Source: Peptococcaceae bacterium BICA1-8
GTDB taxonomy: Bacteria > Bacillota > Peptococcia > Peptococcales > BICA1-8
NCBI GenBank assembly: GCA_000802045.1
Contig: JUEF01000018.1
Coordinates: forward strand, 3,823-67,822
Length of the DNA: 64,000 nt
Reading direction: 5' to 3'
Shown: positions 1 to 64,000 of the stretch, in pieces
How the letters are laid out: every line of letters starts with the position of its first letter
Numbering within the stretch: position 1 is the stretch's first letter
Made by a program: the position numbers and the translations under genes
The notes under the pieces: model-generated
Databases searched by the model: none
The model's input: the letters and a program-made list of their open reading frames with translations, nothing else
What the model was told of the DNA's origin: nothing

Positions 1-914
1 CAACCTCCATTATCAAAAATTAGTATATTTCCTTCTCCTGGTAATCCCCGTGGAATCATATGGGCATGGTGTGGTCCAATTATCCAGCCAAGTTCTTTAA
101 GTTCCTTACTAGTATTGTAATCTGGGCCAACTTTCCAAACTACTTTACCTGTTTTTTTATCTATGATAGCTATAATATTTGTCTCTCTTCCATCCCAAAT
201 AATATTATCTGGATGAAAACGTTTATCTCCAGCATCATACCATTTGTTAGGGCCTAATAGAGACATGGAATTAATGTGCATCCAATCTCCCATGCCCCCT
301 CCCGTTGATCTCATATTGGGGTCACGGGAAAGAATGTTTTTAGCTTCTTCACTAAAACCGAAACTATCAAAGTGATCACTGCAAGTCCATTCCCAGATAA
401 TATTTCCATCCCAATCGACCTCAATAATTGTATCGTCTAGAAGATTTTTATCTGAAATCTTAGAATTCTTTACGTTTTTATGACACAATATTAATGTATT
501 ACCTTTATCAACAAAGGGGTCCATTTCAGGCACATAATATCCTACAGGATTCCCTTCCCTTTGGTAATCATGATGTAGTCTAGCCATCCACTGAGGCTCT
601 TCACCAGGATCTTCAATAAATTCATATTGATTAAATTTCCAGACAATATTACCATCCCAATCTACTTGTACTAAATCAAGTCTATCTTGCATACCATAAG
701 CATTATTTCTTTCCCCGGTATGACCGAGTACATAGCCCCCAGGTAATATTTTATTTGGAAAACCATCTAATCCTTTCCAAAGCTGAATTTCTCCACCATT
801 CATGTCAATTAATAATGCGCCCAGTTCTCTAGCTTGGAATATGGTATAACCATTCCAGCATTTTTCAGGATTATAAATTGTCGCTCCTGTAGGGTAAACA
901 CTTGGATATGACAT
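1..914 (-). CDS. Aryl-sulfate sulfotransferase (ASST)-like beta-propeller protein, 3' end runs off the window
   Basis: Not in the ORF track. Manual translation from ATG at 914 (RBS GGGAGGAGA) gives MSYPSVYPTGATIYNPEKCWNGYTIF...HHDYQREGNP...DWMHINSMSLLG...IIGPHHAHMIP, open to position 1. The HHD, D-W-x-H-x-N and H-x-x-H motifs are typical of ASST-like proteins. No signal peptide. Confidence 0.75.
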   Translation of the reverse strand, partial: MSYPSVYPTGATIYNPEKCWNGYTIFQARELGALLIDMNGGEIQLWKGLDGFPNKILPGGYVLGHTGERNNAYGMQDRLDLVQVDWDGNIVWKFNQYEFIEDPGEEPQWMARLHHDYQREGNPVGYYVPEMDPFVDKGNTLILCHKNVKNSKISDKNLLDDTIIEVDWDGNIIWEWTCSDHFDSFGFSEEAKNILSRDPNMRSTGGGMGDWMHINSMSLLGPNKWYDAGDKRFHPDNIIWDGRETNIIAIIDKKTGKVVWKVGPDYNTSKELKELGWIIGPHHAHMIPRGLPGEGNILIFDNGG

Positions 915-1001
915 TGAATCTCCTCCCTTTATACTATTGAATTTTTAAGTTCCTTATTAATGATGTTTAGTAATATATTAAAGTATGAAAGAAATAATTA
1001 T

Positions 1002-1017
1002 TGTAATTCTAATTACA
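1002..1017. promoter_or_regulatory. Candidate Crp/Fnr-family operator TGTAAT-N4-ATTACA
   Basis: Perfect inverted repeat with a 4-bp spacer in the divergent ASST/Crp intergenic region; a near-identical copy lies at 1882-1897. Confidence 0.55.
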
Positions 1018-1096
1018 TATAAAAGAAATATTATGTAAGATACTATTTTTATTATGCTATAATGAGTAAAATAATTTTTAAAAGGTGTTGATTGCC

Positions 1097-1792
1097 ATGA
1101 GTGATCCAGAAGATTGCGTGAGTTTATCCCTGCTTCCGTGGATTGATTTTAAGGCTGATGATTTTAAATCTTTCTTGAATGGCGGCATAAAAAAATCATA
1201 CTATAAAAATTCTGCAATTGTAGCCCAAGGCGAAAAAATGGATTCTATATTTTATCTACACCAAGGAAAAGTAAAGGTTTTACTCCTTACAGAGAAGGGT
1301 GAAGAAAAGCTTTTTTGGTATGCATCGGAAGGTAATATCATTGGGGATGTACCCTTTTTCCATTTGTATCCTTCAAACGCTGCAATTATTGCTGAAACAG
1401 ATTGTGAAGTATATTCCTATGATAGGAAAACGTTTTTGGGAATTCTTCATGCTAACCCAGAATTTGCTGATTATATGTTAAGTATAATGGCGAAGAAGAT
1501 TAGAGTATTAATAAATCAAGTCCAGGATATTAGCTTTAATAATCCTACAAAAAGAATAAGTAAGCTGTTGTATCTTCTTACTCAACAATTTGGGGAAAAG
1601 TCTGATACAGGTGGTACAGAAATTAATTTAAGTATTACTCATAAAGAAATTGCATCTATTACATGCGTTCATAGGGTAACGGCAACAAATGTCCTAAGTA
1701 TTTTGAAAAATGAAGGAATAATAAGTAAATCAGATTCTGGCAACATAATAGTTGTTGATAGTGCTAGACTTTTTAAATACGCTTTTGATTAA
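1097..1792 (+). CDS. Crp/Fnr family transcriptional regulator (CprK/RdhK-like architecture)
   Basis: cNMP-binding beta-barrel (IVAQGEKMDSIFYLHQGKVKV...EGNIIGD) plus C-terminal HTH (ITHKEIASITCVHRVTATNVLSILKNEGII). ATG at 1097 preferred; GTG at 1085 possible. Confidence 0.9.
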   Translation: MSDPEDCVSLSLLPWIDFKADDFKSFLNGGIKKSYYKNSAIVAQGEKMDSIFYLHQGKVKVLLLTEKGEEKLFWYASEGNIIGDVPFFHLYPSNAAIIAETDCEVYSYDRKTFLGILHANPEFADYMLSIMAKKIRVLINQVQDISFNNPTKRISKLLYLLTQQFGEKSDTGGTEINLSITHKEIASITCVHRVTATNVLSILKNEGIISKSDSGNIIVVDSARLFKYAFD

Positions 1793-1841
1793 GAAACACT
1801 TCCAATAATCATGCTTCATGATTGTATACTATTGTTAAAAT

Positions 1842-1874
1842 AATAAAATCCCCTAAAGTTAAGGGGATTTTATT
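1842..1874 (+). terminator. Rho-independent terminator-like hairpin after the Crp gene
   Basis: AATAAAATCCCCT-aaagtta-AGGGGATTTTATT inverted repeat. Confidence 0.6.
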
Positions 1875-1881
1875 ATTTATA

Positions 1882-1897
1882 TGTAGTTGAAATTACA
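1882..1897. promoter_or_regulatory. Second candidate Crp/Fnr operator TGTAGT-N4-ATTACA
   Basis: One mismatch in the arms relative to the 1002-1017 site; about 70 bp upstream of the NhaC-family start. Confidence 0.5.
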
Positions 1898-1968
1898 TAC
1901 ATATAATTTGGGATGGTTTATCTTAATATTAACAATTAATTATTTTTATCAAACAAAGGAGGTTATTT

Positions 1969-3387
1969 ATGAAAGAGAAGAAAAAACTCCCCTTGTTGCT
2001 TGCGTGCTTGCCTATACTTGTTGTTATCGTCATGGGCCTAATGTCAGTGGTAAAATGGAAAGCAGGCATGCATACCCCCTTAATTGGCAGTATAATCGTT
2101 GCCGCTCTAGTAGGGAAATATATAGGAATTTCCTGGGACGAAATGGAAAAGGGCCTCGTAGAGGGTGTCTCACGGGCTTTGCCGGCATTATTTATTATGT
2201 TAATTGTAGGCACAATTATTGGTTCTTGGATAGCTGGTGGTATAATTCCAACCTTAATTTATTACGGTCTAAAATTAATTAGCCCTAACGTTTTGGTTCC
2301 GGCCGCTGCATTAGTAACAGCAATAGTATCTCTTTCAACTGGAACTTCTTTTACTTCCTTGGCAACGGTAGGTTTGGCTTTAATGGCAACAGGTGTAAGT
2401 ATGGGCTTTCCTGCACCTTTAGTAGCAGGAGCTGTAATATCAGGTGCTTATTTTGGAGATAAGCTATCTCCCCTTTCTGATACAACGAACCTTGCACCGG
2501 CAATGGTTGGGTGCACACTTTTTGAACATGTCGGGCATATGCTATGGGATACTATTCCGGCATTTCTTATATCTCTTATAATGTACTACTTTATTGGTTT
2601 GAAGTACGCTACATCCTCAATGGTGCAACCAGAACAAATCCAAGCAATTTTTACCGGTTTAGAAAATTCTTTTACAATTAGTCCACTGTTATTATTAATA
2701 CCTATTATTACTATAATACTCGCAATTAAAAAGGTTCCTGCGATCCCAGCTTTAGTCTGTGTATCATTTTTAGGGGTCCTTTGTGCTATGTTTTTCCAAG
2801 GTGTTAGTTTTGGGGGCATCTTAAATGCAGTGACCTCTGGTTACAAGAGTAACACAGAAATAGCAATGGTTGATAGCCTATTATCCCGTGGTGGAATTGT
2901 TTCTATGGGTGGAACAATAATTCTTCTCACTTTTGCAACTGCTTTAGGTGGTATATTAGAAAAAATAGGCTCCTTGGAAGTTATACTTAATTCTATAATG
3001 AAAAGAGTTAAATCAAATGGTCAGCTTATGTTAGCAACTTTATTTAGTGGTTTAGCGATTGCTTTTGCAACCGGTGCTCAACTATTGGCAGTTATTGTAC
3101 CCGCAAGAATGTTTGTTCCAGCCTTCAAGGAGAGAAATCTGCATCCTAAAAATCTTTCTAGAGCTGCAGAAGCAGCTGGGACAGTTGGTATCAACTTAGT
3201 TCCTTGGAGTGTTCCGGCAATTTTTGCTCACAATATTCTAGGAGTTGAACCTATTCAGTTTATACCATATATTTTCTTTGCGTATTTAGTAATAATTATA
3301 AATGCTATTTATGGCTATACCGGTTTCTCAATTGCAAAAATATCAGAAGATGGTGTAGGATCAGCAGATTTAAATATTAAAGCATAA
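1969..3387 (+). CDS. nhaC: NhaC-family Na+/H+ antiporter / amino-acid transporter
   Basis: About 12 hydrophobic segments; GTSFTSLATVG and AVISGAYFGDKLSPLSDTTNLA signatures of the NhaC family; RBS AAGGAGG. Confidence 0.85.
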   Translation: MKEKKKLPLLLACLPILVVIVMGLMSVVKWKAGMHTPLIGSIIVAALVGKYIGISWDEMEKGLVEGVSRALPALFIMLIVGTIIGSWIAGGIIPTLIYYGLKLISPNVLVPAAALVTAIVSLSTGTSFTSLATVGLALMATGVSMGFPAPLVAGAVISGAYFGDKLSPLSDTTNLAPAMVGCTLFEHVGHMLWDTIPAFLISLIMYYFIGLKYATSSMVQPEQIQAIFTGLENSFTISPLLLLIPIITIILAIKKVPAIPALVCVSFLGVLCAMFFQGVSFGGILNAVTSGYKSNTEIAMVDSLLSRGGIVSMGGTIILLTFATALGGILEKIGSLEVILNSIMKRVKSNGQLMLATLFSGLAIAFATGAQLLAVIVPARMFVPAFKERNLHPKNLSRAAEAAGTVGINLVPWSVPAIFAHNILGVEPIQFIPYIFFAYLVIIINAIYGYTGFSIAKISEDGVGSADLNIKA

Positions 3388-3437
3388 TTTTCTCTAAGAT
3401 ATGTCTTTTTGGAACTTCACTTAAGTGCTAGTATAAT

Positions 3438-3479
3438 AAGGCGATAGTTTAGCAGATATTTATGCTAAACTATCGCCTT
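3438..3479 (+). terminator. Terminator hairpin after nhaC
   Basis: AAGGCGATAGTTTAGCA-8nt-TGCTAAACTATCGCCTT followed by T-rich sequence. Confidence 0.7.
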
Positions 3480-3630
3480 TATTTCGTATAATTTAATTGG
3501 ACTGTCATAATAAACAAAGAGCAAGCTTAAATAAGCCTGCTCTCATTATCAAAAAATTCTATAATAAATAATATTTGATAATTCTAATAATTTATCAGAA
3601 ATAATAGCTTACTTCGGAGTAAGGGTGGGT

Positions 3631-3798
3631 TTACAAAATCACGGTTCCTATTGGGTATGTAAAAATTTGCAACTCCCAACCGGTACTATGCTTTTCTTGT
3701 TCTGTAACATATGTTTCTGCCTCATGCTTATCATAAAAAACCTTGTCTGGAGAAACAACGCCGTTAGTATCTACAAGCTTCACAAAAAATTCATACAT
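3631..3798 (-). CDS. Small hypothetical protein (55 aa)
   Basis: Below the ORF-track cutoff. MYEFFVKLVDTNGVVSPDKVFYDKHEAETYVTEQEKHSTGWELQIFTYPIGTVIL*, with RBS AAAGGAGTGA. Confidence 0.6.
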   Translation of the reverse strand: MYEFFVKLVDTNGVVSPDKVFYDKHEAETYVTEQEKHSTGWELQIFTYPIGTVIL

Positions 3799-4065
3799 AT
3801 TTAATCACTCCTTTAATCTTATTATAACCTATATTCAAGAAAATAATATCTGAAAAGTCAGGCAATTTGCACAAAATATTGTTATACATAAGATAAGAAA
3901 AGTTTATTCTATTATAGAACTCTTCATGCTATACGGCGATTCTCTCCATATGTCATAAGCTAGTGTGTGATTAATCTCCATACCGGTTTTCTCTTTGCTA
4001 TCTGTGAGGAGAAATAATAGGATAAATCCTGTGGGCGAGTTGACAATATGGCAAGGAACCAAAAT

Positions 4066-4097
4066 TTAGGAAGGGTGGCGATTGCCACCCTTCCTAA
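4066..4097. terminator. GC-rich hairpin downstream of the IclR gene
   Basis: TTAGGAAGGGTGGC-GATT-GCCACCCTTCCTAA, a perfect 14-bp stem. Confidence 0.55.
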
Positions 4098-4189
4098 GAT
4101 GTATGGGGGCTACTATTTAGTGCTATTTGTTAATTTATTGACTTTAATTATGACGGTGCATAAAGAAAAGATTAGCTTGTCATTCTTTT

Positions 4190-4969
4190 TTATGCACTAA
4201 AACTAGACAGGGATCCTATCTGTTGGGACAGCAGCTCAGCTGATCTTTTTAGTTTGGGGATATAATGGATTATCAAGTCCTGAGTGTAGCGGGACATAGG
4301 ACCGGCTATACTTAAGGAAGCTACCACAGATTCTAGACTGTTAAAAACAGGGATGGCAATCTCCCAAGAGTCAGGGCAAAGTTCTTCCATACTCAAGGTA
4401 TATCCGTGGGCTCTGGTAGTTTTTATTTTGTCCCAAATATTTTCGATAGTCGCTGGTGTATTTGGAGTAAACTGCTCTATGGGATGGTTTAATAAATAAT
4501 CATGAATTTTCTCATCGGATAAATAGGTTAAAAGAATTCTGCCGCTAGCTCCTGCATAGAGGGGTGTGCGGCGTCCCTTTTTTGTATAGAGTCGTACCGG
4601 ATGGTCGGTATCGATTTTCTCAAAGTACATCGCTTCATTTTCTATTCGAATGGTCAAATGGATAGCTTCATTTATTTCAGCCTTTAATTCTTTCATGATA
4701 GGTAGTGCAGCATTACTTAGATCAAAGTTTTGGTAAACACGCATTCCTAGTTCAAAAATCTTAATGCCTAGTCTATAACGGCGATCATCGTTATATTCAT
4801 GACACCTGCACACAAGTCCGCAATCTTCTAAGCTTGTTAGTAAACGATGAACAGTACCTTTTGGGTAACTGCTAAGTCGAACTAGTTCGTTTAATCCAAG
4901 GTTTGGTCTATCAGTTGTAAAAAAATCTAATAGTTTGATAGCTTTAATAATATTATTTTCCACTGGCAT
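4190..4969 (-). CDS. IclR family transcriptional regulator (KipR-like position)
   Basis: N-terminal HTH (LGLNELVRLSSYPKGTVHRLLTSL), RYRLG, PLYAGASGR effector domain; divergent from the TRAP-pxp operon. Confidence 0.9.
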   Translation of the reverse strand: MPVENNIIKAIKLLDFFTTDRPNLGLNELVRLSSYPKGTVHRLLTSLEDCGLVCRCHEYNDDRRYRLGIKIFELGMRVYQNFDLSNAALPIMKELKAEINEAIHLTIRIENEAMYFEKIDTDHPVRLYTKKGRRTPLYAGASGRILLTYLSDEKIHDYLLNHPIEQFTPNTPATIENIWDKIKTTRAHGYTLSMEELCPDSWEIAIPVFNSLESVVASLSIAGPMSRYTQDLIIHYIPKLKRSAELLSQQIGSLSSFSA

Positions 4970-5097
4970 GTTATTCCCCTATCAATATTATTTATTAGGA
5001 TTATAGCATATTTTTCTAGTAAGCTAGTAGTTAAATTTATGTATATTGTATAATTTTCAGAAAATGGACCAGGGGTCTAGATAATACTATATACCTG

Positions 5098-5110
5098 TTG
5101 TATAATACAA
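5098..5110. promoter_or_regulatory. Candidate IclR operator palindrome TTGTAT-A-ATACAA
   Basis: Perfect palindrome, extended by flanking CCTGT/ACAGG (5094-5116), between the divergent IclR and TRAP genes; contains TATAAT. Confidence 0.4.
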
Positions 5111-5284
5111 GACAGGAACTTTTTTTATGTGCTACATTAGTCAAAAGATTCATATCATAAAGATTCATACATAAAGATTTTAATGCTTATTAAGGGGGGA
5201 TAAGTAACGCGGGGATTAGCTTCTTTTCAGTTAGATTTAAGTATGAAATAAAAATAAGAAGATAAAAAATAGGGGGAGTTTATA

Positions 5285-6322
5285 ATGGTTAAGAAATCGC
5301 GTCTTATAACATTAATTCTGTTTTTAGTTGTTTTTTCAATGGTTATTACTGCTTGTGGTGGAAGCAAACCTGTAGAAGAGAAAAAACCTGAAGATGTTAA
5401 GCCTGTACAATGGATAGCAAATACTGTGTACCCTCCCAATAATCATCACAGTGTTGGCTTAGTTGAATTTGCTGAAAAAGTAAAGACAGCAACCAATGGA
5501 AAAGTAGATATAACCGTTCAAAGCGGTGGTGCTTTAGGTTATAAAGGTCCAGAGTTATTAAAAGTAGTTCGGGATGGACTTGTTCCTATGTCTGATATTT
5601 TAGTTAGTGGTGTAGCTGGAGATGAGCCTCTTTTTGAGACTGTTACTCTTCCTTTCCTTATTCAAAGTTTTGAGGAAGGCAAAATCTTAAATGATATAGC
5701 CCGTCCATATTTTGATCAAGCAGCAACAAAGTGGAATCAAAAAATTCTTTATGTGGCACCTTGGCCTGCAGCAGGAGTTTGGTCGAAAGAAGAAGTAAAA
5801 TCCTTGGCTGATATGAAAGGCTTAAAAACCCGGACTTATGACAAGAATGGTGCTTTAGTTGTGGAAGCTGTGGGAGCTACTCCATATCCCCTGCCTTTCA
5901 GCGAGGTATACTCATCCTTGGCAACAGGAGTAATTGACTCTGTTCTAACCTCTACACCTACTGCAGTAGATGCTAAGTTCTGGGAAGTGTTAAAATATTA
6001 TGCACCCGTCAATGTTACTATGGCCACTAATATGGTGACAGTGAACCTTAAAGAATTTGAGAAATTAGATAAGGAAACCCAAGATACTTTAGTTAAACTA
6101 GGTAAAGAAATGGAAGAAAGCATGTGGAAAATGGTTGCTGAATTAGACAAAGAAAAGGAAAAATTGTGTAATGATAATGGTATTATTACTGTTCAGCCTA
6201 GCAAAGAATTCCTCAATGATTTATCGGTAATTACTACAAACATTAGGGAGGACTGGTTAAAAACTGCACCTCCTGAGGCAAAAGAGGTAATTGAAAAGTT
6301 TAATAAGCAGGTGGGTCGTTAA
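5285..6322 (+). CDS. dctP: TRAP transporter substrate-binding lipoprotein DctP
   Basis: Lipobox VITACGG; DMKGLKTR, PFSEVYSSLATGVID motifs. Confidence 0.9.
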   Translation: MVKKSRLITLILFLVVFSMVITACGGSKPVEEKKPEDVKPVQWIANTVYPPNNHHSVGLVEFAEKVKTATNGKVDITVQSGGALGYKGPELLKVVRDGLVPMSDILVSGVAGDEPLFETVTLPFLIQSFEEGKILNDIARPYFDQAATKWNQKILYVAPWPAAGVWSKEEVKSLADMKGLKTRTYDKNGALVVEAVGATPYPLPFSEVYSSLATGVIDSVLTSTPTAVDAKFWEVLKYYAPVNVTMATNMVTVNLKEFEKLDKETQDTLVKLGKEMEESMWKMVAELDKEKEKLCNDNGIITVQPSKEFLNDLSVITTNIREDWLKTAPPEAKEVIEKFNKQVGR

Positions 6323-6462
6323 TTAGTGTAAACAGGAGCAGCCGACATACCATGGTTTGTCTGCTGCTCTATTTTCTTAATTGAAAAATGGTATTTATAG
6401 ATATAATTAAATGCTATTTCTAATCTTTGAGACTGGTTTATGTCTTTTTAGGAGAGATGTGG

Positions 6463-6999
6463 ATGATGGAAAAAATTATTCGCTGGTGTGACCGAATTAC
6501 CCAGATTTTCGGATTTTTAGCTGGCTTTATGATGCTAATTGGTCTTTCCCTTGTGATTATGGAGGTTATTTTAAGGTCTGTTTTTAATAAAACCTTATAT
6601 ATAACTGAAGAATATTCCGGTTATCTCATGGTTGCCATCACCTTTATGGCCTTAGCTTATACCTTGAAGGAAAAAGGACATATCCGTATGACCTTTCTCC
6701 ATGGTTTGGTTAAGGGAAGGGCACGGATAGTTCTAGATATGTATAGTTATTTAATTGGGTTTGTCTTTTTTGCTATAATTACCGGAACTACCTATAATTT
6801 TTTCTGGGATGCGGTAGTTACTCAAAGTCGGTCAATGCAAATATCTTCAACTTATCTGGCTGTTCCTCAGTTTTTTATGCCTTTAGGATGTTTCGTTATT
6901 ACTCTACAGTTTTTAGCGGAATTTCTGCGGTCCGTCATGGTTCTGCGTTCAGGAGCAGTCATTGAACAGCCAGTAGAGTCCAATACCCTGGGACGTTAA
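6463..6999 (+). CDS. dctQ: TRAP transporter small permease DctQ
   Basis: Four TM segments, EEYSGYL and GHIRMT motifs; start uncertain (ATG 6457/6463/6466). Confidence 0.88.
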   Translation: MMEKIIRWCDRITQIFGFLAGFMMLIGLSLVIMEVILRSVFNKTLYITEEYSGYLMVAITFMALAYTLKEKGHIRMTFLHGLVKGRARIVLDMYSYLIGFVFFAIITGTTYNFFWDAVVTQSRSMQISSTYLAVPQFFMPLGCFVITLQFLAEFLRSVMVLRSGAVIEQPVESNTLGR

Positions 7000-7040
7000 C
7001 TATATAGAAAGATAATCTTTAATAAGGGGGGATTTGAGCT

Positions 7041-8342
7041 TTGAGTCTATTTATTGTATCTATAACTATATTGGGTCTATTAGCCTTATTTCTTGGAACT
7101 ACTATTTGGGTTGGATTATCATTATTTTTAGTAGGTATGGCTGCATTTTCCCTTTTTACCGGTAGTCCACCTTTTCTTATATTGAATAATATTTTGTGGA
7201 ATAGTACAAGCAGTTCCACCATGATGGCTTTGCCTTTATTTATTTTTATGGGTGAGATACTCTTCCGCAGTAAGATTTCTGAGAACTTATTTAAAGGGTT
7301 ATCTCCATGGTTGAATAATCTTCCAGGAAGCTTAATTCACGTTAATATTGTCGCCTGTACTCTTTTCGCTGCTGTCAGTGGTTCATCTGCTGCTACTACA
7401 GCAACTGTGGGTAAGATTACCTTGCCGGAACTAATGAAAAGAGACTTTGATAAAGCCCTCTGCCTGGGTTCATTGGCCGGAGCTGGAACATTGGGCTTCT
7501 TAATTCCTCCTAGTATGATGATGCTGGTTTATGGTATCGTGGCTGAGGTTAGTATTGGTAAGTTATTTATTGCCGGTGTTCTGCCTGGCCTCATATTGGC
7601 TAGTGCTTTTAGCGGATATACAATTCTCCGGTGTATTAAAAATCCATCATTAGCACCTGTCAGAGAAGTTGAATATACCTGGACTGATCGATTGGAAACA
7701 ATTCCCCAGCTTTTACCGGTAATTGGCTTGATTGTTTTAGTGCTGGGGAGTATATATACAGGATGGGCTACCCCTTCTGAGGCAGCCGCAGTAGGTGTGG
7801 TTGGGGCCCTAATTTTTGCGGGACTTTCCCGTAGCCTAAATTTCAATGTTTTTAGGGAATCTGTTTTGGGATCGGTAAAAACCAGCTGTATGATTATGCT
7901 GATAGTTTGCGGAGCATCTTTCTTGTCAGTGGCCGTAGGTTACTTAGGTATTCCAGCTAAGCTGACTCAATTTATCGGGACCCTAGGGCTATCAAAATAT
8001 GAGTTGATTTTTATCCTTTCAATTATGTATTTAGTTTTGGGATGTTTGTTGGATGGATTTTCAATGATTGTAATGAGTCTTCCATTAGCTTTACCTCTGA
8101 TTTTGGCGGCAGGTTTTGATCCACTATGGTTTGGGATTTACCTGATCATCATGATTGAGGTAGCACAGATTACACCACCAATAGGTTTTAACCTTTTTGT
8201 CATAAATGGCCTTGTCAATGAGAGTATCTTCAAAATTGCTTTGTATGCACTGCCTTCCTTTATTATATTGCTCCTTGTGGTGGTAGTTATAACCGTTTAT
8301 CCGGAAATAGTTCTCAAACTGCCCAATATGATGATAAGGTAG
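7041..8342 (+). CDS. dctM: TRAP transporter large permease DctM
   Basis: ALPLFIFMGEIL, FAAVSGSSAAT, GTLGFLIPPS, ATPSEAAAVG, QITPPIGFNLFV. Confidence 0.92.
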   Translation: MSLFIVSITILGLLALFLGTTIWVGLSLFLVGMAAFSLFTGSPPFLILNNILWNSTSSSTMMALPLFIFMGEILFRSKISENLFKGLSPWLNNLPGSLIHVNIVACTLFAAVSGSSAATTATVGKITLPELMKRDFDKALCLGSLAGAGTLGFLIPPSMMMLVYGIVAEVSIGKLFIAGVLPGLILASAFSGYTILRCIKNPSLAPVREVEYTWTDRLETIPQLLPVIGLIVLVLGSIYTGWATPSEAAAVGVVGALIFAGLSRSLNFNVFRESVLGSVKTSCMIMLIVCGASFLSVAVGYLGIPAKLTQFIGTLGLSKYELIFILSIMYLVLGCLLDGFSMIVMSLPLALPLILAAGFDPLWFGIYLIIMIEVAQITPPIGFNLFVINGLVNESIFKIALYALPSFIILLLVVVVITVYPEIVLKLPNMMIR

Positions 8343-8382
8343 ATAGGACGGATACCAATTAGATATTTAAGGAGGGGAAGAA

Positions 8383-9147
8383 TTGGCTCGGGTTGATTTA
8401 AACAGTGATCTTGGGGAGAGTTTTGGAATTTATAAAATAGGGAATGATGAAGCAGTTATCTCCTATGTAACTTCAGTGAATATTGCTTGTGGATTTCATG
8501 CTGGTGATCCTTTGGTTATGGAAGATACAGTAAAAAAAGCTTTAGAAAATAATGTAGCAGTTGGTGCCCATCCTGGTTTCCCTGATTTATTGGGGTTTGG
8601 GAGGCGTAATATGGTTATTAGCCCCAGGGAAGCAAAGGCTTATATAATTTATCAAGTCAGTGCCCTTAATGGTTTTGTAAAGGCTTTAGGTGGCGAAATG
8701 CAGCATGTTAAGCCCCACGGGGCCCTTTATAATATGGCGGCAAAAGACTATAAGTTGGCGAGGGCGATAGCAGAAGGAGTCTTTGCAGTGGACAGGGAGA
8801 TAATATTAATGGGGTTAGCAGGCTCGCAACTGATTAAAGCTGGAAAGGAAATTGGGTTGCGCACAGCCAGTGAGGTATTTGCTGATCGACATTATACTTC
8901 TGAGGGAGTCCTTGTCTCCCGAGAGATAGCGGGATCAGTTATCCATGATAAGGAAGAGGCAGCTGAACGGGTGCTGGAGATGGTTCTCCAGGGACAAGTA
9001 TCAGCTCTAGATGGCGGAAAAATAAATTTACAAGCAGATAGTATCTGTGTCCATGGGGACAACCAAGAGGCTAAAGAGTTAGTAGAGCATATCAGAAAGG
9101 TCCTTAATGATGCCGGCATAAAGGTAATGGCTTTAAAGCAGAGGTGA
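8383..9147 (+). CDS. pxpA: 5-oxoprolinase subunit A (LamB/YcsF)
   Basis: VDLNSDLGESFG, NIACGFHAGDP, GAHPGFPD, HVKPHGALYN, SICVHGDN. Confidence 0.95.
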   Translation: MARVDLNSDLGESFGIYKIGNDEAVISYVTSVNIACGFHAGDPLVMEDTVKKALENNVAVGAHPGFPDLLGFGRRNMVISPREAKAYIIYQVSALNGFVKALGGEMQHVKPHGALYNMAAKDYKLARAIAEGVFAVDREIILMGLAGSQLIKAGKEIGLRTASEVFADRHYTSEGVLVSREIAGSVIHDKEEAAERVLEMVLQGQVSALDGGKINLQADSICVHGDNQEAKELVEHIRKVLNDAGIKVMALKQR

Positions 9148-9152
9148 GACAG

Positions 9153-9902
9153 ATGTATGAAAAAATTAGATTTTTGCCTTCCGGTGATTGTAATTTAATA
9201 ATGGAGTTTGGAAAAGAAATTAATCCTCAGATTAATAATCAAATCCGGAAAATTATTAATTTGTTGGAGAAGGATAGAATTCATGGGTTGATAGAATGGA
9301 TACCTACTTATCGCTCTATTCTTTTCACCTATAATCCTAGTATTGTTTCTTTTAATAGTATTATTGAGTTTTTACAGGAATTAGAAAATATTAAAGATGA
9401 GATAAGTTTTTCACCTCCTCTTGTTACTGAAATTCCTACTGTATATGGGGGAGAGTACGGACCTGATCTTACTTACGTTGCCCAGCATAACGGTCTTTCA
9501 ATAGAGGATGTAATTGCTATTCACAGTGGAACCGATTATTTAATATATATGTTAGGTTTTACTCCAGGCTTTCCTTACCTTGGCGGTATGTCGGAAAAAA
9601 TTGCGACACCTAGATTAGAGTCTCCGAGGGAGAAAATAACTGGAGGCAGTGTAGGGATAGCTGCCAATCAGACCGGGATATATCCCATTGGCAGTCCGGG
9701 TGGATGGCAGTTGATTGGTAAAACTCCTGTTAGGCTGTTTGATCCTCAGTTGGAAGAGCCATTCCTATTAAAGGCTGGGGATTATCTTAGATTTGTGCCG
9801 GTAAATATAGAGGAGTATACAGAAATATGCGAGAAACTGGTGACAGGTGAATACCGGGTCAAGAGATATCCTCAACAAAGAGATGGTGAACGGCTTGGAT
9901 AA
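9153..9902 (+). CDS. pxpB: 5-oxoprolinase subunit B (KipI family)
   Basis: GFTPGFPYLGG, GSVGIA, SPGGWQLIGKTP; ATG at 9153 follows RBS GAGGTGA. Confidence 0.93.
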   Translation: MYEKIRFLPSGDCNLIMEFGKEINPQINNQIRKIINLLEKDRIHGLIEWIPTYRSILFTYNPSIVSFNSIIEFLQELENIKDEISFSPPLVTEIPTVYGGEYGPDLTYVAQHNGLSIEDVIAIHSGTDYLIYMLGFTPGFPYLGGMSEKIATPRLESPREKITGGSVGIAANQTGIYPIGSPGGWQLIGKTPVRLFDPQLEEPFLLKAGDYLRFVPVNIEEYTEICEKLVTGEYRVKRYPQQRDGERLG

Positions 9903-10860
9903 AAAAATTATTATAGAGAATCCAGGAATGCTTACTACGGTACAAGATAAAGGCCGCTTTGGTTTTCAAAGGTTTGGCATGCCAGTGGCAGGTGCTATGG
10001 ATGCTTTCGCAATGCAGACAGCTAATGTTATAGTGGGTAATAATAGGAATGAGGCAGTAATAGAAATCACTTTTCCGGGGTTTGCTTTAACGTTTTCAGG
10101 TAAAGGATACGCGGGAATAACCGGTGCTGATTTAGGAGCAAGCTTAAATGGCAGAGAAATCAAACCTTGGCAGTCCTTCGAATTTAGAACAGGAGATCGA
10201 TTGGTATTTGCATCCCTTAAGAAGGGCTCCAGAGCCTATCTAGCTATAGTGGGGGGAATAGATGTACCTCTAGTTATGGGCAGCAGATCCACTTATCTTA
10301 GGGGAAAAATCGGAGGTTTTGAGGGGAGAAAGCTTCTTAAAGGGGATATATTGTTATGTGGTAAAACAGAACAATATAGAGCTTTGGGAACCATTTCTTT
10401 GCCAGAAGAGTTTATTCCGGACTATGGAAAAAGGGAAGTTCGAGTAGTATTAGGACCCCAGGATGATTGTTTCACTAAGGAAGAGATAGATAAATTTTTA
10501 TCTTCTACTTATAAGGTTACAAATCAGAATGATAGGATGGGCTATAGACTTGAGGGGCCTCTTATAAAACACAGCATGGGGCCAGATATAATTTCTGACG
10601 GGATTGCTCCGGGTGCAATACAAATTCCTGGTCATGGACAGCCTATTATTATGTTAGCAGATCGCCAAACAACAGGTGGCTATACGAAGCTTGCTAATGT
10701 AATTTCAGTTGATCTTTCATTGATCGCCCAATTAATGTATGGGGACAGTGTAAAGTTTAAAAAGGTAAGCTTGGAAGAGGCGCAAAGACTTTATATTGAA
10801 CAAGAAGGTTGTCTGCTAAAAATGATAAAATATGTGGAAGATGAATTTAGAAAAATATAA
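9883..10860 (+). CDS. pxpC: 5-oxoprolinase subunit C (KipA family)
   Basis: TTVQDKGRFG, DRMGYRL, GAIQIPGHGQPIIMLADRQTTGGYTK; start approximate. Confidence 0.93.
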   Translation: MVNGLDKKIIIENPGMLTTVQDKGRFGFQRFGMPVAGAMDAFAMQTANVIVGNNRNEAVIEITFPGFALTFSGKGYAGITGADLGASLNGREIKPWQSFEFRTGDRLVFASLKKGSRAYLAIVGGIDVPLVMGSRSTYLRGKIGGFEGRKLLKGDILLCGKTEQYRALGTISLPEEFIPDYGKREVRVVLGPQDDCFTKEEIDKFLSSTYKVTNQNDRMGYRLEGPLIKHSMGPDIISDGIAPGAIQIPGHGQPIIMLADRQTTGGYTKLANVISVDLSLIAQLMYGDSVKFKKVSLEEAQRLYIEQEGCLLKMIKYVEDEFRKI

Positions 10861-10960
10861 AGATTATTACGTTCTTGGCTTAATAATGAATACTTTCCAA
10901 ACCCTACAAGCCGTGTGTGAGCTAATTTCACTCGGCTTTCTGTTTGTCTAAATCCCTTTT

Positions 10961-11159
10961 ATGTACCGGAAGACCGGACATGCCGAAACAGTGCATGTCC
11001 GTTATGATCCCGAGAGAGTAAAGTTGGAATCTCTGCTGGATAATATTTTTGACTGATACCAGCAGTGGCATGTACCGTATTGAAGCCAGAAGTAGAGTAG
11101 AGGATTCTCATTTGGGCCATGTATTTACCGACGGGCCTATGGAAAGTGGATTATATTAG
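10961..11159 (+). pseudogene. Collapsed msrA/msrB (methionine sulfoxide reductase) relic
   Basis: 10961-11056 reads [31 protein letters not shown] (MsrA-like TGHAE-V-V-YDP). In a shifted frame, 11055-11159 reads [34 protein letters not shown] (MsrB-like [18 protein letters not shown]). Confidence 0.8.
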
Positions 11160-11387
11160 TTTAAAGGGATATAATTTAATCATAGAGCTATCAGATGACT
11201 CCGGTATGTATCGGGGTCATTCTATTTTGATCCCATTAATAGAATTTAACCCTAGCAATTTAGGTTATAGTGGAGATTTTTAGAATAAACGCCATCAATC
11301 CCCTTGCAACTTTTCTATACTAAACAAGTCTAATGGTATGTAAGGAATTCCTAAACACAAATTAAAAACAACATGGAGGAATGATGA

Positions 11388-12515
11388 ATGAAAAAAATCT
11401 CTAAAATCAGTGCCGTAGTAATTATTTTTGCGCTCTTTTTGCCAATTTTGTTGGCACCAATTCAAGCTCAGGCGGCAGTACAAAAGGACCAACTACAATA
11501 TTTCCTTTTTTACAACCAAAAGACAAATGAAGCTCAATTTTTGGTTACTAATCCAACCAAAAATACGGTAAATCTTCAGTTTCCTTCTGGAAAAGACTTT
11601 GACCTGGAAATTAAGAAAAATAACCAGGTAATTTGGAAGGCCTCAGAGGGGAAAATTTATACCCTGGCATTAAGAAATGAAAAACTCCAGCCAGGTCAAG
11701 CTAAATTCTTTAAAATAGAACTACCTAAATTAACCAATGGAAAATATGATTTGCATGCATATTTCGAAGGTAGCCCAACAAGAAGCAATCCAGCTGCTAG
11801 TCTAAATATTACTGTTAGTAATGGCATTGAAGACCCTCTTAAGTACAGTCTCTGGTATGATAAGGATGCTAATAAAGCATATTTGCTGCTGCAAAATACC
11901 GGCGTAAACTATACAAAATTATCTTTCTCCAATGCTAAAGAATTTGATTTTCAATTAGCAAATAATAAAGGTGAAAGTGTCTGGAAATATTCCGATGGTA
12001 AGTTTTACGGTCAAGCTTTGAAAACGGAATGGCTTGCACCTGGAAAAACCAAGCTTTATTCAGCAGAGCTTCCTAAGAAATTTTCTGGAAAGTATACATT
12101 AAAAGCATATTTTAATGGTTTAAATGGCATAGAACTTCCAGCAGCTTCTATTAAAGTAAGCCTAGATAATAAAATTGCAAAGAATAGATTGAGTTTCAGT
12201 GCTTGGTATAGTACCCAAACCAAACCCAAAATAGTGTTCTCAGCAGAAAATACTTCAAATCAAGTAATGAAATTCCAGCTTCCGACTAGCCAAATTGTTG
12301 ATGTTATTATTAGAGGAGATAACGGCTACGTTTGGAAGTTCTCAGAGGGCATTAAATTTGTACAATCTGCTTATACGAGGGAACTTTACCCAAACAGTCC
12401 GTATTATAGTTTCATTTATCCACCCGAGCTTCCAAAAGGAAATTACAAAGTAGAAGTATATTACCTTGGATATTCTAAAACAGTTCCTGCCGTAAAAACT
12501 AACTTTTCCATTTAA
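11388..12515 (+). CDS. Secreted protein with three tandem BsuPI (intracellular proteinase inhibitor-like) domains
   Basis: Sec signal (…AQAA); three repeats of N-x5-L-x-F-x-S/N-x3-D-x-x-I/L…W-K-x-S-E/D-G-x-x-Y/F-x-Q/L-A-x5-L-x-P. Confidence 0.75.
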   Translation: MKKISKISAVVIIFALFLPILLAPIQAQAAVQKDQLQYFLFYNQKTNEAQFLVTNPTKNTVNLQFPSGKDFDLEIKKNNQVIWKASEGKIYTLALRNEKLQPGQAKFFKIELPKLTNGKYDLHAYFEGSPTRSNPAASLNITVSNGIEDPLKYSLWYDKDANKAYLLLQNTGVNYTKLSFSNAKEFDFQLANNKGESVWKYSDGKFYGQALKTEWLAPGKTKLYSAELPKKFSGKYTLKAYFNGLNGIELPAASIKVSLDNKIAKNRLSFSAWYSTQTKPKIVFSAENTSNQVMKFQLPTSQIVDVIIRGDNGYVWKFSEGIKFVQSAYTRELYPNSPYYSFIYPPELPKGNYKVEVYYLGYSKTVPAVKTNFSI

Positions 12516-12556
12516 AGATAAAGAACCCGATCCTCCGATCGGGTTCTTTATCTTTA
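12513..12556. terminator. Bidirectional terminator between convergent BsuPI protein and mnmH
   Basis: 20-bp perfect stem TAAAGATAAAGAACCCGATC-CTCC-GATCGGGTTCTTTATCTTTA. Confidence 0.75.
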
Positions 12557-12581
12557 GCTAGTGTAATAGGGGGCTATGTTC

Positions 12582-13688
12582 TTAAAACCTTCCGCTGTAA
12601 AAGGTTTTAAAGTACCCTAAAACTTCATCTGTATTACCTCTAAATAAGATTATCTTAGATTTTTTTTGTATTTGATATTCATACATCGGATCATAATATT
12701 CTTTTAGAAGTATTTCAATCCAGTTTTTGTGCAAACAATTGCTTCCTGAAAGCACTTGTTCTTTATAGGCAAGCTCAAATGAAGCCATAATGCGTTTGTA
12801 AAGATCGCCTCCGAGCCGTTTTTTTACTCTGTTTATACTATCGCTTATATAGTTATACCACTCAAGTAGCCCTTGATCTTCACCGAATAATTCAAGATAA
12901 TAAGCTTGTGATTCAACCACATATTCATCCATAGTAATATTGACACGTTCCTCAACAGGCAGCTCTATAAGTACGAAAAGGCCGCTGTTAAAATATTCAA
13001 ACAAAGGTTGGGGAATAAAACATCTACCTATATTTGGACTTTCATCTTCCAGTATCATATAACGATAAGCTTGATGTTTATGCTGAATAAGGGCATAGGC
13101 AAGGTTATTTTCAAAGTTTATTTGAGTAGGCTGTGGTGTAACATACCTACCAAAAGACGAACCTCGATGGTGAGCAATACCTTCAAGATCGATTGAATTC
13201 TCAAGGTTTTTCAATAATAGTGTTTTACCAGAACCTGTGTTACCTCCAAGTAAAATCGGTGTACTATTTTGCTCTGAAGGGCTGAGTTTACTTATAAGAT
13301 AGTTTCGAAAAGCCTTATAGCCACCCTCCAGTCGAGTAACTTCTTTTCCAGTTGCCGCATAAATCCACTCTTGGCTTATACTAGAGCGCATACCACCTCT
13401 AAAGCAGTAGAGCATGCTATTAGGATGCTTGTTAAGGTGCGAGGTCCAGGCGTCAACTCGTGCTTGACGCTTTTCACCAGATACTAAATGATGCCCTAAT
13501 TTGACGGCTTCTTCATTTCCATTTTCTTTATATTGGATTCCTACTAAGTGTCTTTCGTCATCATTCATTAGTGGTAAATTGATGGCATTTAAAAAGGTAC
13601 CTTTCTTAAATTCGATTGGTGCACGGACATCTATAAGTGGTATTTCTTGGATAACAATTCTTTCAAAATCATTGCTTGTACTAGTCAT
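12582..13688 (-). CDS. mnmH: tRNA 2-selenouridine(34) synthase
   Basis: Rhodanese domain (LIDVRAPIEF, YCFRGGMRS) plus P-loop GNTGSGKT, IDLEGIAHHRGSSFG; next to selD. Confidence 0.95.
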   Translation of the reverse strand: MTSTSNDFERIVIQEIPLIDVRAPIEFKKGTFLNAINLPLMNDDERHLVGIQYKENGNEEAVKLGHHLVSGEKRQARVDAWTSHLNKHPNSMLYCFRGGMRSSISQEWIYAATGKEVTRLEGGYKAFRNYLISKLSPSEQNSTPILLGGNTGSGKTLLLKNLENSIDLEGIAHHRGSSFGRYVTPQPTQINFENNLAYALIQHKHQAYRYMILEDESPNIGRCFIPQPLFEYFNSGLFVLIELPVEERVNITMDEYVVESQAYYLELFGEDQGLLEWYNYISDSINRVKKRLGGDLYKRIMASFELAYKEQVLSGSNCLHKNWIEILLKEYYDPMYEYQIQKKSKIILFRGNTDEVLGYFKTFYSGRF

Positions 13689-13733
13689 AACATTTTACAC
13701 TTCCATCTTTTGATAATTTACAAACTGCACTTT

Positions 13734-13763
13734 TTTTCTGTAGCACTGTAGCACTGTAGAACT
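13734..13763. repeat. Dispersed octamer tandem repeat (CTGTAGCA)n, copy 1
   Basis: TTTTCTGTAGCACTGTAGCACTGTAGAACT; near-identical copy at 56550-56579. Confidence 0.7.
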
Positions 13764-13769
13764 GAATTA

Positions 13770-14810
13770 TTATATTACCTTGATTAACTTCTCACTAGGT
13801 TCACAGGTTTGGCCAATAGACTCTAATGATAAACTAGCGCTAGTTGTTATTTTTAAGAATTCCGGGACATTCTCTTTTTTGACTATGGCGAGTAGTCCAC
13901 CAGAGGTTTGCGGATCACACAAAATGAATTTTTGTTCTTCGGTCATTTTTTCAATGGTGTGTCCATAGCTATTAAAGTTATTTATTGTTCCTCCTGGTAC
14001 ACAATCCATTGCAAGATATTTTTTTGTATTTGGTAATAATGGAACACGGTCATATTTAATGATAGCTGAAATACCACTACCTTTACAAATCTCACCTAAA
14101 TGACCAAGTAATCCAAACCCTGTAACATCAGTTAAAGCAACAACACCGTTTAACACTGAGAGCTTTGCACCGATTTTGTTAAGGGTACACATGGTTTCAA
14201 TTGCAATATCTATGTGTTTAGGCTGGATTTTTTTCCTTTTTTGTGCAGTCGTTAATATACCAATACCGAGGGGTTTGGTTAGAAATATTTCGCAGCCAGC
14301 AATAGCTGTGTTGTTTTGTTTTAGCTGTTCATTATTAACAATGCCAGTAACTGCCAGTCCAAAGATTGGCTCTGGTGAATCAATTGAGTGTCCACCTGCA
14401 AGAGGAATACCGGCGGCATCACATACTGTACGACCCCCATCGATAACCTGTCTAGCTACATCTGCAGAAAGAACATTAATTGGCCACCCTAATATTGCAA
14501 TAGCCATAAGTGGTTTACCACCCATTGCATAAATATCACTAAGGGCGTTTGTCGCAGCAATCTTACCAAAGGTGAAGGGATCATCTACGATGGGCATAAA
14601 AAAATCGGTGGTACTAAGAACGGAGGTTCCATTTCCCAGATCATAGGCAGCTGCATCATCGTTACTGCTGTTTCCAACAAGTAGTTCTGGATAAGTGATT
14701 GATTTATGTGTTGTTGTTAATATTGACTCTAAAATAGCTGGAGAAATTTTGCAGCCACAACCAGCACCATGGCTGTATTCTGTTAATCTAACATTTTCCA
14801 TAAACGACAT
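13770..14810 (-). CDS. selD: Selenide, water dikinase (Cys-type)
   Basis: [57 protein letters not shown]; no UGA-Sec. Confidence 0.97.
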
Positions 14811-14973
14811 CCTTTTTATTTAGAATAACTACTATCCAACTATTATAATACAATTATATCTCAAAATATATAAAGCCCGGTAAAGGAGGTAGAAAACACG
14901 TTTCTATTCATTAATTCCTATTTATTTTGTATAATAGCTTATAGGTAAATTTTTGCATTTTGGAGGGAAGTAA

Positions 14974-15624
14974 ATGGGGAATATTGAGCTTAAAGAACTA
15001 GCGAGAAACAACCTCCGAGGTAATTGGCCTACTGCAATTATTGTATGGCTGTTAGCTTGGTTTTTGACAGATGCTCTTACTGGTAATGGCGGGAGAGAGG
15101 CAGCTGATTATGTATGGCAAAATGGTGAACTCATAAAAGCAGACAACGGCTCGAATTCATTTGGAGGATTGGTGAGTTTTATTATTGGAGGACCAATAAA
15201 CTTTGGTCTGGCAGCTTTTTTCCTGAAGTTAGCAAGAACGGAACAAATTGCATTTGCAGATCTATTTAGTGGCTTTAAATATTTCTTTAATAATTTCATT
15301 CTGAACCTTTTAATTATTATTTTTGCATTTTTATGGTTCTTACTTTTAATTATTCCTGGTTTTATCGCCTTGCTTAAATATTCTATGGCATTTTATATTA
15401 TGCATGATAACCCGGAAATTCGTCCTATTGAAGCTATATCAAAAAGTAAGGAAATGATGGATGGAAATAAATTAAGGCTACTTTCTCTTTGGTTTAGTTT
15501 TTTAGGCTGGTTTATTTTAGGTATTTTTACTTTAGGATTAGGATTTTTATATGCTATGCCTTATTATCATGCAGCAAGAGCAAATTTTTATGAAGATATT
15601 AAATGGCAATCTAGTTCTTTATAA
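14974..15624 (+). CDS. DUF975-family membrane protein
   Basis: ELKELARNNLRGNW start, YSMAFYI, AISKSKEMMDGNKLRL, PYYHAARANFYE. Confidence 0.85.
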   Translation: MGNIELKELARNNLRGNWPTAIIVWLLAWFLTDALTGNGGREAADYVWQNGELIKADNGSNSFGGLVSFIIGGPINFGLAAFFLKLARTEQIAFADLFSGFKYFFNNFILNLLIIIFAFLWFLLLIIPGFIALLKYSMAFYIMHDNPEIRPIEAISKSKEMMDGNKLRLLSLWFSFLGWFILGIFTLGLGFLYAMPYYHAARANFYEDIKWQSSSL

Positions 15625-15714
15625 AGGTGTAATAATAATTACCAAAAGAGAGCACCAGCTTGGTTTAATACCAATCGGGTACTCTCTTTTTAATTCAAGA
15701 CAAAGAAAATTCAA

Positions 15715-15963
15715 CTAAAAAATTTTGTTAATTCCGTCTTGCGTAATTTTATTTGAACCTTTTGGAATATAAGATTTACAACATGTTTCCATACAGCTTC
15801 CTGCAGATTGAGCAGTAAGTTGATTTGACATACTTGCATCAACGTTTTCAGGCTGATTTGCACCAAACTTATCAGTAGTTACCAGAATTTCATTTGCTAC
15901 ACAAAGATTTCCTTGTTTCCAATAGTGACAGTCATTGACTATACAATGTATATGTTGACTCAT
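15715..15963 (-). CDS. DUF1540-family small Cys-rich protein
   Basis: IHCIVNDCHYW...CVANEILV...ETCCKSY pattern. Confidence 0.75.
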   Translation of the reverse strand: MSQHIHCIVNDCHYWKQGNLCVANEILVTTDKFGANQPENVDASMSNQLTAQSAGSCMETCCKSYIPKGSNKITQDGINKIF

Positions 15964-16102
15964 TTTATTAACTTTTCCCCCTTCTTTTTTTCTTATTTTT
16001 TCACCGTGTTTTCTTTTTTATACACAAGCATTCTAATAATATAAAAGTCATTTCTGCAAATATTACTAGTAATAAAAAATATATATGAAAGGTGAATAAA
16101 TA

Positions 16103-17008
16103 ATGGAAGTGAGCTATGAACCAAATTATCTTAAACTTAAAAATATATTATTAAAGGAGAAGGTAATAAAAGCAAAAAAACATTTAACAGAATGTAATTT
16201 ATGCCCTCATATGTGTGGAATTAATAGACAAAAGGTCCTTGGGGTTTGTCGTGCAACAGATAGAGTAGTAGTATCCAGTTTTGGACCTCATTTTGGTGAA
16301 GAAGCACCTTTAGTCGGAAAAAATGGATCTGGTACCATCTTTTTTGGTTACTGTAATATGCAATGTGTTTTTTGTCAAAACTGTGAACTGAGCTTTGGTG
16401 GAGAAGGAGAAGTAATTACTAATGAAGATTTAGCTCAAGTCATGCTAAAACTCCAAAAGTATCGGTGTCATAATATTAACTTTGTTACTCCTACCCATTT
16501 TGTACCAAATATTTTAGAAGCATTATTAATTGCAGTGGAGAAGGGATTAAGATTACCTTTAGTATATAATTGTGGCGGTTATGAGAAAATCGAAACACTA
16601 TATCTTTTAGAAGGTGTAATTGATATTTATATGCCGGATTTCAAATATCATCTTGCTGAGCTAGGACAAAAATATTCAAAAGTAAAAGATTATCCTGATA
16701 AGGTAAAAAAAGCTTTAAAAGAAATGGATCGCCAGGTCGGAGGACTGAAATTAGATGAAAAAGGAATAGCTTATCGAGGATTGCTCATAAGACATTTAAT
16801 GATGCCGGGGGGCCTTGAAGATACTAAAGGGGTGTTAACATTTATAAAAAAGGAGCTATCACCAGATTGTCTGGTTAACTTGATGGATCAATATTCCCCT
16901 TCCCATCAGGCTTATAAATATGAGGAAATATCACGAAGACTAAGCACTAATGAATATAAAGATGGACTTCTCTTTGCAAAAGCTTTGGGGTTGCGACTGG
17001 TCGATTAG
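16103..17008 (+). CDS. Radical SAM protein, PflX-like (glycyl-radical activase-like)
   Basis: CNLCPHMCGINR, HFGEE-PLVG-NGSGTIFF-YCNMQCVFCQN, HNINFVTPTH, IDIYMPDFKY, RHLMMPG. Confidence 0.85.
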   Translation: MEVSYEPNYLKLKNILLKEKVIKAKKHLTECNLCPHMCGINRQKVLGVCRATDRVVVSSFGPHFGEEAPLVGKNGSGTIFFGYCNMQCVFCQNCELSFGGEGEVITNEDLAQVMLKLQKYRCHNINFVTPTHFVPNILEALLIAVEKGLRLPLVYNCGGYEKIETLYLLEGVIDIYMPDFKYHLAELGQKYSKVKDYPDKVKKALKEMDRQVGGLKLDEKGIAYRGLLIRHLMMPGGLEDTKGVLTFIKKELSPDCLVNLMDQYSPSHQAYKYEEISRRLSTNEYKDGLLFAKALGLRLVD

Positions 17009-17145
17009 TATAAATGGTCTACAGATTTTTTTCTAAGAAAAGAAGGGATTTAAATATTAGTAGTGAAAAATAAAAGGGTAAAATAAATATAAAATAATGA
17101 AATTTTTTTGTGACATTTTAAAAGTGGAAGGATGGGGTTTGTATA

Positions 17146-18048
17146 ATGACGGGTAATATCTCAAAAGTATTTCTTGTGTCAACCGATAATCGGGTAGAAG
17201 GTACCCGCCGAGCCTTAGAAATGGTTGAAGGGCTTGATTTTAAAGATAAAAAGGTCATAGTTAAGCCTAATTTTAACACCGCTGATGCCACACCTGCTTC
17301 AACTCATAATGATACCTTAGTAGCAATTTTTAACTGGCTTAAGGAAAAAGAAGCAAAGGAATTGACTTTAGCGGAGCGTAGTGGACCACCTCTTACCGTG
17401 GATGTTTTAAAGGAAAAGGGCATCTATAAATTACAAAACCAATTAGGCTTCAATATAATTAATTTTGATGAATTAACCGAAGAGGATTATATACATTTTA
17501 ATCAAGAAGGGCTGCACTGGAAAAACGGTTTTATTATACCCAAGGTGATTAAAGAAGCTGAAGCTATAGTAAATACCTGCTGTTTAAAGACCCATGGGTT
17601 TGGAGGAGTAATCAGTATGAGTCTTAAACTAGCAGTTGGTTTAGTCCCGCGCCGGGGATTTCCCTATATGCCGGAGCTCCATAAGTCTTTTCAGATGGGA
17701 GAAATGATTGCAGAAATTAATGTTGCTTTTACACCCGACGTAACTTTAATGGATGGAGTGGAAGCCTTTACCGCTGGCGGTCCTGCCACAGGTTGCGTTA
17801 AACAAGCCAAGGTTATTCTAGCTAGTAAAGATAGAGTGGCTCTGGATGTTGTAGGACTGGCGGTTTTGAAGAAAATGGGTTCAAATAATTTAATTATGAA
17901 TACCCCGATTTTTGCACAAGACCAGATTAGAAGGGCTGTGGAATTAGGACTGGGTGCAGGCTCAATCGATGAAGTCGAATTTGTTACTGAAGATATAAAA
18001 AGTAAAAAGTATGCCGAGGAGTTAAAAGAAATATTAAATAAAGGTTAA
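17146..18048 (+). CDS. DUF362 domain-containing (putative Fe-S) protein
   Basis: VIVKPNFN, LKTHGFGG-ISMSLKL-VG, ILASKDRVALDVVG. Confidence 0.8.
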   Translation: MTGNISKVFLVSTDNRVEGTRRALEMVEGLDFKDKKVIVKPNFNTADATPASTHNDTLVAIFNWLKEKEAKELTLAERSGPPLTVDVLKEKGIYKLQNQLGFNIINFDELTEEDYIHFNQEGLHWKNGFIIPKVIKEAEAIVNTCCLKTHGFGGVISMSLKLAVGLVPRRGFPYMPELHKSFQMGEMIAEINVAFTPDVTLMDGVEAFTAGGPATGCVKQAKVILASKDRVALDVVGLAVLKKMGSNNLIMNTPIFAQDQIRRAVELGLGAGSIDEVEFVTEDIKSKKYAEELKEILNKG

Positions 18049-18475
18049 ATAAATGATTAAAAAGCAGATTAGAGTCAAGCCCTGTGAGGTTTTACAGATT
18101 AATTTCTGTTACTTCATGGGGCATTTTTTTTGCTGTATATACTTCCTGCAATGGTAATATTTTTGCATTTGAATAGGAAATTACCAGATATCATGCAATC
18201 TTACATAGGGGAAATACTGTTAAAAGAAGAATGATTTTTAACAAGTTCAGAAAAAGAAGGCAAATAATGGGGTTTGATTTATCAGAATTTTTAATCTAGT
18301 CTGATTGTTCGGCCTAATTTTTAATAGCTAAAGGAGGGGATTATTTAAGGAACTTAGCTGTACTAAAAGCGGATGGCTGATTAATTGGCTTATCTGCGGA
18401 GATGCAGCTTCCAGCTAAGAACTTTACAAGCAGTTCAAAAGCTAACATCTGCGTTTGAGAAAGGAGAGGTAACAG

Positions 18476-19957
18476 TTGACTAGTCAAAGTTCATATGTCA
18501 GGGCAAATTACGAAGTGAATCAGACACCTCAGTTTAAGGTGTTGAGTAATGCTCAGTGTGAGGAAATTTATAATGGTGCCCTTGAAGCTTTGGAAAGAAC
18601 CGGTGCAGACGTTTACAGCAAAGAAGCATTGGAGATCTTTGCCAAGGGAGGATGCCGTGTAGAGGGTAATCGGGTTCGCTTCCCTTCACGGTTGGTGGAA
18701 TGGGCAGTAAGAACTGCTCCTTCTCGGATAGCCATTAGTGACCGTAACGGCAAACGCTCAATGTTTTTAGAAGGAGACAATGTTTATTATGGTCCAGGGC
18801 CAACCAACACTTATACCCTCGACCCGTTTACCAGCGAAAGAAGGAGACCCAAGATATCTGATACAGTTCGGGCAGGAATTGTCTGTGATGCTCTTCCCAA
18901 TATTGACTATGCTATGGATAATGGTACTCCTATGGACGTTACGCCTACTTTGGCTGACGTACATGGCTTTGAAGCTTTGGTAACTAATACTACCAAGCCA
19001 ATAATCCACTGGGGTTTCGGAGTTGACCAGTACCAGGATATTGTGGATATGGCAGCGGCAGTCCGGGGTGGTTTAAAGGAGCTGCAGAATAGCCCATTTA
19101 TTATTCTCTATTCCGAATCTAGTCCTCCACTGCGCCATTCAGATGAAGCTATTGATAAAGCCATCTTTGCGGCGAGAAATGATATTCCAATAATTTATAC
19201 TCCCTGTACTTTTGCTGGCGGTGTAGCTCCTGCTACCATGGCTGGTTCTATTTTAATCTCTGTGGCGGACAGTTTAGTGGGTCTAGTCGCTGGGCAATTA
19301 GTCCGTGAAGGCTCAAGCTTCATTATGGGCGGGTTAATTTCGACCATGGATATGTCCAGCAGTATTTTGGCTTATGGAGCGCCAGAGTTGAGCTTAATGT
19401 CGGCCGGGTTGTCCAATGTTGCTCGTTATTTACACATTCCATGTTTTAGCACTGGTGGCTGTACGGATTCAAAGGTTATTGATGCTCAGATGTCACTAGA
19501 AGCCGCTTTTTCCATTTTGGTTGGCGGACTCAGCGGAGCAAACATTATTCATGATTGCAACTACATGGAGTATGGAGCTACTGGTTCTCTGGAATTGATG
19601 GTAATGGATGATGAAATTATCGGCATGGTCAAGCGGATTTTACGTGGAATTGAAGTAAATGATGAAACCTTGGCTGTAGATGTTATAGATAATGTCGGAC
19701 CTGGGGGTCACTTCCTGGGTGAGGCCCATACCATGAAACATTTCAAAACCGAAACCTGGTGGCCGACTTTGATAAGCAGGATACGCTACGACGAGTGGAA
19801 AGCTACCGGAAGTAAGACTTTAGGACAACGAGTTAAGGAAAAGACCCAGGACATTATCAATAATCACAGAGCAGAACCTTTGCCGGAAAAAACACTGGCA
19901 GAAATTAAGGCTATCGTTGCAAGAGCAGAGGTCAGGGAAGCTGCCAAAAAAAGATAG
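18476..19957 (+). CDS. MttB-superfamily trimethylamine/quaternary-amine:corrinoid methyltransferase #1 (no pyrrolysine)
   Basis: TTG start after AAAGGAGAGG; family motifs GVAPATMAG, GAPELSL, GGCTDSKVIDAQ, DDEIIG, VGPGGHFLGEAHT; no in-frame TAG. Confidence 0.9.
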   Translation: MTSQSSYVRANYEVNQTPQFKVLSNAQCEEIYNGALEALERTGADVYSKEALEIFAKGGCRVEGNRVRFPSRLVEWAVRTAPSRIAISDRNGKRSMFLEGDNVYYGPGPTNTYTLDPFTSERRRPKISDTVRAGIVCDALPNIDYAMDNGTPMDVTPTLADVHGFEALVTNTTKPIIHWGFGVDQYQDIVDMAAAVRGGLKELQNSPFIILYSESSPPLRHSDEAIDKAIFAARNDIPIIYTPCTFAGGVAPATMAGSILISVADSLVGLVAGQLVREGSSFIMGGLISTMDMSSSILAYGAPELSLMSAGLSNVARYLHIPCFSTGGCTDSKVIDAQMSLEAAFSILVGGLSGANIIHDCNYMEYGATGSLELMVMDDEIIGMVKRILRGIEVNDETLAVDVIDNVGPGGHFLGEAHTMKHFKTETWWPTLISRIRYDEWKATGSKTLGQRVKEKTQDIINNHRAEPLPEKTLAEIKAIVARAEVREAAKKR

Positions 19958-19986
19958 AAAATAACTATTGAAATGGAGGAAAAATA

Positions 19987-20619
19987 ATGGCTAACTTTGA
20001 ACAATTGTCCAACAGTGTGATCACTGGTAATGAAGCACAAGTAAAAGATTTAACCAAAAACTTTATAGACAGCGGTGTTGATCCGCTGGACATTATCAAT
20101 AAAGGCCTAATTGGGGGCATGGCAGTTGTTGGCGCCCGTTTTAAAAACGGCGAAATGTATGTGCCTGAAGTATTGATGTCAGCAAGAGCTATGAATGCTG
20201 GTCTGGCTATAGTTAAGCCTTTGATTGCTGAGTGCGACCTTCCTTCAGCGGGCAAGGTAGTGATTGGTACTGTCAAAGGTGACCTACATGACATCGGGAA
20301 GAACCTGGTGGGCATGTTGATGGAGAGTGCAGGAATTGTAGTCGTCAATCTGGGTGTGGATGTTTCACCGGAAAAATTTGTTCAAGCGGTAAAAGAGCAT
20401 AAACCAGATATTATTGCCATGTCAGCGCTTTTGACCACTACCATGCTGTCCATGAAAGACACAATCGAGGTATTAAAGGAAGAGGGCCTTAGGGATAAAG
20501 TGAAAGTAATCGTTGGTGGTGCACCTATCTCCAATGATTTTGCTGAGGAAATTGGCGCTGACGGATTTGCTCCAGATGCAGCTTCAGCTACGGACCTCTG
20601 TAAGCGACTCATTAGCTAA
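19987..20619 (+). CDS. Corrinoid (B12-binding) protein #1, MttC/MtgC-like
   Basis: YVPEVLMSARAM cap; GTVKGDLHDIGKNLV (DxHxxG); SALLTTT; IVGGAP. Confidence 0.95.
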   Translation: MANFEQLSNSVITGNEAQVKDLTKNFIDSGVDPLDIINKGLIGGMAVVGARFKNGEMYVPEVLMSARAMNAGLAIVKPLIAECDLPSAGKVVIGTVKGDLHDIGKNLVGMLMESAGIVVVNLGVDVSPEKFVQAVKEHKPDIIAMSALLTTTMLSMKDTIEVLKEEGLRDKVKVIVGGAPISNDFAEEIGADGFAPDAASATDLCKRLIS

Positions 20620-20646
20620 ACTTATGGTAAGAAAGGAGAGATTTTA

Positions 20647-22113
20647 GTGAGAACTAGAAGTAACTATAAAGCAAATGCCAGCACCATGTTGAGCATTCTC
20701 TCCCCTAGCCAGTGTGAAGAGATATTATTGGCTGCTCAGGAGGTACTGGAGCGTACTGGTGTTACTTATCATGATGATGAGGCTTTGCAAATAATGAAAA
20801 AGGCTGGCTGCCATGTAGATGGAAACCGAGTTAGGATACCTTCATACCTGGTTGACCGGGCATTGCGAACCGTACCTCATAGGGTAACTTTGTGTAACAG
20901 CCGTACTGGTTCCCGAGATGTGCTTTTGGAAGGTAATAATGCTTATTTCGGTACAGGATCAGATACGCCGTTTACCATAGATCCCTTTACTGGTGAGAGA
21001 AAGCGTTCTACTAAAGAATCGGTAGGGTGGGCATGTAAAGTTATTGATGCACTACCAAACCTTGATTTTGTCATGTCTTTGGGGATTGTCCAAAATGTAC
21101 CGTTATTGATTTCTGATAGGTATCAGTTTGAAACACAGGTATTAAACACTAGTAAGCCTATTGTTACTACCGCCCACGATATTTACGGTTTTGCTGACAT
21201 TATTGAAATGTGTGAAATTATTGTTGGTGGCGAAGAAGAACTGCGCAAAAACCCAATTATGACCCTTTATGCGGAACCGATTTCACCTTTGCAGCATGCT
21301 TGGGAAGCTGCTTCCAAATTAATTTTGGCTGCTAAAAAGGCCCTTCCTGTAGTATATACGCCATGCGTTATGGCTGGAGGTACAGTTCCGTCAACAATGG
21401 CTGGGGTATTGACCAACGGTTTAGCAGAAAGCCTTAGCGGATTGGTTTTACACCAAAACACCCGTGAAGGTGCACCATTTATTATGGGTGGCGTATTTAC
21501 CGTAATGGATATGAGTACTACTATTTTCTCCTATGGCTCACCGGAATTCAACCTGTTGATGTCTGCATTGGCTGATATGGCCCATTACCTGAAGCTGCCC
21601 ATGTTTGGGACTGCTGGTTGCACTGATTCATGTAGTTGTGACGAACAAGCAGGGATTGAAGCAGCATTGTCTATCGCTATGACCGCAATGTCAGGACCCA
21701 ACTTAAACCACGATGTGGGTTATGTGGAGTATGGTTCTACGGCAAGCCTGGAGCTTTTGACTATTTCAGACGATATTATTGGTATGGCCAGAAGGTTAGT
21801 CCGGGGGATTCGGGTGGATGATGAAACATTGGCTATCGATTTGATTGATAAGGTTGGTCCAGGAGGACACTTCCTAGCAGAAGATCATACCTTAAAGCAT
21901 TTTAAGACCGAAACCTGGTATCCGAAGCTGATTAACAGGCAGCGTTATGAAATGTGGCAGGCTGCAGGCAGTAAGACTTTGACTGAAATGGCTAACGAAA
22001 AAGTAAAAGATATCATCTTGAATTATGAACCAGATCCGCTGCCTAAAGATATACAACAAAAGATTAGAGCGATTGTTGAGCGGGCAGAAAGCAAACTGAA
22101 TTCGGTTGTATAA
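20647..22113 (+). CDS. MttB-superfamily methyltransferase #2 (no pyrrolysine)
   Basis: Paralog of #1 (SQCEEI...LERTG, GTVPSTMAG, GCTDS, VGPGGHFLAEDHT); no in-frame TAG. Confidence 0.9.
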   Translation: MRTRSNYKANASTMLSILSPSQCEEILLAAQEVLERTGVTYHDDEALQIMKKAGCHVDGNRVRIPSYLVDRALRTVPHRVTLCNSRTGSRDVLLEGNNAYFGTGSDTPFTIDPFTGERKRSTKESVGWACKVIDALPNLDFVMSLGIVQNVPLLISDRYQFETQVLNTSKPIVTTAHDIYGFADIIEMCEIIVGGEEELRKNPIMTLYAEPISPLQHAWEAASKLILAAKKALPVVYTPCVMAGGTVPSTMAGVLTNGLAESLSGLVLHQNTREGAPFIMGGVFTVMDMSTTIFSYGSPEFNLLMSALADMAHYLKLPMFGTAGCTDSCSCDEQAGIEAALSIAMTAMSGPNLNHDVGYVEYGSTASLELLTISDDIIGMARRLVRGIRVDDETLAIDLIDKVGPGGHFLAEDHTLKHFKTETWYPKLINRQRYEMWQAAGSKTLTEMANEKVKDIILNYEPDPLPKDIQQKIRAIVERAESKLNSVV

Positions 22114-22241
22114 GGTAAAAAGATTTAGTGGTTGCCTGCTTTTTAGGCAACCCTTAATTGCAGCTGATATTACCTGCTAGGATGCAGAGATAATCCTGAT
22201 TCTGAAGCCAATTCATAAAGTTATGCTTAGGAGGAAGTAAC

Positions 22242-24233
22242 ATGTCATTAGTGTTGGGCATAGATACCGGAGGAACCTATACTGACGGAGTAATTTTGGA
22301 ACCGGGGAGCCAAATAATTAAAACTAAAGCTAAAGCACTGACTACCAGAGAAGATTTAACTGTTGGTATCAGAAGCTGCATCAAGGCTTTACGGTTTGAA
22401 GATTTAAAGTCGATCAAGATGGTTGCGCTCTCTACAACTTTGGCGACTAATGCTATTGTAGAAGGCCGCGGTTCGGAAGTGGGTTTAATACTAATTGGGC
22501 ATGAACCAGTTAAGAGTCTCCCTGTACAGCATTATACTGTTTTAGAGGGGGGGCATGATATTAAAGGCAAGCCTCTGGCTAATCTTGATTTAAAAGCAGC
22601 TCGCGAGTCCATTAGTGGGTTTAGAGGTAAAGTTGGCGCTTTGGCTGTATCTGGATATCTAAGTATCCGTAACCCAGAACATGAACTAATAATACGGGAT
22701 TTAGTTCAAGAGATTTTAGAAGTTCCGGTAGTCTGTGCTCATCAGCTTACTACTTCTCTTGGTTTTCATGAGCGTTCAGTCACAGCGGTCCTTAACGCTA
22801 AATTAATTCCGATTATCGCTGATTTGATCGAATCAGTCAAACTAGTCTTAGCGGAAATGGGTATCCAAGCGCCATTGATGCTTGTTAAGGGCGATGGCAG
22901 TCTTATGAGTGAAACTATGGCTCGGGAAAAACCAATTGAGACTATACTATCAGGTCCTGCTGCCAGCATTATTGGAGCCACCTTTATTACTGCAGTGGAG
23001 GAAGCATTAGTTCTGGATATGGGGGGGACGACTACCGATATTGCCATCCTGCAGGAAGGCATACCGAGGGTAAATAAGGAAGGCGCGATGGTAGGCGGCT
23101 GGCTTACCAGAGTCCAAGCTGCAGAAATCAATACCTATGGTTTGGGTGGGGATAGTTATCTGCAAGTTACAAAAGATAAAAGGCTGATTATTGGTCCCCA
23201 ACGGGTTTGGCCCCTGTCAGTTGTGGCTTCTAGTTATCCCTATTTAGTTAGTGAATTGCAGGAGCATGCAGAAAATGAGCGGGATCTATTATTTGCCCAG
23301 TCTACTGACTGTTTTATGCTTTTAAAACAAACAGTAGCGGAGGAACTGACGTCTACGGAAGAGGAAATTATCAGGCTTCTTAAAACGCCCCACTCACTTT
23401 TTTATCTAGCTAAAAAGCTTGGTAAGGACCCCAATTTGATTAACCCTGAGCGCTTGGTTAATCTTGGGGTGTTAGCAAGAGTATCGGTAACTCCTACAGA
23501 CATTCTCCATGCTAACGGTTCATATATTGAGTGGAATCAGGAGGCCTCACGGCTGGGAATAAAAATTTTGGCTAAGCGGCTAGGAAAAAGTGACCAAGAT
23601 TTTCTGGAATTTGCAATGGAATGCATAATTAAGAATTTGTGCCTGGCAATAATACAAAGTGTTATCAACTTTGAAGGAAAGACTCTTTGGCTTAAAGAAA
23701 GCTCAGACGCGATGTACTTCATTGATAAAGTTTTAAATCCAAAGGTTAATGATTCACTAGAGATGAACGTTAAGATTAAATTTCCAATAATAGCAATTGG
23801 TGCGCCTGTCGAGGCTTACCTACCACAAGTAGCCGAAAGATTGCATACGGAGTTGATTATTCCACAGCATGCGGAAATAGCCAACGCTATTGGAGCAGCT
23901 ACCGGTAAAGTGGTGGAAAAGGTTAAGCTTCTGATTAAGCCTGGAGCTGAGGGCGGGTTTATCCTTCACGCTCCTTGGGAGCGCAAGGGTTTTATATATT
24001 TACAAGATGCCAGCGACTACGGGCTGGACCAAGCACAAAAACAAGCTATTTTTGCTGCTGAAAAAGCGGGAGCAGCCGATTATCAGCTAATAGTGAATTG
24101 TAATGATATTTATACTACTGCAGGAACCAGTTGGAAACATGATATCTATGTTGAGACAAGGATAGAAGTAATTGCAATAGGGCGTCCCAAATGGGAGGAT
24201 AACGGAGTAAAGGATAAATTTTTTGTACTTTAG
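22242..24233 (+). CDS. Hydantoinase/oxoprolinase A-type (ASKHA ATPase) protein, stand-alone
   Basis: LGIDTGGTYTD, STTLATNAIVEG, TILSGPAAS, DMGGTTTDIA, GLGGDS, ANAIGAA; no B subunit gene in the window. Confidence 0.88.
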   Translation: MSLVLGIDTGGTYTDGVILEPGSQIIKTKAKALTTREDLTVGIRSCIKALRFEDLKSIKMVALSTTLATNAIVEGRGSEVGLILIGHEPVKSLPVQHYTVLEGGHDIKGKPLANLDLKAARESISGFRGKVGALAVSGYLSIRNPEHELIIRDLVQEILEVPVVCAHQLTTSLGFHERSVTAVLNAKLIPIIADLIESVKLVLAEMGIQAPLMLVKGDGSLMSETMAREKPIETILSGPAASIIGATFITAVEEALVLDMGGTTTDIAILQEGIPRVNKEGAMVGGWLTRVQAAEINTYGLGGDSYLQVTKDKRLIIGPQRVWPLSVVASSYPYLVSELQEHAENERDLLFAQSTDCFMLLKQTVAEELTSTEEEIIRLLKTPHSLFYLAKKLGKDPNLINPERLVNLGVLARVSVTPTDILHANGSYIEWNQEASRLGIKILAKRLGKSDQDFLEFAMECIIKNLCLAIIQSVINFEGKTLWLKESSDAMYFIDKVLNPKVNDSLEMNVKIKFPIIAIGAPVEAYLPQVAERLHTELIIPQHAEIANAIGAATGKVVEKVKLLIKPGAEGGFILHAPWERKGFIYLQDASDYGLDQAQKQAIFAAEKAGAADYQLIVNCNDIYTTAGTSWKHDIYVETRIEVIAIGRPKWEDNGVKDKFFVL

Positions 24234-24346
24234 TTGGGGACATTCCTCAAAAAGGAACACCTTCATTAGAAGTGTGTCCCCTTACATTCGTTGGGGACAT
24301 TCCTCAAAAAGGACCACATTCATTAGAGGTGTGTCCCCTTACCTTA
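24233..24346. repeat. Two tandem 57-bp REP-like units bounded by GGGGACA...TGTCCCC
   Basis: gttggggacattcctcaaaaagga(a/c)cac(c/a)ttcattaga(a/g)gtgtgtcccctta…, copies at 24233 and 24290. Confidence 0.75.
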
Positions 24347-24363
24347 TTAGAGGAGGAAATAAC

Positions 24364-25173
24364 ATGATCATAGTTGGTGAATTGATCAATACCAGCAGAA
24401 AAGCTATCAAGCCGGCCGTAGATAGTAGGGACGAAGCTTTTATTAAAGAAATGGCCCAGAAACAAGTGGATGCGGGTGCTGACTATGTTGACGTCAATTG
24501 CGGTACCATGGTATTCAATGAGCCGGAAACAATGGCTTGGTTAGTTGAGACTATTCAGTCCCAGGTTACCACACCGTTGTGTCTAGACAGCCCCAATCCC
24601 AAGGCAATTGAGGTTGGATTATCCCTGGTGAAGTACGGCCAGCCCATGATTAACTCGATTACGGCTGAAAAGGAACGGTTTCAGCAGATTCTCCCTTTAG
24701 TGACCAAGTATAAGACTAAAATTGTGGCTTTATGTATGGATGATTCTGGAATGCCGGAAACGGCCGCGGATCGGCTGGAAATTGCAAAAAGGCTTGTTGG
24801 GGATTTAACTAGTGCGGGAGTGGCAGAAGACGACATTTATCTTGACCCTCTGGTCAAACCGGTCAGCACCGGTGATAGGGCTGGGATGGAAGTTCTTGAA
24901 ACCATTTATGGAATTAAAGAGATTTATCCCAATGTTCATGGTATTTGCGGTTTAAGCAATATCTCATATGGCTTGCCCAACAGAAAGATTTTAAACCAAG
25001 CTTTCATGATTCAAACCATGGCGATGGGGATGGATGCGTATATCTTAGATCCGCTAGACAAGGTGATGATGGGGTTTGTCCATGCTTCCCAAGCTTTGTT
25101 GGGTAAGGATGAGTACTGTATGAAGTATCTTACTGCCCATCGTAAAGGACTTTTTGAAGTTCCCTGTGGGTAA
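24364..25173 (+). CDS. Methyltetrahydrofolate:corrinoid methyltransferase (AcsE/MtqA-like pterin-binding)
   Basis: MIIVGELINTSRK, ADYVDVNCG, LCLDSPNP, INSIT, YLDPLV, GLSNISYGLPNR; true start ATG 24364 after GAGGAGG. Confidence 0.92.
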   Translation: MIIVGELINTSRKAIKPAVDSRDEAFIKEMAQKQVDAGADYVDVNCGTMVFNEPETMAWLVETIQSQVTTPLCLDSPNPKAIEVGLSLVKYGQPMINSITAEKERFQQILPLVTKYKTKIVALCMDDSGMPETAADRLEIAKRLVGDLTSAGVAEDDIYLDPLVKPVSTGDRAGMEVLETIYGIKEIYPNVHGICGLSNISYGLPNRKILNQAFMIQTMAMGMDAYILDPLDKVMMGFVHASQALLGKDEYCMKYLTAHRKGLFEVPCG

Positions 25174-25190
25174 TAGAAGGAGGGGCTAGA

Positions 25191-26612
25191 ATGCCTGAGC
25201 CTTGTTGGAGTGTGTTAGAGGTAAAAGATATTGAATTAATCCATGAAACTACATTAGCTATTTTGGGAAATACTGGGATTGAGGTCCGGTATGAACCAGC
25301 TTTAGAAATTTTTAAAAAGGCAGGTGCCCGGATAGAGGGGCAGCGTGTTTTCTTGTCGTCAAAATTGATTGAAACCGAACTTAAAAATGCACCGAGACAG
25401 TTTACATTATTTGCCCGTAACTCGGCAAAAAATGTGAAGATTGGTGGTGCACACACTGTACTTGTTCCAGGTTACGGAGCACCTTTCGTGACTGATAAGG
25501 AAAGGGGAAAACGCAAAGCTACATTTCTTGATTATGAGAATTTCGCCAAATTAGCCGGGGCAAGTCTTAATCTGAGCATGACTGGTGGGGTACTAGTCGA
25601 ACCAAATGATCTTCCCAATGAAATCAGAGCTGCTAAAATGATTTATGGGTGTATAAAAAACTCGGATAAATGCTTTATGGGCAGTGCTTCAGGTTCACAG
25701 AAAGCTCAGGAGAGCATTTCCATGGTGCAGATTTTGTTTGGACCTGAGCATTCTATAGTAGAAAAACCGGCTTTAATAAGTTTGATTAATACTATTACAC
25801 CGTTAATTCTTGATGAACGGATGTTAGGTGCCTTAATGGAATATGCAAAATCAGGTCAGGCTGTGATCGTTGCTTCTCTTGGTATGGCTGGTGCTACCTC
25901 GCCTTCTTCTCTTGCGGGCACTTTAGCAATACAAAATGCAGAAATACTAACTGGTATTGTGCTGGCGCAACTGGTCAGACCTGGGGCTCCGGTGGTCTAC
26001 GGGGCGGCCTCTTCCATTACAGAGATGAGATATGGTTCTCTTGCCATTGGAGCACCCGAAACCTCTTTAATTACCAGTGGATCAGCACAGTTAGCTGCTT
26101 ATTATGGCTTACCATCTAGGGGTGGCGGAGCGATTAGTGATTCTAAAATTCCTGATGCCCAGTCCGGTTGGGAGTCAATGATGAACCTGCTAACAACGGT
26201 AAAAAGCGGTATCAATTTTGTGCTGCATGCTGCTGGGATTCTCGAGTATTACATGACCATGTCTTACGAAAAATTCATTATGGATGATGAATTATGCGGT
26301 ATGGTTTTAAGAATAAAAAAAGGAATTGAAGTAAACGAAGCTACTCTTGCTCTACCGGTAATAGCGAAGGTTGGTCCAGGTGGACATTTTCTAGACCAGG
26401 ATCACACCTTACACACATACAAGAAGGAGTTTTGGAGGCCGGGTATTAGTCATAGGGGCACCTACGACCACTGGAAAATGAAAGGGTCACCTACAGCCCT
26501 TGAGGAAAGTGGGAAGAAATACCGGCAGATATTGGATGAATACCAGCCACCTCAACTTGATGCAAGTATTGACCGCAGTCTTCAAGCCTTTATTAAAGCA
26601 ATTGAGAATTGA
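25191..26612 (+). CDS. MttB-superfamily methyltransferase #3 (MtgB-like subgroup, no pyrrolysine)
   Basis: PGYGAPFV, INTITPL, GATSPSSLAGTL-IQNAEIL, LPSRGGGAISDSKIPDAQSGWES, HAAGILE, VGPGGHFL; clearly diverged from #1 and #2. Confidence 0.9.
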   Translation: MPEPCWSVLEVKDIELIHETTLAILGNTGIEVRYEPALEIFKKAGARIEGQRVFLSSKLIETELKNAPRQFTLFARNSAKNVKIGGAHTVLVPGYGAPFVTDKERGKRKATFLDYENFAKLAGASLNLSMTGGVLVEPNDLPNEIRAAKMIYGCIKNSDKCFMGSASGSQKAQESISMVQILFGPEHSIVEKPALISLINTITPLILDERMLGALMEYAKSGQAVIVASLGMAGATSPSSLAGTLAIQNAEILTGIVLAQLVRPGAPVVYGAASSITEMRYGSLAIGAPETSLITSGSAQLAAYYGLPSRGGGAISDSKIPDAQSGWESMMNLLTTVKSGINFVLHAAGILEYYMTMSYEKFIMDDELCGMVLRIKKGIEVNEATLALPVIAKVGPGGHFLDQDHTLHTYKKEFWRPGISHRGTYDHWKMKGSPTALEESGKKYRQILDEYQPPQLDASIDRSLQAFIKAIEN

Positions 26613-26679
26613 AAATTGAAAATTGAGAATTAAAAAAACAATTGTTCATTCTCCATTCTCAACTCTCCATTCTCCATTA
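26602..26679. repeat. Heptamer tandem repeats in inverted arrangement
   Basis: (TTGA[G/A]AA)x4 at 26602-26629, then (TCCATTC-like)x5 at 26645-26679. Confidence 0.7.
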
Positions 26680-26704
26680 TAAAATCCGGGGGGGCGGGCT
26701 AACC

Positions 26705-28534
26705 ATGAAAAATTTTAAAGTAAAGGTTTTACCTACAGGTATGGAACTGTCTGTAACCCAAGGCAATACGTTGATGAAAGCATTGATTGAAGCGGGCATT
26801 TATATAGAAGGCCCCTGTGGCGGACGTGGTACCTGTGGTAAATGTAAAATTGAAGTGGCTAGCCTTGATACTGAAATAACAAAACTTGAGGAAATAAGTA
26901 ATATTAGAGGTGAAAGTAAATTAGCCTGTCGCTTAGAGGTAGATCGGAATATGGTAGTGGTAGTGCCTCAGGCCAAAGTAGAAGAAAGCCGCAAGAGTCT
27001 GCTTCAAACAGAATTAGCAAGCTATGGGCGCCAGGGTAGGCTTGTAAAGTTTACTATTATAGTTCCGGTGCCATCTTTGGAAAAGCCGGCTTCCGATCAG
27101 GAAAGATTATGGGGCGCTTTGCATGAGGGTATTTCATATCCCATGAAGGTTGAAGCATTACGCATACTTCCGGATATGCTTCGCAAAAATAAACACATCA
27201 TTACTGTGGTTGCCCGTAAGGGTGAAGTAGTTGCACTTGAAGCAGGGGATACCACCCTTGAACTGTATGGAATTGCTTTCGACATTGGAACGACCACCCT
27301 GGTTGGTTCCCTCATTAATCTCTTGACTGGAGAGGTTTTGGCAACTCAATCGGAGGGAAATCCGCAGCGGGTCTATGGTGCAGATGTTATTTCCCGGATA
27401 TCCTATGTAGATAATGAGGATCAGGGGCTCTATACATTGCAGTCCAAGGTAATAACTGCTTTAAATGAGATAGTTTCCAAGTTGTCTGAAGATGCAGGGA
27501 TAAAAAAAGAAAGCATATATGAAATTACTATAGTAGGTAATACCACAATGACCCACTTGCTGCTTGGAGTTTGCCCAGTATATCTAGCTAGAGCTCCGTA
27601 CGTACCTGCTTTTAAAACAGTGGCAGACATTAGGGCTCAGGAATTGGGCTTAAAGATCAACCCGGAAGGTTACTGTGTTATTGTTCCCAATATTGCGGGT
27701 TTTGTAGGTGCGGATACTGTAGGGGTTATACTGGCTACGGGTTTGGACAAAAGTAGGGAGCTGAGACTGGCAATAGATATCGGGACAAATGGGGAATTGG
27801 TATTGGGTTCCGAAAAAGGGCTTTATGCTTGTTCAACTGCCGCTGGACCAGCCTTTGAAGGTGCTCAAATCAAGTTTGGGATGCGTGCAGCTCCTGGTGC
27901 AATTGAGAGAGTGGACATCACCGGGGATGTAAGGCTGCAAACCATTAATTCGTTACCTGCGGTAGGTATCTGCGGTTCGGGAGTGATCGATGCAGTGGCA
28001 GAAATGCTTAAGGCAGGTGTAATCGATTATACCGGTCGGATTACCGATCCGGAAGGGGCTATAGATCTTCCTGTTCAGATTCGGAAGCGAATTGTCCCTG
28101 GAGCCAGCGGTTTTGATTTTATTCTGGACTATTGCGAAGGGAATGGACTGGATGAAGACCTGCTAATTACCCAAAAGGATATCCGGGAATTGCAATTAGC
28201 AAAAGGTGCTATTCTGGCGGGAATTCAAGTGCTTCTAGAAGAGCTTGGTGTTCGAGAACAGGATATTACTAAGATTTTGCTAGCAGGTGCATTTGGCACC
28301 TATATCAGGAAGGAAAGCGCATGGCGAATTGGACTAGTTCCTAATTTGGACCTTGAGAGAATTCGCGCTGTAGGTAATGCCGCAGGAGTTGGTTCTCAGC
28401 TTGTCCTTATCTCCGAAGATGCAAGAGTGAGAGCCTGGAGGATAGCCGACAGCGTTAAATACATTGAACTTTCAGCACGAAAAGATTTTCAGGATAAATT
28501 TATGGAGGCTATCTACTTTCCGCAATTCAGGTAG
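26705..28534 (+). CDS. ASKHA-domain corrinoid reductive activator (RamA/RACE family) with N-terminal 2Fe-2S ferredoxin
   Basis: PCGGRGTCGKC...LAC; DIGTTT, GADVISRI, DIGTNGE, AGPAFEG, GICGSG, IRELQLAKGAI, AGAFG, GNAA; ATG at 26705. Confidence 0.92.
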   Translation: MKNFKVKVLPTGMELSVTQGNTLMKALIEAGIYIEGPCGGRGTCGKCKIEVASLDTEITKLEEISNIRGESKLACRLEVDRNMVVVVPQAKVEESRKSLLQTELASYGRQGRLVKFTIIVPVPSLEKPASDQERLWGALHEGISYPMKVEALRILPDMLRKNKHIITVVARKGEVVALEAGDTTLELYGIAFDIGTTTLVGSLINLLTGEVLATQSEGNPQRVYGADVISRISYVDNEDQGLYTLQSKVITALNEIVSKLSEDAGIKKESIYEITIVGNTTMTHLLLGVCPVYLARAPYVPAFKTVADIRAQELGLKINPEGYCVIVPNIAGFVGADTVGVILATGLDKSRELRLAIDIGTNGELVLGSEKGLYACSTAAGPAFEGAQIKFGMRAAPGAIERVDITGDVRLQTINSLPAVGICGSGVIDAVAEMLKAGVIDYTGRITDPEGAIDLPVQIRKRIVPGASGFDFILDYCEGNGLDEDLLITQKDIRELQLAKGAILAGIQVLLEELGVREQDITKILLAGAFGTYIRKESAWRIGLVPNLDLERIRAVGNAAGVGSQLVLISEDARVRAWRIADSVKYIELSARKDFQDKFMEAIYFPQFR

Positions 28535-28677
28535 GAGCGGGGGACTTTAAGCTTGCGGGGTATACCCAATAGCTAAAAAGGAGGTGAGGCAAGGCTTAAG
28601 GTGTTAGAGAGATAATTTAGTGCATAATTCCCGAAATAATATTTAGAAAATTTAAAAAATTCAAGGAGGTTGAGATT

Positions 28678-30231
28678 ATGAACAATAGCTTGTTTGGAAA
28701 GATTGACAAGAGTATTTTCGGTATTTCCGCCATCATCGCCATTGTTTTTGTGCTGTGGGGTGCGTTAATTCCAGAACAAGCAGGTAAAGCCTTTGGAGCC
28801 GCCATGGCATTTTTCACAAATAATTTTGGTTGGTCTTACATGCTGTTTGTTGCACTGTTTTTGGTTTTTTGCATTGTCGTGGCATCGAGCAAATATGGCA
28901 AAATAAAGTTGGGTAAGGATGATGATGTTCCAGAATACAGTACCTGGTCTTGGTTTGCTATGTTGTTCAGCGCTGGGATGGGTATCGGATTAGTATTCTG
29001 GAGTGTTGCTGAGCCCATGTATCATTATGCCAGTCCGCCTTTTGGCGAAGGCAATTCTCTTGAATCGGCTGGTTTGGCAATGCGTTACGTTTTCCTTCAT
29101 TGGGGCTTACACCCTTGGGCTATTTATGGGGTAGTCGGCATGGCCCTTGCATATTTCCAGTTTCGCAAACGGCTGCCTGCTCTAATTAGTTCGACACTGC
29201 ACCCCTTGCTGGGTGACGAAGGAATTAAAGGACCAATTGGTAAAGCAGTGGATATTCTGGCTGTATTTGCCACACTTTTCGGGGTAGCTACCTCCTTGGG
29301 CCTTGGTGCGATGCAGATCAACAGCGGTTTGAACTACGTCTACAATATTGTGGAATCAACTGGTGCAACTGTAGTTATTATCGGAGTAATGACAGTTTTA
29401 TTCATTATTTCGGCGGTAACGGGGATCAATAAAGGGATAAGACTCTTAAGTAACATTAACATGTATTTAGCAGGTATAATTATGCTCTTTGTTCTTTTTT
29501 TAGGACCCACCAGAGCTATTCTTAATATCTTTACTGACACTATGGGTACTTACCTCCAAAACATTGTCCAGATGAGTTTCTGGACTGACCCCTTTGGTAC
29601 CAATCCTGGTTGGGTCGGTGGCTGGACAATTTTCTACTGGGCTTGGTGGATTGCCTGGGGACCTTTTGTGGGAGCGTTTATTGCCAGGATATCCAAAGGT
29701 AGGACCGTAAGAGAGTTTATCCTGGGAGTTCTGATTGCTCCAACTCTTTTGAGCTTTATTTGGCTTTCTATTATGGGCGGAACAGCTGTTTCTCTAGAAG
29801 TATCCGGCGGGGCTGAGATAGCTAAAGCTGTTTCGGCAAACATGTCTACAGCGCTGTTTGCCTTGCTCCATAACTTACCGATGGCAGGTCTGATTTCTTC
29901 TCTAGCAATGCTCTTGATTGGTACATTCTTTATCACTTCTGCAGACTCTGCAACCTTTGTCATGGGCATGCTTACCTCCGGTGGGGACCTAGAGCCAAAA
30001 ACAGGCTTGAAGGTATTCTGGGGTGTCACTGAAGGTGCAGTAGCTGCAGTATTACTGGCAGCAGGTGGTCTTGGAGCCCTGCAAACGGCTTCTATCGTCT
30101 CTGCATTCCCATTTATGATCGTGATGATTTTAATGTGCTATTCATTAGTGAAGGCATTTAATAATGAACAGGGTATAATAGTAGCTAAAGACAAGGTAAC
30201 AAAAGCAGAATCATCTACCGTCTCAGTCTAA
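28678..30231 (+). CDS. BCCT family (betaine/carnitine/choline) transporter
   Basis: WSWFAMLFSAGMGIGLVFWSVAEP, HWGLHPWAIY, WTIFYWAWWIAWGPFVGAFIARISKGRT. Confidence 0.95.
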   Translation: MNNSLFGKIDKSIFGISAIIAIVFVLWGALIPEQAGKAFGAAMAFFTNNFGWSYMLFVALFLVFCIVVASSKYGKIKLGKDDDVPEYSTWSWFAMLFSAGMGIGLVFWSVAEPMYHYASPPFGEGNSLESAGLAMRYVFLHWGLHPWAIYGVVGMALAYFQFRKRLPALISSTLHPLLGDEGIKGPIGKAVDILAVFATLFGVATSLGLGAMQINSGLNYVYNIVESTGATVVIIGVMTVLFIISAVTGINKGIRLLSNINMYLAGIIMLFVLFLGPTRAILNIFTDTMGTYLQNIVQMSFWTDPFGTNPGWVGGWTIFYWAWWIAWGPFVGAFIARISKGRTVREFILGVLIAPTLLSFIWLSIMGGTAVSLEVSGGAEIAKAVSANMSTALFALLHNLPMAGLISSLAMLLIGTFFITSADSATFVMGMLTSGGDLEPKTGLKVFWGVTEGAVAAVLLAAGGLGALQTASIVSAFPFMIVMILMCYSLVKAFNNEQGIIVAKDKVTKAESSTVSV

Positions 30232-30246
30232 AAAAGCTTAAAACTT

Positions 30247-30277
30247 GCCGGGAGGAGGTGCTTGATTACCTCCCGGC
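30247..30277 (+). terminator. Hairpin after BCCT gene
   Basis: GCCGGGAGG...CCTCCCGGC. Confidence 0.45.
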
Positions 30278-30372
30278 CACCAAATGGTGACTTTTTTTTA
30301 AAAAGGTTTTTTACCAAGAAGTGGTGAATATGTATATTAATTCGTAATGAGCAAGCTTTTAGGATTATATTC

Positions 30373-31716
30373 TTGCCTTTTAAAAGAGGTGTTAGCGTGC
30401 AACAAGGGTTTATCAATAAGGTTAGTACACTTAAACTTCAGGAAATAACTGAAATAAATATTTTGAAACAAATTTTATTCTCATTTAGCAAAGCCACAGG
30501 CTTGCGGGCTTTTATTGTAGATTCTCAGGGTGAATTACTTGTTAAACCTGACGAAAAAGAGGAATACTGTGATTTTTGCCAACTGGTCAGGGCTACTCCA
30601 AACGGGGTTTTTAAATGCAAACGTTCTTATACCCGTGCTGGAATTGAAGCGAGTAAATACGGAAAGCCCTATATTTTCCGGTGTCATGCAGGTCTAATTG
30701 TTTGGGCGGCCCCATTACTTGTTGAGGAAGATTTTCTGGGTGCTATAGTTTGTGGGCAGGTCTTAATGTGGGAGCCAGAGGATTTTTTCTGGGAAGAAAT
30801 CGAAGATATGACCCGTGGATTGGGACTTGAGATTAAATTATTAATAGATTATGCCAAAAAGTTAGAGGTGCTTTCAGCCCAAAGAGTCCAAGCAGCTGCA
30901 GACCTCCTGTTTCTCATTGCTAATCACGTTACGAAAACGGGAATGATTACCCTCCAGCAGCGTAGAGCTATAAGTGAGCAGCAGGCAAAGTTAGGTGAAG
31001 AGATACGTGCAAGAAAAATATTAGAAGAGGCTTTTAAGAAAATTGATAACCTCTCAGTAAGGGGTTATTCACTGGAAAAAGAACAGGAGCTAGTTTGCCA
31101 GGTAAGAAAAGGTGATAAAGCAACAGCCTATAGGGTGTTAAACGAAATTTTGGCAGAGATTCTACAGCGTTATTCCGGGGATACAAAAGAAGTTAAAGCT
31201 AGGGTTTTGCAATTGTTGGTGATTATTTCTAGAGCACCGGTAGAGGGGGGAGTTGCCCTAAAAACCCTTTTACCGCTAAATCTGCAGTTTGTAGAAGAAT
31301 TTACACAACTAGATACCATTGAGGGCTTGTGCCATTGGATTGTCCATGTTACTCAAGGTTTCATTGATAGTATGGAGGAAGGGAAAGATGTACGAAATTC
31401 ACAGGTAGTTCAAAAAGCAGGTCATTATATACGCAGTAATTACCGAAAGAAAATAACAGTGGAGGATGTGGCTAAAGCTGTTTATCTTAGCCCCTGCCAT
31501 ATTAGTAAAATTTTCAAACAGGAGTTGGACTGTACGATTATTGAATTTTTGGCTAAAGTCAGAATTGAAGAGGCTAAAAAGCTTTTGCACGATCCAAAGT
31601 ACAGCGTAATTCAAGTGGCAGATGATTTGGGTTTCAAAGATCCCGGTTATTTTACCAAAGTTTTTAAACGAAACGAAGGAATTACTCCCAGCCAGTACCG
31701 GGAAAACGCATTGTAA
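30373..31716 (+). CDS. PocR ligand-binding domain AraC-family regulator
   Basis: PocR Cys pattern (YCDFC...CKRS...FRCHAGL...GAIVCGQ) plus C-terminal AraC HTH (VYLSPCHISKIFK...GFKDPGYFTKVFKRNEGITPSQYR); TTG start uncertain. Confidence 0.9.
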   Translation: MPFKRGVSVQQGFINKVSTLKLQEITEINILKQILFSFSKATGLRAFIVDSQGELLVKPDEKEEYCDFCQLVRATPNGVFKCKRSYTRAGIEASKYGKPYIFRCHAGLIVWAAPLLVEEDFLGAIVCGQVLMWEPEDFFWEEIEDMTRGLGLEIKLLIDYAKKLEVLSAQRVQAAADLLFLIANHVTKTGMITLQQRRAISEQQAKLGEEIRARKILEEAFKKIDNLSVRGYSLEKEQELVCQVRKGDKATAYRVLNEILAEILQRYSGDTKEVKARVLQLLVIISRAPVEGGVALKTLLPLNLQFVEEFTQLDTIEGLCHWIVHVTQGFIDSMEEGKDVRNSQVVQKAGHYIRSNYRKKITVEDVAKAVYLSPCHISKIFKQELDCTIIEFLAKVRIEEAKKLLHDPKYSVIQVADDLGFKDPGYFTKVFKRNEGITPSQYRENAL

Positions 31717-31750
31717 TGATTTTTTATTTGTCCTTAAGGGGGGAAAAGTT

Positions 31751-32422
31751 GTGGGAGATCTAAAACAAATTGCCGCTGCAGTGGTAGAGGGTCAGGCAGC
31801 ATTAGTCAAGATGCTAGTAGATGAAGCATTAGCTGATGGTACTACTCCATCTGACATTCTATATCATGGGTTAATAGTAGGAATGGACATTGTTAGTGCA
31901 CGTTTTAGTAATGAAGAGTTTTATGTTCCGGATGTGTTAATCTCTTCTCGAGCTGTTCATGCTGGGATGCGAGTAGTTAGGCCACTATTATTAGAAAATT
32001 CTGCACTAATAGAAGGTAAAATTGCTATTGGTACGGTAGCCGGCGATTTGCATGATATCGGCAAGAATCTGGTGATTATATTTCTAAGATCCAGGGGTTA
32101 TGAGGTGGTGGATTTGGGGATAGATGTTCATCCAGAGGAATTTGTGGAAGCTGTTTTGCTGCAAAAGCCTCAGGTACTGGGTATGTCTGCACTTTTGACT
32201 ACTACTATGCCTATTATGGCAAGTACGGTTAAACTTCTAGAACAGGCAAATATTCGGGATCAGGTAAGAGTGATTGTTGGCGGTGGCCCAGTTACCCATG
32301 ATTATAGTATGTCAATTAAAGCAGACGGATATGCGGCTGATGCCAGGAGCGCAGTCGATTTGGTAAATAAATGTATTAGAGAGTCAAAGGAGGAGTACCA
32401 TGGATCCGGTTGTATTAGATAA
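31751..32422 (+). CDS. Corrinoid (B12-binding) protein #2
   Basis: YVPDVLISSRA, GTVAGDLHDIGKNLV, SALLTTT, IVGGGP; GTG start at 31751 after a G-rich RBS. Confidence 0.92.
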   Translation: MGDLKQIAAAVVEGQAALVKMLVDEALADGTTPSDILYHGLIVGMDIVSARFSNEEFYVPDVLISSRAVHAGMRVVRPLLLENSALIEGKIAIGTVAGDLHDIGKNLVIIFLRSRGYEVVDLGIDVHPEEFVEAVLLQKPQVLGMSALLTTTMPIMASTVKLLEQANIRDQVRVIVGGGPVTHDYSMSIKADGYAADARSAVDLVNKCIRESKEEYHGSGCIR

Positions 32423-33077
32423 TATCCCGTTTAAGGTTGACTTGGAGCAGTTTCTAAAGCTAATTCGTGTAACTGATAAACCTGGCTATGCTGAAAAAGC
32501 GGTAAGATTAGTTACTGAGGCACAAAGCATTGCTAGGCCAAAGGCAATGTATAGAGAGGCTTTTATAGAAGAAAAAGGTGACGATTTTGTAATTGTTGAA
32601 GGCATCACCTTGACCAGTAGAGTTCTCAGGGTTAATTTAAACGATGCCTATAGGATATACCCCTACATTGCCACGTCCGGGGTAGAGATGGAAGAATGGT
32701 CAAAGGGAATTGAGGATATGCTGGAAAAGTTTTGGGTCGATGTCGTTAAGGAGATGGCTTTGCGTGTCGCTATACAGACTTTCCTCCAGAATTTTAAAGA
32801 AAGCACTTACCAGGGAAATACCTCTTCAATGAATCCAGGCTCCCTCCAAGATTGGCCTATTCAAGAGCAGTCGAAACTTTTCTCAATCCTAGGCAATCCT
32901 GAGTTAGTTGGGGTTAATCTTTCTCAGAGTTCTTTAATGTACCCTATTAAATCAGTTTCAGGCTTCAGGTTCCCTACTGAAGTGAATTTTGATAACTGCC
33001 AGCTCTGTTCACGGGAAAAATGCCCAGGCCGTAAAGCTCCATATGATGAAAATTTGTATGAAGAGAGATTTGCTTAG
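32400..33077 (+). CDS. Vitamin B12-dependent methionine synthase activation-domain-like protein
   Basis: SMNPGSLQDWPIQEQ, SLMYPIKSVSG, C-terminal CQLCSREKCPGRKAPY; overlaps the corrinoid gene end. Confidence 0.75.
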   Translation: MDPVVLDNIPFKVDLEQFLKLIRVTDKPGYAEKAVRLVTEAQSIARPKAMYREAFIEEKGDDFVIVEGITLTSRVLRVNLNDAYRIYPYIATSGVEMEEWSKGIEDMLEKFWVDVVKEMALRVAIQTFLQNFKESTYQGNTSSMNPGSLQDWPIQEQSKLFSILGNPELVGVNLSQSSLMYPIKSVSGFRFPTEVNFDNCQLCSREKCPGRKAPYDENLYEERFA

Positions 33078-33150
33078 TATTTATCTCACCTTTCTTTTTT
33101 ATGAACATATTCTAAAAAGAATAAATGCAAGAAAAGGAAGGTGTTTTTAT

Positions 33151-34011
33151 TTGATAGAAAATGGTGCTTGGAATGACATTATTACATTACCCTTAGGGGC
33201 CCGAAGTCGAAAACCCCGTAACAAAGGGTTGACGATGATTATTGACAAAGGATTAGGTATTGAGGAAACTAAGGATTTATTAGAAGTAGCAAGTGATTAT
33301 ATTGATTTTTTAAAGCTAGGGTTTGGTACGGCAGCCTTCTATTCTAAAGAATTATTAAAAAAGAAAATTAATCTAGTCAAAGGATTTAATGTGGAGATTT
33401 ATCCAGGCGGTACATTTTTAGAAGTAGCTTTTTTTCAGGGGAGGGCAGCTTGTTTTTTAGACAGAGCTAAAGAGTTGGGGTTTAATTTTGTTGAAATTTC
33501 TGATGGAACTATCAATTTGAACCCTAATGAAAGAAAGAAACTAATTGAAATGGCTTTAGAGCGTGGTTTGAAAGTATTGACTGAGGTAGGTAAAAAGGAT
33601 AATAAAATTAAAATATCAATGGATAATCTTAATGAACAGGTTCAGAAAGATTTAGAGTCGGGTGCATTTAAAGTTATTATGGAAGGTCGAGAAAGCGGGA
33701 AAGATATAGGACTTTATGATGAAAAGGGAAAGTTAATTAAAAATAAATACGAACAATTTACTAATAAGGTCAATGTAGAAGATATTATTTGGGAAGCACC
33801 ACTAAAAAATCAACAATTCGATTTTATAGTGAAAATGAATAGTGATGTTAATCTAGGAAATATAGCTAGTAACGAAATTCTTGCTCTCGAAGCACTGCGA
33901 ACAGGACTTCGGGGGGATACCCTTAATTTGGTAATAAGTTATGAAAGCATAAAAGAACAGGAAATGCATCCTGTACTTAGAAAGCTTGTTGCTGCCTGGA
34001 ATCTAAGATAA
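33151..34011 (+). CDS. comA: Phosphosulfolactate synthase (ComA family)
   Basis: KPRNKGLTMIIDKG, DFLKLGFGT, IYPGGTFLE, VEISDGT, TEVGKKD, MEGRESG, IIWEAP, NLGNI, EALRTGLRGDT; TTG at 33151 after AAGGAAGGTG. Confidence 0.92.
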   Translation: MIENGAWNDIITLPLGARSRKPRNKGLTMIIDKGLGIEETKDLLEVASDYIDFLKLGFGTAAFYSKELLKKKINLVKGFNVEIYPGGTFLEVAFFQGRAACFLDRAKELGFNFVEISDGTINLNPNERKKLIEMALERGLKVLTEVGKKDNKIKISMDNLNEQVQKDLESGAFKVIMEGRESGKDIGLYDEKGKLIKNKYEQFTNKVNVEDIIWEAPLKNQQFDFIVKMNSDVNLGNIASNEILALEALRTGLRGDTLNLVISYESIKEQEMHPVLRKLVAAWNLR

Positions 34012-34028
34012 CAAGTAGGCTCTGCCTT

Positions 34029-34769
34029 TTAATAAGAAGGGTAGAGCCAAATTTTATTTTGAGTATATTCAGGAATTATTTCTGTTATATTTTCTAAAGC
34101 ACAGTGTTTTATATCTTCCATTTTTTCTAAACTTTGCAGACGCAGACCATTACGTCCCATTAAGATAGTTTCCAGGGTTTTTCCTTGATAGTTTTGATAA
34201 CTACCTAAGGCAAGATGTCCGTAGTCGTTTAGAGTAAAATTATTAATATTCTTTAATTCAGCTATTATTTTACCTGCTGCTAAAGTGTCTTCTAGAGAAG
34301 GGGTACCTAAAGTTCCTGCACATACTATAGTTATATTTCTGTTGAAGTCGTCAAGCTTTCTTGCTACAGCATTACAGTTAGCAAAGGAAGCAACAAAAAC
34401 ATTATCCGCTTTCTCTACTTTTTTCAGGGCATTAGTACCGTTTGAAGTAGTAAGAATAATGGTTTTCTTTTCTACTTTAGATTTATTGTATTCCAGAGGA
34501 GAATTACCAAAATCAAAGCCTTTGATTATTTGTGAGTTTCTTTCTCCGCCTAATAAAAAATCAGGGTGCTTTTCTTTTAATTCCCAAGCTAAGGTTATTT
34601 CAGTGACCGGTAAAACTTCATTAGCACCATTACCTAACGCGCTGATAATAGTATTTGAAGCACGAAATACATCTATAACTACAGAGATAGAGTTTTTAAT
34701 TTCTGCTTCAATAACACTTTGCCACATTGGGTAAACATAAAGATTATTAATAAAAATCAATCCTTCCAT
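34029..34769 (-). CDS. comB: 2-phosphosulfolactate phosphatase (ComB family)
   Basis: VVIDVFRAS, LGGER, FDFGNSP, LTTSNGT, IVCAG, EDTLAAG. Confidence 0.9.
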   Translation of the reverse strand: MEGLIFINNLYVYPMWQSVIEAEIKNSISVVIDVFRASNTIISALGNGANEVLPVTEITLAWELKEKHPDFLLGGERNSQIIKGFDFGNSPLEYNKSKVEKKTIILTTSNGTNALKKVEKADNVFVASFANCNAVARKLDDFNRNITIVCAGTLGTPSLEDTLAAGKIIAELKNINNFTLNDYGHLALGSYQNYQGKTLETILMGRNGLRLQSLEKMEDIKHCALENITEIIPEYTQNKIWLYPSY

Positions 34770-34941
34770 TTATATTTAGCATTTATGAGTGTAACCATGA
34801 ATTGGTATATAAAACTTTAAAAAAAAAGGAGAATAATTTCCCAGAAATTTTTTAATAAAATTTTAATTATGCTTTTATTTAACAATATATTATTATAAAT
34901 GTACAAACCTTAGTAATTAATTTTTTAAAAGGAGGTAAATT

Positions 34942-35133
34942 ATGTTTGGATTCTTGCCTAACATAGGCATAGCGGAAATTTCTCTTATTCTTGTTTTGGC
35001 ACTGATTATTTTTGGTCCTGGTAAACTACCTGAAGTGGGAAAGGCATTAGGTAAGAGTATAAATCAGTTTATGGCAGCAGTTAAAACGACTGAGAATAAT
35101 ATAAATGAGGAAGTTGAAAAAATTGAGAAATAA
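34942..35133 (+). CDS. tatA: Twin-arginine translocase subunit TatA
   Basis: IGIAEISLILVLALIIFGPGKLPEVGKALGKSINQF. Confidence 0.92.
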   Translation: MFGFLPNIGIAEISLILVLALIIFGPGKLPEVGKALGKSINQFMAAVKTTENNINEEVEKIEK

Positions 35134-35189
35134 TTAGTATAGGTTGGATACTTTAAGGTGTTCAACCTCTCTTTTTGAGGCTATAGGAG

Positions 35190-36389
35190 GTGTGTAGGCT
35201 GTTTGGAGAAAGAATTAATAGTAAAATATTTAGAACAATCCAAGTAGCTGTGATTATTACAGTTTTTGCAGCTTTAAGCTACTACTTATTTTTTACCCAA
35301 AAAAGTGATATTGAAAAAGTAGTTAAGGATGTAATTCCCCAAGCAGAGAAAGTTGTGGTAGTTAATAAAGAGCCATTAATTTATGAAGGTATAAACAATG
35401 ATACTACTGTCGGATATGCAGTTTTAGATAAAGCGACAGGATATCAATCAAATATAAAAATTATGACTGGCGTTAACACCGAGGGAATTATAACTGGAGT
35501 CTATGTAGTTGAACAGCAAGAAACTCCGGCTTTTTTCCGGCAATTAGTCGAAAACGATTTTTTTGAACAATTCCTAGGAAGAGAAATTCAAAGGGGTTTC
35601 TCAGAGGGAAATATTGATGTAATCGGTGGAGCAACTATCTCCTCTTCTGCTGTAATTAAAGCAGTAAATTCGGCGACAAATTATGCAGGGAAAAATTATT
35701 TAGAGTTACCAATGCCCAAATTAGCTCTTAACATTTTCTTTGGCTTAAAAGAGATATTCATCGCCTTGCTTATACTCATTGCAGTTTATGCAACTTATTC
35801 CCCTAAGGCTAAATTAAGAACATTTTGCCTGATTTTTTCAATTTTTGTTTTAGGCTTTTTCTATAAAGCTTTTATTACTAATGGAGCGTTAGCATTATTA
35901 CTAACAGCATATTTTCCAAATCCATTGGAAAATATCTCTTGGTACTTTTTAGTGGGAGGAGCATTCCTTTTAATTCTATTTACAGGCAAGAATATTTTCT
36001 GTTTTTGGATTTGTCCTTTTGGTTCAGTTCAGGAATTATTAGCCAAAGTAGGAGGCATGAGTTACATACCTGGTAAAAGATATGATAAATTAACTAAATA
36101 CATACCCGGTTTTTTCTTGTGGTTATCATTAGTTTTTGCTTTTCTATCCGGAAATCCCGCTGCTGCCAGCTATGAACCATTTGCTGTATTATTTAGTCAA
36201 ATGGGTTCATACATCCAGTGGATATTATTACTCGTTGTTCTTTTGGCATCTTTATTTATTTTTCGCTTTTGGTGCAATTATTTTTGCCCGGTGGGTTTTA
36301 CTTTAAATTTATGGGCTAAACTGCGTAGAAGGGGAGTAGATTTATGGAGAAAAAAAGTGAGAAAGATCAAAGAGACTATATCTTCGTAG
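35190..36389 (+). CDS. RdhC/PceC (NosR/NirI-like) FMN-binding membrane protein with 4Fe-4S motifs
   Basis: Extracytoplasmic FMN-bind domain (QETPAFF...IDVIGGATISS), multiple TM helices, two CX3CP motifs (CFWICPFG, WCNYFCPVG); start uncertain. Confidence 0.85.
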   Translation: MCRLFGERINSKIFRTIQVAVIITVFAALSYYLFFTQKSDIEKVVKDVIPQAEKVVVVNKEPLIYEGINNDTTVGYAVLDKATGYQSNIKIMTGVNTEGIITGVYVVEQQETPAFFRQLVENDFFEQFLGREIQRGFSEGNIDVIGGATISSSAVIKAVNSATNYAGKNYLELPMPKLALNIFFGLKEIFIALLILIAVYATYSPKAKLRTFCLIFSIFVLGFFYKAFITNGALALLLTAYFPNPLENISWYFLVGGAFLLILFTGKNIFCFWICPFGSVQELLAKVGGMSYIPGKRYDKLTKYIPGFFLWLSLVFAFLSGNPAAASYEPFAVLFSQMGSYIQWILLLVVLLASLFIFRFWCNYFCPVGFTLNLWAKLRRRGVDLWRKKVRKIKETISS

Positions 36390-36503
36390 TATTGTTATTA
36401 ATTACAGTAGTATTGGTCAGTTTAGTAATTATTGAGAATGCAGGATTAATTTAAAATTGTTTTACTAGACTATAAGCCTTAAAAAATAATACTGATATTA
36501 GAG

Positions 36504-36527
36504 CTCACCTGTTTTTTGCAAGGTGAG
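36504..36527 (+). terminator. Terminator between rdhC and cytochrome gene
   Basis: CTCACCT...AGGTGAG followed by TTTTT. Confidence 0.5.
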
Positions 36528-36652
36528 TTTTTATATTATTTTTATGTTTTTACTATCCCCGTTTACAACTTTTTAATCAATAATTTGTTACAGTGTTATA
36601 TAGAAACAAATCTCAATCAAAAATTATAAAGAATAGGAGGGGTGTAATTTAA

Positions 36653-37156
36653 TTGAAAGCTGTTCATAAAGCTCTAATCTTTATTATAGTCATAATTTTA
36701 GGGCAATTAGTTGTGTCTGCTTGTTCTAGTTCAGCCCCTGAGCAACAAATAAGACAAGAACCATCACCGTCTTCTATAGAAAGGGAAGAGAAAGAAGAAA
36801 CTAAGCTAGAAAAGGAAGAATTAACCTTAACAATAAGCCAGGTTAACGAACAATTAATAAGCTCTTCATTTTTAGATAGTGCTCATATCACCAATGAAGT
36901 AGGTTGTAATGATTGTCATTACAACTTAGAAGAAGGCAAGCCTGTAACCTTGCCAGAAGATCAAACTTGTTTAGATTGTCACGGTAGCTATAATGATCTA
37001 GCAGATTTCTTAAAAGATAAAGAACAGTGGAAAAATTATAATCCCCATTTTGCCCACGAGAGAGATGATTGTATAACATGTCATAAGGCTCATCAGCCCT
37101 TTGAATTAACATGTTCTAGCTGCCATTCTGTAAGGGCGCCGGAAAGGTTTAGATAA
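36653..37156 (+). CDS. Tetraheme cytochrome c lipoprotein (cytochrome c3 / Fcc3 heme-domain-like)
   Basis: Lipobox LVVSAC; four CxxCH motifs: CNDCH, CLDCH, CITCH, CSSCH, with NPHFAH between hemes 2 and 3; RBS AGGAGG. Confidence 0.9.
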   Translation: MKAVHKALIFIIVIILGQLVVSACSSSAPEQQIRQEPSPSSIEREEKEETKLEKEELTLTISQVNEQLISSSFLDSAHITNEVGCNDCHYNLEEGKPVTLPEDQTCLDCHGSYNDLADFLKDKEQWKNYNPHFAHERDDCITCHKAHQPFELTCSSCHSVRAPERFR

Positions 37157-37194
37157 GGTAAAATAATAAAAAATAGTCTAAGAGGAGGGACAGT

Positions 37195-38604
37195 ATGCCT
37201 GAACAATTAACCCGTAGGCAAATGATTAAAGCTTTAGGCTTAGCAGGAGCTGGAGTAAGCCTAGCGGCAGTAAGCGGTGGAAACCCTTTAAATGCTGCAA
37301 GTGAAGCAATAGCAGATACTAAAGCCCAGCCCGTACCACGCCGTTATTGGTGGGTAAAAAATGTAGACAAAATAACAATGGAAGTGGATTGGAAAAACTA
37401 CAAAAGGTTTAGTGAATGGAAGACTACTAGAGGGAGCTTAAAAGAGTACCGTGGGAATGCAGAAGATGCTAAATATTTGAAGCTGCAAAAAGATAACCTT
37501 TTGAAATGGGAGCTAGAAAATGTTCCCGGGTATACAACAAAGGATACGGCTTTAAAAAATGCCGTAGGTTATGGACGTCCACCTTTCCAATTTATGGGTC
37601 CACAGACGGTGTCTACTCCACAGGATAGGGGAGTCCCTATTTATGAAGGATCTCCTGAAGAAAGTTCCAGGATAATAACTGCTGCCTTAAGACATATGGG
37701 AGCAGCAACTGTTGGTTTTGTACAACTTGAACCTGATTCAACCCGTAAGCTTATCTATGCAGAGGAACCGGCACCTAGTAAAAAGCCAATTTTCTTTGAA
37801 AATGTTGATGTCGGTTATGAGGATGAGAAGAAGCTGGTAGTACCTGATAAAGCCCGCTGGATAATAGTTTTTACTATTCAAATGTCAACGGAGACTATGA
37901 AATATGGCCCTACCCAGTTAGGCTCTCTGACTACGGCACTAACATATACTAGAATGTGGACAATTGTTTCCCAGCTCCATGAATTTTTACGGGGATTAGG
38001 CTATCATTCTTATGGTCCCAGTCAGTTTAACGGTTTTTCAATTAACCCGGCTTTGGCTACCTTGGCAGGCTTAGGTGAGATGTCCAGGTTAAATCGGATA
38101 ATTACTCCTGAGTATGGCCCTATGGTCAGAGCAGTTTCAATTGCAACAGATCTACCCCTTGCTCCAACAAAACCTATTAGCTTTGGAGTAATGGATTTCT
38201 GTAAAGATTGTAAGACCTGTGCGGAGATTTGTCCATCAGGTGCCTTAAGTATGGACAGAGAACCATCCTGGGAGGGTAAAGGTCCCTGGAATAACGGTGG
38301 AGCCCATAAAGCTTGGTACGAAGACTCTGTGAAATGTAGAAATTACTGGAATACCTGTGGAACCAACTGCGGAACCTGTTTTTCTTCTTGTCCTTATGCT
38401 GTTGATGATGAAGCCAGTATGCATAAGATTATTAAAGGGACAATTGCTAGTACTACTATGTTTAATTCATTACTAGTTGCTGCTGATCGCAAGGCATTTC
38501 CGGCAACAACGGGACAGCCCATGAAAAACCCTGAAGACTGGTGGAAGGATACAAATCTGGCTGAGATGGGTATTGACACCCGTCGCGGCGGTAGAAATAT
38601 TTAA
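37195..38604 (+). CDS. rdhA: Reductive dehalogenase catalytic subunit (Tat-exported)
   Basis: Tat signal TRRQMIK; WWVK…EVDW…KRF; HMGAATVGF; LAGLGEMSRLN; FCKDCKTCAEICP and CGTNCGTCFSSCP Fe-S motifs. Confidence 0.93.
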   Translation: MPEQLTRRQMIKALGLAGAGVSLAAVSGGNPLNAASEAIADTKAQPVPRRYWWVKNVDKITMEVDWKNYKRFSEWKTTRGSLKEYRGNAEDAKYLKLQKDNLLKWELENVPGYTTKDTALKNAVGYGRPPFQFMGPQTVSTPQDRGVPIYEGSPEESSRIITAALRHMGAATVGFVQLEPDSTRKLIYAEEPAPSKKPIFFENVDVGYEDEKKLVVPDKARWIIVFTIQMSTETMKYGPTQLGSLTTALTYTRMWTIVSQLHEFLRGLGYHSYGPSQFNGFSINPALATLAGLGEMSRLNRIITPEYGPMVRAVSIATDLPLAPTKPISFGVMDFCKDCKTCAEICPSGALSMDREPSWEGKGPWNNGGAHKAWYEDSVKCRNYWNTCGTNCGTCFSSCPYAVDDEASMHKIIKGTIASTTMFNSLLVAADRKAFPATTGQPMKNPEDWWKDTNLAEMGIDTRRGGRNI

Positions 38605-38608
38605 ATAA

Positions 38609-38926
38609 ATGGAGGTGGATGGATTGCTCTGGTTAATCTTAGGTATTATTATCGGTGTAGCCGCGTTTTGGGTATTTAATGCAAATAAAAGCGGGAAGAT
38701 AACTGTTAAGTGGTATCAGTGGGCATTAGGAATAATTGCCCTAGTAATGCTTTTGTTGACAGTTGAAAACTATATTAATTTTCAAAAAGAGCTTGAACCG
38801 GTGGCAGCTAATTTTATGCTGGTTGGGCTAGGAGTACCGGCCTTGTTAGCCGCATCTCTAATTTGGTTAATTCCTGTGTTTAAAAAAGGTAAAGCTAACA
38901 CAGGTGAAACAAAGGTATCAAGCTAG
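38609..38926 (+). CDS. rdhB: Reductive dehalogenase membrane anchor
   Basis: 105 aa, three TM helices, KWYQW and ELEPVAA motifs, 4 bp after rdhA. Confidence 0.88.
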   Translation: MEVDGLLWLILGIIIGVAAFWVFNANKSGKITVKWYQWALGIIALVMLLLTVENYINFQKELEPVAANFMLVGLGVPALLAASLIWLIPVFKKGKANTGETKVSS

Positions 38927-38932
38927 AACAAC

Positions 38933-38959
38933 AAGGTTGAAGGATTATCCTTCAACCTT
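38933..38959 (+). terminator. Terminator after rdhB
   Basis: AAGGTTGAAGGA-TTA-TCCTTCAACCTT. Confidence 0.65.
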
Positions 38960-39048
38960 TAATGTTCTTAATCCCATTTATATACATTTTATTTTTGGAG
39001 GAATAGAAACTTTAAAAGCCGAATATAGCATATAGGCTTTTTCAAGGG

Positions 39049-40608
39049 GTGATATTATTGTCTGCTTTGGATCAAAATGATAATATTCTTAACAGCTTCT
39101 CTGACCTATTGGTTCGTTCACCCAGTTGTAGTTGTGTTTTAAAAGACCTTTTAGAAACAGTTGTAAATAATTGGCACGCAAATATTGGCATGATTCTGAT
39201 CAAAGATCATCAAGATAATCTTCGGCCCCTAGCCTTGATAAATAAAACAAATATTGAACTTAAAATAAAATTTGCAGCTCGCGATTTTCATGAGCACTTG
39301 AGCGGTCTTGTAAATATCCAAGCATGTTTGATAACAGATAGTCAGATAGAGTTTAAAGAAGATGGGGATATGTTTATTTTCTCTTGTCCCTTATGGATAG
39401 AAAACAAAATTATTGGGATATTGTCCTTATGTGGTATGGCAGAATACTTGCCGAAAAAAGAAGATATTGCAATTCTACAGGTTATTACCAACCAGATATC
39501 ACTATCTTTAGAAAAGGAATTAGCTGTTGAAAAAAATAATACTCAACAGTATTGTTTCAATTCAGTTTTAGACAGTCTGACTGAGGGGATAGCAATAGTA
39601 AATGTGAATAAAATAATTTATTCTAACTCTTTAATTAGAAGGATGTTAAAGTGTGGGGTAAATGTAAATATAAACTTAGAGGATTTTTTTAATTGTGTAA
39701 TTAATATAAGTAAAGAGCCATTTAAAACTCAAATCTACCTTGAAACATGCAGAGTAGTTGAGAAGGAAACTTATACCTTTGAGATTGAAACTAAGGATAA
39801 TAGCTATATGAAATTTACTAAATTTCATATCCTTTCACCGGGCAAGGAACTTCTAAGCTTTGGCTTTTTAGTTAGTGATATTACTAAGCACAAAGAAGCA
39901 GATAAATTGAAAAATGATCTTATGGCAATTGTCAGCCATGAATTACGTACACCTCTTACCAGTATTAAAGGTAATGTAAGCTCATTATTGAGAAAAGATG
40001 TAATGTGGACTGATGAAATGAAGGACGATTTTTTAAACGATATCTATGATGAATGTAACAGATTAAATATGCTAATTGAGAAAATCTTAGATATCTCTAA
40101 AATAAATGCAGGGGTCTTAAAACTACAAAAAGAATTAATAAGAATTGATAAACTATTAAATAAATTTAATTTAAAGATTGTAAATAGACTTTTCCAGAGG
40201 CAGGAAATAAATTTTGACATTAATAATGGAACGGATATCTTAGAGATTGACGAAGAAAAAATACAACAGGTGTTAGTAAATCTTATCGATAACGCGGTTA
40301 AATACGGTGAAGGTGATGTAAAAATAAAAATCGGTGTAAGAAGAGAGGACGACATGGTGCTTTTTTCTGTCGCGGATAATGGACCTGGAATAGCCCAGGA
40401 TGTTTTAGATAAAATTTTCCAAAAGTTTTATCAAGTAAATAATAGTTCCCATGCTAATAACCTGGGAAGTGGATTGGGGTTAGCTATATGCAAAGGTTTT
40501 GTTCAGGCCCATGGAGGAACAATTTGGGTCGGAAGTACCCTAGGCAAAGGGAGTACCTTTTATTTTACTCTTCCTTTAAAAAAAGAAGGGGGTGAGGTAT
40601 TTGGCTAA
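39049..40608 (+). CDS. Soluble sensor histidine kinase (GAF-like + PAS-like + HisKA + HATPase)
   Basis: IVSHELRTPLTSIKG, QVLVNLIDNAVKY, DNGPGI, GSGLGLAICKGFVQAHGG; no TM segments. Confidence 0.92.
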   Translation: MILLSALDQNDNILNSFSDLLVRSPSCSCVLKDLLETVVNNWHANIGMILIKDHQDNLRPLALINKTNIELKIKFAARDFHEHLSGLVNIQACLITDSQIEFKEDGDMFIFSCPLWIENKIIGILSLCGMAEYLPKKEDIAILQVITNQISLSLEKELAVEKNNTQQYCFNSVLDSLTEGIAIVNVNKIIYSNSLIRRMLKCGVNVNINLEDFFNCVINISKEPFKTQIYLETCRVVEKETYTFEIETKDNSYMKFTKFHILSPGKELLSFGFLVSDITKHKEADKLKNDLMAIVSHELRTPLTSIKGNVSSLLRKDVMWTDEMKDDFLNDIYDECNRLNMLIEKILDISKINAGVLKLQKELIRIDKLLNKFNLKIVNRLFQRQEINFDINNGTDILEIDEEKIQQVLVNLIDNAVKYGEGDVKIKIGVRREDDMVLFSVADNGPGIAQDVLDKIFQKFYQVNNSSHANNLGSGLGLAICKGFVQAHGGTIWVGSTLGKGSTFYFTLPLKKEGGEVFG

Positions 40609-41296
40609 AAAAGTATTATTAGTAGAAGATGACGAAAAAATTATGAGGTTTATTCGAGCTAATTTAGTAGCAAGCAATTTTGAGGTAATTACTGCAAAAG
40701 ACGGCAGAGAAGCATTGGAAAAATACGAGCAGCTTTTACCTGATTTGATACTACTAGACCTTATGCTGCCAGAGATAGGCGGTTTTGATGTACTTAAAAA
40801 TATAAGAGAATATTCATCAGTTCCGGTTATTATTATCACTGCCAAAGGGAACACCTCTGATACAATTCGTGGTTTAGAATTAGGGGCAGATGATTATGTT
40901 GTAAAGCCTTTTGATATAAATGAATTATTAGCTAGAATAAATGCCGTTGTTAGAAGATGTATTAAAGAGAGGATTGATGACAGTCCCATTTTAAATACAG
41001 GTGAACTGCATATTAATTTGGCTAGCTATAAGGTGAAGGTAGGAATTAACAATATTAAACTAACACCTACTGAATTTAAACTTTTGGCAGAATTAGCAAT
41101 AAATAATGGCAAAGTAATTACCCATGAAGCCCTGCTAACTAAAATTTGGGGGCTTGAATATAGGGACGAAACCCATTATTTAAGGGTATGTGTAGCAAGA
41201 ATTAGACAGAAGTTGAAGCTAAGAGATGGAGATATAGGATTTATTCAGACAATTCCTACTGTAGGATACAAAATGCAAGAGGATACCACCTTGTAG
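40601..41296 (+). CDS. OmpR/KdpE-family response regulator
   Basis: VLLVEDD, DLILLDLMLP, GADDYVVKPF, winged helix LTPTEFKLL...YLRVCVARIRQKL; TTG at 40601. Confidence 0.93.
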   Translation: MAKKVLLVEDDEKIMRFIRANLVASNFEVITAKDGREALEKYEQLLPDLILLDLMLPEIGGFDVLKNIREYSSVPVIIITAKGNTSDTIRGLELGADDYVVKPFDINELLARINAVVRRCIKERIDDSPILNTGELHINLASYKVKVGINNIKLTPTEFKLLAELAINNGKVITHEALLTKIWGLEYRDETHYLRVCVARIRQKLKLRDGDIGFIQTIPTVGYKMQEDTTL

Positions 41297-41314
41297 TAAT
41301 TTGGGAGGATTCAG

Positions 41315-42538
41315 ATGAATATTCAGCCTGTAAATAAAACTACCGCCGAACTATATGAGGTGGAACATTCTTATAAAAGATTTAATCAAATGAATAATCT
41401 TATTATTCAAATGTACTGGAACGAGGAAATAAAAAAGCTAGAAAACAAACGACAAGAAAACCTGCAAAAGTATATAAAGGAAAAGAGGGCAGGTTATTCA
41501 CTTCTGGATTTTGCTTATTTTAATGGTCCATTAAGCTTTGTTGATAACATTAATTACGGAATAAATTTTTGTGATCAAAAAGCAAATAGTTGGTCCAGTG
41601 ATCTTGCATCTGGAAAAGTAGACTTAGATGTCTTTAGTCCCCAAGAATTAACAACGGCAATAAAAAAAGCTTCAAGTATGTATGGAGCAAGTGATGTTGG
41701 TATTGCCCCATTAGACCGCCGTTGGTTTTACTCCCATTGGTTTGATCACAATACTAAAAAGAGCTATCCAATCCATTTTTCAGATGAGGATGAAAAATAT
41801 TCCTATATAAAAGAACCTACACTTTTGGAAAATAACATAAGAGTAATACCAAAAGAGATGAAATCGGTAATAGTTTTTATTTTTGAGATGAGTAATGAAT
41901 GCTTAAAACGGTCCCCGACAATTTTGCCGTATGGGGAAGGAGTAAATGTATATTCCAAAATGAGCTTGCTTACCATGAACATTGCCGGTTTTATAAGAAC
42001 ATTAGGATATAATGCTATACCAAGTATAAACTGTACAGCTTTAAATATACCCTTAGCAATAGACGCCGGATTAGGGCAACTAGGGCGTAATGGAAAACTT
42101 ATAAATCCCCATTTAGGTTCACGAATAAGGATTGCAAAGGTTATTACCGATATGCCCTTAATACATGATAAGCCCATTAATTTTGGTGTTACAGAATTTT
42201 GTGATGCTTGTCGAAAGTGTGCGAGGGAGTGTCCAGTTGGTGCAATTCCCAGCGGTACTAGAACTAGACAGCCAGTTGATGAACTGGGTAATGCTCATTA
42301 TTTAAGATGGCCAGTTAATCATAAGAAGTGTTTTGAATATTGGAGTGAATGTGGGACAAATTGTAATATCTGCTTATATGTATGTTCTTATAACCGGGGG
42401 TATAAGTGGACAAAAGGTATTTTAAATGCCACTCATAGAGATAATTCTCTTATTGATACCCTATTAGATGGCCTTGAAGATGACTATGGATTAGAATTAA
42501 TAAATAAAGACTCTGATGATTTTTGGTTTAAGGGATAA
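41315..42538 (+). CDS. rdhA: Second reductive dehalogenase-like corrinoid/Fe-S protein lacking a Tat signal
   Basis: YKRFNQ, IKKASSMYGASDVGIAPLDRRWFYSHW, LGYNAIPS, PLAIDAGLGQLGRNG, FCDACRKCARECP, CGTNCNICLYVC; no RR motif; RBS GGAGG directly after the regulator stop. Confidence 0.85.
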   Translation: MNIQPVNKTTAELYEVEHSYKRFNQMNNLIIQMYWNEEIKKLENKRQENLQKYIKEKRAGYSLLDFAYFNGPLSFVDNINYGINFCDQKANSWSSDLASGKVDLDVFSPQELTTAIKKASSMYGASDVGIAPLDRRWFYSHWFDHNTKKSYPIHFSDEDEKYSYIKEPTLLENNIRVIPKEMKSVIVFIFEMSNECLKRSPTILPYGEGVNVYSKMSLLTMNIAGFIRTLGYNAIPSINCTALNIPLAIDAGLGQLGRNGKLINPHLGSRIRIAKVITDMPLIHDKPINFGVTEFCDACRKCARECPVGAIPSGTRTRQPVDELGNAHYLRWPVNHKKCFEYWSECGTNCNICLYVCSYNRGYKWTKGILNATHRDNSLIDTLLDGLEDDYGLELINKDSDDFWFKG

Positions 42539-42552
42539 AATTAGGATAAAAA

Positions 42553-42570
42553 ATCGCCCAACGGGGCGAT
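42553..42570. terminator. Bidirectional terminator between rdhA2 and FAH gene
   Basis: ATCGCCC-AACG-GGGCGAT flanked by A and T tracts. Confidence 0.6.
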
Positions 42571-42583
42571 CTTTTATTATTGG

Positions 42584-43465
42584 CTAAGCTAGGGTGATTT
42601 TTAATTCACCTAGTTTTTCGATCTTTGTTATTACTTCATCGCCAGCTTTTAGCCATACCTGCTTATCCTCAGGGTAACCCATAATAACACCTTGGGGTGT
42701 ACCGGTAAAAATGATATCCCCGGGACGTAATGTTATGTATTGGGAGATATAACTTACTAACTGGGCACAGCTAAAGACCATATCATTAGTATTTGAGGAT
42801 TGTCTTATTTCGCCATTTACTCGGGTTTCCAGATATAAATTATCTGGATCACCTACTTCATCTGCAGTAACCAAATGTTTGCCTATAGGTGCGAAACTAT
42901 CAAGAGCTTTACCTAATAACCATTGACTTGTTTTAAATTGAAGATCACGGGCAGATAAATCATTACCTGTACAATAACCGAATACTTTTGACAAGGCTTC
43001 TTCTTCACTAACATTTTGAGCTTTTTGTCCCATAACAATAACTAGTTCAACTTCATAATCCATTTTTTGCACAACACTTGGGATTTTGATTGTTTCGCCA
43101 AAAGCTGCTAGAGAGTTATTGAATTTATTGAATAGGAGAGGAGAAGTGGGGATGGCCATATTAGACTCTTCAGCGTGTTGTCTATAATTAAGTCCAACAC
43201 ATAATATTTTTTCTGGGTTAGTTACGCATGGCCCATAGACTATATTTTCCTCATCATAGAAAAGACCGGAGGGATCATTTAGGGCTAATTCAAGTATGGT
43301 CTGGACCGATTTATATTGTATATCCCATTTACTAATTAGGTCCATGATATTTGTATGTACTGGTGTATTGAATTTTTCACTAGCTTTTTTTAGATTAAGA
43401 ATTCCTTGTTCGGTTTGAATTCCGGTGCTGTATTGATTGTCTTGCAAAACGTTTAGTAATTTCAT
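42584..43465 (-). CDS. Fumarylacetoacetate hydrolase family protein
   Basis: KILCVGLNYRQHAEE, MDYEVELVIV, GNDLSARDLQ, LRPGDIIFTGTP. Confidence 0.9.
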   Translation of the reverse strand: MKLLNVLQDNQYSTGIQTEQGILNLKKASEKFNTPVHTNIMDLISKWDIQYKSVQTILELALNDPSGLFYDEENIVYGPCVTNPEKILCVGLNYRQHAEESNMAIPTSPLLFNKFNNSLAAFGETIKIPSVVQKMDYEVELVIVMGQKAQNVSEEEALSKVFGYCTGNDLSARDLQFKTSQWLLGKALDSFAPIGKHLVTADEVGDPDNLYLETRVNGEIRQSSNTNDMVFSCAQLVSYISQYITLRPGDIIFTGTPQGVIMGYPEDKQVWLKAGDEVITKIEKLGELKITLA

Positions 43466-43628
43466 AAAAAACCTCCATTTGACAAAGTATTACTATTTAT
43501 TCTATAGATATAGTGTGTACCCTTTAATTAAAATATTAAATCTATGAAAGTAATTAAAAAAAAGCTCAACTATGATTAATATCCGCTAGCTGAGCTTTTT
43601 TACTTTTCTATATTTTTTAGTAGACTTA

Positions 43629-44255
43629 TTAATCTTCTTTTATTAATTTTTTTGGTTTAAGCTTAATAGGTTTACTGAGAGTATTTTTGTTTTTAATTTT
43701 AAAGCTAATCGGTTTACTGATAGGCTCAGGTACTAAGGGAAAGCTTGCTTTAATTAATTTAATTTTTTCTATTAATTTATTACTAGCAGCATCGTCCTTA
43801 AACAATAATTTAGTAAATACGGCCATAGATAAGCCAAAAATAAAATGGGCGATAATAGTGACTATTATACCCGACGGGGTTTGAGGCAATTTACCCTCGA
43901 CGGATTGACCAAGCAATGTTCCAAGGAGAGTTGCCCAAATAAGGAGGCCATAGCCTATTCCTTTAATTAACAAATACTTTCGGCCAAAAAAATATATAAA
44001 ATATACAAATAGTACTCCTAACACAGCTGAAACAGTTAAATCCGCAACTGCTCCAATAAACAATGCAGCTGGCTTAGATAAGTCATTTTTATCAAGAAAG
44101 CGGGCAGCAACAATTTGCCAAAAAACTATATTTGTCCAACCTAGCATATACATAGCATAATTTGAGATTAGTTTAAAGGTAACGGAAATTATACCTATTA
44201 ATGCACCTAACATTATTTTATCTTTTAGCAAATTAAATTCACCTCTAAAGAGCAT
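43629..44255 (-). CDS. Hypothetical membrane protein (four TM) with Lys/Pro-rich tail
   Basis: Hydrophobic segments, AHFIFG; the start may be TTG at 44231 (RBS AGAGGTGA). Confidence 0.65.
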   Translation of the reverse strand: MLFRGEFNLLKDKIMLGALIGIISVTFKLISNYAMYMLGWTNIVFWQIVAARFLDKNDLSKPAALFIGAVADLTVSAVLGVLFVYFIYFFGRKYLLIKGIGYGLLIWATLLGTLLGQSVEGKLPQTPSGIIVTIIAHFIFGLSMAVFTKLLFKDDAASNKLIEKIKLIKASFPLVPEPISKPISFKIKNKNTLSKPIKLKPKKLIKED

Positions 44256-44316
44256 TATTAATTTTATAATGCTCTAGATTTCGAGAACTTAATCTGACAT
44301 ATTTTGGATGCAGTGC

Positions 44317-44712
44317 TTATGAAAATGAAGTTGATGACTTCCCATGTTTTTCTTCATCAATGATAGTTGCAATTTTATTATTGTTATCAACAATAACTAT
44401 ATTAGGCTTATGCTGCCTTGCAGCATTTTCATCAAGCCAGGTATAAGATATGATGATTACAATATCCCCTGGCTGGACAAGTCTGGCGGCAGCACCGTTT
44501 AGACAGATTACGCCACTTCCTCTTTCACCTGGTATTGTATAAGTTTCCAACCGGGCACCATTATTATTATTTACCACTTGAACCTTTTCATTAGGAAGTA
44601 TTCCTGCGGCATCCAACAAATCTTGGTCAATGGTGATGCTTCCCACATAATTTAGGTTGGCTTCCGTAACTTTGGCTTTATGAATTTTCCCTTTAAACAT
44701 GTTCACTAACAT
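44317..44712 (-). CDS. panD: Aspartate 1-decarboxylase
   Basis: [41 protein letters not shown]. Confidence 0.96.
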
Positions 44713-44714
44713 AG

Positions 44715-45560
44715 CTACTCAACCTCCATTACAATGTTATCAAGGAGTCGGGTTTTTCCTATTTTTACCGCTAAAGCTATTAAGACCTTGTTCTTTAAAA
44801 TTTTTAGATCTTTCAGAGTATGAAAATCAACGATCTCAACGTAATCAATATTGCAGTTGGGGTCTTTTTCGAGAAAAGATGTAATTGAATCTACAATTAT
44901 TTCTGCAGTTCTTTCTCCCTGTTTAATTAATTCTTCAGCTTTACCTAAGGACTGGGATAAAAGTAGAGCTGATTGCCGTTCTTTATTGTTAAGATAGACA
45001 TTTCTAGAACTTAGGGCTAAGCCATCCTTTTCCCTGATAATGGGGCAGGGTACTATTTCAATATCAAAGTTTAAATCTTTTACCATCTGGGTTATCACGG
45101 CAACCTGTTGGGCATCTTTCATGCCAAAATAAGCCCGATCGGCAGGGATGATATTAAACAGTTTACTTACAACAGTTGTAACCCCCTGAAAATGCCCAGG
45201 TCTTGATGCTCCACAAAGGTTATCGGTTAATTCCTGCACTAGGACAAAACTTCTGGATTTTTCAGGATACATTTCTTCTAGTGAAGGATTAAATAAGAGG
45301 TCTGCTCCAGCGTCTAAAGCAAGATTATAATCCCTCTGTAAATCCCGTGGGTACTTTTCAAAATCATCGTTAGGACCAAATTGAATGGGGTTTATGAAAA
45401 CACTGACAACAACTACATCGTTTTCAGCCTTAGCTTTTTTAATCAAGGATAAATGTCCTTGGTGCAAGTACCCCATTGTAGGAACTAATCCGATGCTTTT
45501 ACCTAGTTTTTTTTGTTCCTTTACATATAGCCTTGTTTCTTTAATATAATGAAATAACAT
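44715..45560 (-). CDS. panC: Pantoate-beta-alanine ligase
   Basis: [51 protein letters not shown]. Confidence 0.96.
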
Positions 45561-45582
45561 TTTCTTGACCCCCTAAAAATAA

Positions 45583-45713
45583 TTAATGCCTCTTTGAGAC
45601 AAAAGACTCAAAGAGGCATTAAGGTAATAATTAAGAGAAAACCTTTCTGAAACTAGAAAGGTAAGGTTCTATAATAACTATTCCTTTCGTCTCGGTCCTA
45701 TTGGCTCAGAGCG
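45583..45713 (-). promoter_or_regulatory. Attenuator-like 5' leader of panCD (possible pan RNA motif)
   Basis: On the minus strand: CGCTCTGAGCCAATAGGACCGAGACG (45713-45688), a small hairpin (45641-45662), then a 16-bp-stem terminator (45583-45622) just upstream of the panC RBS. The pan-motif assignment is from memory, not a covariance search. Confidence 0.5.
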
Positions 45714-46067
45714 AAAACAATATATTAAGTTGTTGGATAATTTTTTTAAAGGTTTAGTTCCATGTGGATACTAGCCTTAAATTATAGGTTGATTTATTAT
45801 TAATTTTTAAAACTCTTATGATATAAATATACAATAAATGAACTAAAATATCTACTTCTTTATTCAAATTTATCCCTTCTTATGTTATTAAGGGAGGTAG
45901 AATTTTATTAATCATGCTCCAGTCCATCGGGATATGGTGTATTCCTTTTGATTAAATATGAAATAAATGAAAAATTATAGGAGTTTCATTTTTTAAAAGC
46001 AATTGATATCGATAATAAGTCCGATTTGAAAGAAAGAGTAGGTTGATGATTAAAATGGTAAAGAGGA

Positions 46068-46826
46068 GTGATTAAGGTGATTAAGATCGAGGGTAAAAAA
46101 GTGATAGTTACAGGGGGAGTTACAGAACCCGGTAGAACTATTTGTGAAGTACTGGGACAGGCAGGAGCTTTGCTGGCTATGGTAGATAATGATGAGCTAA
46201 AAGGAAAAGAAATATGTCATGGACTTAGTGCAAAGGGTATTAATTGTAGATTTCTAAAAGCTGACATTACCAAAGCTAAGGAAGTGCAGGCGATGGTGAA
46301 TACTGTCCTAGAAGATTGGGAACAGGTAGATATTCTGGTTAATAGTGCAGGTGAAGTTTCAGAAGGTTTTATCACCGAGATAACTGATCAAGAATGGGAT
46401 GATATGATTAACATCCATCTTAAAGGAACTTTCCTTACTTGTCGGACTGTTTTGCCTCATATGATTAAACAGGCACGGGGCAAGATTGTTAACATTGCCT
46501 CTGTGGAAGCTAAGCAGGGTTTTCCCTTGGCTGGAGTACATTATAGCGCTGCAAAAGGTGGTATTATGGCATTGACGAGACAATTGGCTCTTCAAGTTTC
46601 TCCTTTAGGTATTCATGTCAACTGTGTAGCTCCTGGACCGACAGAGGACGAAGCTCGCTTATTGTCAAAGACCGAAAGCCAAGAGGAATTACTGGCTAAG
46701 ATTCCCTTAGGCAGGTTTGCTAGACCTGAAGATATTGCTTATGCTGTTTTGTTTTTAGCCTCGCCTATGGCTGAATTTTTAACCGGGGAGACTATTGATA
46801 TTAACGGCGGCAAATATTTTACTTAA
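46068..46826 (+). CDS. SDR family oxidoreductase (FabG-like) #1
   Basis: DILVNSAG, YSAAKGG, VNCVAPG; atypical Rossmann motif TGGVTEPG. Confidence 0.88.
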   Translation: MIKVIKIEGKKVIVTGGVTEPGRTICEVLGQAGALLAMVDNDELKGKEICHGLSAKGINCRFLKADITKAKEVQAMVNTVLEDWEQVDILVNSAGEVSEGFITEITDQEWDDMINIHLKGTFLTCRTVLPHMIKQARGKIVNIASVEAKQGFPLAGVHYSAAKGGIMALTRQLALQVSPLGIHVNCVAPGPTEDEARLLSKTESQEELLAKIPLGRFARPEDIAYAVLFLASPMAEFLTGETIDINGGKYFT

Positions 46827-46841
46827 AGGGGGGAGATTAAT

Positions 46842-47612
46842 ATGGAACAGTTAATAATAGAAAAATTTTTGGAAGGTAAAACTGCATTAATTACTGGCGC
46901 ATCAAGGGGCCTCGGACGTGAATATGCAAATATCTTTTCTCAGGCAGGGGCAGATATAATTATAAACTACCAAAGTAAAGAAGAAGAGGCAGTGAAAACA
47001 AAAGAAATAGTGGAAGCAAACGGGTGTAAGGCGCTTATTTTTAAGGCGGATGTTTCTGATGGTAACCAGGTAAAGGCAATGGTCGAAGCTGCTTTGGCCC
47101 ATTTCGGTAAAATCGATATACTTATTAATAATGCTGGGTACAGCCAGCCAAAATTCTTTTTAAACATTACTGAAGATGAGTGGGATAGAATGATTAGTGT
47201 ACACCTAAAGGGTGCTTACAACTGCTGTCAAAATATTATCCCCCATATGGTTGAACATCGACAGGGTAAAATTATTAATATGTCCTCATTGATTGGAAAA
47301 AGCGGGGGAGCCTGGTCGGGAACTCACTATGGTACTGTAAAGGCTGGATTAATCGGGATGACCAAATCTTTAGCCGGTCAGTTAGCCCAATATAATATCA
47401 ATGTAAACTGTGTTGCGCCGGCTTTTATTATTACTGAAATATCAAGCTGGAGAACACCTGAACAACTGAAGGTTCACACTGAAATGACTGCTTTGAAAAG
47501 AACCGGTAATACTTTAGAAGCAGCTTATGCTACCCTATATTTAGCATCACCTTATGCTGACTATATAACAGGCTTTACCATGGATATTGGCGGCGGCGTC
47601 TATATGGATTAA
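46842..47612 (+). CDS. SDR family oxidoreductase (FabG-like) #2
   Basis: TGASRGLG, DILINNAG, YGTVKAG, NVNCVAP. Confidence 0.9.
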   Translation: MEQLIIEKFLEGKTALITGASRGLGREYANIFSQAGADIIINYQSKEEEAVKTKEIVEANGCKALIFKADVSDGNQVKAMVEAALAHFGKIDILINNAGYSQPKFFLNITEDEWDRMISVHLKGAYNCCQNIIPHMVEHRQGKIINMSSLIGKSGGAWSGTHYGTVKAGLIGMTKSLAGQLAQYNINVNCVAPAFIITEISSWRTPEQLKVHTEMTALKRTGNTLEAAYATLYLASPYADYITGFTMDIGGGVYMD

Positions 47613-47667
47613 GACCTAAAAAAGAGGGGTTACATGCGTAACCTCTCTTTTAATTGGTAATTATTAT

Positions 47668-47790
47668 TTATTTGTCGTCAGTGTTTTGAGTTTCTCTATT
47701 TCTTAACTCTTCTTCTTTTCTTTGCCGTTCTTCACTAGAAAGCATAAGATATTCAGGAGAGTTAATAAAATTACTTAGAGTATCATTCAT
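47668..47790 (-). CDS. Small charged hypothetical protein (40 aa)
   Basis: MNDTLSNFINSPEYLMLSSEERQRKEEELRNRETQNTDDK*, RBS GGAGGAG. Confidence 0.5.
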   Translation of the reverse strand: MNDTLSNFINSPEYLMLSSEERQRKEEELRNRETQNTDDK

Positions 47791-48042
47791 AATTCTCATC
47801 TCCTCCGTTTTTAATAGTATTTGCTTCTATTATACAACAATTGCAGTTAAATATCATCTGTCCTAGTAATGTATACAGTATACCTCTATTGTACTCTTTT
47901 TATTTATGTTGAAAGTATTCCGGATGACTATAAATTAAGGGATAATTGTCATTAATTGAAACCTTTTCGCTTCTAAAGCGTCAATATTTAAAAGGGCAAT
48001 TCGAATATTATAAATGCACTTAGGGAAAGGCGGGAAAAATTT

Positions 48043-50157
48043 ATGGAAATAAGATTGAATCGTTTAAGCTGGATGGTAGGTGCCATAATTTTTGCGATAC
48101 TAATTTTTATTTTGGCACTTCCTACTCAAAGTATGGCAGCGGAAAATATTAAACTAATTATTGACCAAGAGCAGGTTGAAATAACACCAGCTCCAATAAT
48201 TGAAAACGGTCGTACACTTGTCCCCATTCGTTTAATTTCGGAGAAACTAGGGGCTTTAGTTAACTGGGAACAAGAAAGTAGGACTATACATATTCAAAAG
48301 GGAGAACGTTCAGTACTATTAAGGTTAGATAACCGTCTGATTGACTTCCGGGGGGTTACACCCATTTATAGCTTGGCTGATGTTGCACCAAAGCTTATCG
48401 GTGACCGTACCTTTGTACCATTAAGGCTTGTTAGTAATGCTTTAGGGGTTTCCATTGATTGGGATGGAAATAGTAGAACTATTAAGGTTAATTCTAAAGA
48501 AGCTGTGGATTTTTCGCCATTCTTTGATATAACTTTACCATCAGTACAGCCAGGTCAGAATATAACTGGTTTAGTTAATCTACAGCTTCATTCTGTAAGC
48601 GGTTTGCCCTCTAATACAGCACAAGTGAGTTTTCAATTATTAGATCCAAATACGGGACAAGGACCCGTTATTGCAAGGGGTGTTAATGCAAACGGTGTTT
48701 ATTCTTGGCTGCCTGACCCCACTTATAGCGGATTTCGGCTCTTAGCTGCAGGGCTTTATGACCAAGAGGGCCGTTTTCTGGCAGGGAATGTAACTCCTGT
48801 CCAAATAACAGTAAACCCTCAAGTGACATTAACGGGAATAGCTGAAGCTCAACAGGTCAGTGGAACAGTTTCTATTGGTGTTAATACAAATTTTTTGGCT
48901 GAGTATGTCAAGTATGAAATAACCCATCTTGATACGGGAAAAGTAATAGTCACAGAAGAGATGGACCCTCAGGGAACATATTCTTGGACTCCTCAGTTAG
49001 CTGACAATGGTAATACTGCGTTTAGAGCATTGGCCTATGACCGCCTTGGGCAGGTTTATACTAGCTCTCAGATAAATATAAAGTCATTGGTAGAGCGCAA
49101 ATTAGAGCTTAGAGGCATAGCTGCCGGCACGACGGTTGAAAAGCCGGTTACCCTTTGGCTTTCACGAAATTTCCCCGTTACAAAGGTTGAATATTTAATG
49201 AAAAACGTTAACACAGGTGAAGAAAGAATGCTAGCTCAGTTTAATAGTTATTCAAGCTATGGGTGGTTTCCCGGACCTGAACAAGCAGGGACATGGGAGG
49301 TAATGTCCAAGGTTTATGATACTGTAGGTAATAGTTACACCAGTAATCCTATAGTTATTCAAATTACAGGAGCTCCCAAACTGCTCCTTGAAGCAGTTGC
49401 TCCTAATCAGGTTCTGACAGAGACTTTGAAACTAAAATCTAAGGCTAACGTACCTCTTAGCTCTATCGAATATCGAATGCTTACTACCGATAATAAGTTT
49501 AAAAGTAGACTAGCAGGGGGAAGTGATGGAGGTGCGGAATATACTTGGACACCAGAAAAGAAGGATGTCGGATACGGTAAGATTCAAGCTGTAGGTCTTA
49601 CTATGTCTGGTGAGCAGATAATAAGTGATGCAGTACCAGTTAAGGTATATTTGGGTACTATTCATAAATCTACACCCATTATTGAAAAAGATAAGTTTCT
49701 AGATTTAGCTTCTAACCTGGCTGTTGACTCTCAAGGAACTACAGGGATGTCTGCTGCCCTCCAGACTGCTCAGGCAATACTTGAGACAGGCTGGGGTCAG
49801 CAAACACCGGTAGATAAATATACAGGGCAGCTTTCCTACAATCTTTTTGGTATTAAAGGAAAGGGACCTGCGGGTTCCGTAACTTCTAATACCTGGGAAG
49901 AATATAATGGCATTGCATTTCGGGTAGATGCTCAGTTTCGGGCTTATCAAAAACCGGAAGAAAGCTGGCTGGATCATAAGAGACTTCTGCTAACATCCAG
50001 CAGATATGAGCCATATCGCGCCGTCATGCATAATAGTACCCAGGGGGCCTGGGCATTAAAACGGACTGGTTATGCCACTGATTCTAAATATCCGCTGAAA
50101 CTAATAGATATAATTAAACGGTACAACCTTCACCAGCTAGATGAAAAAGGTATTTAG
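48043..50157 (+). CDS. Cell-surface peptidoglycan hydrolase: copper-amine-oxidase-N (stalk) domain + Ig-like repeats + GH73 glucosaminidase
   Basis: Signal peptide; PIIENGRTLVPIRLISEKLGA; C-terminal AQAILETGWG, YNLFGIKG, GYATDSKY. Confidence 0.88.
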   Translation: MEIRLNRLSWMVGAIIFAILIFILALPTQSMAAENIKLIIDQEQVEITPAPIIENGRTLVPIRLISEKLGALVNWEQESRTIHIQKGERSVLLRLDNRLIDFRGVTPIYSLADVAPKLIGDRTFVPLRLVSNALGVSIDWDGNSRTIKVNSKEAVDFSPFFDITLPSVQPGQNITGLVNLQLHSVSGLPSNTAQVSFQLLDPNTGQGPVIARGVNANGVYSWLPDPTYSGFRLLAAGLYDQEGRFLAGNVTPVQITVNPQVTLTGIAEAQQVSGTVSIGVNTNFLAEYVKYEITHLDTGKVIVTEEMDPQGTYSWTPQLADNGNTAFRALAYDRLGQVYTSSQINIKSLVERKLELRGIAAGTTVEKPVTLWLSRNFPVTKVEYLMKNVNTGEERMLAQFNSYSSYGWFPGPEQAGTWEVMSKVYDTVGNSYTSNPIVIQITGAPKLLLEAVAPNQVLTETLKLKSKANVPLSSIEYRMLTTDNKFKSRLAGGSDGGAEYTWTPEKKDVGYGKIQAVGLTMSGEQIISDAVPVKVYLGTIHKSTPIIEKDKFLDLASNLAVDSQGTTGMSAALQTAQAILETGWGQQTPVDKYTGQLSYNLFGIKGKGPAGSVTSNTWEEYNGIAFRVDAQFRAYQKPEESWLDHKRLLLTSSRYEPYRAVMHNSTQGAWALKRTGYATDSKYPLKLIDIIKRYNLHQLDEKGI

Positions 50158-50348
50158 ATCTTAGTAGAAAATTCTTAATCTTAGTTATATTAAAGGCTCT
50201 ATCTCTTTCATATGGGATAGAGCCTTAAAGCATATATGCTTTAAGAAGTAGAAAATTATGAAAAAAACTCTTTATTTAAATATCTTTAAAGCTTACACTA
50301 GATTTATCATTTATTTTAGGGGACTTTTAGAGATATGGAGGGGACAAT

Positions 50349-51554
50349 TTGTTAATAGCTGGTCTAGTAGTCTCATTTTCATTAATTATTATTTTGGCTA
50401 ATCGAAAAATACCCATTGGTATTGCTGTAGTAAGTGGAGGAATAGTTTTATCCTTATTTGCAGGATTAAACCCCTTGGAGATTTTAAGAGTTATAGGTTC
50501 AGCATTGGTTGAGAAAAAAACTGTTGAATATATTATGGCTGTTATTATGATTGCTGCCTTAAGCAGTATGATGCAACAAGGTGGAATGATGGATAAAATG
50601 GTAGAGTACCTGAGCAAGGTTTTTAAAAATACGAAAACTCTTATTTTTGTTATCCCATCCATTATATCTGCATTTAATGCCACAGGCAGTGCTATTGTTG
50701 CTGCACCAATGCTTGATGGCTTGGGAGATAAAATCGGGATGAGTAATGCCAGAAAGTCGGCTATAAACTTATATGTAAGGCATACCTGGTATTTTGTTTT
50801 ACCTATTTCCATTCACCTTATAAATGCTTCTTTTGTTTCCGAAATTCCCATTTCTAAATTAATACTTGTAAATATTCCAATTACATTGGTCTGTTTTATC
50901 GCAGCATATCTGGTTTACCTGAGACCCTTAAAGGATGTTCCGAGGGCAGAAAATAAAGAGGGGGAAAATAAAGGCGCTATCACCAAAGCACTTCTTTATA
51001 CTTCACCAATCCTAGTTTGTTTGGTCTTAATCTTTTGGATTCCTTTTTATGCAGCCTTATTTGTGGGATGTGTGTTGAGTTATTTATTGCGGGTAACGGA
51101 TTTCGAAATAATTAAGACTGCGGTTACTTATAAAACTCTGCCTATGGTTTATGCCGCAGCCGGAGTTATGATTTTTAAAAGTATTTTGGGAAATATTCCT
51201 GAATTAAATATCCTTGTACAAAAGATTATTGGTCTAGGGATACCCCTAGAACTGCTTGCTGTAAGTATTACGTTAGTAATAGCTTATATTGCTGCTAATG
51301 TATCCTTGGTGGTCAGCTTGCTCTACCCGATAGTGTTACCATTAGCACCTGTTGAAAATACTGTTGCTTTAGCAATGCTTATTTTTATTACTGCTTACGG
51401 AGCATATTTGATTTCTCCAATCCACATGTGCCAGGCCTTAACTGTTGAATATTTTCGTGTGCCTTTAAGAGAGCTCTATAAAGAATATAAAATTACTTTA
51501 CCGGTAATGTTTATCTCGTCTTGGGTTATGTACATAATTTTGATTAATATTTAG
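50349..51554 (+). CDS. DUF401-family membrane protein
   Basis: Multi-TM; NLYVRHTWYF, YLISPIHMC...EYF; TTG start. Confidence 0.75.
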   Translation: MLIAGLVVSFSLIIILANRKIPIGIAVVSGGIVLSLFAGLNPLEILRVIGSALVEKKTVEYIMAVIMIAALSSMMQQGGMMDKMVEYLSKVFKNTKTLIFVIPSIISAFNATGSAIVAAPMLDGLGDKIGMSNARKSAINLYVRHTWYFVLPISIHLINASFVSEIPISKLILVNIPITLVCFIAAYLVYLRPLKDVPRAENKEGENKGAITKALLYTSPILVCLVLIFWIPFYAALFVGCVLSYLLRVTDFEIIKTAVTYKTLPMVYAAAGVMIFKSILGNIPELNILVQKIIGLGIPLELLAVSITLVIAYIAANVSLVVSLLYPIVLPLAPVENTVALAMLIFITAYGAYLISPIHMCQALTVEYFRVPLRELYKEYKITLPVMFISSWVMYIILINI

Positions 51555-51600
51555 AAAATGAAAATGACCGGATCAGATTAAATATGATCCGGTCATTTTT

Positions 51601-53202
51601 TTATTCCACTTCATCTGGGGATATATATAAGTGAAGCCCCTGCATATTTTTTTCTACCCACCTTTGGGCAAAATCACTTTCAAAAAGTACCACCAAACGA
51701 TCCTCCTGGTCTTTCACACACAGGGTAGTTTTGCTGTTGATACGATTTAAATCAAGGTCGCCTTCAACCTTAATCCATCTTGCAAATTGATAGTGCAGCC
51801 GGTCTAGTAAGATATTGACTCCGTATTCGGCTTTGAGTCTATGCTCGAAAACCTCAAACTGTAGTTCACCAACTACACCGAGAATAATATCATCAGTGCG
51901 GTTTAAAAAGGTATGGTAGACTTGAATAGTTCCTTCCTCTACCAATTGATTAATACCTTTTTGAAATTGTTTATATTTCATAGGATCCCGGTTTGTTACC
52001 CGGGCAAAATGCTCTGGCGGAAATTGGGGGATTTTTTCAAATTCAAAGGAATCTTCTAAACATAGAGTATCTCCAATACGGAAAATCCCCGGGTCAAAAA
52101 TGCCAATAATATCTCCGGGGTATGCTTCATCAATAATATTTCGATCCTGGGCTAGAAATTGTTGTGGCTGAGCCAGCTTAATTTCTTTACCTGTCCGCAC
52201 ATGATTGACGGTCATACCTCGTTCAAATTTCCCGGAGCAAATTCTTAGAAAAGCAAAACGGTCTCGATGGGTAGGGTTCATATTGGCTTGTATTTTAAAA
52301 ATAAATCCGGAAAAAGGTTTTTCGGTCGTTTCTATTAGACCGATATTACTTTTTTGTGCTCTAGGAGATGGAGCCATTTCCAAAAAACTATCTAAAAATG
52401 TTTGAACACCAAAATTAGAGATAGCACTTCCGAAAAATACAGGTGTTAATGTTCCTTGTTGGATTTTTCCCTGATCAAATGGGTCTCCGGCGATTTCTAA
52501 CAAACTAATATCCTCAAAAAGTTTAGTATATTGGGTTTGGCTAAGTGATGCAGCAATTGTAGGGTCTTCAATCCCCCTAGAATCAGCAAAAATTAATTCC
52601 TGTTTTTCTTTGTCCTGATAAAGCTCTAGGGTGTCATTCTGTCTATTATAGATACCTGAAAAATCGCTACCCATACCGATTGGCCAATTCATTGGGCAGG
52701 AACGGATACCTAGTACATTCTCTAATTCCTCCAAAAGTTCAAGAGGATCTTTTCCATGGCGGTCCATTTTATTTATAAAGGTGAAGATGGGAATACCCCG
52801 CATCCGGCAGACCTTAAAAAGCTTTATTGTTTGTACCTCTACCCCTTTAGCAGCGTCTATTAACATGACAGCACTATCAGCAGCTGCTAAGGTGCGGTAA
52901 GTATCTTCACTAAAATCCTGGTGACCAGGGGTATCAAGGATATTGATATGGAACCCCTTATAGGAAAATTGTAGAGCACTAGATGTTACAGATATACCTC
53001 TTTGCTTTTCAATTTCCATCCAATCAGAGGTAGCAAACTTCTTTGATTTTCTTCCTTTGACTGTACCAGCTAACCTTATAGCCCCACCAAAGAGGAGTAG
53101 TTTTTCTGTTAATGTTGTTTTCCCAGCGTCTGGGTGAGATATAATAGCAAAAGTTTTTCTTTTGGCAACTTCATTTTTTAATGTTTGGTTCATTTTCTCC
53201 AT
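51601..53202 (-). CDS. prfC: Peptide chain release factor 3
   Basis: AIISHPDAGKTTLTEK, SDWMEIEKQRGISV, LDTPGHQDFSEDTYR, NKMD. Confidence 0.97.
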   Translation of the reverse strand: MEKMNQTLKNEVAKRKTFAIISHPDAGKTTLTEKLLLFGGAIRLAGTVKGRKSKKFATSDWMEIEKQRGISVTSSALQFSYKGFHINILDTPGHQDFSEDTYRTLAAADSAVMLIDAAKGVEVQTIKLFKVCRMRGIPIFTFINKMDRHGKDPLELLEELENVLGIRSCPMNWPIGMGSDFSGIYNRQNDTLELYQDKEKQELIFADSRGIEDPTIAASLSQTQYTKLFEDISLLEIAGDPFDQGKIQQGTLTPVFFGSAISNFGVQTFLDSFLEMAPSPRAQKSNIGLIETTEKPFSGFIFKIQANMNPTHRDRFAFLRICSGKFERGMTVNHVRTGKEIKLAQPQQFLAQDRNIIDEAYPGDIIGIFDPGIFRIGDTLCLEDSFEFEKIPQFPPEHFARVTNRDPMKYKQFQKGINQLVEEGTIQVYHTFLNRTDDIILGVVGELQFEVFEHRLKAEYGVNILLDRLHYQFARWIKVEGDLDLNRINSKTTLCVKDQEDRLVVLFESDFAQRWVEKNMQGLHLYISPDEVE

Positions 53203-53383
53203 ATTTAACCCTCTCTATTTAGCATATCAATTAATATATCATAAAAATAAGTATGAGGGAAAGGGATAATGGTATTTTAAATGTTTTTAAACATATAAAA
53301 AGAGCATAATTGTGGGAATACTTTTCTGATTTATTGGCTTATAATTATATTAAATTCTGGATCCAATAAGGAGTAAGGAAAAT

Positions 53384-54511
53384 ATGAAGAATATTTGGAA
53401 AGTTCTCCGAGGTAAAAAGGATAATAAGCTTTTTGATGCCATCCAAATAGAAGTTAGCGCTGCTTGTAACCTAAAATGCAAATTCTGCCCAACGACCTAT
53501 TTGAACAGTAAAGATGAGTGGAAATTTCTGACCTTACCTACTTTTAAAAAGCTAGAGCCGTATTTTAAATTAACCCGGTGGGTTTATTTGCAGGGGTGGG
53601 GTGAACCCCTTATCAACAAAGATATATGGGATATGGTCAGTATTGTTAAAGAGGCAGGAAGTCAGGTTGGGTTTACAACAAATGGCACTTTGCTAAAAGA
53701 AGAGGTTATCGATAGGTTAGTACTCTTTAACGTGGATTTAGTTTCAACTTCAATTGCGGGGGCTAGTGCAGAAACCCATGAAAAGTTAAGGGTGAATTCG
53801 AGTTTTTTAGATATTATCGAAAGTGTAGAGCGCTTAGTTAAGGCCAAAGAGCGGTCTCAAAAAAGACTTCCATTTATAACCCTATCTTATATGCTTACAA
53901 AAGAAAGTGTCCATGAACTTTTAAAAGCATTAGAATTGGCATATTCTTTAGGAGTGGATGATTTTTATACAACTAATTTAGACTATGTTTTTAGTCAGGA
54001 TGTTAATAACAGCAAGATATTTACCTGGGAAAATGAAGCTACATATGAATATGAGCAGATTATCAATAAGGCTGAGGAATATGCTTTAGTAAGGGATTTC
54101 CCCTTTAGGTCGTACCCCTTAAAGCCAGCAGAGGAAAAGGTAGTCTGTGATTTGAATCCAGCCAAAATGGTATTCATTAGCTCTAGTGGAGATGTTGCAC
54201 CTTGTACCTATTTAGGTAGGTTTATTAACCCCAGATATTATAAAAAACAAATACAAAATATACCCCGTAAAACCTTTGGTAATATTCATTGCGAGGATTT
54301 TTTGGATATCTGGAATAAGGAATCCTATCAAGATTTCAGACGACCCTTTATTATAAGAGCCCAATTCTACCAAAAGTTAATATCGTCTTACACAGATTAT
54401 GAACCAAACTTGACCAGAATTAAAAATGCTGAAAAACAGTATTCTGAGACTCTCATACAAAATCCTTTACCCGAGGAATGCAAAACTTGCCCAAAAAGAT
54501 TTGGCATTTAG
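53384..54511 (+). CDS. Radical SAM/SPASM-domain protein
   Basis: CNLKCKFC, GWGEPL, TTNGTLL; C-terminal C...GDVAPC...CKTC twitch/SPASM-like region. Confidence 0.85.
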   Translation: MKNIWKVLRGKKDNKLFDAIQIEVSAACNLKCKFCPTTYLNSKDEWKFLTLPTFKKLEPYFKLTRWVYLQGWGEPLINKDIWDMVSIVKEAGSQVGFTTNGTLLKEEVIDRLVLFNVDLVSTSIAGASAETHEKLRVNSSFLDIIESVERLVKAKERSQKRLPFITLSYMLTKESVHELLKALELAYSLGVDDFYTTNLDYVFSQDVNNSKIFTWENEATYEYEQIINKAEEYALVRDFPFRSYPLKPAEEKVVCDLNPAKMVFISSSGDVAPCTYLGRFINPRYYKKQIQNIPRKTFGNIHCEDFLDIWNKESYQDFRRPFIIRAQFYQKLISSYTDYEPNLTRIKNAEKQYSETLIQNPLPEECKTCPKRFGI

Positions 54512-55876
54512 CTAAATGGGGATAAAGGGAAGGATTAAAATATAGACAGCAGAAAGTATTAACGCATAGCGCCAGTTCCAGGCCATTCCAACATTAAAAG
54601 GTGTTTCACCGGTTACGGCTGCTGTTACTAAAACGGTTCCCGAGAAGGGTGAAATTAATATAGCTAATGTCCAGCCAGTTAATAAGGTTAAAGCATACTG
54701 GATAGGCATTAAGGGTAGGAGTGAAACAGGTAAAGTAACGGCAATAGTAGAACCGCTTATTACTGGATGGATACCGATTAACGAAGGAAAGACCATAACG
54801 GCAATTATTAAAATTATGTATATAAAGCTGTGTTCAATGCCCGAATTGGCTATGGCTTTGGGTAAAAATTCACCAACGCCTGCAAAAGATAAAGCCTGAC
54901 CAAAGAAACCTGCAACGGTAAATAGGACAATTTCATTTTTCATCTTGGGTAAGGAAAAGTTATAATAACTAAACAGAGCTTTAAAATAAATAGTTTGTTT
55001 TCTCCAAAGTAAAGCAACTACAAAGGGGAAAATTATCGCAACCAGAGGGACAATAACTAAAACACTTTCCCCTGTAAAGTATTCTAGGATAACAATTAGA
55101 AATAGAAGAAAGATACCTAATATTATTAGTTTACGGAGGACCTTTGTATTTTCTCTATCCATAGGGGCATAGCTTAAATCAGAAATTTTTTCATTGACTT
55201 TAGGTAAGGATGAAAACTTTTGTAGCACATATGCAACAAAGATACTAATACCTGCAAAAACAAATCCCCAAGGGGCAATACTAAACCAAGACAAATCAAG
55301 ATAATGCAGAATGACTGCAACGGAGATGAAATTAGGGGACCAAAACACACAGCACCCATAGCCGCGGGTAAGAGCGGTAATGAATAAGCTTCTGGGGTAC
55401 TTTTCTGCGGGTTTGTTTAAAAGCTGATAAACTATAGAAATACCTGCTACGTTTAAAAGCATACCCATAGAATAGGATAAAATGTTCGAAATTAAATAAA
55501 AGCTTTGGGGAACACTCAAATACTTTTGGGTACTGCTACTAATAGCCTGCTGAAAATCCTCAAAGGCAAGAGGAATTGCTAAGAGGGGGACAGTAATCAA
55601 AAGACATATTAATCCAGCATTTTTGGTAAAGGCACTTATCCACTGTGTTACATTACCGTTAAGATATATTAAAAGAACTAGACCACCTAAAAACAAAATC
55701 ATGGAAACATACTTGTTAATTTCTACCAGAAAGGGCATATTGATTAGTAAAAGAAAAATCACTAACAAGGCAATGCTAGTGTTGATAATTGCTGATTCCA
55801 TAAAAACGTTTGCAAAATAAAGTAAAATAAAAAGTAAAGTTAGTATGCTGCGCAGCCGATTTAGGTAGATTTCCAC
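54512..55876 (-). CDS. Multi-pass membrane protein, probable transporter (IT/citrate-transporter-like)
   Basis: About 12 TM helices; RGYGCCVFWSP, IGIHPV, ISPFSG. Confidence 0.7.
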   Translation of the reverse strand: MEIYLNRLRSILTLLFILLYFANVFMESAIINTSIALLVIFLLLINMPFLVEINKYVSMILFLGGLVLLIYLNGNVTQWISAFTKNAGLICLLITVPLLAIPLAFEDFQQAISSSTQKYLSVPQSFYLISNILSYSMGMLLNVAGISIVYQLLNKPAEKYPRSLFITALTRGYGCCVFWSPNFISVAVILHYLDLSWFSIAPWGFVFAGISIFVAYVLQKFSSLPKVNEKISDLSYAPMDRENTKVLRKLIILGIFLLFLIVILEYFTGESVLVIVPLVAIIFPFVVALLWRKQTIYFKALFSYYNFSLPKMKNEIVLFTVAGFFGQALSFAGVGEFLPKAIANSGIEHSFIYIILIIAVMVFPSLIGIHPVISGSTIAVTLPVSLLPLMPIQYALTLLTGWTLAILISPFSGTVLVTAAVTGETPFNVGMAWNWRYALILSAVYILILPFIPI

Positions 55877-56031
55877 AATGTTTCGCCTCTTTATTTCAAT
55901 ATCTAAGTAAAATAATACAATAAATACATGGTAAATGGGAAGAATTCGACATGAATTTCTTAATAATTGAAGGAATTTTTTAAAATACTAGAGAATTTAA
56001 TAAATTAATTATGGTTTTAGGAGATGATTGT

Positions 56032-56385
56032 ATGATTAAGAAGTCTGCGGATTTAAAGAGAGAAGTTGTTCAGAGTTTAAAGGGTGGAAATGGTGCAGTT
56101 GAGATGGTACATTTATTAGAAGCTGATAAAAATGAGTTTAATGGTAAAGGAAGACTTTTCGCTAGAAATACCTTAAAGCCTGGTGCATCAATAGGTTTCC
56201 ATCAGCATGAGGGTGATGCAGAAGCTTACTATATCTTAAGCGGTGAAGGTACAGTTAATGATAATGGTACTATAAAGGTAGTTCAAACAGGTGATGTGGT
56301 TTATACTTCCCATGGTGAGAGCCACTCTTTTGAGAATACTGGAACAACTGATTTAGAGTTTATGGCTTTAATTTTATTTAATTAA
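56032..56385 (+). CDS. Cupin domain protein
   Basis: LKPGASIGFHQHEGDAEAYYILSGEG...SHGESHSFEN. Confidence 0.88.
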   Translation: MIKKSADLKREVVQSLKGGNGAVEMVHLLEADKNEFNGKGRLFARNTLKPGASIGFHQHEGDAEAYYILSGEGTVNDNGTIKVVQTGDVVYTSHGESHSFENTGTTDLEFMALILFN

Positions 56386-56549
56386 AAATGATAAAGATAG
56401 TGATCCTAAAATAGTGGAAAAGTGCAAGAGTGAAATAGTAAAAAGGTGAAAATATGAAATGCCTTTCCCTAATAATTATTAGGGAAAGGCATTTCTTTAA
56501 TAAGATACATAAGGATTGTCCACCTATATATTAATATTTAGGTTTAGTT

Positions 56550-56579
56550 TTTTCTGTAGCACTGTAACACTGTAGAACT
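56550..56579. repeat. Dispersed octamer tandem repeat (CTGTAGCA)n, copy 2
   Basis: TTTTCTGTAGCACTGTAACACTGTAGAACT; one mismatch to 13734-13763. Confidence 0.7.
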
Positions 56580-56595
56580 ATAGCCACAAATGGCA

Positions 56596-56769
56596 TTAGC
56601 CATTTTTTGAAAAGATTCTTTTTAATTCACAGCGTATATCATTTAGTCGAACGAAATTATAAGGGTCTGTTGCTTTTATCAGCCCTGCCTTTTCATCTAT
56701 ATAGTTCAATATAAGCTGTTCAATGTCTTGGGGATTTATGAAATGAATAATGTTTTTCTTATTGCCCAT
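56596..56769 (-). CDS. Small hypothetical protein (57 aa)
   Basis: ATG at 56769 after AAGGAGAG: MGNKKNIIHFINPQDIEQLILNYIDEKAG... Confidence 0.55.
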   Translation of the reverse strand: MGNKKNIIHFINPQDIEQLILNYIDEKAGLIKATDPYNFVRLNDIRCELKRIFSKNG

Positions 56770-56873
56770 ATTAGTCTCTCCTTGTTTTGTCCACATCTCT
56801 TTATTAATGAAACTATTCATAAATAGGCTGAAATATTACTGAAGGAATATAAAAAACTTGCTGACCATAGACT

Positions 56874-57060
56874 AAAATGTAGAATGGGGAAGGGAAAATT
56901 TAGAATGGAGAGTGGAGAGTGGAGAAGGGAGAAGGGAGAATGGAGAAGGGAGAAGGGAAAATTTAGAATTTAGAATTTAGAATGTAGAATTTAAAGGGAA
57001 ATAGAGAAGACGAATGACGATAGACGAATAGACGAGTAGACGAATAGACGAATAGACGAG
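56874..57060 (+). repeat. Long purine-rich heptamer tract followed by an octamer tract
   Basis: About 18 in-phase heptamers (AGAATGG/AGAGTGG/AGAAGGG/AGAATTT) at 56874-56999, then (TAGACGA[A/G])x5 at 57021-57060, abutting the ansA RBS. Confidence 0.85.
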
Positions 57061-57073
57061 TAGGAGGAGACCG

Positions 57074-58096
57074 ATGCGTAAGAGGGTTTATATTGCCTAT
57101 ACGGGTGGAACTATTGGTATGACGCTATCTAAAGAAGGGTATAGTCCTGCACCGGGCTATTTAAAAATGCAGATGGAAAATATATTGGAACTACAGAGCG
57201 GTATGATGCCTGAGTATACAATTAATGAATATAATCCTCTTTTGGATTCGGCTAATATGACTCCTGAAATGTGGGTAGCTATTGCTCAGGATATTGCTGA
57301 TAATTATCATGGTTATGACGGGTTTGTAGTTTTACATGGAACTGATACTATGGCATATACAGCATCGGCCTTATCCTTTATGCTAGAGGGCTTAAATAAA
57401 CCTGTAATTGTTACGGGTTCCCAAATTCCCATCTGTGAGGTGCGTAATGACGCCCGGGGCAACTTAATAACAGCTATTCTTATTGCTGGTAATTATAATA
57501 TTCCCGAGGTATGTTTATATTTTGGTGATCGGTTACTAAGAGGTAACAGAACTGTAAAGGTAAGTGCCGACGAGCTGGATGCTTTTAATTCACCCAACTA
57601 CGCTCCTTTAGGTACTGTTGGAGTAGATATTAAAATTAATTGGGATTTAATGCATTGGAATAAAAATGAGAAGATTACCATCCATGAATTTGCTCAGCAT
57701 TCCATTGGCACGCTTAGAATTTTTCCAGGTATCAGAGCTGATGTAGTTGAGAATATCCTAAAGCCTCCTCTAGAAGGAGTAGTGCTTGAGACCTATGGAG
57801 CCGGAAATATCCCTGATCAAAATGAAGCTTTAATAGAGGTATTGCAAAAAGCTTGTGAACAGGGTCTGGTTATAGTAGCATGTACGCAATGTTTACGGGG
57901 AACGGTGGACTTAGGTGCATATCAAGCGGGGGCAGTTTTAGAAAAGGTTGGAGTAATTAGTGGTTTTGATATGACAACTGAGGCAGCTCTAACAAAAATG
58001 TACTATCTTTTTAGTAGGGGCTATAAAGTTGAAGAAATTAGAAAATTAATGCAGATTAATATTGCTGGCGAGCTTACCCCAACGACTAAAGAGTAA
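57074..58096 (+). CDS. ansA: L-asparaginase, type I (cytoplasmic)
   Basis: AYTGGTIGM, LLDSANMTP, VLHGTDTMAYTASALSF, TGSQIP, ETYGAGN, DMTTEAALTK. Confidence 0.93.
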   Translation: MRKRVYIAYTGGTIGMTLSKEGYSPAPGYLKMQMENILELQSGMMPEYTINEYNPLLDSANMTPEMWVAIAQDIADNYHGYDGFVVLHGTDTMAYTASALSFMLEGLNKPVIVTGSQIPICEVRNDARGNLITAILIAGNYNIPEVCLYFGDRLLRGNRTVKVSADELDAFNSPNYAPLGTVGVDIKINWDLMHWNKNEKITIHEFAQHSIGTLRIFPGIRADVVENILKPPLEGVVLETYGAGNIPDQNEALIEVLQKACEQGLVIVACTQCLRGTVDLGAYQAGAVLEKVGVISGFDMTTEAALTKMYYLFSRGYKVEEIRKLMQINIAGELTPTTKE

Positions 58097-58186
58097 AAAT
58101 TAATAATTTAATAGACAGCTATATCCTCCTTAGCTTTTTTTTCATATATTATACTAGGCATTTTAAAAAAAAAGAGGAGTGATAGG

Positions 58187-59266
58187 ATGATAAAGCTGCA
58201 TGATTTTGAGGTTACTAACTATCTTAGAACAATTAAAGATTCTGATTTGAGGTTTTTAAACTTAAGCGGTCGCAAATCATATCATACCCAAGGGATATAT
58301 GGGCAGAATAGTATTGTAGCTGTAGTTGATACTGGTGTTAGTCAACATCCAGAATTAAGAGGAAGATTATTAAGTGGCAAATCCTTTGTTAATTATACTT
58401 CTAGGACAAATGATGACAATGGACATGGGACACATGTGGCAGGTACAATTGCTGGCGGGAATGTAGGTATAGCACCTAGAGCAAATATTCTGCCAGTAAA
58501 AGTGCTAGATGGTGACGGCAACGGTACCTTAGAAAATCTTATAGCTGGGTTAGAATGGGTAAACCAGTATAATGCTACAAACAGTAAAAAAGTATCAGCA
58601 GTTAATATGAGTCTATCTGTTGAAAGTGATTTAAGTGAAGAGGAAAAAACAAGTTTTCATCAGGCGATTAAAGCATTGGTAGATAATAATGTAGCCGTAA
58701 TTGTTAGTGCCGGCAATACCGGTGAAGAAGAAATCAGATATCCAGCTGCTTTTGATGAGGTCATTTGTGTCGGAGCTGTTGATATTACTCAGAAAAGGGC
58801 TATGTTTTCTACCATGGGTGACCATGTTGATATTTGCCAGGTAGGTGTTGATGTTGTAAGTGCCTGGTTTAAAGGGGGCTATGCCGTCATGAGTGGCACT
58901 TCAATGTCTACACCCATAGTTAGTGGTGTTGGTGCTCTTTTAGCTAGTAAGTATAATGAAACCTTTAATGAAAATATATCAGAGGATTATTTATGGAAAT
59001 CAATCAAAATTAATACCAAGGACCTTGGAATTAAGGGGGCAGACAGAGAATATGGTACCGGATTTAGTACTCTACAGCCCTTAGAGTTGAAAATCCAGAT
59101 GGCAAATAAAAGCTCCTATATCAGGATCAATGGTGAAGTATATCGGTTAGGACAAGAAATAAATATAGTTGATGGGGACTTTTGGCTGCCGGGTACTGTT
59201 TTTGGTGATGCAACTGGTGCCTTTATTGAGTTCTCTGAGAAAGAATCTTTAGAATTTAGTTATTAG
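58187..59266 (+). CDS. S8 subtilisin-like serine peptidase without signal peptide
   Basis: Catalytic triad VAVVDTG / HGTHVAG / SGTSMSTP, oxyanion SAGN; C-terminal stalk-domain-like tail. Confidence 0.9.
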   Translation: MIKLHDFEVTNYLRTIKDSDLRFLNLSGRKSYHTQGIYGQNSIVAVVDTGVSQHPELRGRLLSGKSFVNYTSRTNDDNGHGTHVAGTIAGGNVGIAPRANILPVKVLDGDGNGTLENLIAGLEWVNQYNATNSKKVSAVNMSLSVESDLSEEEKTSFHQAIKALVDNNVAVIVSAGNTGEEEIRYPAAFDEVICVGAVDITQKRAMFSTMGDHVDICQVGVDVVSAWFKGGYAVMSGTSMSTPIVSGVGALLASKYNETFNENISEDYLWKSIKINTKDLGIKGADREYGTGFSTLQPLELKIQMANKSSYIRINGEVYRLGQEINIVDGDFWLPGTVFGDATGAFIEFSEKESLEFSY

Positions 59267-59394
59267 CATAAAAAGGGCAGGTTGCATAGTCAACTTGCCC
59301 TTTAGACTTTACAATCTTTAAATAATAGGTAAAATTAACTATAAGAAAATTAAAAGTTTATTATAGCAATATTTAACAAGGAGGAAGAAAATTT

Positions 59395-61107
59395 ATGACT
59401 GAAAACCTTCCGGATAATAAAAATAATACTAGTCCTACGAACTTCATTGAAAATATTATTAATGAAGACTTAAAGGTCAACAAGAATAACAATAAAGTAC
59501 ATACCCGTTTCCCACCAGAACCAAATGGTTATTTACATATTGGACATGCTAAATCCATCTGTCTAAATTTTGGTATTGCAGAGAATTACCATGGTCTGTG
59601 TAATTTGAGGTTTGATGATACTAACCCCAGTAAAGAAGAGGTTGAATATGTGGAGTCTATTCAAGAAGATGTAAAATGGCTGGGCTTCAGCTGGGAGGAT
59701 AGGTTGTTTTATGCTTCAGATTACTTTGAAAAGCTCTTTTTGTATGCAGTAGAGCTTATCAAGGCTGATAAAGCATATGTGGATGATTTAAGCCCTGAAG
59801 AAATAAGACAGCACAGAGGAACCTTAACACAACCCGGTGAAAATAGCCCTTATCGTGACCGCTCTAGGGAAGAAAATATGGATTTATTTCAGAAAATGCG
59901 AAATGGTGAATTTCCAGATGGTGCTAAAGTACTAAGGGCAAAGATTGATATGACTTCTCCTAACATCAACATGCGGGACCCGATATTATACAGAATTATG
60001 CGGGCCCATCATCATAGAACTGGTGATGAGTGGTGCATTTATCCCATGTATGACTATGCTCATCCTATTTCAGATGCCATTGAGGGAATTACCCATTCTA
60101 TATGTACTCTAGAGTTCGAGGATCACCGACCTCTTTACAACTGGCTTATTGACTCGTTGATTGAAAAAACCGAGGATTTTAAATTCAGACCACAGCAAAT
60201 AGAATTTGCCCGCTTAAATCTAACAAATATAGTAATGAGCAAACGGAAATTAAGAGAATTGGTAGAAGCAGGTCATGTTAAAGGCTGGGATGATCCTAGG
60301 ATGCCAACAATTTCAGGATTAAGGAGAAGAGGATATACCCCGGGAGCTATTAAAGACTTCTGTGAGAGAATTGGGGTAGCTAAAAGCAACAGTACAGTTG
60401 ATATCGCTTTATTGGAGCACTGTATTAGAGAAGATTTAAATGTAAATGCTTCTAGGGTTATGGCTGTATTACGTCCATTAAAGGTTGTAATTGAGAATTA
60501 CCCAGTAGGACAAGTTGAAGAACTAGAGGCTGAGAATAATCCGGAAAATCCTGATATGGGTACAAGAAAAATGCCCTTTTCCCGAGTTATATATATTGAA
60601 CAGGATGATTTTATGGAAGAAGCGCCCAAAAAATTTTTCCGTTTAGCACCTGGTAAAGAGGTTAGGCTAAAGCATGCTTATATTATTAAATGCGAGCAGG
60701 TCATCAAAGATGAAAAAACCGGAGAGGTTATCGAACTGCATTGTAGCTATGACCCGACAACTAAAAGCGGCGAAGATACTAGCGGCAAGAAGGTTAAGGG
60801 AACATTGCACTGGGTTTCTGCTGAACATGCTCTAGAGGCGGAGGTAAGACTTTATGACTATTTGTTTATCGAGCAGGAAGCTATAGAAGATGAAGAAAAG
60901 GAAAAGACCGCAATTTTAAACCCATATTCTCTAGAGAAATTAAAGTCCTATATTGAGCCAAGCTTAATAAATTCAATAGCTGGCCAACGTTTTCAGTTTA
61001 TGAGAAATGGATATTTTTGTGTTGACAGGGATTCTGATCAAGACAAGCTTGTTTTCAATAGAATAGTTAGCTTGAAGGACACTTGGTCTAAAATTAAAAA
61101 GGCTTAG
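59395..61107 (+). CDS. glnS: Glutamine--tRNA ligase
   Basis: [61 protein letters not shown]. Confidence 0.97.
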
Positions 61108-61337
61108 GCTCCAAAAGCAGTTGACCTAAATAATCAGCTGCTTTTTTCTAGACCAGGGAAGGGTAGACAAACAGACATAATAACGCAACTGATGTATAAT
61201 GGACTAGATCCTACACAAAATATTCTAGAATAAATAGTGTAAGAATGAAAAAGAGGAAAAGAAATAAAACAGCTCAATGTAAATAAGAATAATTGTCCGT
61301 GATCGTTTATGTTCCGATGTCGCGAAAGGAGTATAGT

Positions 61338-62150
61338 ATGGAGATAAAACCCATTAAAAAATTAAAGCTTTATGGCTTTAACAATCTTACTAAAACTTTA
61401 AGTTTCAATTTATATGATATTTGTTATGCTAAGACCCCTGAAAACAGAAGTGATTATATTCAATATATAGATGAAGAATATAATGCGGAGCGATTAACAA
61501 GAATATTAACTGATGTTGCCACGATAATTGGTGCTAATATTTTAAATATAGCTAATCAGGATTATGACCCGCAGGGTGCCAGTGTTACTATGCTGGTTTC
61601 GGAAAATGAGTTTATTTCGAAAGAAATTGATGATAGCGAAAGCCCGGGACCTCATCCTGAGGCCATAGTTGGGCATTTAGATAAGAGTCATATTACTGTC
61701 CATACTTATCCGGAGAGCCATCCTGATCAGGGGATTAGTACCTTTCGGGCAGATATTGATGTATCAACCTGTGGACAAATCTCCCCCTTGAAGGCATTAA
61801 ACTATCTGATTAACAGCTTTGAGCCGGATATTGCTATCATGGATTATCGGGTGCGGGGCTTTACGAGAGACGTTAACGGAAAAAAGCTATATATTGACCA
61901 TAAAATCAACTCAATTCAAAATTATATATCTGGAAAAACAAGAGAACGATATCAAATGATTGACGTCAATGTCTTTCAAGATAATATATTTCACACCAAA
62001 ATGATTCTTAAAGAATTTGACTTGGATACGTATCTTTTCGGGGCTGCCAAAAAGGATTTGAAAGCTTGGGATAAAAGAAAGATAAAACAGCGGATCAAGA
62101 AAGAAATGCTGGAGATTTTCTATGGTAGAAATATTCCAAAAATGCAGTGA
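61338..62150 (+). CDS. speD: S-adenosylmethionine decarboxylase proenzyme (E. coli SpeD-type)
   Basis: [48 protein letters not shown]; ATG at 61338 after AAAGGAG. Confidence 0.93.
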
Positions 62151-62304
62151 AATCATTATTATTTAACCACGGGCCCCTCCGGGGCACACGGATAAACACG
62201 GTTAAACTATTACTTAATAGCTAAATTTACAAAGAATAAAACTAAATTTTTTGCATTAATAGAGTCACTTTAGCTAAATACGGCTAAGTGGTCTTAAAAT
62301 ATTA

Positions 62305-62355
62305 AATAGGTCAATAAAAGCGGCTGTTAAATACAGGCGCTTTTATTGACCTATT
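62305..62355 (+). terminator. Terminator after speD whose right arm overlaps the first CtsR-like box
   Basis: AATAGGTCAATAAAAGCG...CGCTTTTATTGACCTATT. Confidence 0.6.
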
Positions 62356-62392
62356 TTGACCTATTGACCTTTACTGACCAATGTAATATAAT
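62346..62392 (+). promoter_or_regulatory. CtsR-like heptad repeats overlapping a sigma-A promoter (TTGACC-17bp-TATAAT)
   Basis: TTGACC at 62346, 62356, 62364 and CTGACC at 62374 (10-bp pairs; reverse complement of the GGTCAA CtsR repeat); -35 at 62364-62369, -10 at 62387-62392; upstream of the J-protein and clpB. Confidence 0.7.
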
Positions 62393-62498
62393 GCAATTGA
62401 AGCCCTGACCTTTGTTGATCAAAGAAACTTAGGTATGGTTAATAAGGTAATTCAATTCTTAGTTTTAAGTGTAGGATTACCTTTAGGGAGGTGTTACC

Positions 62499-63434
62499 AT
62501 GAGCGTAAAGTATCAGGATTATTATCAAACTTTAGGGGTATCCCGGGATGCATCACAAAAAGAAATTCAATCTTCTTTTCGTAAAGCTGCCCGTAAATAC
62601 CACCCTGATGTGAATAAATCTCCGGAGGCAGAGGAAAAATTTAAGCATCTTAATGATGCTTATGAAGTTTTAAAGGATACGGAAAAAAGAAAGCTCTATG
62701 ACCAATTTGGTTCTAACTGGCAGTCAGGCCAGGATACCCCAAAAACTCCAGATGCAAATAACGCTTATCATTACTCAGCAAATCCTAATTTTGAAGGTTT
62801 TGAGTTTAGTGATTTCTTTAGAGGGACATTTGGGCAGGGTTTTGGGGGTAATTCTTCCTATAAAGGAGAAGACAGAGAGGCGGACTTAACTATTACCTTG
62901 GAAGAGGCATATAATGGTACTTTAAAAAGTATTGAGCTTCAAGTTCTTGAAGAAGGTCCTAATGGTCGCTTAAAGCAGGCTCGAAAAAATTATGATATTA
63001 AGATTCCTAAAGGCTCATTGGACGGAAAAAAAATCCGGTTAAGTGGCCAAGGGAGCCCCGGAATAGGCGGAGGGCCAGCGGGTGACCTATATTTAACCCT
63101 TCACATAGCGCCTCATGAAAACTTTCAGGTAGATGGAGCTGACCTAATAACCCAGATCAAAATAAGTCCATGGGAGGCTATCTTAGGTACTAAGGTTTAT
63201 GTTCCCACTTTAAATGGCAAGGTAAAAATGAACATACCACCTGGAACTCAAAGTGAACAAAGGCTTAGGCTACGGGGGAAAGGTATTCCCGCCAAATCAG
63301 GACTAGGAGATTTATATATTGTTACTAAAATACTTATTCCTAAGGTTATTACAAGTGAGGAAAAGGAGCTAGTGGAACAATTAGCCGAGAAATCCCAATT
63401 TAATCCCCGTACAGATAACAAAGTTTTTGCTTAA
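62499..63434 (+). CDS. DnaJ-class chaperone without zinc finger (CbpA-type)
   Basis: J domain with HPD (KYHPDVNK), G/F region, C-terminal domain (GDLYL, PWEAILG, RLRGKG); no CxxCxGxG. Confidence 0.92.
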
Positions 63435-63440
63435 ATTTGC

Positions 63441-63531
63441 GATAGACGATAGTATAGTCAATAGACGATAGACCAAAGACCAAAGACCAAAGACTAATAA
63501 CTAGTCACCAGTCACTAGTCACCAGTAACTA
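63441..63531 (+). repeat. 13 in-phase heptamers between the J-protein gene and clpB
   Basis: GATAGAC GATAGTA TAGTCAA TAGACGA TAGACCA AAGACCA AAGACCA AAGACTA ATAACTA GTCACCA GTCACTA GTCACCA GTAACTA. Confidence 0.8.
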
Positions 63532-63549
63532 TATTAAGGAGGGTTTTTT

Positions 63550-64000
63550 ATGAACCTAAATCTTTTAACCCAAAAATCCCTTGAGGCTTTACAAGAAGCT
63601 GAAAGCAAAGCTTTAAGTTATGGTAACCCAGAAATAGACGTAGAACATTTACTCTTAGCACTCTTAGAACAAGAGGAAGGGTTGATACCTAGGCTCATAA
63701 TGAAAATGGATATATCTGTAGAAAGCTTTCATAAAGAAATAGCAGAGCTTTTAAATAAAAATCCAAAAGTGTCAGGGCCAGGTAGAGAAGCGGGGAAAAT
63801 ATATGTAAGCAAGAGAATTGATAGTGTTTTTGTTAAAGCTGAGGGTGAGGCAAAAAGATTAAAGGACGAATATGTTTCAGTAGAACATATTTTTTTGGCG
63901 ATTATTGATGTAGTAGATAATACACCAATGAGCAAAAATCTTAAAAGTTTCGGTCTTACTCGAGACCGGTTTTTAAAGGCTTTAATTGATGTTCGCGGTA
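63550..64000 (+). CDS. clpB: ATP-dependent chaperone ClpB, N-terminal part (truncated by the window)
   Basis: Not in the ORF track. MNLNLLTQKSLEALQEAESKALSYGNPEIDVEHLLLALLEQEEGLIP...KDEYVSVEHIFLA...DVRG; RBS AAGGAGG. Confidence 0.93.
   Translation, partial: MNLNLLTQKSLEALQEAESKALSYGNPEIDVEHLLLALLEQEEGLIPRLIMKMDISVESFHKEIAELLNKNPKVSGPGREAGKIYVSKRIDSVFVKAEGEAKRLKDEYVSVEHIFLAIIDVVDNTPMSKNLKSFGLTRDRFLKALIDVRG

Follow-up and report, generated by a model that had tools for sequence, protein, structure and literature searches.

Within the window (the whole 64,000-nucleotide stretch of DNA analysed here, from Peptococcaceae bacterium BICA1-8), three genes lie in close succession on the forward strand: one for a predicted tetrahaem cytochrome c lipoprotein (positions 36653-37156; 167 amino acids, with a TTG start directly behind an in-frame TAA in the list of open reading frames), rdhA (37195-38604), for the Tat-exported corrinoid and iron-sulfur catalytic subunit of a reductive dehalogenase (TIGR02486 and PF13486), and rdhB (38609-38926), for a 105-residue membrane anchor with three hydrophobic segments and the sequence E-L-E in the loop between the second and third of them. 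The source of this DNA is a rock porewater metagenome, and the sequencing runs that contain the window are of DNA only. An earlier sequence-only reading of the locus had described a lipoprotein with four CxxCH motifs placed 38 bp ahead of a Tat-bearing rdhA, with rdhB following 4 bp further on, and the open reading frames match that description in full. The same reading had placed terminator-like hairpins on either side of the trio (36504-36527 and 38933-38959), and both of these proved to be real. The first, a hairpin with a T run located 3' of rdhC (36500-36533, forward strand), folds at -16.6 kcal/mol within positions 36495-36540 (z -5.9; 0 of 200 shuffled sequences folded equally well), and the second, which lies 3' of rdhB on the same strand and displays a 12-bp stem and a weak T tail, folds at -22 kcal/mol within positions 38925-38975 (z -7.0). 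Folding of the spacer between the cytochrome gene and rdhA gave no structure (z 0.04), and an Rfam search of the rdh locus returned no RNA elements.

The cytochrome is composed of a signal peptide and lipobox (residues 1-24), a disordered tether rich in E, K, S and P (approximately residues 25-60) and a tetrahaem domain of approximately 90 residues (75-167). The signal peptide (MKAVHKALIFIIVIILGQLVVSAC) ends in the lipobox V-S-A-C, in agreement with the pattern [LVI][ASTVI][GAS]C, and the lipobox cysteine is found in 11 of the 13 listed homologues as well as in a further locus from a Chloroflexota MAG (L079); by this motif the protein would be a lipidated bacterial lipoprotein. It harbors four haem-binding motifs (CNDCH, CLDCH, CITCH and CSSCH) and matches the Pfam family Cytochrom_c3_2 (PF14537) with 50.3 bits where 25 are required, over profile positions 2-79 of 79, and in a phmmer search of the PDB its residues 77-160 aligned with Shewanella flavocytochrome c3, in the tetrahaem domain of that protein; by these profile and alignment scores it is a protein of the STC/Fcc3 tetrahaem type. 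In an alignment of 11 homologues linked to rdh genes, all four CxxCH motifs and the histidines H78, H132 and H147 are invariant, while H135 is invariant in the closer homologues and an NPHxxH motif is retained in the remainder, such that four further conserved histidines accompany the four CxxCH motifs, as expected for bis-histidine ligation. An AF2 model of the cytochrome, computed from an 11-row alignment, had a mean pLDDT of 64.7 (residues 25-54 fell below 50), and a Foldseek comparison of that model with the PDB gave no match at E<8, a haem-free model being a poor probe for a protein packed with haem; given the moderate model and the empty structural search, the fold is assigned exclusively from sequence profiles.

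Several more specific identities were considered for this protein and rejected. Its scores fell below those required of a type I cytochrome c3 (PF02085; 17.6 bits against a gathering threshold of 22.9), of TmcA (NF045722; 16.8 against 114) and of the NCBIfam CctA model (17 against 180); membership in QrcA was rejected on score; and a score of 28.6 against a cut-off of 340 indicates that it is not a Cgr1. The NapC/NirT/NrfH quinol dehydrogenase cytochromes were defined by an N-terminal transmembrane helix directly ahead of the first haem motif together with the family profile, and here no match to those profiles was found and the first CxxCH motif lies 61 residues past the lipobox cysteine.

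The RdhA encoded in the window scores 259.9 bits against TIGR02486 (cut-off 160.35), 98.6 against PF13486 (cut-off 24.3; E 5e-28) and 32.6 against Fer4_16 (cut-off 30), and it displays a Tat motif, RRQMIK, that was read by eye, with the Pfam TAT_signal profile giving 17.9, below its cut-off of 22.7. The family score, the twin-arginine leader and two Fe-S motifs together identify it, at the level of sequence, as a respiratory reductive dehalogenase. Its nearest solved structure in a phmmer search of the PDB is Sulfurospirillum multivorans PceA (4uqu; 1.5e-45), followed by Desulfitobacterium hafniense PceA (8q4h; 6.4e-32 over 184 residues), and the latter alignment ends at RdhA residue 401, short of the menaquinone-pocket region. 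In the D. hafniense complex that pocket is formed by C-terminal RdhA helices (K489, H495, R499, D515 and Y520) and by the second and third transmembrane segments of RdhB, and because its residues are also kept in quinone-free organisms (PMC10624902), they would not discriminate. The product of 38609-38926 is predicted to be the RdhB anchor, being approximately 100 residues long with three transmembrane segments and an ExE motif and encoded directly behind rdhA; its identity to RdhBs from related loci, which bear the PF27193 VcrB annotation, is 33-51%, while a local Pfam profile search gave no match of the window protein to PF27193, and the ExE motif is kept in 12 of 14 sequences, that of the window included. 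A second RdhA gene, rdhA2 (41315-42538, forward strand; TIGR02486 210 bits), lacks a Tat signal and is always located 3' of a kinase-regulator gene pair, the resulting HK-RR-rdhA2 triple recurring in L001, L007, L071, L072, L073 and L074.

The sequence-only reading had proposed a survey of genomes for rdhA genes with an adjacent multihaem cytochrome, and such a survey established that the pairing is conserved. Among the 12 closest relatives of the cytochrome whose neighborhoods were examined, 10 adjoin rdhA-rdhB (P0002-P0009, P0015 and P0016; phmmer E 1e-42 to 2e-14), and one genome (G113) carries two tandem cytochrome copies that are also beside rdhA-rdhB. The linkage extends to at least 13 bacterial lineages in two phyla; the paired loci span 34-65% GC, with Desulfosporosinus shakirovi, Desulfitibacter sp. 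BRH_c19 and a Chloroflexota MAG among their carriers, and the samples that yielded carriers comprise porewater, subsurface, groundwater and sediment. In a reverse test, a Chloroflexota MAG RdhA (L079; 65% identical) was chosen blind to its neighbors, and a gene for a PF14537 lipoprotein cytochrome was found directly upstream. While most of the cytochrome-linked RdhAs belong to a single clade, 55-81% identical to the window RdhA, that of L075 belongs to a different clade (37% identical) and is still linked to a cytochrome; the gene order in L010 is altered to rdhA-rdhB-cytochrome; and the linkage persists down to approximately 30% cytochrome identity. The identities of the cytochrome, RdhA and RdhB to their window counterparts rank alike (Mantel r 0.39, p 4e-4): the three proteins diverge in parallel, and, judged from these comparisons, the association between cytochrome and dehalogenase is not due to chance.

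The distribution of the cytochrome is nevertheless patchy. Strong matches came from 4 genomes, of four families, among the 401 searched in the phylum, and none of these belongs to the window's own order, a pattern that fits horizontal transfer of a cassette. When metagenome contigs were searched with the cytochrome alignment, one locus was recovered, the cytochrome of which is identical to that of L007. All eight of the distant relatives with scanned neighbors adjoin Tat-exported FAD_binding_2 reductases, and two relatives adjoin cupredoxin (nos-like) genes, which suggests that the family generally serves extracytoplasmic reductases. The earlier concern that orthologues of the cytochrome might occur only beside flavocytochrome reductases was not borne out: close relatives are neighbors of rdhA, and flavoreductase genes adjoin distant ones only. 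Two Desulfitobacterium-family genomes encode RdhA orthologues (72% identical, and matching the RdhA named by NCBI for Desulfitobacterium sp. PCE1) in the order HK-RR-rdhA2-rdhA-rdhB-napG-napH, and no close copy of the cytochrome was found either at the rdh locus or elsewhere in those two genomes, which argues that the cytochrome is accessory, rather than obligatory, for the enzyme. Papers on D. hafniense DCB-2 and on Desulfatiglans single cells mention both rdhA and multihaem cytochromes and link neither to the other, and a cytochrome in the pce island of Geobacter lovleyi was considered and dropped since the published order comprises pceT-pceC-pceA1-pceB1-pceA2-pceB2 only; in line with the earlier expectation that the arrangement is not common among described rdh loci, no paper describing it was found.

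The regulatory features of the unit lie ahead of the cytochrome gene and in the genes that follow rdhB. A 23-bp direct repeat (TTTTTATATTA/TTTTTATGTTTT; 36528-36550, forward strand), in which two TTTTTAT units are found 11 bp apart in an operator-like arrangement, has no second match in the window when up to 3 mismatches are allowed (0.01 expected). An exact copy is located 100 bp ahead of the cytochrome gene in L007, a 3-mismatch copy lies ahead of the cytochrome gene in L001, and copies with 2-4 mismatches precede rdhA in L071, L072 and L073, three loci without the cytochrome gene; no second copy at up to 3 mismatches was found elsewhere in the compared loci. A looser form of the repeat occurs 7 times in the window against 3.1 expected, an enrichment that is not significant, so that a possible second site ahead of tatA is a hint only, and rdhC has at best that weak copy, upstream of tatA. 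Downstream of the trio, again on the forward strand, are genes for a histidine kinase (39049-40608; HisKA and HATPase_c, with orthologues 42-44% identical in L071, L072 and L073) and an OmpR-type response regulator (40592-41296; Response_reg and Trans_reg_C, 58-60% identical in the same three loci). The OmpR-type regulator is present in every repeat-bearing locus, and the repeat is probably its operator. A possible extended -10 element, TGtTATATA (36594-36602, forward strand), was read from the sequence within a stretch conserved with L001; a promoter scan did not call it, and it is therefore put forward as a candidate only. The synteny in 13 lineages, the parallel divergence and the operator-like site shared ahead of the cytochrome gene together lend strong support, at the comparative level, to the earlier suggestion that the cytochrome is dedicated to the RdhA-RdhB unit.

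Genes that could supply electrons or maturation functions are located both within the window and elsewhere in the same genome. Upstream of the rdh genes, on the forward strand, lie tatA (34942-35133; 63 residues, PF02416 E 1e-18 and NF011430 above its cut-off), a dedicated Tat component that in L007 is also found directly ahead of the cytochrome gene, and a gene for an RdhC-like membrane protein (35190-36389) with an N-terminal FMN_bind domain (PF04205, E 1.6e-15), a NapH-like Fer4_5 domain (PF12801, E 2e-16) and additional partial matches to NapH, NosR and RnfG. The order rdhC-cytochrome-rdhA-rdhB is shared with L075, and RdhC occurs alongside the cytochrome in only these two of the 13 lineages; in the window, moreover, a terminator separates the two genes. 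A commoner partner is a pair of napG-like and napH-like genes located 3' of rdhB in three lineages (L006, L007 and L011), which is termed 'NapGH-like' only because its best matches to the equivalog models fall far below their cut-offs (80-85 against 269 for NapG and 97-102 against 234 for NapH). In 8 of the 13 lineages, a dedicated quinol dehydrogenase is absent from the DNA examined. The window genome also encodes true NapC/NirT/NrfH family members elsewhere (an NrfH on C89, and on C157 an orphan NapC/NirT-type, that is CymA/NapC-type, cytochrome at G000:C157:15539-16027), four PF01578 genes of the CcsA/ResC type for c-type cytochrome maturation, nine other open reading frames with at least two CxxCH motifs, an ApbE flavin transferase and MenA; it can make c-type cytochromes.

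Parts of this arrangement are familiar from characterized systems. A NapGH-like quinol dehydrogenase has been proposed as the feeder of PceA in Sulfurospirillum, and S. multivorans PceAB, a Tat-exported RdhA and an RdhB encoded beside NapG-like and NapH-like genes (SMUL_1541/1542; PMC4585668), resembles the three related loci described above; the proposed path there runs from menaquinol through the quinol dehydrogenase to a PceA that is, among those with solved structures, the nearest match to the window RdhA. A cytochrome c is absent from the Sulfurospirillum organohalide-respiration region as described (PMC4585668), whereas the first gene of the unit described here encodes a tetrahaem lipoprotein, and the organisms that carry it are monoderms of the Bacillota and Chloroflexota. 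The PceA2B2 complex of D. hafniense TCE1 (8q4h; PMC10624902) resembles the window unit in combining an RdhA with an RdhB of three helices and an ExE motif, and the window also contains, close by, a gene for an RdhC-type flavoprotein; however, no intermediate carrier from quinol to RdhA is required in the model for that complex (PMC10624902), the pceABCT operon is without a cytochrome, pceT is absent from the window unit, and the window RdhA matches that PceA only distantly.

The cytochrome itself is most readily compared with the Shewanella proteins STC/CctA and FccA/Ifc3, the tetrahaem domains of which belong to the same Pfam family (PF14537), contain four bis-histidine haems in approximately 90 residues and can be aligned with it across all four. 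STC and FccA receive electrons from CymA, a quinol dehydrogenase, and hand them on to terminal reductases. In comparison to those proteins, the window cytochrome would be lipid-tethered rather than soluble or fused, and its partner is a corrinoid dehalogenase rather than a flavin domain or a metal-reducing conduit. In the NapGH-NapC/NapB-NapA and NosGH-NosC-NosZ chains of E. coli and Wolinella, a NapH-type Fe-S protein of the membrane and an exported NapG-type ferredoxin pass electrons from quinol to a small c-type cytochrome and from there to an exported terminal reductase; here RdhA is in the position of the terminal enzyme, and the cytochrome belongs to the STC type instead of the NapC, NapB or NosC types. 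Split flavocytochromes of Bacillota and their relatives, in which a small PF14537 cytochrome is encoded beside a Tat-exported FAD_binding_2 reductase (Cgr1-Cgr2 of Eggerthella lenta being the named example behind the NCBIfam match), share the logic that an exported reductase is supplied by a small outer-face haem protein, although their cytochromes form a separate branch of the tree and serve a different partner enzyme. Passages of two published analyses describe flavinylated, NapH-like RdhC/PceC proteins as the accepted candidate link between membrane and RdhA (PMC5928378, PMC8238504), and passages of one of them describe PF14537 haem domains and flavinylated domains as interchangeable in the wiring of extracytosolic reductases (PMC8238504). 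The examples in those passages are fumarate reductases and alcohol oxidases, with no rdh example found among them (PMC8238504), while here the flavoprotein and the cytochrome either co-occur (in the window and in L075) or the cytochrome is found without the flavoprotein.

The explanation that best accounts for these observations as a whole, and that we regard as probable though well short of certain, is that the cytochrome belongs to an organohalide-reducing module as its dedicated subunit for electron transfer, relaying electrons from a quinol dehydrogenase to RdhA. The cytochrome gene, rdhA and rdhB would be co-transcribed from a promoter under the control of the OmpR-type regulator of the locus; the cytochrome would probably be exported by Sec, anchored by lipid to the outer face of the membrane, loaded with four bis-histidine haems by the genome's system II machinery and held at the membrane by a flexible tether of approximately 35-50 residues. 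Its tetrahaem domain of approximately 90 residues would then accept electrons from a membrane quinol dehydrogenase and deliver them to RdhA, itself exported by Tat and anchored by RdhB, at its outer Fe-S cluster. Candidate donors are RdhC in the window genome, the NapGH-like pair in its relatives and, possibly, the orphan NapC/NirT-type cytochrome.

The most serious competitor to this explanation, which we consider unlikely, is that RdhA-RdhB draw electrons directly from menaquinol, and that the cytochrome is a side entrance that could couple RdhA to an outward-facing hydrogenase or formate dehydrogenase, to reduced humics or to mineral Fe(II), or else a buffer that could store electrons and help to re-reduce inactive Co(II) corrinoid. 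The cryo-EM structure of PceA2B2, which argues that RdhA and RdhB alone oxidise menaquinol (PMC10624902), is the precedent for such a scheme, and the ExE motif retained in the window RdhB, the dispensability of the cytochrome for this RdhA clade in Desulfitobacterium, the eight lineages that lack a locus-encoded quinol dehydrogenase and the provenance of the carriers (porewater, subsurface, groundwater and sediment) are all in keeping with it; however, where additional redox genes occur at these loci, they resemble quinol dehydrogenases (NapGH-like or RdhC) and are not hydrogenase subunits, and the reductases accompanied by other members of the cytochrome family lack their own quinol site.

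A role outside of respiration, in which the cytochrome senses redox state for the two-component system or drains stray electrons to protect the corrinoid enzyme, appears improbable: while a two-component system is always nearby and the cytochrome gene is the first of the regulated unit, the kinase shows cytoplasmic domains only (HisKA, HATPase_c and a weak GAF), with no outward-facing domain to meet a lipoprotein, and the homologues of the cytochrome are paired with catalytic reductases rather than sensors. Least probable of all, in our estimation, is that a general extracytoplasmic carrier simply travels with a mobile rdhAB cassette in the absence of any specific interaction. The patchiness across the phylum would suit that scenario, but the linkage has outlasted divergence to approximately 30% cytochrome identity, the 34-65% range in GC, the separation of two phyla, the changed gene order of L010 and the changed RdhA clade of L075, and the operator-like site precedes the cytochrome gene itself. 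Returning to the relay from quinol dehydrogenase to RdhA, the sequence-only reading is supported in part: it had gone on to propose a distinct route for organohalide respiration, and given that RdhC accompanies the cytochrome in two of 13 lineages, that a terminator separates their genes in the window, that eight lineages are without a dedicated dehydrogenase and that the cytochrome is accessory, such a route is one that we infer.

The joint encoding, regulation and inheritance of these genes in at least 13 lineages point to a haem-based electron feed for organohalide-reducing enzymes, for which no describing paper was found in the literature. In a broader and more tentative reading, which we would put forward as a possibility rather than as an expectation, the unit would represent a third wiring scheme, beside the RdhA-RdhB that oxidises quinol directly and the quinone-free complex of Dehalococcoides: a horizontally mobile cassette, in which a low-potential tetrahaem adaptor plugs one widespread RdhA clade into whichever donors a host may offer (NapGH-like, RdhC, CymA-like or extracellular), and in which the cytochrome would be the obligatory physiological reductant of RdhA in those organisms that carry it.

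How the corrinoid dehalogenase receives its electrons from the quinone pool is the central problem of organohalide respiration: the potential of menaquinol lies far above that of the Co(II)/Co(I) couple, and the role of RdhC has been questioned. Desulfosporosinus shakirovi SRJS8 should exist in culture, as its species name is validly published, and the Desulfitobacterium orthologues provide a natural control without the cytochrome. The pairing extends the idea of flavin and cytochrome interchange to dehalogenases, and it marks a large environmental RdhA clade (508 relatives at E below 1e-60). A conserved and co-regulated cytochrome partner, found across phyla, offers a concrete and testable alternative route to RdhA.

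The locus opens on the forward strand with tatA (34942-35133) and an RdhC-like gene (35190-36389) encoding an FMN_bind and a NapH-like Fer4_5 domain, and continues on that strand with the cytochrome gene (cyt, 36653-37156), rdhA (37195-38604), rdhB (38609-38926), and a block (39049-42538) of histidine kinase (HK), OmpR-type response regulator (RR) and a second RdhA gene lacking a Tat signal (rdhA2). The cyt reading frame starts with a TTG immediately 3' of an in-frame TAA, and its 167-residue product has a signal peptide that closes with the lipobox VSAC, four CxxCH motifs, and a match covering the full Pfam profile Cytochrom_c3_2 (PF14537; 50.3 bits against a cut-off of 25), with residues 77-160 aligning, in a phmmer search of the PDB, with the tetrahaem domain of Shewanella flavocytochrome c3. 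The sequence-only reading had described a cyt-rdhA-rdhB unit with gaps of 38 and 4 bp, bracketed by two hairpins; reading frames, Pfam matches and folding against shuffled sequence bore this out in full detail, the hairpins on both sides folding far more stably than shuffled sequence (z -5.9 and -7.0) and folding analysis showing no structure in the cyt-rdhA spacer.

Just upstream of the locus lies a large methyltransferase cluster (18476-33077) that combines three MttB-family genes with genes for a pterin-binding methyltransferase, a RACo corrinoid activator, a corrinoid protein, a BCCT transporter and a PocR/AraC regulator; ComA and ComB-like sulfolactate genes come next, so that much corrinoid-dependent chemistry is encoded in a single region. 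The sole Rfam match in the window was a pan motif (45683-45777, reverse strand; 55 bits against a gathering score of 36.2) upstream of a pantoate-beta-alanine ligase gene.

An exhaustive phmmer search with the cytochrome over 1.84 billion cluster representatives returned 369 relatives at E <=0.001, and only 30 at E <=1e-10. The gene surroundings of 12 of the closest were read; rdhA-rdhB adjoined ten, and cupredoxin genes the remaining two. The order cyt-rdhA-rdhB-HK-RR-rdhA2 recurred as a cassette in two public run assemblies (L001, L074), and HK-RR-cyt-rdhA-rdhB-napG-napH was found both in Desulfosporosinus sp. SRJS8 (D. shakirovi; L006/L012) and in another public run assembly (L011). Desulfitibacter sp. 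BRH_c19 (L007-L009) carries tatA-cyt-rdhA-rdhB-napG-napH-HK-RR-rdhA2, a 65% GC contig (L017) HK-RR-rdhA'-cyt-rdhA-rdhB, and GCA_001730225.1 (L075) rdhC-cyt-rdhA-rdhB; the bare trio was found in a Bacillota MAG (L013) and in metagenome assemblies (L014/L015), and the order rdhA-rdhB-cyt in a Desulfitobacterium sp. MAG (L010). Two tandem cyt-rdhA-rdhB units are present in genome G113 of a phylum survey. In a reverse test, a Chloroflexota-annotated RdhA, 65% identical to that of the window and chosen without knowledge of its neighbours, proved to have a gene for a 167-aa PF14537 lipoprotein cytochrome directly upstream. In all, the pairing was found in 13 lineages and 14 modules, at 34-65% GC and in two phyla, and the comparative evidence for the association is strong.

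Several of these loci show further peculiarities. The tandem units of G113, a Bacillota MAG, lie at 3337-6023 and 8803-11515 of contig C24 (L040), each with a cyt-rdhA gap of ~450 bp, and the ExE motif is gone from both RdhBs (NLE and EYH). The rdhA frame of L010 (genome G367) is broken at the Tat leader (2229-2420), with an in-frame stop upstream and the called protein beginning past the leader, and that of L013 is divided into two ORFs (6478-7905); either decay of the copies or misassembly would explain these breaks.

The cyt-linked RdhAs are 55-81% identical to that of the window, except that of L075, which belongs to a different clade (37%); the corresponding ranges are 29-49% for the cytochromes and 33-51% for the RdhBs. 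All three proteins order the loci alike, and their identity matrices correlate (Mantel r 0.39, p 4e-4). Among 401 genomes evenly drawn from the phylum, six encode the window's RdhA clade (the next-best RdhA being 41% identical), and cyt was found in four of these six, spread over four families; no genome of the order to which the window belongs had it, and the module is thus rare and patchy, and probably mobile.

The cyt start is preceded, at a distance of 103 bp, by a 23-bp direct repeat, TTTTTATATTATTTTTATGTTTT (two TTTTTAT units 11 bp apart), which is single in the window at <=3 mismatches (0.01 matches expected). An exact copy precedes cyt by 100 bp in L007, despite proteins only 43-71% identical; a copy with three mismatches occupies the same position in L001, and copies with two to four mismatches precede rdhA in three loci without cyt (L071, L072, L073), with none elsewhere in these five loci at <=3 mismatches. 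Because every repeat-bearing locus encodes the OmpR-type kinase-regulator pair, the repeat is most simply read as that regulator's putative operator, and its position would put cyt at the head of the regulated unit. A weaker form of this repeat, TTTTAATAAAATTTTAAT (34850-34867, ~75-90 bp upstream of tatA), might place tatA-rdhC under the same regulator; the loose repeat pattern is not enriched over chance in the window (7 found against 3.1 expected). The HK-RR-rdhA2 triple is kept as a block beside differing catalytic rdhA clades (L001, 12474-15996; L007, 10209 onward; L071, 4092-7585; L073, 8002-11488; L074, 2864-6021), 3' of rdhB in most loci and 5' of rdhA in Desulfitobacterium, with rdhA2 identities of 54-60% from locus to locus; RdhA2, which is cytoplasmic, may belong to the sensing machinery.

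The host assembly (3.98 Mb, 37% GC), whose DNA is present in full in a 2015 rock porewater metagenome run that is probably its source, encodes four haem c maturation genes of the CcsA/ResC type, NrfHA and several further multihaem cytochromes, MenA, ApbE, and two additional full-length rdhA genes (contigs C87 and C107); no second copy of cyt was found in it. A hexahaem lipoprotein cytochrome gene on contig C118 (27036-30100) adjoins the sole ApbE flavin transferase gene and another lipoprotein gene, and together they might form a further extracytoplasmic electron-transfer unit.

The cytochrome is most economically read as a tethered electron relay to RdhA, in keeping with the possible electron carrier suggested by the sequence-only reading. 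A disordered tether (residues 25-54 have AF2 pLDDT <50) would keep the 90-aa tetrahaem domain close to the membrane, within reach of a quinol dehydrogenase as well as of the Fe-S end of an RdhB-anchored RdhA. The candidate donor is RdhC in the window and L075, and in L006, L007 and L011 a NapG-like and NapH-like pair, for which NapG and NapH are the best NCBIfam matches, at scores below the equivalog cut-offs. A further candidate in the window's genome is encoded by a stand-alone gene on contig C157 (15539-16027) that no reductase gene adjoins. The product, a tetrahaem cytochrome of the NapC/NirT/CymA type (162 aa) bearing an N-terminal membrane helix, might be the general quinol dehydrogenase that serves the organism's lipoprotein cytochromes; its feeding of cyt would parallel the CymA-to-STC route of Shewanella. 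In Sulfurospirillum, a NapGH-like dehydrogenase has been proposed as the electron source of PceA (PMC4585668), a NapGH association has been reported for a Desulforhopalus bin (PMC12908670), and a third study (PMC8238504) shows PF14537 and flavinylated domains to be interchangeable in wiring extracytosolic reductases. Back to back with the rdh modules lie an FdnGHI-like formate dehydrogenase with cytochrome b and FdhE in L011 (10159-12528, reverse strand) and a NiFe hydrogenase with a cytochrome b subunit in L073 (753-4017, reverse strand), which fit as quinone-reducing donors for these chains.

In a substantial alternative, the dehalogenase complex also takes electrons straight from quinol, the cytochrome serving it as a side entrance or buffer. 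In two Desulfitobacterium-family genomes, an RdhA 72% identical to the window's, matching an NCBI-named protein of Desulfitobacterium sp. PCE1, is encoded in the order HK-RR-rdhA2-rdhA-rdhB-napG-napH, and a Desulfitibacter relative carries rdhC-rdhA-rdhB, all without cyt, which by gene content marks the cytochrome as an accessory. This alternative is retained because of these loci; because the PceA2B2 structure has been argued to show RdhA-RdhB able to oxidise menaquinol unaided, with the role of RdhC questioned (PMC10624902), and the window RdhB keeps the ExE motif; because no dedicated quinol dehydrogenase was found in the DNA read around the module in 8 of the 13 lineages; and because a terminator-like hairpin parts rdhC from cyt in the window.

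A full-text literature search, which covered mostly work outside subscription journals and is not final, found no paper that places a cytochrome c gene within an rdhAB operon; the accessories described there for published rdh loci were B, C, T, K-type or NapGH-like genes only. For the weaker relatives of cyt in the phylum, at E 1e-9 to 1e-14, no rdhA lies within 1.5 kb, and Tat-exported FAD_binding_2 reductases adjoin all eight whose neighbours were scanned. In a haem-domain tree these FAD_binding_2-linked sequences form a separate branch, and all rdh-linked sequences, together with the two cupredoxin-linked ones, fall into one group (support 91/90) holding three well-supported rdh subclades, a topology compatible with one recruitment of the family to rdh or with several. 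Taken with the neighbouring genes, the tree suggests that these small tetrahaem proteins, as a family, generally serve reductases at the membrane's outer face, one part of the family having specialised on dehalogenases.

Follow-up and report, generated by a model that had tools for sequence, protein, structure and literature searches.

A Tat-less RdhA homolog encoded with a soluble two-component system in a conserved three-gene cassette

What does a reductive dehalogenase homolog do when it is made without a Tat signal and from the same operon as a two-component system (TCS)? The question is raised by a locus in the window analyzed here, a 64,000-nucleotide stretch of the genome of Peptococcaceae bacterium BICA1-8. 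The original prediction had offered three roles for the protein, here called RdhA2: (a) a cytoplasmic sensory partner of the kinase, (b) a subunit coexported with a Tat-bearing RdhA, or (c) a cytoplasmic detoxifying dehalogenase. To our knowledge, substrate sensing in organohalide-respiring bacteria is largely unknown outside CprK, and we know of no identified ligand of a kinase.

Organization of the locus

From open reading frames and domains, the cassette encodes, in order, a histidine kinase (HK; positions 39049 to 40608), an OmpR/PhoB-type response regulator (RR; 40601 to 41296), and the 407-amino-acid (aa) Tat-less RdhA2 (41315 to 42538), all on the + strand. With the TTG start at 40601, which has a Shine-Dalgarno sequence (GAAGGGGG) 8 nt upstream, the HK and RR genes overlap by 8 bp; from the first possible start, a GTG at 40592, the overlap is 17 bp. 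RR and RdhA2 are separated by 18 bp, and a bidirectional intrinsic terminator (42546 to 42577), consisting of a hairpin and a T-tract, is common to RdhA2 and a convergent FAA-hydrolase gene. The tight coupling first described for these genes is thus confirmed in its overlap, gap, and terminator, as is the lack of an rdhB after RdhA2, where the terminator and then the convergent gene are found.

Two respiratory operons lie upstream, also on the + strand. The first contains tatA (34942 to 35133; 63 aa, read from its translation), with TatA_B_E genes at the same position in loci L014 and L046, and a gene for an RdhC-like membrane FMN-binding/Fer4_5 (NapH/NosR-like) protein (35190 to 36389; PF04205 and PF12801). 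The second encodes a multiheme cytochrome c3-like lipoprotein (cytC; 36653 to 37156; PF14537, E 3e-13), whose position is kept in seven loci; a respiratory-type RdhA1 with the Tat signal TRRQMIKALG (37195 to 38604; 260 bits on TIGR02486, PF13486, and a weak TAT_signal match); and RdhB, a membrane anchor of 105 aa with hydrophobic segments (38609 to 38926), which shares 40 to 54% identity with genes bearing PF27193 VcrB at other loci. A hairpin with a 12-bp stem (38933 to 38959, + strand), found in a scan for terminator-like structures, separates rdhA1-rdhB from the kinase operon; it is absent from the earlier description of the locus.

RdhA2 as a short RdhA

RdhA2 scores 210.3 bits on TIGR02486 (cut-off, 160.35) and 20.5 on PF13486, which is below the cut-off of 24.3. 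Its nearest solved relative is the respiratory PceA (E 1.5e-58), with whose catalytic Tyr246, Asn272, and Arg305 the RdhA2 residues Tyr213, Asn239, and Arg272 align; these three are invariant across the orthologs of the clade. The Fe-S signature sought, CxxCxxCxxxCP plus a second set of four cysteines, is present as C296/299/302/306 (followed by P307) and C339/350/353/357, and these cysteines are invariant in 18 orthologs. An AF2 model (pLDDT 81.9, pTM 0.87) has a TM score of 0.73 to PceA versus 0.35 to QueG. RdhA2 is thus predicted to have the corrinoid-binding RdhA fold, and the core and both Fe-S motifs that had been ascribed to it are kept.

The omega (dN/dS) of rdhA2, 0.09 to 0.11, is similar to that of the regulator gene and about twice that of rdhA1, and the gene is under purifying selection. 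An identification as QueG is ruled out by 51 bits on TIGR00276 (cut-off, 200), by PceA as the closest relative, and by the low TM score to QueG; a pseudogene is ruled out by omega and by retention of the catalytic set and the eight cysteines. RdhA2 is therefore a true RdhA, and the QueG-like or degenerate relatives against which the original prediction had guarded are not the case. To judge from its sequence, it is apparently a working dehalogenase. It shares 31% identity with RdhA1 and has a clade-specific Cys86. A separate QueG-like gene is found elsewhere in the genome, on C118.

There is no twin-arginine motif in RdhA2. Its Y20-KRF aligns with Y69-KRF of RdhA1 and with approximately residue 5 of the Desulfitobacterium hafniense PceA chain, so that RdhA2 begins where mature PceA and RdhA1 begin, as had been noticed. 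An in-frame TAA lies five codons before the ATG, which makes an N-terminal extension impossible and bears out the claim that there is no room upstream for a lost signal. The start position is common to all orthologs (13/13). The best 120 homologs are 235 to 685 aa long, mostly about 370 to 465 aa, and none has a Tat motif; since the signal is missing from all orthologs and from 120/120 of these homologs, its recent loss is ruled out. These lengths, and a published "simplified cytosolic" type with about 395 aa (PMC12219181), make the statement that RdhAs without Tat are as a rule larger or fused outdated. The only longer homolog in the match list, P0108 (685 aa), has extra Fe-S and DUF regions. 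P0108 contains neither a kinase nor a PAS domain, and a Rosetta-stone fusion did not turn up.

RdhA2 lacks both the twin-arginine signal peptide and the neighboring rdhB of prototypical respiratory RdhAs. The NpRdhA/BhbA type is defined by a length of about 700 aa and by an additional cobalamin-like domain at the N terminus, a fused reductase, or both; RdhA2 has 407 aa and can be aligned to NpRdhA only in the core (residues 423 to 572). Lacking a Tat signal and an RdhB partner and encoded within a regulator operon, RdhA2 is predicted to stay in the cytoplasm.

Conservation of the cassette

The search with the RdhA2 alignment returned 18 loci only and missed some known members. The order HK-RR-RdhA2 is the same in 13/13 loci of the clade, with an RR-RdhA2 spacing of −8 to +72 bp, and all RdhA2s linked to a TCS group together in a single clade on a long stem (SH-aLRT 97); no TCS is encoded close to the Tat-less homologs that are more distant. 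By this check, which had been proposed with the original prediction, the orthologs do keep the two-component neighborhood. Hosts are Desulfitobacterium, Desulfuribacillus, Desulfitibacter, Calidifontibacillus, and metagenomes, and among them are the cultured and in part studied strains Desulfitobacterium dehalogenans, strain PCE1, and Desulfuribacillus alkaliarsenatis. The HK, RR, and RdhA2 trees agree on supported groupings, which indicates that the three genes were inherited as a unit. The cassette is a conserved operon-level unit.

A Tat-bearing RdhA is encoded near the cassette in 11 of the 13 loci. RdhA1 is 71 to 88% identical to the RdhA adjoining seven other cassettes, and the partner RdhA1s fall into two unrelated clades (36 to 38% versus 71 to 88% identity), in contrast to the single clade of RdhA2. 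At six loci, a weak terminator separates rdhA1-rdhB from the cassette, which follows immediately downstream. At loci L015 and L047, no rdh operon of the respiratory kind lies within 8 kb. One of these lone cassettes, that of Calidifontibacillus, belongs to a genome without a further RdhA above the cut-off; there, RdhA2 is directly followed by a remnant of the direct-repeat box described below and then by tandem repeats, an arrangement that suggests the loss of an rdhAB operon and not a cassette that was ancestrally alone. The Desulfuribacillus cassette adjoins cbiMQO and cobalamin biosynthesis genes, with a box copy between.

Kinase sensor, regulator, and direct-repeat box

HK (519 aa) contains HisKA and HATPase_c domains and a weak GAF match (Pfam/NCBIfam). 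It has no TM-like segment, the maximal Kyte-Doolittle 19-residue mean being 1.40 compared with 2.52 for RdhB; its description as a kinase without a TM helix holds. Because HK is soluble, it must read a cytoplasmic signal. The AF2 model of residues 1 to 290 is a GAF-helix-PAS tandem (pLDDT 80.8), which makes HK a GAF-PAS-HisKA-HATPase kinase, and its best length-matched neighbors are structures of DhaR(N) complexed with DhaK/DhaL (TM score, 0.44 to 0.47; about 12% identity). An N-terminal CxC motif, RSPSCSCVL, is conserved in an alignment of 11 orthologs. A profile of the sensor region gave only about 10 end-to-end matches among 1.84 billion representative proteins, and at least 7 of the 9 nonself matches are kinases of cassette loci, a count that excludes P0129 and P0130, matches without assigned gene context. 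A search for P0130 in genome and metagenome contigs returned unrelated kinase cores only, and a scan with the back-translated RSPSCSCVL pattern returned only two already known Desulfitobacterium loci. The family of this sensor domain hardly occurs outside the cassette.

RR consists of Response_reg (PF00072) and Trans_reg_C (PF00486) domains, and its recognition helix, ETHYLRVC[VI]AR[IL]R, is nearly invariant in 12 loci. Upstream of the neighboring respiratory rdh operons is a box with the consensus of an 11-bp direct repeat, ATTTTTATATAATTTTTATAT. In leave-one-out position weight matrix (PWM) scans, the box ranked first in 8/8 loci, always upstream of cytC/rdhA1. The copy before cytC-rdhA1-rdhB (GTTTTTATATTATTTTTATGTT; 36527 to 36548, + strand) is the best match across the 3.98-Mb genome, and a weaker copy before tatA-rdhC (TTTTTAATAAAATTTTAATTAT; 34849 to 34870, + strand; PWM, 15.6 to 15.9) is the second-best match in the 11-kb region. 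The scans found no comparably strong copy before the HK operon. The box is very AT-rich, and other genome-wide matches, within open reading frames or before carB-like and MCP genes, are taken as chance AT-rich matches. By co-occurrence only, the box is assigned as a candidate binding site of RR. With a HisKA/HATPase kinase and an OmpR-type regulator beside rdhAB, the locus has the genes of two-component organohalide control.

Possible roles of RdhA2

In our leading, though still tentative, reading, the respiratory operon is under the control of the cassette, and RdhA2 acts in the cytoplasm as a dehalogenase linked to the perception of a signal. The soluble HK would read a cytoplasmic signal via its GAF-PAS sensor and phosphorylate RR, which would then bind the direct repeats before tatA-rdhC and cytC-rdhA1-rdhB and activate both operons; the cassette thus probably switches on the neighboring organohalide respiration genes. 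RdhA2, as a corrinoid/Fe-S dehalogenase made with HK and RR and not with the induced regulon, would most likely link the turnover of organohalides to the signal. Its contact with the GAF-PAS sensor may depend on substrate or redox state, in the way that DhaK/DhaL act on DhaR as a "trigger enzyme"; alternatively, it may make or consume a molecule sensed by HK. Within this scheme, we infer the binding of RR to the box, the activity of RdhA2, and its effect on kinase signaling. The narrower proposal, that RdhA2 is a receptor subunit of HK that docks on GAF-PAS and conveys either the binding or turnover of an organohalide or the redox state of Co, appears rather doubtful. A role within the sensory module, as in option (a) of the original prediction, is favored by a sensor family nearly confined to the cassette and by a candidate box that is found at the respiratory operons and not before the cassette; kinase binding and sensing by RdhA2 are hypothetical.

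Several observations count against the reading that we favor. An organohalide could be bound by the GAF and PAS domains of HK themselves, in which case a cosensor would not be needed, and read-through past the weak terminator at six loci could bring RdhA2 under induction, as with an ordinary enzyme. The likeness to DhaR is modest, and GAF-PAS tandems are common. Furthermore, L015 and L047 lack a nearby respiratory operon.

A serious competitor is that RdhA2 is an ordinary cytoplasmic dehalogenase without a signaling role, which clears leaked halogenated compounds by detoxification or scavenging and is a coexpressed or autoregulated passenger of the HK-RR operon. The fully conserved catalytic set and Fe-S motifs are consistent with this, as is the large family of short Tat-less RdhAs, other members of which are found in catabolic contexts without a TCS (PMC12219181). 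The lone cassettes at L015 and L047 and the Calidifontibacillus genome, in which RdhA2 is the only obvious output of the TCS, also fit a passenger, although in the latter the box remnant and tandem repeats suggest a lost rdhAB operon. However, a strong box precedes every neighboring respiratory operon and not the cassette, no conserved electron donor gene lies beside RdhA2, and the strict two-way tie to a dedicated sensor family exceeds what coregulation needs. The detoxifying dehalogenase of the original prediction is nearly as likely as a sensory role.

It is improbable that RdhA2 handles or reports the cofactor rather than the organohalide, either by reporting corrinoid or redox status to HK in the cytoplasm or by holding corrinoid for RdhA1, or aiding its maturation, ahead of export through Tat. 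The predicted corrinoid-binding fold would serve such a function, the CxC motif of HK and Cys86 of RdhA2 are compatible with redox chemistry, and cobalamin genes adjoin the Desulfuribacillus cassette; however, that linkage occurs at one locus only, and the invariant catalytic Tyr, Arg, and Asn would be needless for cofactor handling. Maturation factors such as RdhT are usually encoded in the rdhA1 operon, whereas rdhA2 is in the TCS operon. Coexport of RdhA2 as a signal-less "hitchhiker" on RdhA1, to work outside the membrane, is very unlikely despite PceA-type dimers, a greater similarity to respiratory PceA than to catabolic NpRdhA, and the Tat-RdhA near 11/13 cassettes, since RdhA1 and RdhA2 are only 31% identical, the partners come from two unrelated clades against one for RdhA2, two cassettes have no partner, one genome has no other RdhA, and RdhA2 is transcribed with the regulators and not with rdhA1-rdhB.

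Whichever role applies, the cassette is a defined, conserved system for testing organohalide sensing, with a predicted operator sequence, and the "cytosolic RdhA" class splits, with at least one lineage in a probable regulatory context. If RdhA2 were a receptor subunit, it would be the first organohalide chemoreceptor based on B12 and the first RdhA known to serve in regulation, and it could find a second use as a specific biosensor of halogenated pollutants.

Comparison with known systems

PceA (Sulfurospirillum multivorans, 4UQU; D. hafniense, 8Q4H) is the best sequence and fold match of RdhA2, with TM scores of 0.73 and 0.71, respectively. The two are alike in mature length, catalytic Tyr/Asn/Arg, and two Fe-S motifs, but RdhA2 lacks the Tat signal and the RdhB partner and lies in a regulator operon. 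NpRdhA and BhbA are likewise cytoplasmic corrinoid/Fe-S dehalogenases without Tat, although they are about 700 aa long, carry an additional domain at the N terminus and, in the BhbA type, one for a reductase, and are more distant (E 5e-23; TM score, 0.63). The "simplified cytosolic" RdhA-like proteins of Chloroflexota and Desulfobacterota (Han et al. 2025; PMC12219181) and the wider group of short Tat-less RdhAs are closer in form: about 400 aa, with no Tat, rdhB, vestigial second cobalamin domain, or fused reductase, and with 39 to 47% identity. However, their contexts are catabolic (SDR, TRAP transporter, AOR, and hydrolase genes), with IclR or MarR regulators and no TCS. The TCS-linked RdhA2s form a clade separate from the simplified cytosolic type and so far occur in Bacillota.

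Two-component control of pceAB by PceS/PceP is known in Sulfurospirillum (PMC7755780). Both this system and those of Dehalococcoidia resemble the cassette in having an OmpR-type regulator beside rdhAB that activates organohalide respiration operons, an activation that is predicted here. PceS is a 7-TM membrane kinase, unlike the soluble HK of the cassette, whereas the rdhAB-linked kinases of Dehalococcoidia are soluble as well. Cytoplasmic sensor variants have been stated to be known only in Dehalococcoidia (PMC7755780); soluble two-component sensors at rdh loci thus extend beyond that class. Neither PceS/PceP nor the Dehalococcoidia systems have an RdhA paralog in the TCS operon, as the cassette does.

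The nearest parallel for the sensor comes from GAF-PAS modules that are controlled by enzymes, those of DhaR and RedR2 (PMC10084136). In DhaR-DhaK/DhaL and RedR2-BtdS, the module is governed by a bound catalytic subunit, and the AF2 model of HK shares the GAF-PAS tandem. DhaR and RedR2 are enhancer-binding-type transcription factors, whereas the sensor of the cassette is a histidine kinase.

Gene organization of the locus

The locus, which belongs to a genome from a rock-porewater metagenome, carries on the forward strand tatA (34942-35133) and genes for an RdhC/NapH-like FMN-binding Fe-S membrane protein (35190-36389), a cytochrome c3-like multiheme lipoprotein (36653-37156), RdhA1 with its Tat signal (37195-38604; 260 bits against TIGR02486, the curated RdhA model), and RdhB (38609-38926). 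A hairpin (38933-38959) separates the RdhB gene from that of a 519-aa histidine kinase (39049-40608), which is followed on the same strand by the genes for an OmpR-type regulator (40601 to 41296) and RdhA2 (41315-42538; 407 aa) and by a terminator (42546-42577), beyond which lies an FAA-hydrolase gene in convergent orientation. For the regulator, the likeliest start is TTG 40601, preceded at 8 nt by a Shine-Dalgarno sequence; this start gives an 8-bp overlap with the kinase gene, and 18 bp separate the regulator from RdhA2. A longer RdhA2 N terminus is excluded by an in-frame stop five codons 5' of the ATG, and no membrane-like segment was found in a scan of the 519-aa kinase. These features confirm the original prediction of an overlapping, terminator-closed gene set with an 18-bp gap, no upstream room for a lost Tat signal, and a kinase lacking transmembrane helices.

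The small cytochrome c3-like gene lies immediately 5' of the Tat-RdhA gene in seven loci (including the window, L011, L013, and L044 to L046), an arrangement unusual among Firmicute rdh clusters, and its product may belong to the route by which electrons reach RdhA1.

Identity of RdhA2

RdhA2 scores above the RdhA model cut-off (210 bits versus 160), and among solved structures its best match is S. multivorans PceA, a respiratory enzyme (E 1.5e-58). Tyr213, Asn239, and Arg272 align with the PceA catalytic residues Tyr246, Asn272, and Arg305, and the N terminus coincides with the start of mature RdhA1 (31% identical) and PceA. The alignment also upholds two further points of the original prediction, that both Fe-S motifs are intact and that the protein begins at the post-Tat position. 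The AlphaFold model (pLDDT 81.9; pTM 0.87) resembles PceA (TM 0.73) more than NpRdhA (0.63) or QueG (0.35). A QueG identity was rejected (51 bits on the QueG model, cut-off 200), and the QueG-like relatives that had been considered are not the closest ones. The clade of RdhA2s encoded with two-component genes carries its own cysteine, C86, at a position occupied by proline in 86% of other cytosolic RdhAs.

The Tat-less state of RdhA2 is not unusual. The Tat motif is absent from all of the best 120 homologs in a search of 5.8 billion proteins; most have 370 to 465 aa and come mainly from Chloroflexota and Bacillota, and genome matches include Bathyarchaeia. The literature already describes a "simplified cytosolic" RdhA type of ~395 aa (PMC12219181), so the earlier expectation that Tat-less RdhAs are usually larger or fused does not hold here. 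The genome encodes four kinds of RdhA: RdhA1, RdhA2, a second Tat-less cytosolic protein 47% identical to RdhA2 (contig C87:7423-8694), and one with an N-terminal transmembrane helix (contig C107:8069-9469). The C87 copy adjoins transporter genes and genes resembling the AOR/ThiS-like set beside the Gracilibacter homolog; another histidine kinase gene precedes the C107 copy.

Conservation of the cassette

The original prediction had asked whether RdhA2 orthologs keep their kinase and regulator neighbors, and the order kinase-regulator-RdhA2 is indeed found in 13/13 loci (subclade members at ≥ ~49% identity with readable gene context), with a regulator-RdhA2 spacing of -8 to +72 bp. The loci are those of the window, five metagenome contigs, Desulfitobacterium sp. 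PCE1 and sp. THU1, a Desulfitobacterium MAG, D. dehalogenans ATCC 51507, Desulfuribacillus alkaliarsenatis, Desulfitibacter alkalitolerans, and Calidifontibacillus oryziterrae. No two-component genes were found near more distant Tat-less homologs (Chloroflexota, Gracilibacter, and the C87 copy). In a maximum-likelihood tree, the linked RdhA2s form one long-stemmed clade (SH-aLRT 97) apart from RdhA1s and other cytosolic clades. Supported groupings are common to the kinase, regulator, and RdhA2 trees, indicating that the three genes travel together. A Tat-RdhA/RdhB operon lies within a few kilobases of 11 of the 13 cassettes, in variable position and orientation, and the partner RdhAs belong to two unrelated clades (71 to 88% or 36 to 38% identical to RdhA1).

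In the closest metagenomic relative, the kinase gene is broken into two ORFs of 108 and 406 aa (L011, 2522-4084), which reflects a frameshift, a pseudogene, or an assembly error. In a subsurface-metagenome locus (L046), RdhA2 is directly followed by another gene for an OmpR-type regulator (9112-9903), 59% identical to the regulator of the window.

Among three Desulfitobacterium loci, dN/dS is 0.09 to 0.11 for RdhA2, 0.07 to 0.11 for the regulator, 0.13 to 0.18 for the kinase, and 0.04 to 0.05 for RdhA1. These values mark RdhA2 as a clearly functional gene, which evolves at two to five times the rate of RdhA1 within the same genomes.

The surrounding island is variable, since a congener (L053, G003:C36), syntenic on both sides with flanks 84 to 92% identical, has, in place of window positions 33079-42583 (rdh island plus comAB), an unrelated 5.1-kb segment with a patatin-like gene, two subtilase fragments, and small ORFs. 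At the left edge of the island (32989-34769) lie the phosphosulfolactate synthase gene comA and, convergent with it, comB for 2-phosphosulfolactate phosphatase, here in a Bacillota genome; the congener has neither at this site. Positions 18476-33077, with a G+C content (0.42 to 0.44) above that of the surroundings, hold a corrinoid-dependent methyltransferase cluster encoding three MttB-family methyltransferases, a hydantoinase-like protein, a RACo corrinoid activase, a BCCT transporter, a PocR/AraC regulator, a B12-binding corrinoid protein, and a MetH-activation-like domain protein; the cluster resembles a system for demethylating quaternary amines of the glycine-betaine type.

A candidate operator

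An 11-bp direct repeat, ATTTTTATAT-A-ATTTTTATAT, lies upstream of cytC/rdhA1 in every locus (36527-36548 in the window), with a weaker copy before tatA-rdhC (34849-34870). With a leave-one-out weight matrix applied to both strands of whole loci, the site ranked first in 8/8 loci, and it is the top match in the 3.98-Mb genome of the window. The regulators have a nearly invariant recognition helix, ETHYLRVC[VI]AR[IL]R, consistent with a common DNA target. Weight-matrix scans found no comparable site ahead of the kinase operon. In C. oryziterrae, in whose genome no RdhA gene other than that of the cassette scores above cut-off, a good copy 78 bp 3' of RdhA2 is followed by ~300 bp of 20-bp tandem repeats in place of an rdhA-rdhB operon (L015, 9293-9700), which looks as if an rdhAB operon had been lost there. 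A CRP/FNR-type regulator gene lies beyond the repeats.

Possible roles of RdhA2

We are fairly confident of two things: the cassette regulates the respiratory rdh genes next to it, and RdhA2 is a cytoplasmic RdhA with catalytic competence. We lean tentatively toward a coupling of RdhA2 to the signal, either by direct contact or by making or removing the inducer. Such a role is favored by the strict reciprocal association of RdhA2 with a dedicated sensor family, by its inclusion in the operon of the kinase and regulator and not behind the box, and by the exchangeability of the respiratory partner RdhA. However, the kinase has ligand-type domains of its own, RdhA2 appears to keep all requirements of an ordinary enzyme, and read-through from rdhB could render it inducible in six loci. 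That RdhA2 is a plain cytoplasmic dehalogenase is a possibility that we take seriously while doubting it. A role in reporting cofactor or redox status is improbable, and co-export with RdhA1 is scarcely credible.

A profile of the kinase sensor region (residues 1 to 290), searched against 1.84 billion representative proteins, matched only ~10 proteins end to end; below these, giant multi-GAF proteins matched in fragments only. At least seven of the nine non-self end-to-end matches are kinases of cassette loci. The association of the sensor family with RdhA2 thus holds from the kinase side too. A conserved RSPSCSCVL (CxC) motif precedes the first GAF helix (kinase residues 23 to 31; window 39115-39135); a redox or metal link between it and C86 of RdhA2 is pure speculation.

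Cytoplasmic two-component sensors at rdh loci are described as known only in Dehalococcoidia (Esken et al. 2020, PMC7755780); the passage of that paper citing Kruse 2017 mentions a few Desulfitobacterium species with two-component genes beside unstudied rdh genes. We found no literature proposal of a regulatory role for any RdhA, and the gene arrangement itself has possibly been noted earlier.

In the sensor model (pLDDT 80.8), a long helix connects a GAF domain to a PAS domain. Its best length-matched fold neighbors are structures of E. coli DhaR(N) crystallized with the enzyme subunits DhaK and DhaL (TM 0.44 to 0.47); 2YKF, a soluble GAF-PAS kinase sensor, and phytochromes rank next. DhaR and RedR2 are GAF-PAS regulators under the control of "trigger enzymes" (PMC10084136), and they offer a precedent for, rather than a test of, coupling between the kinase and RdhA2.
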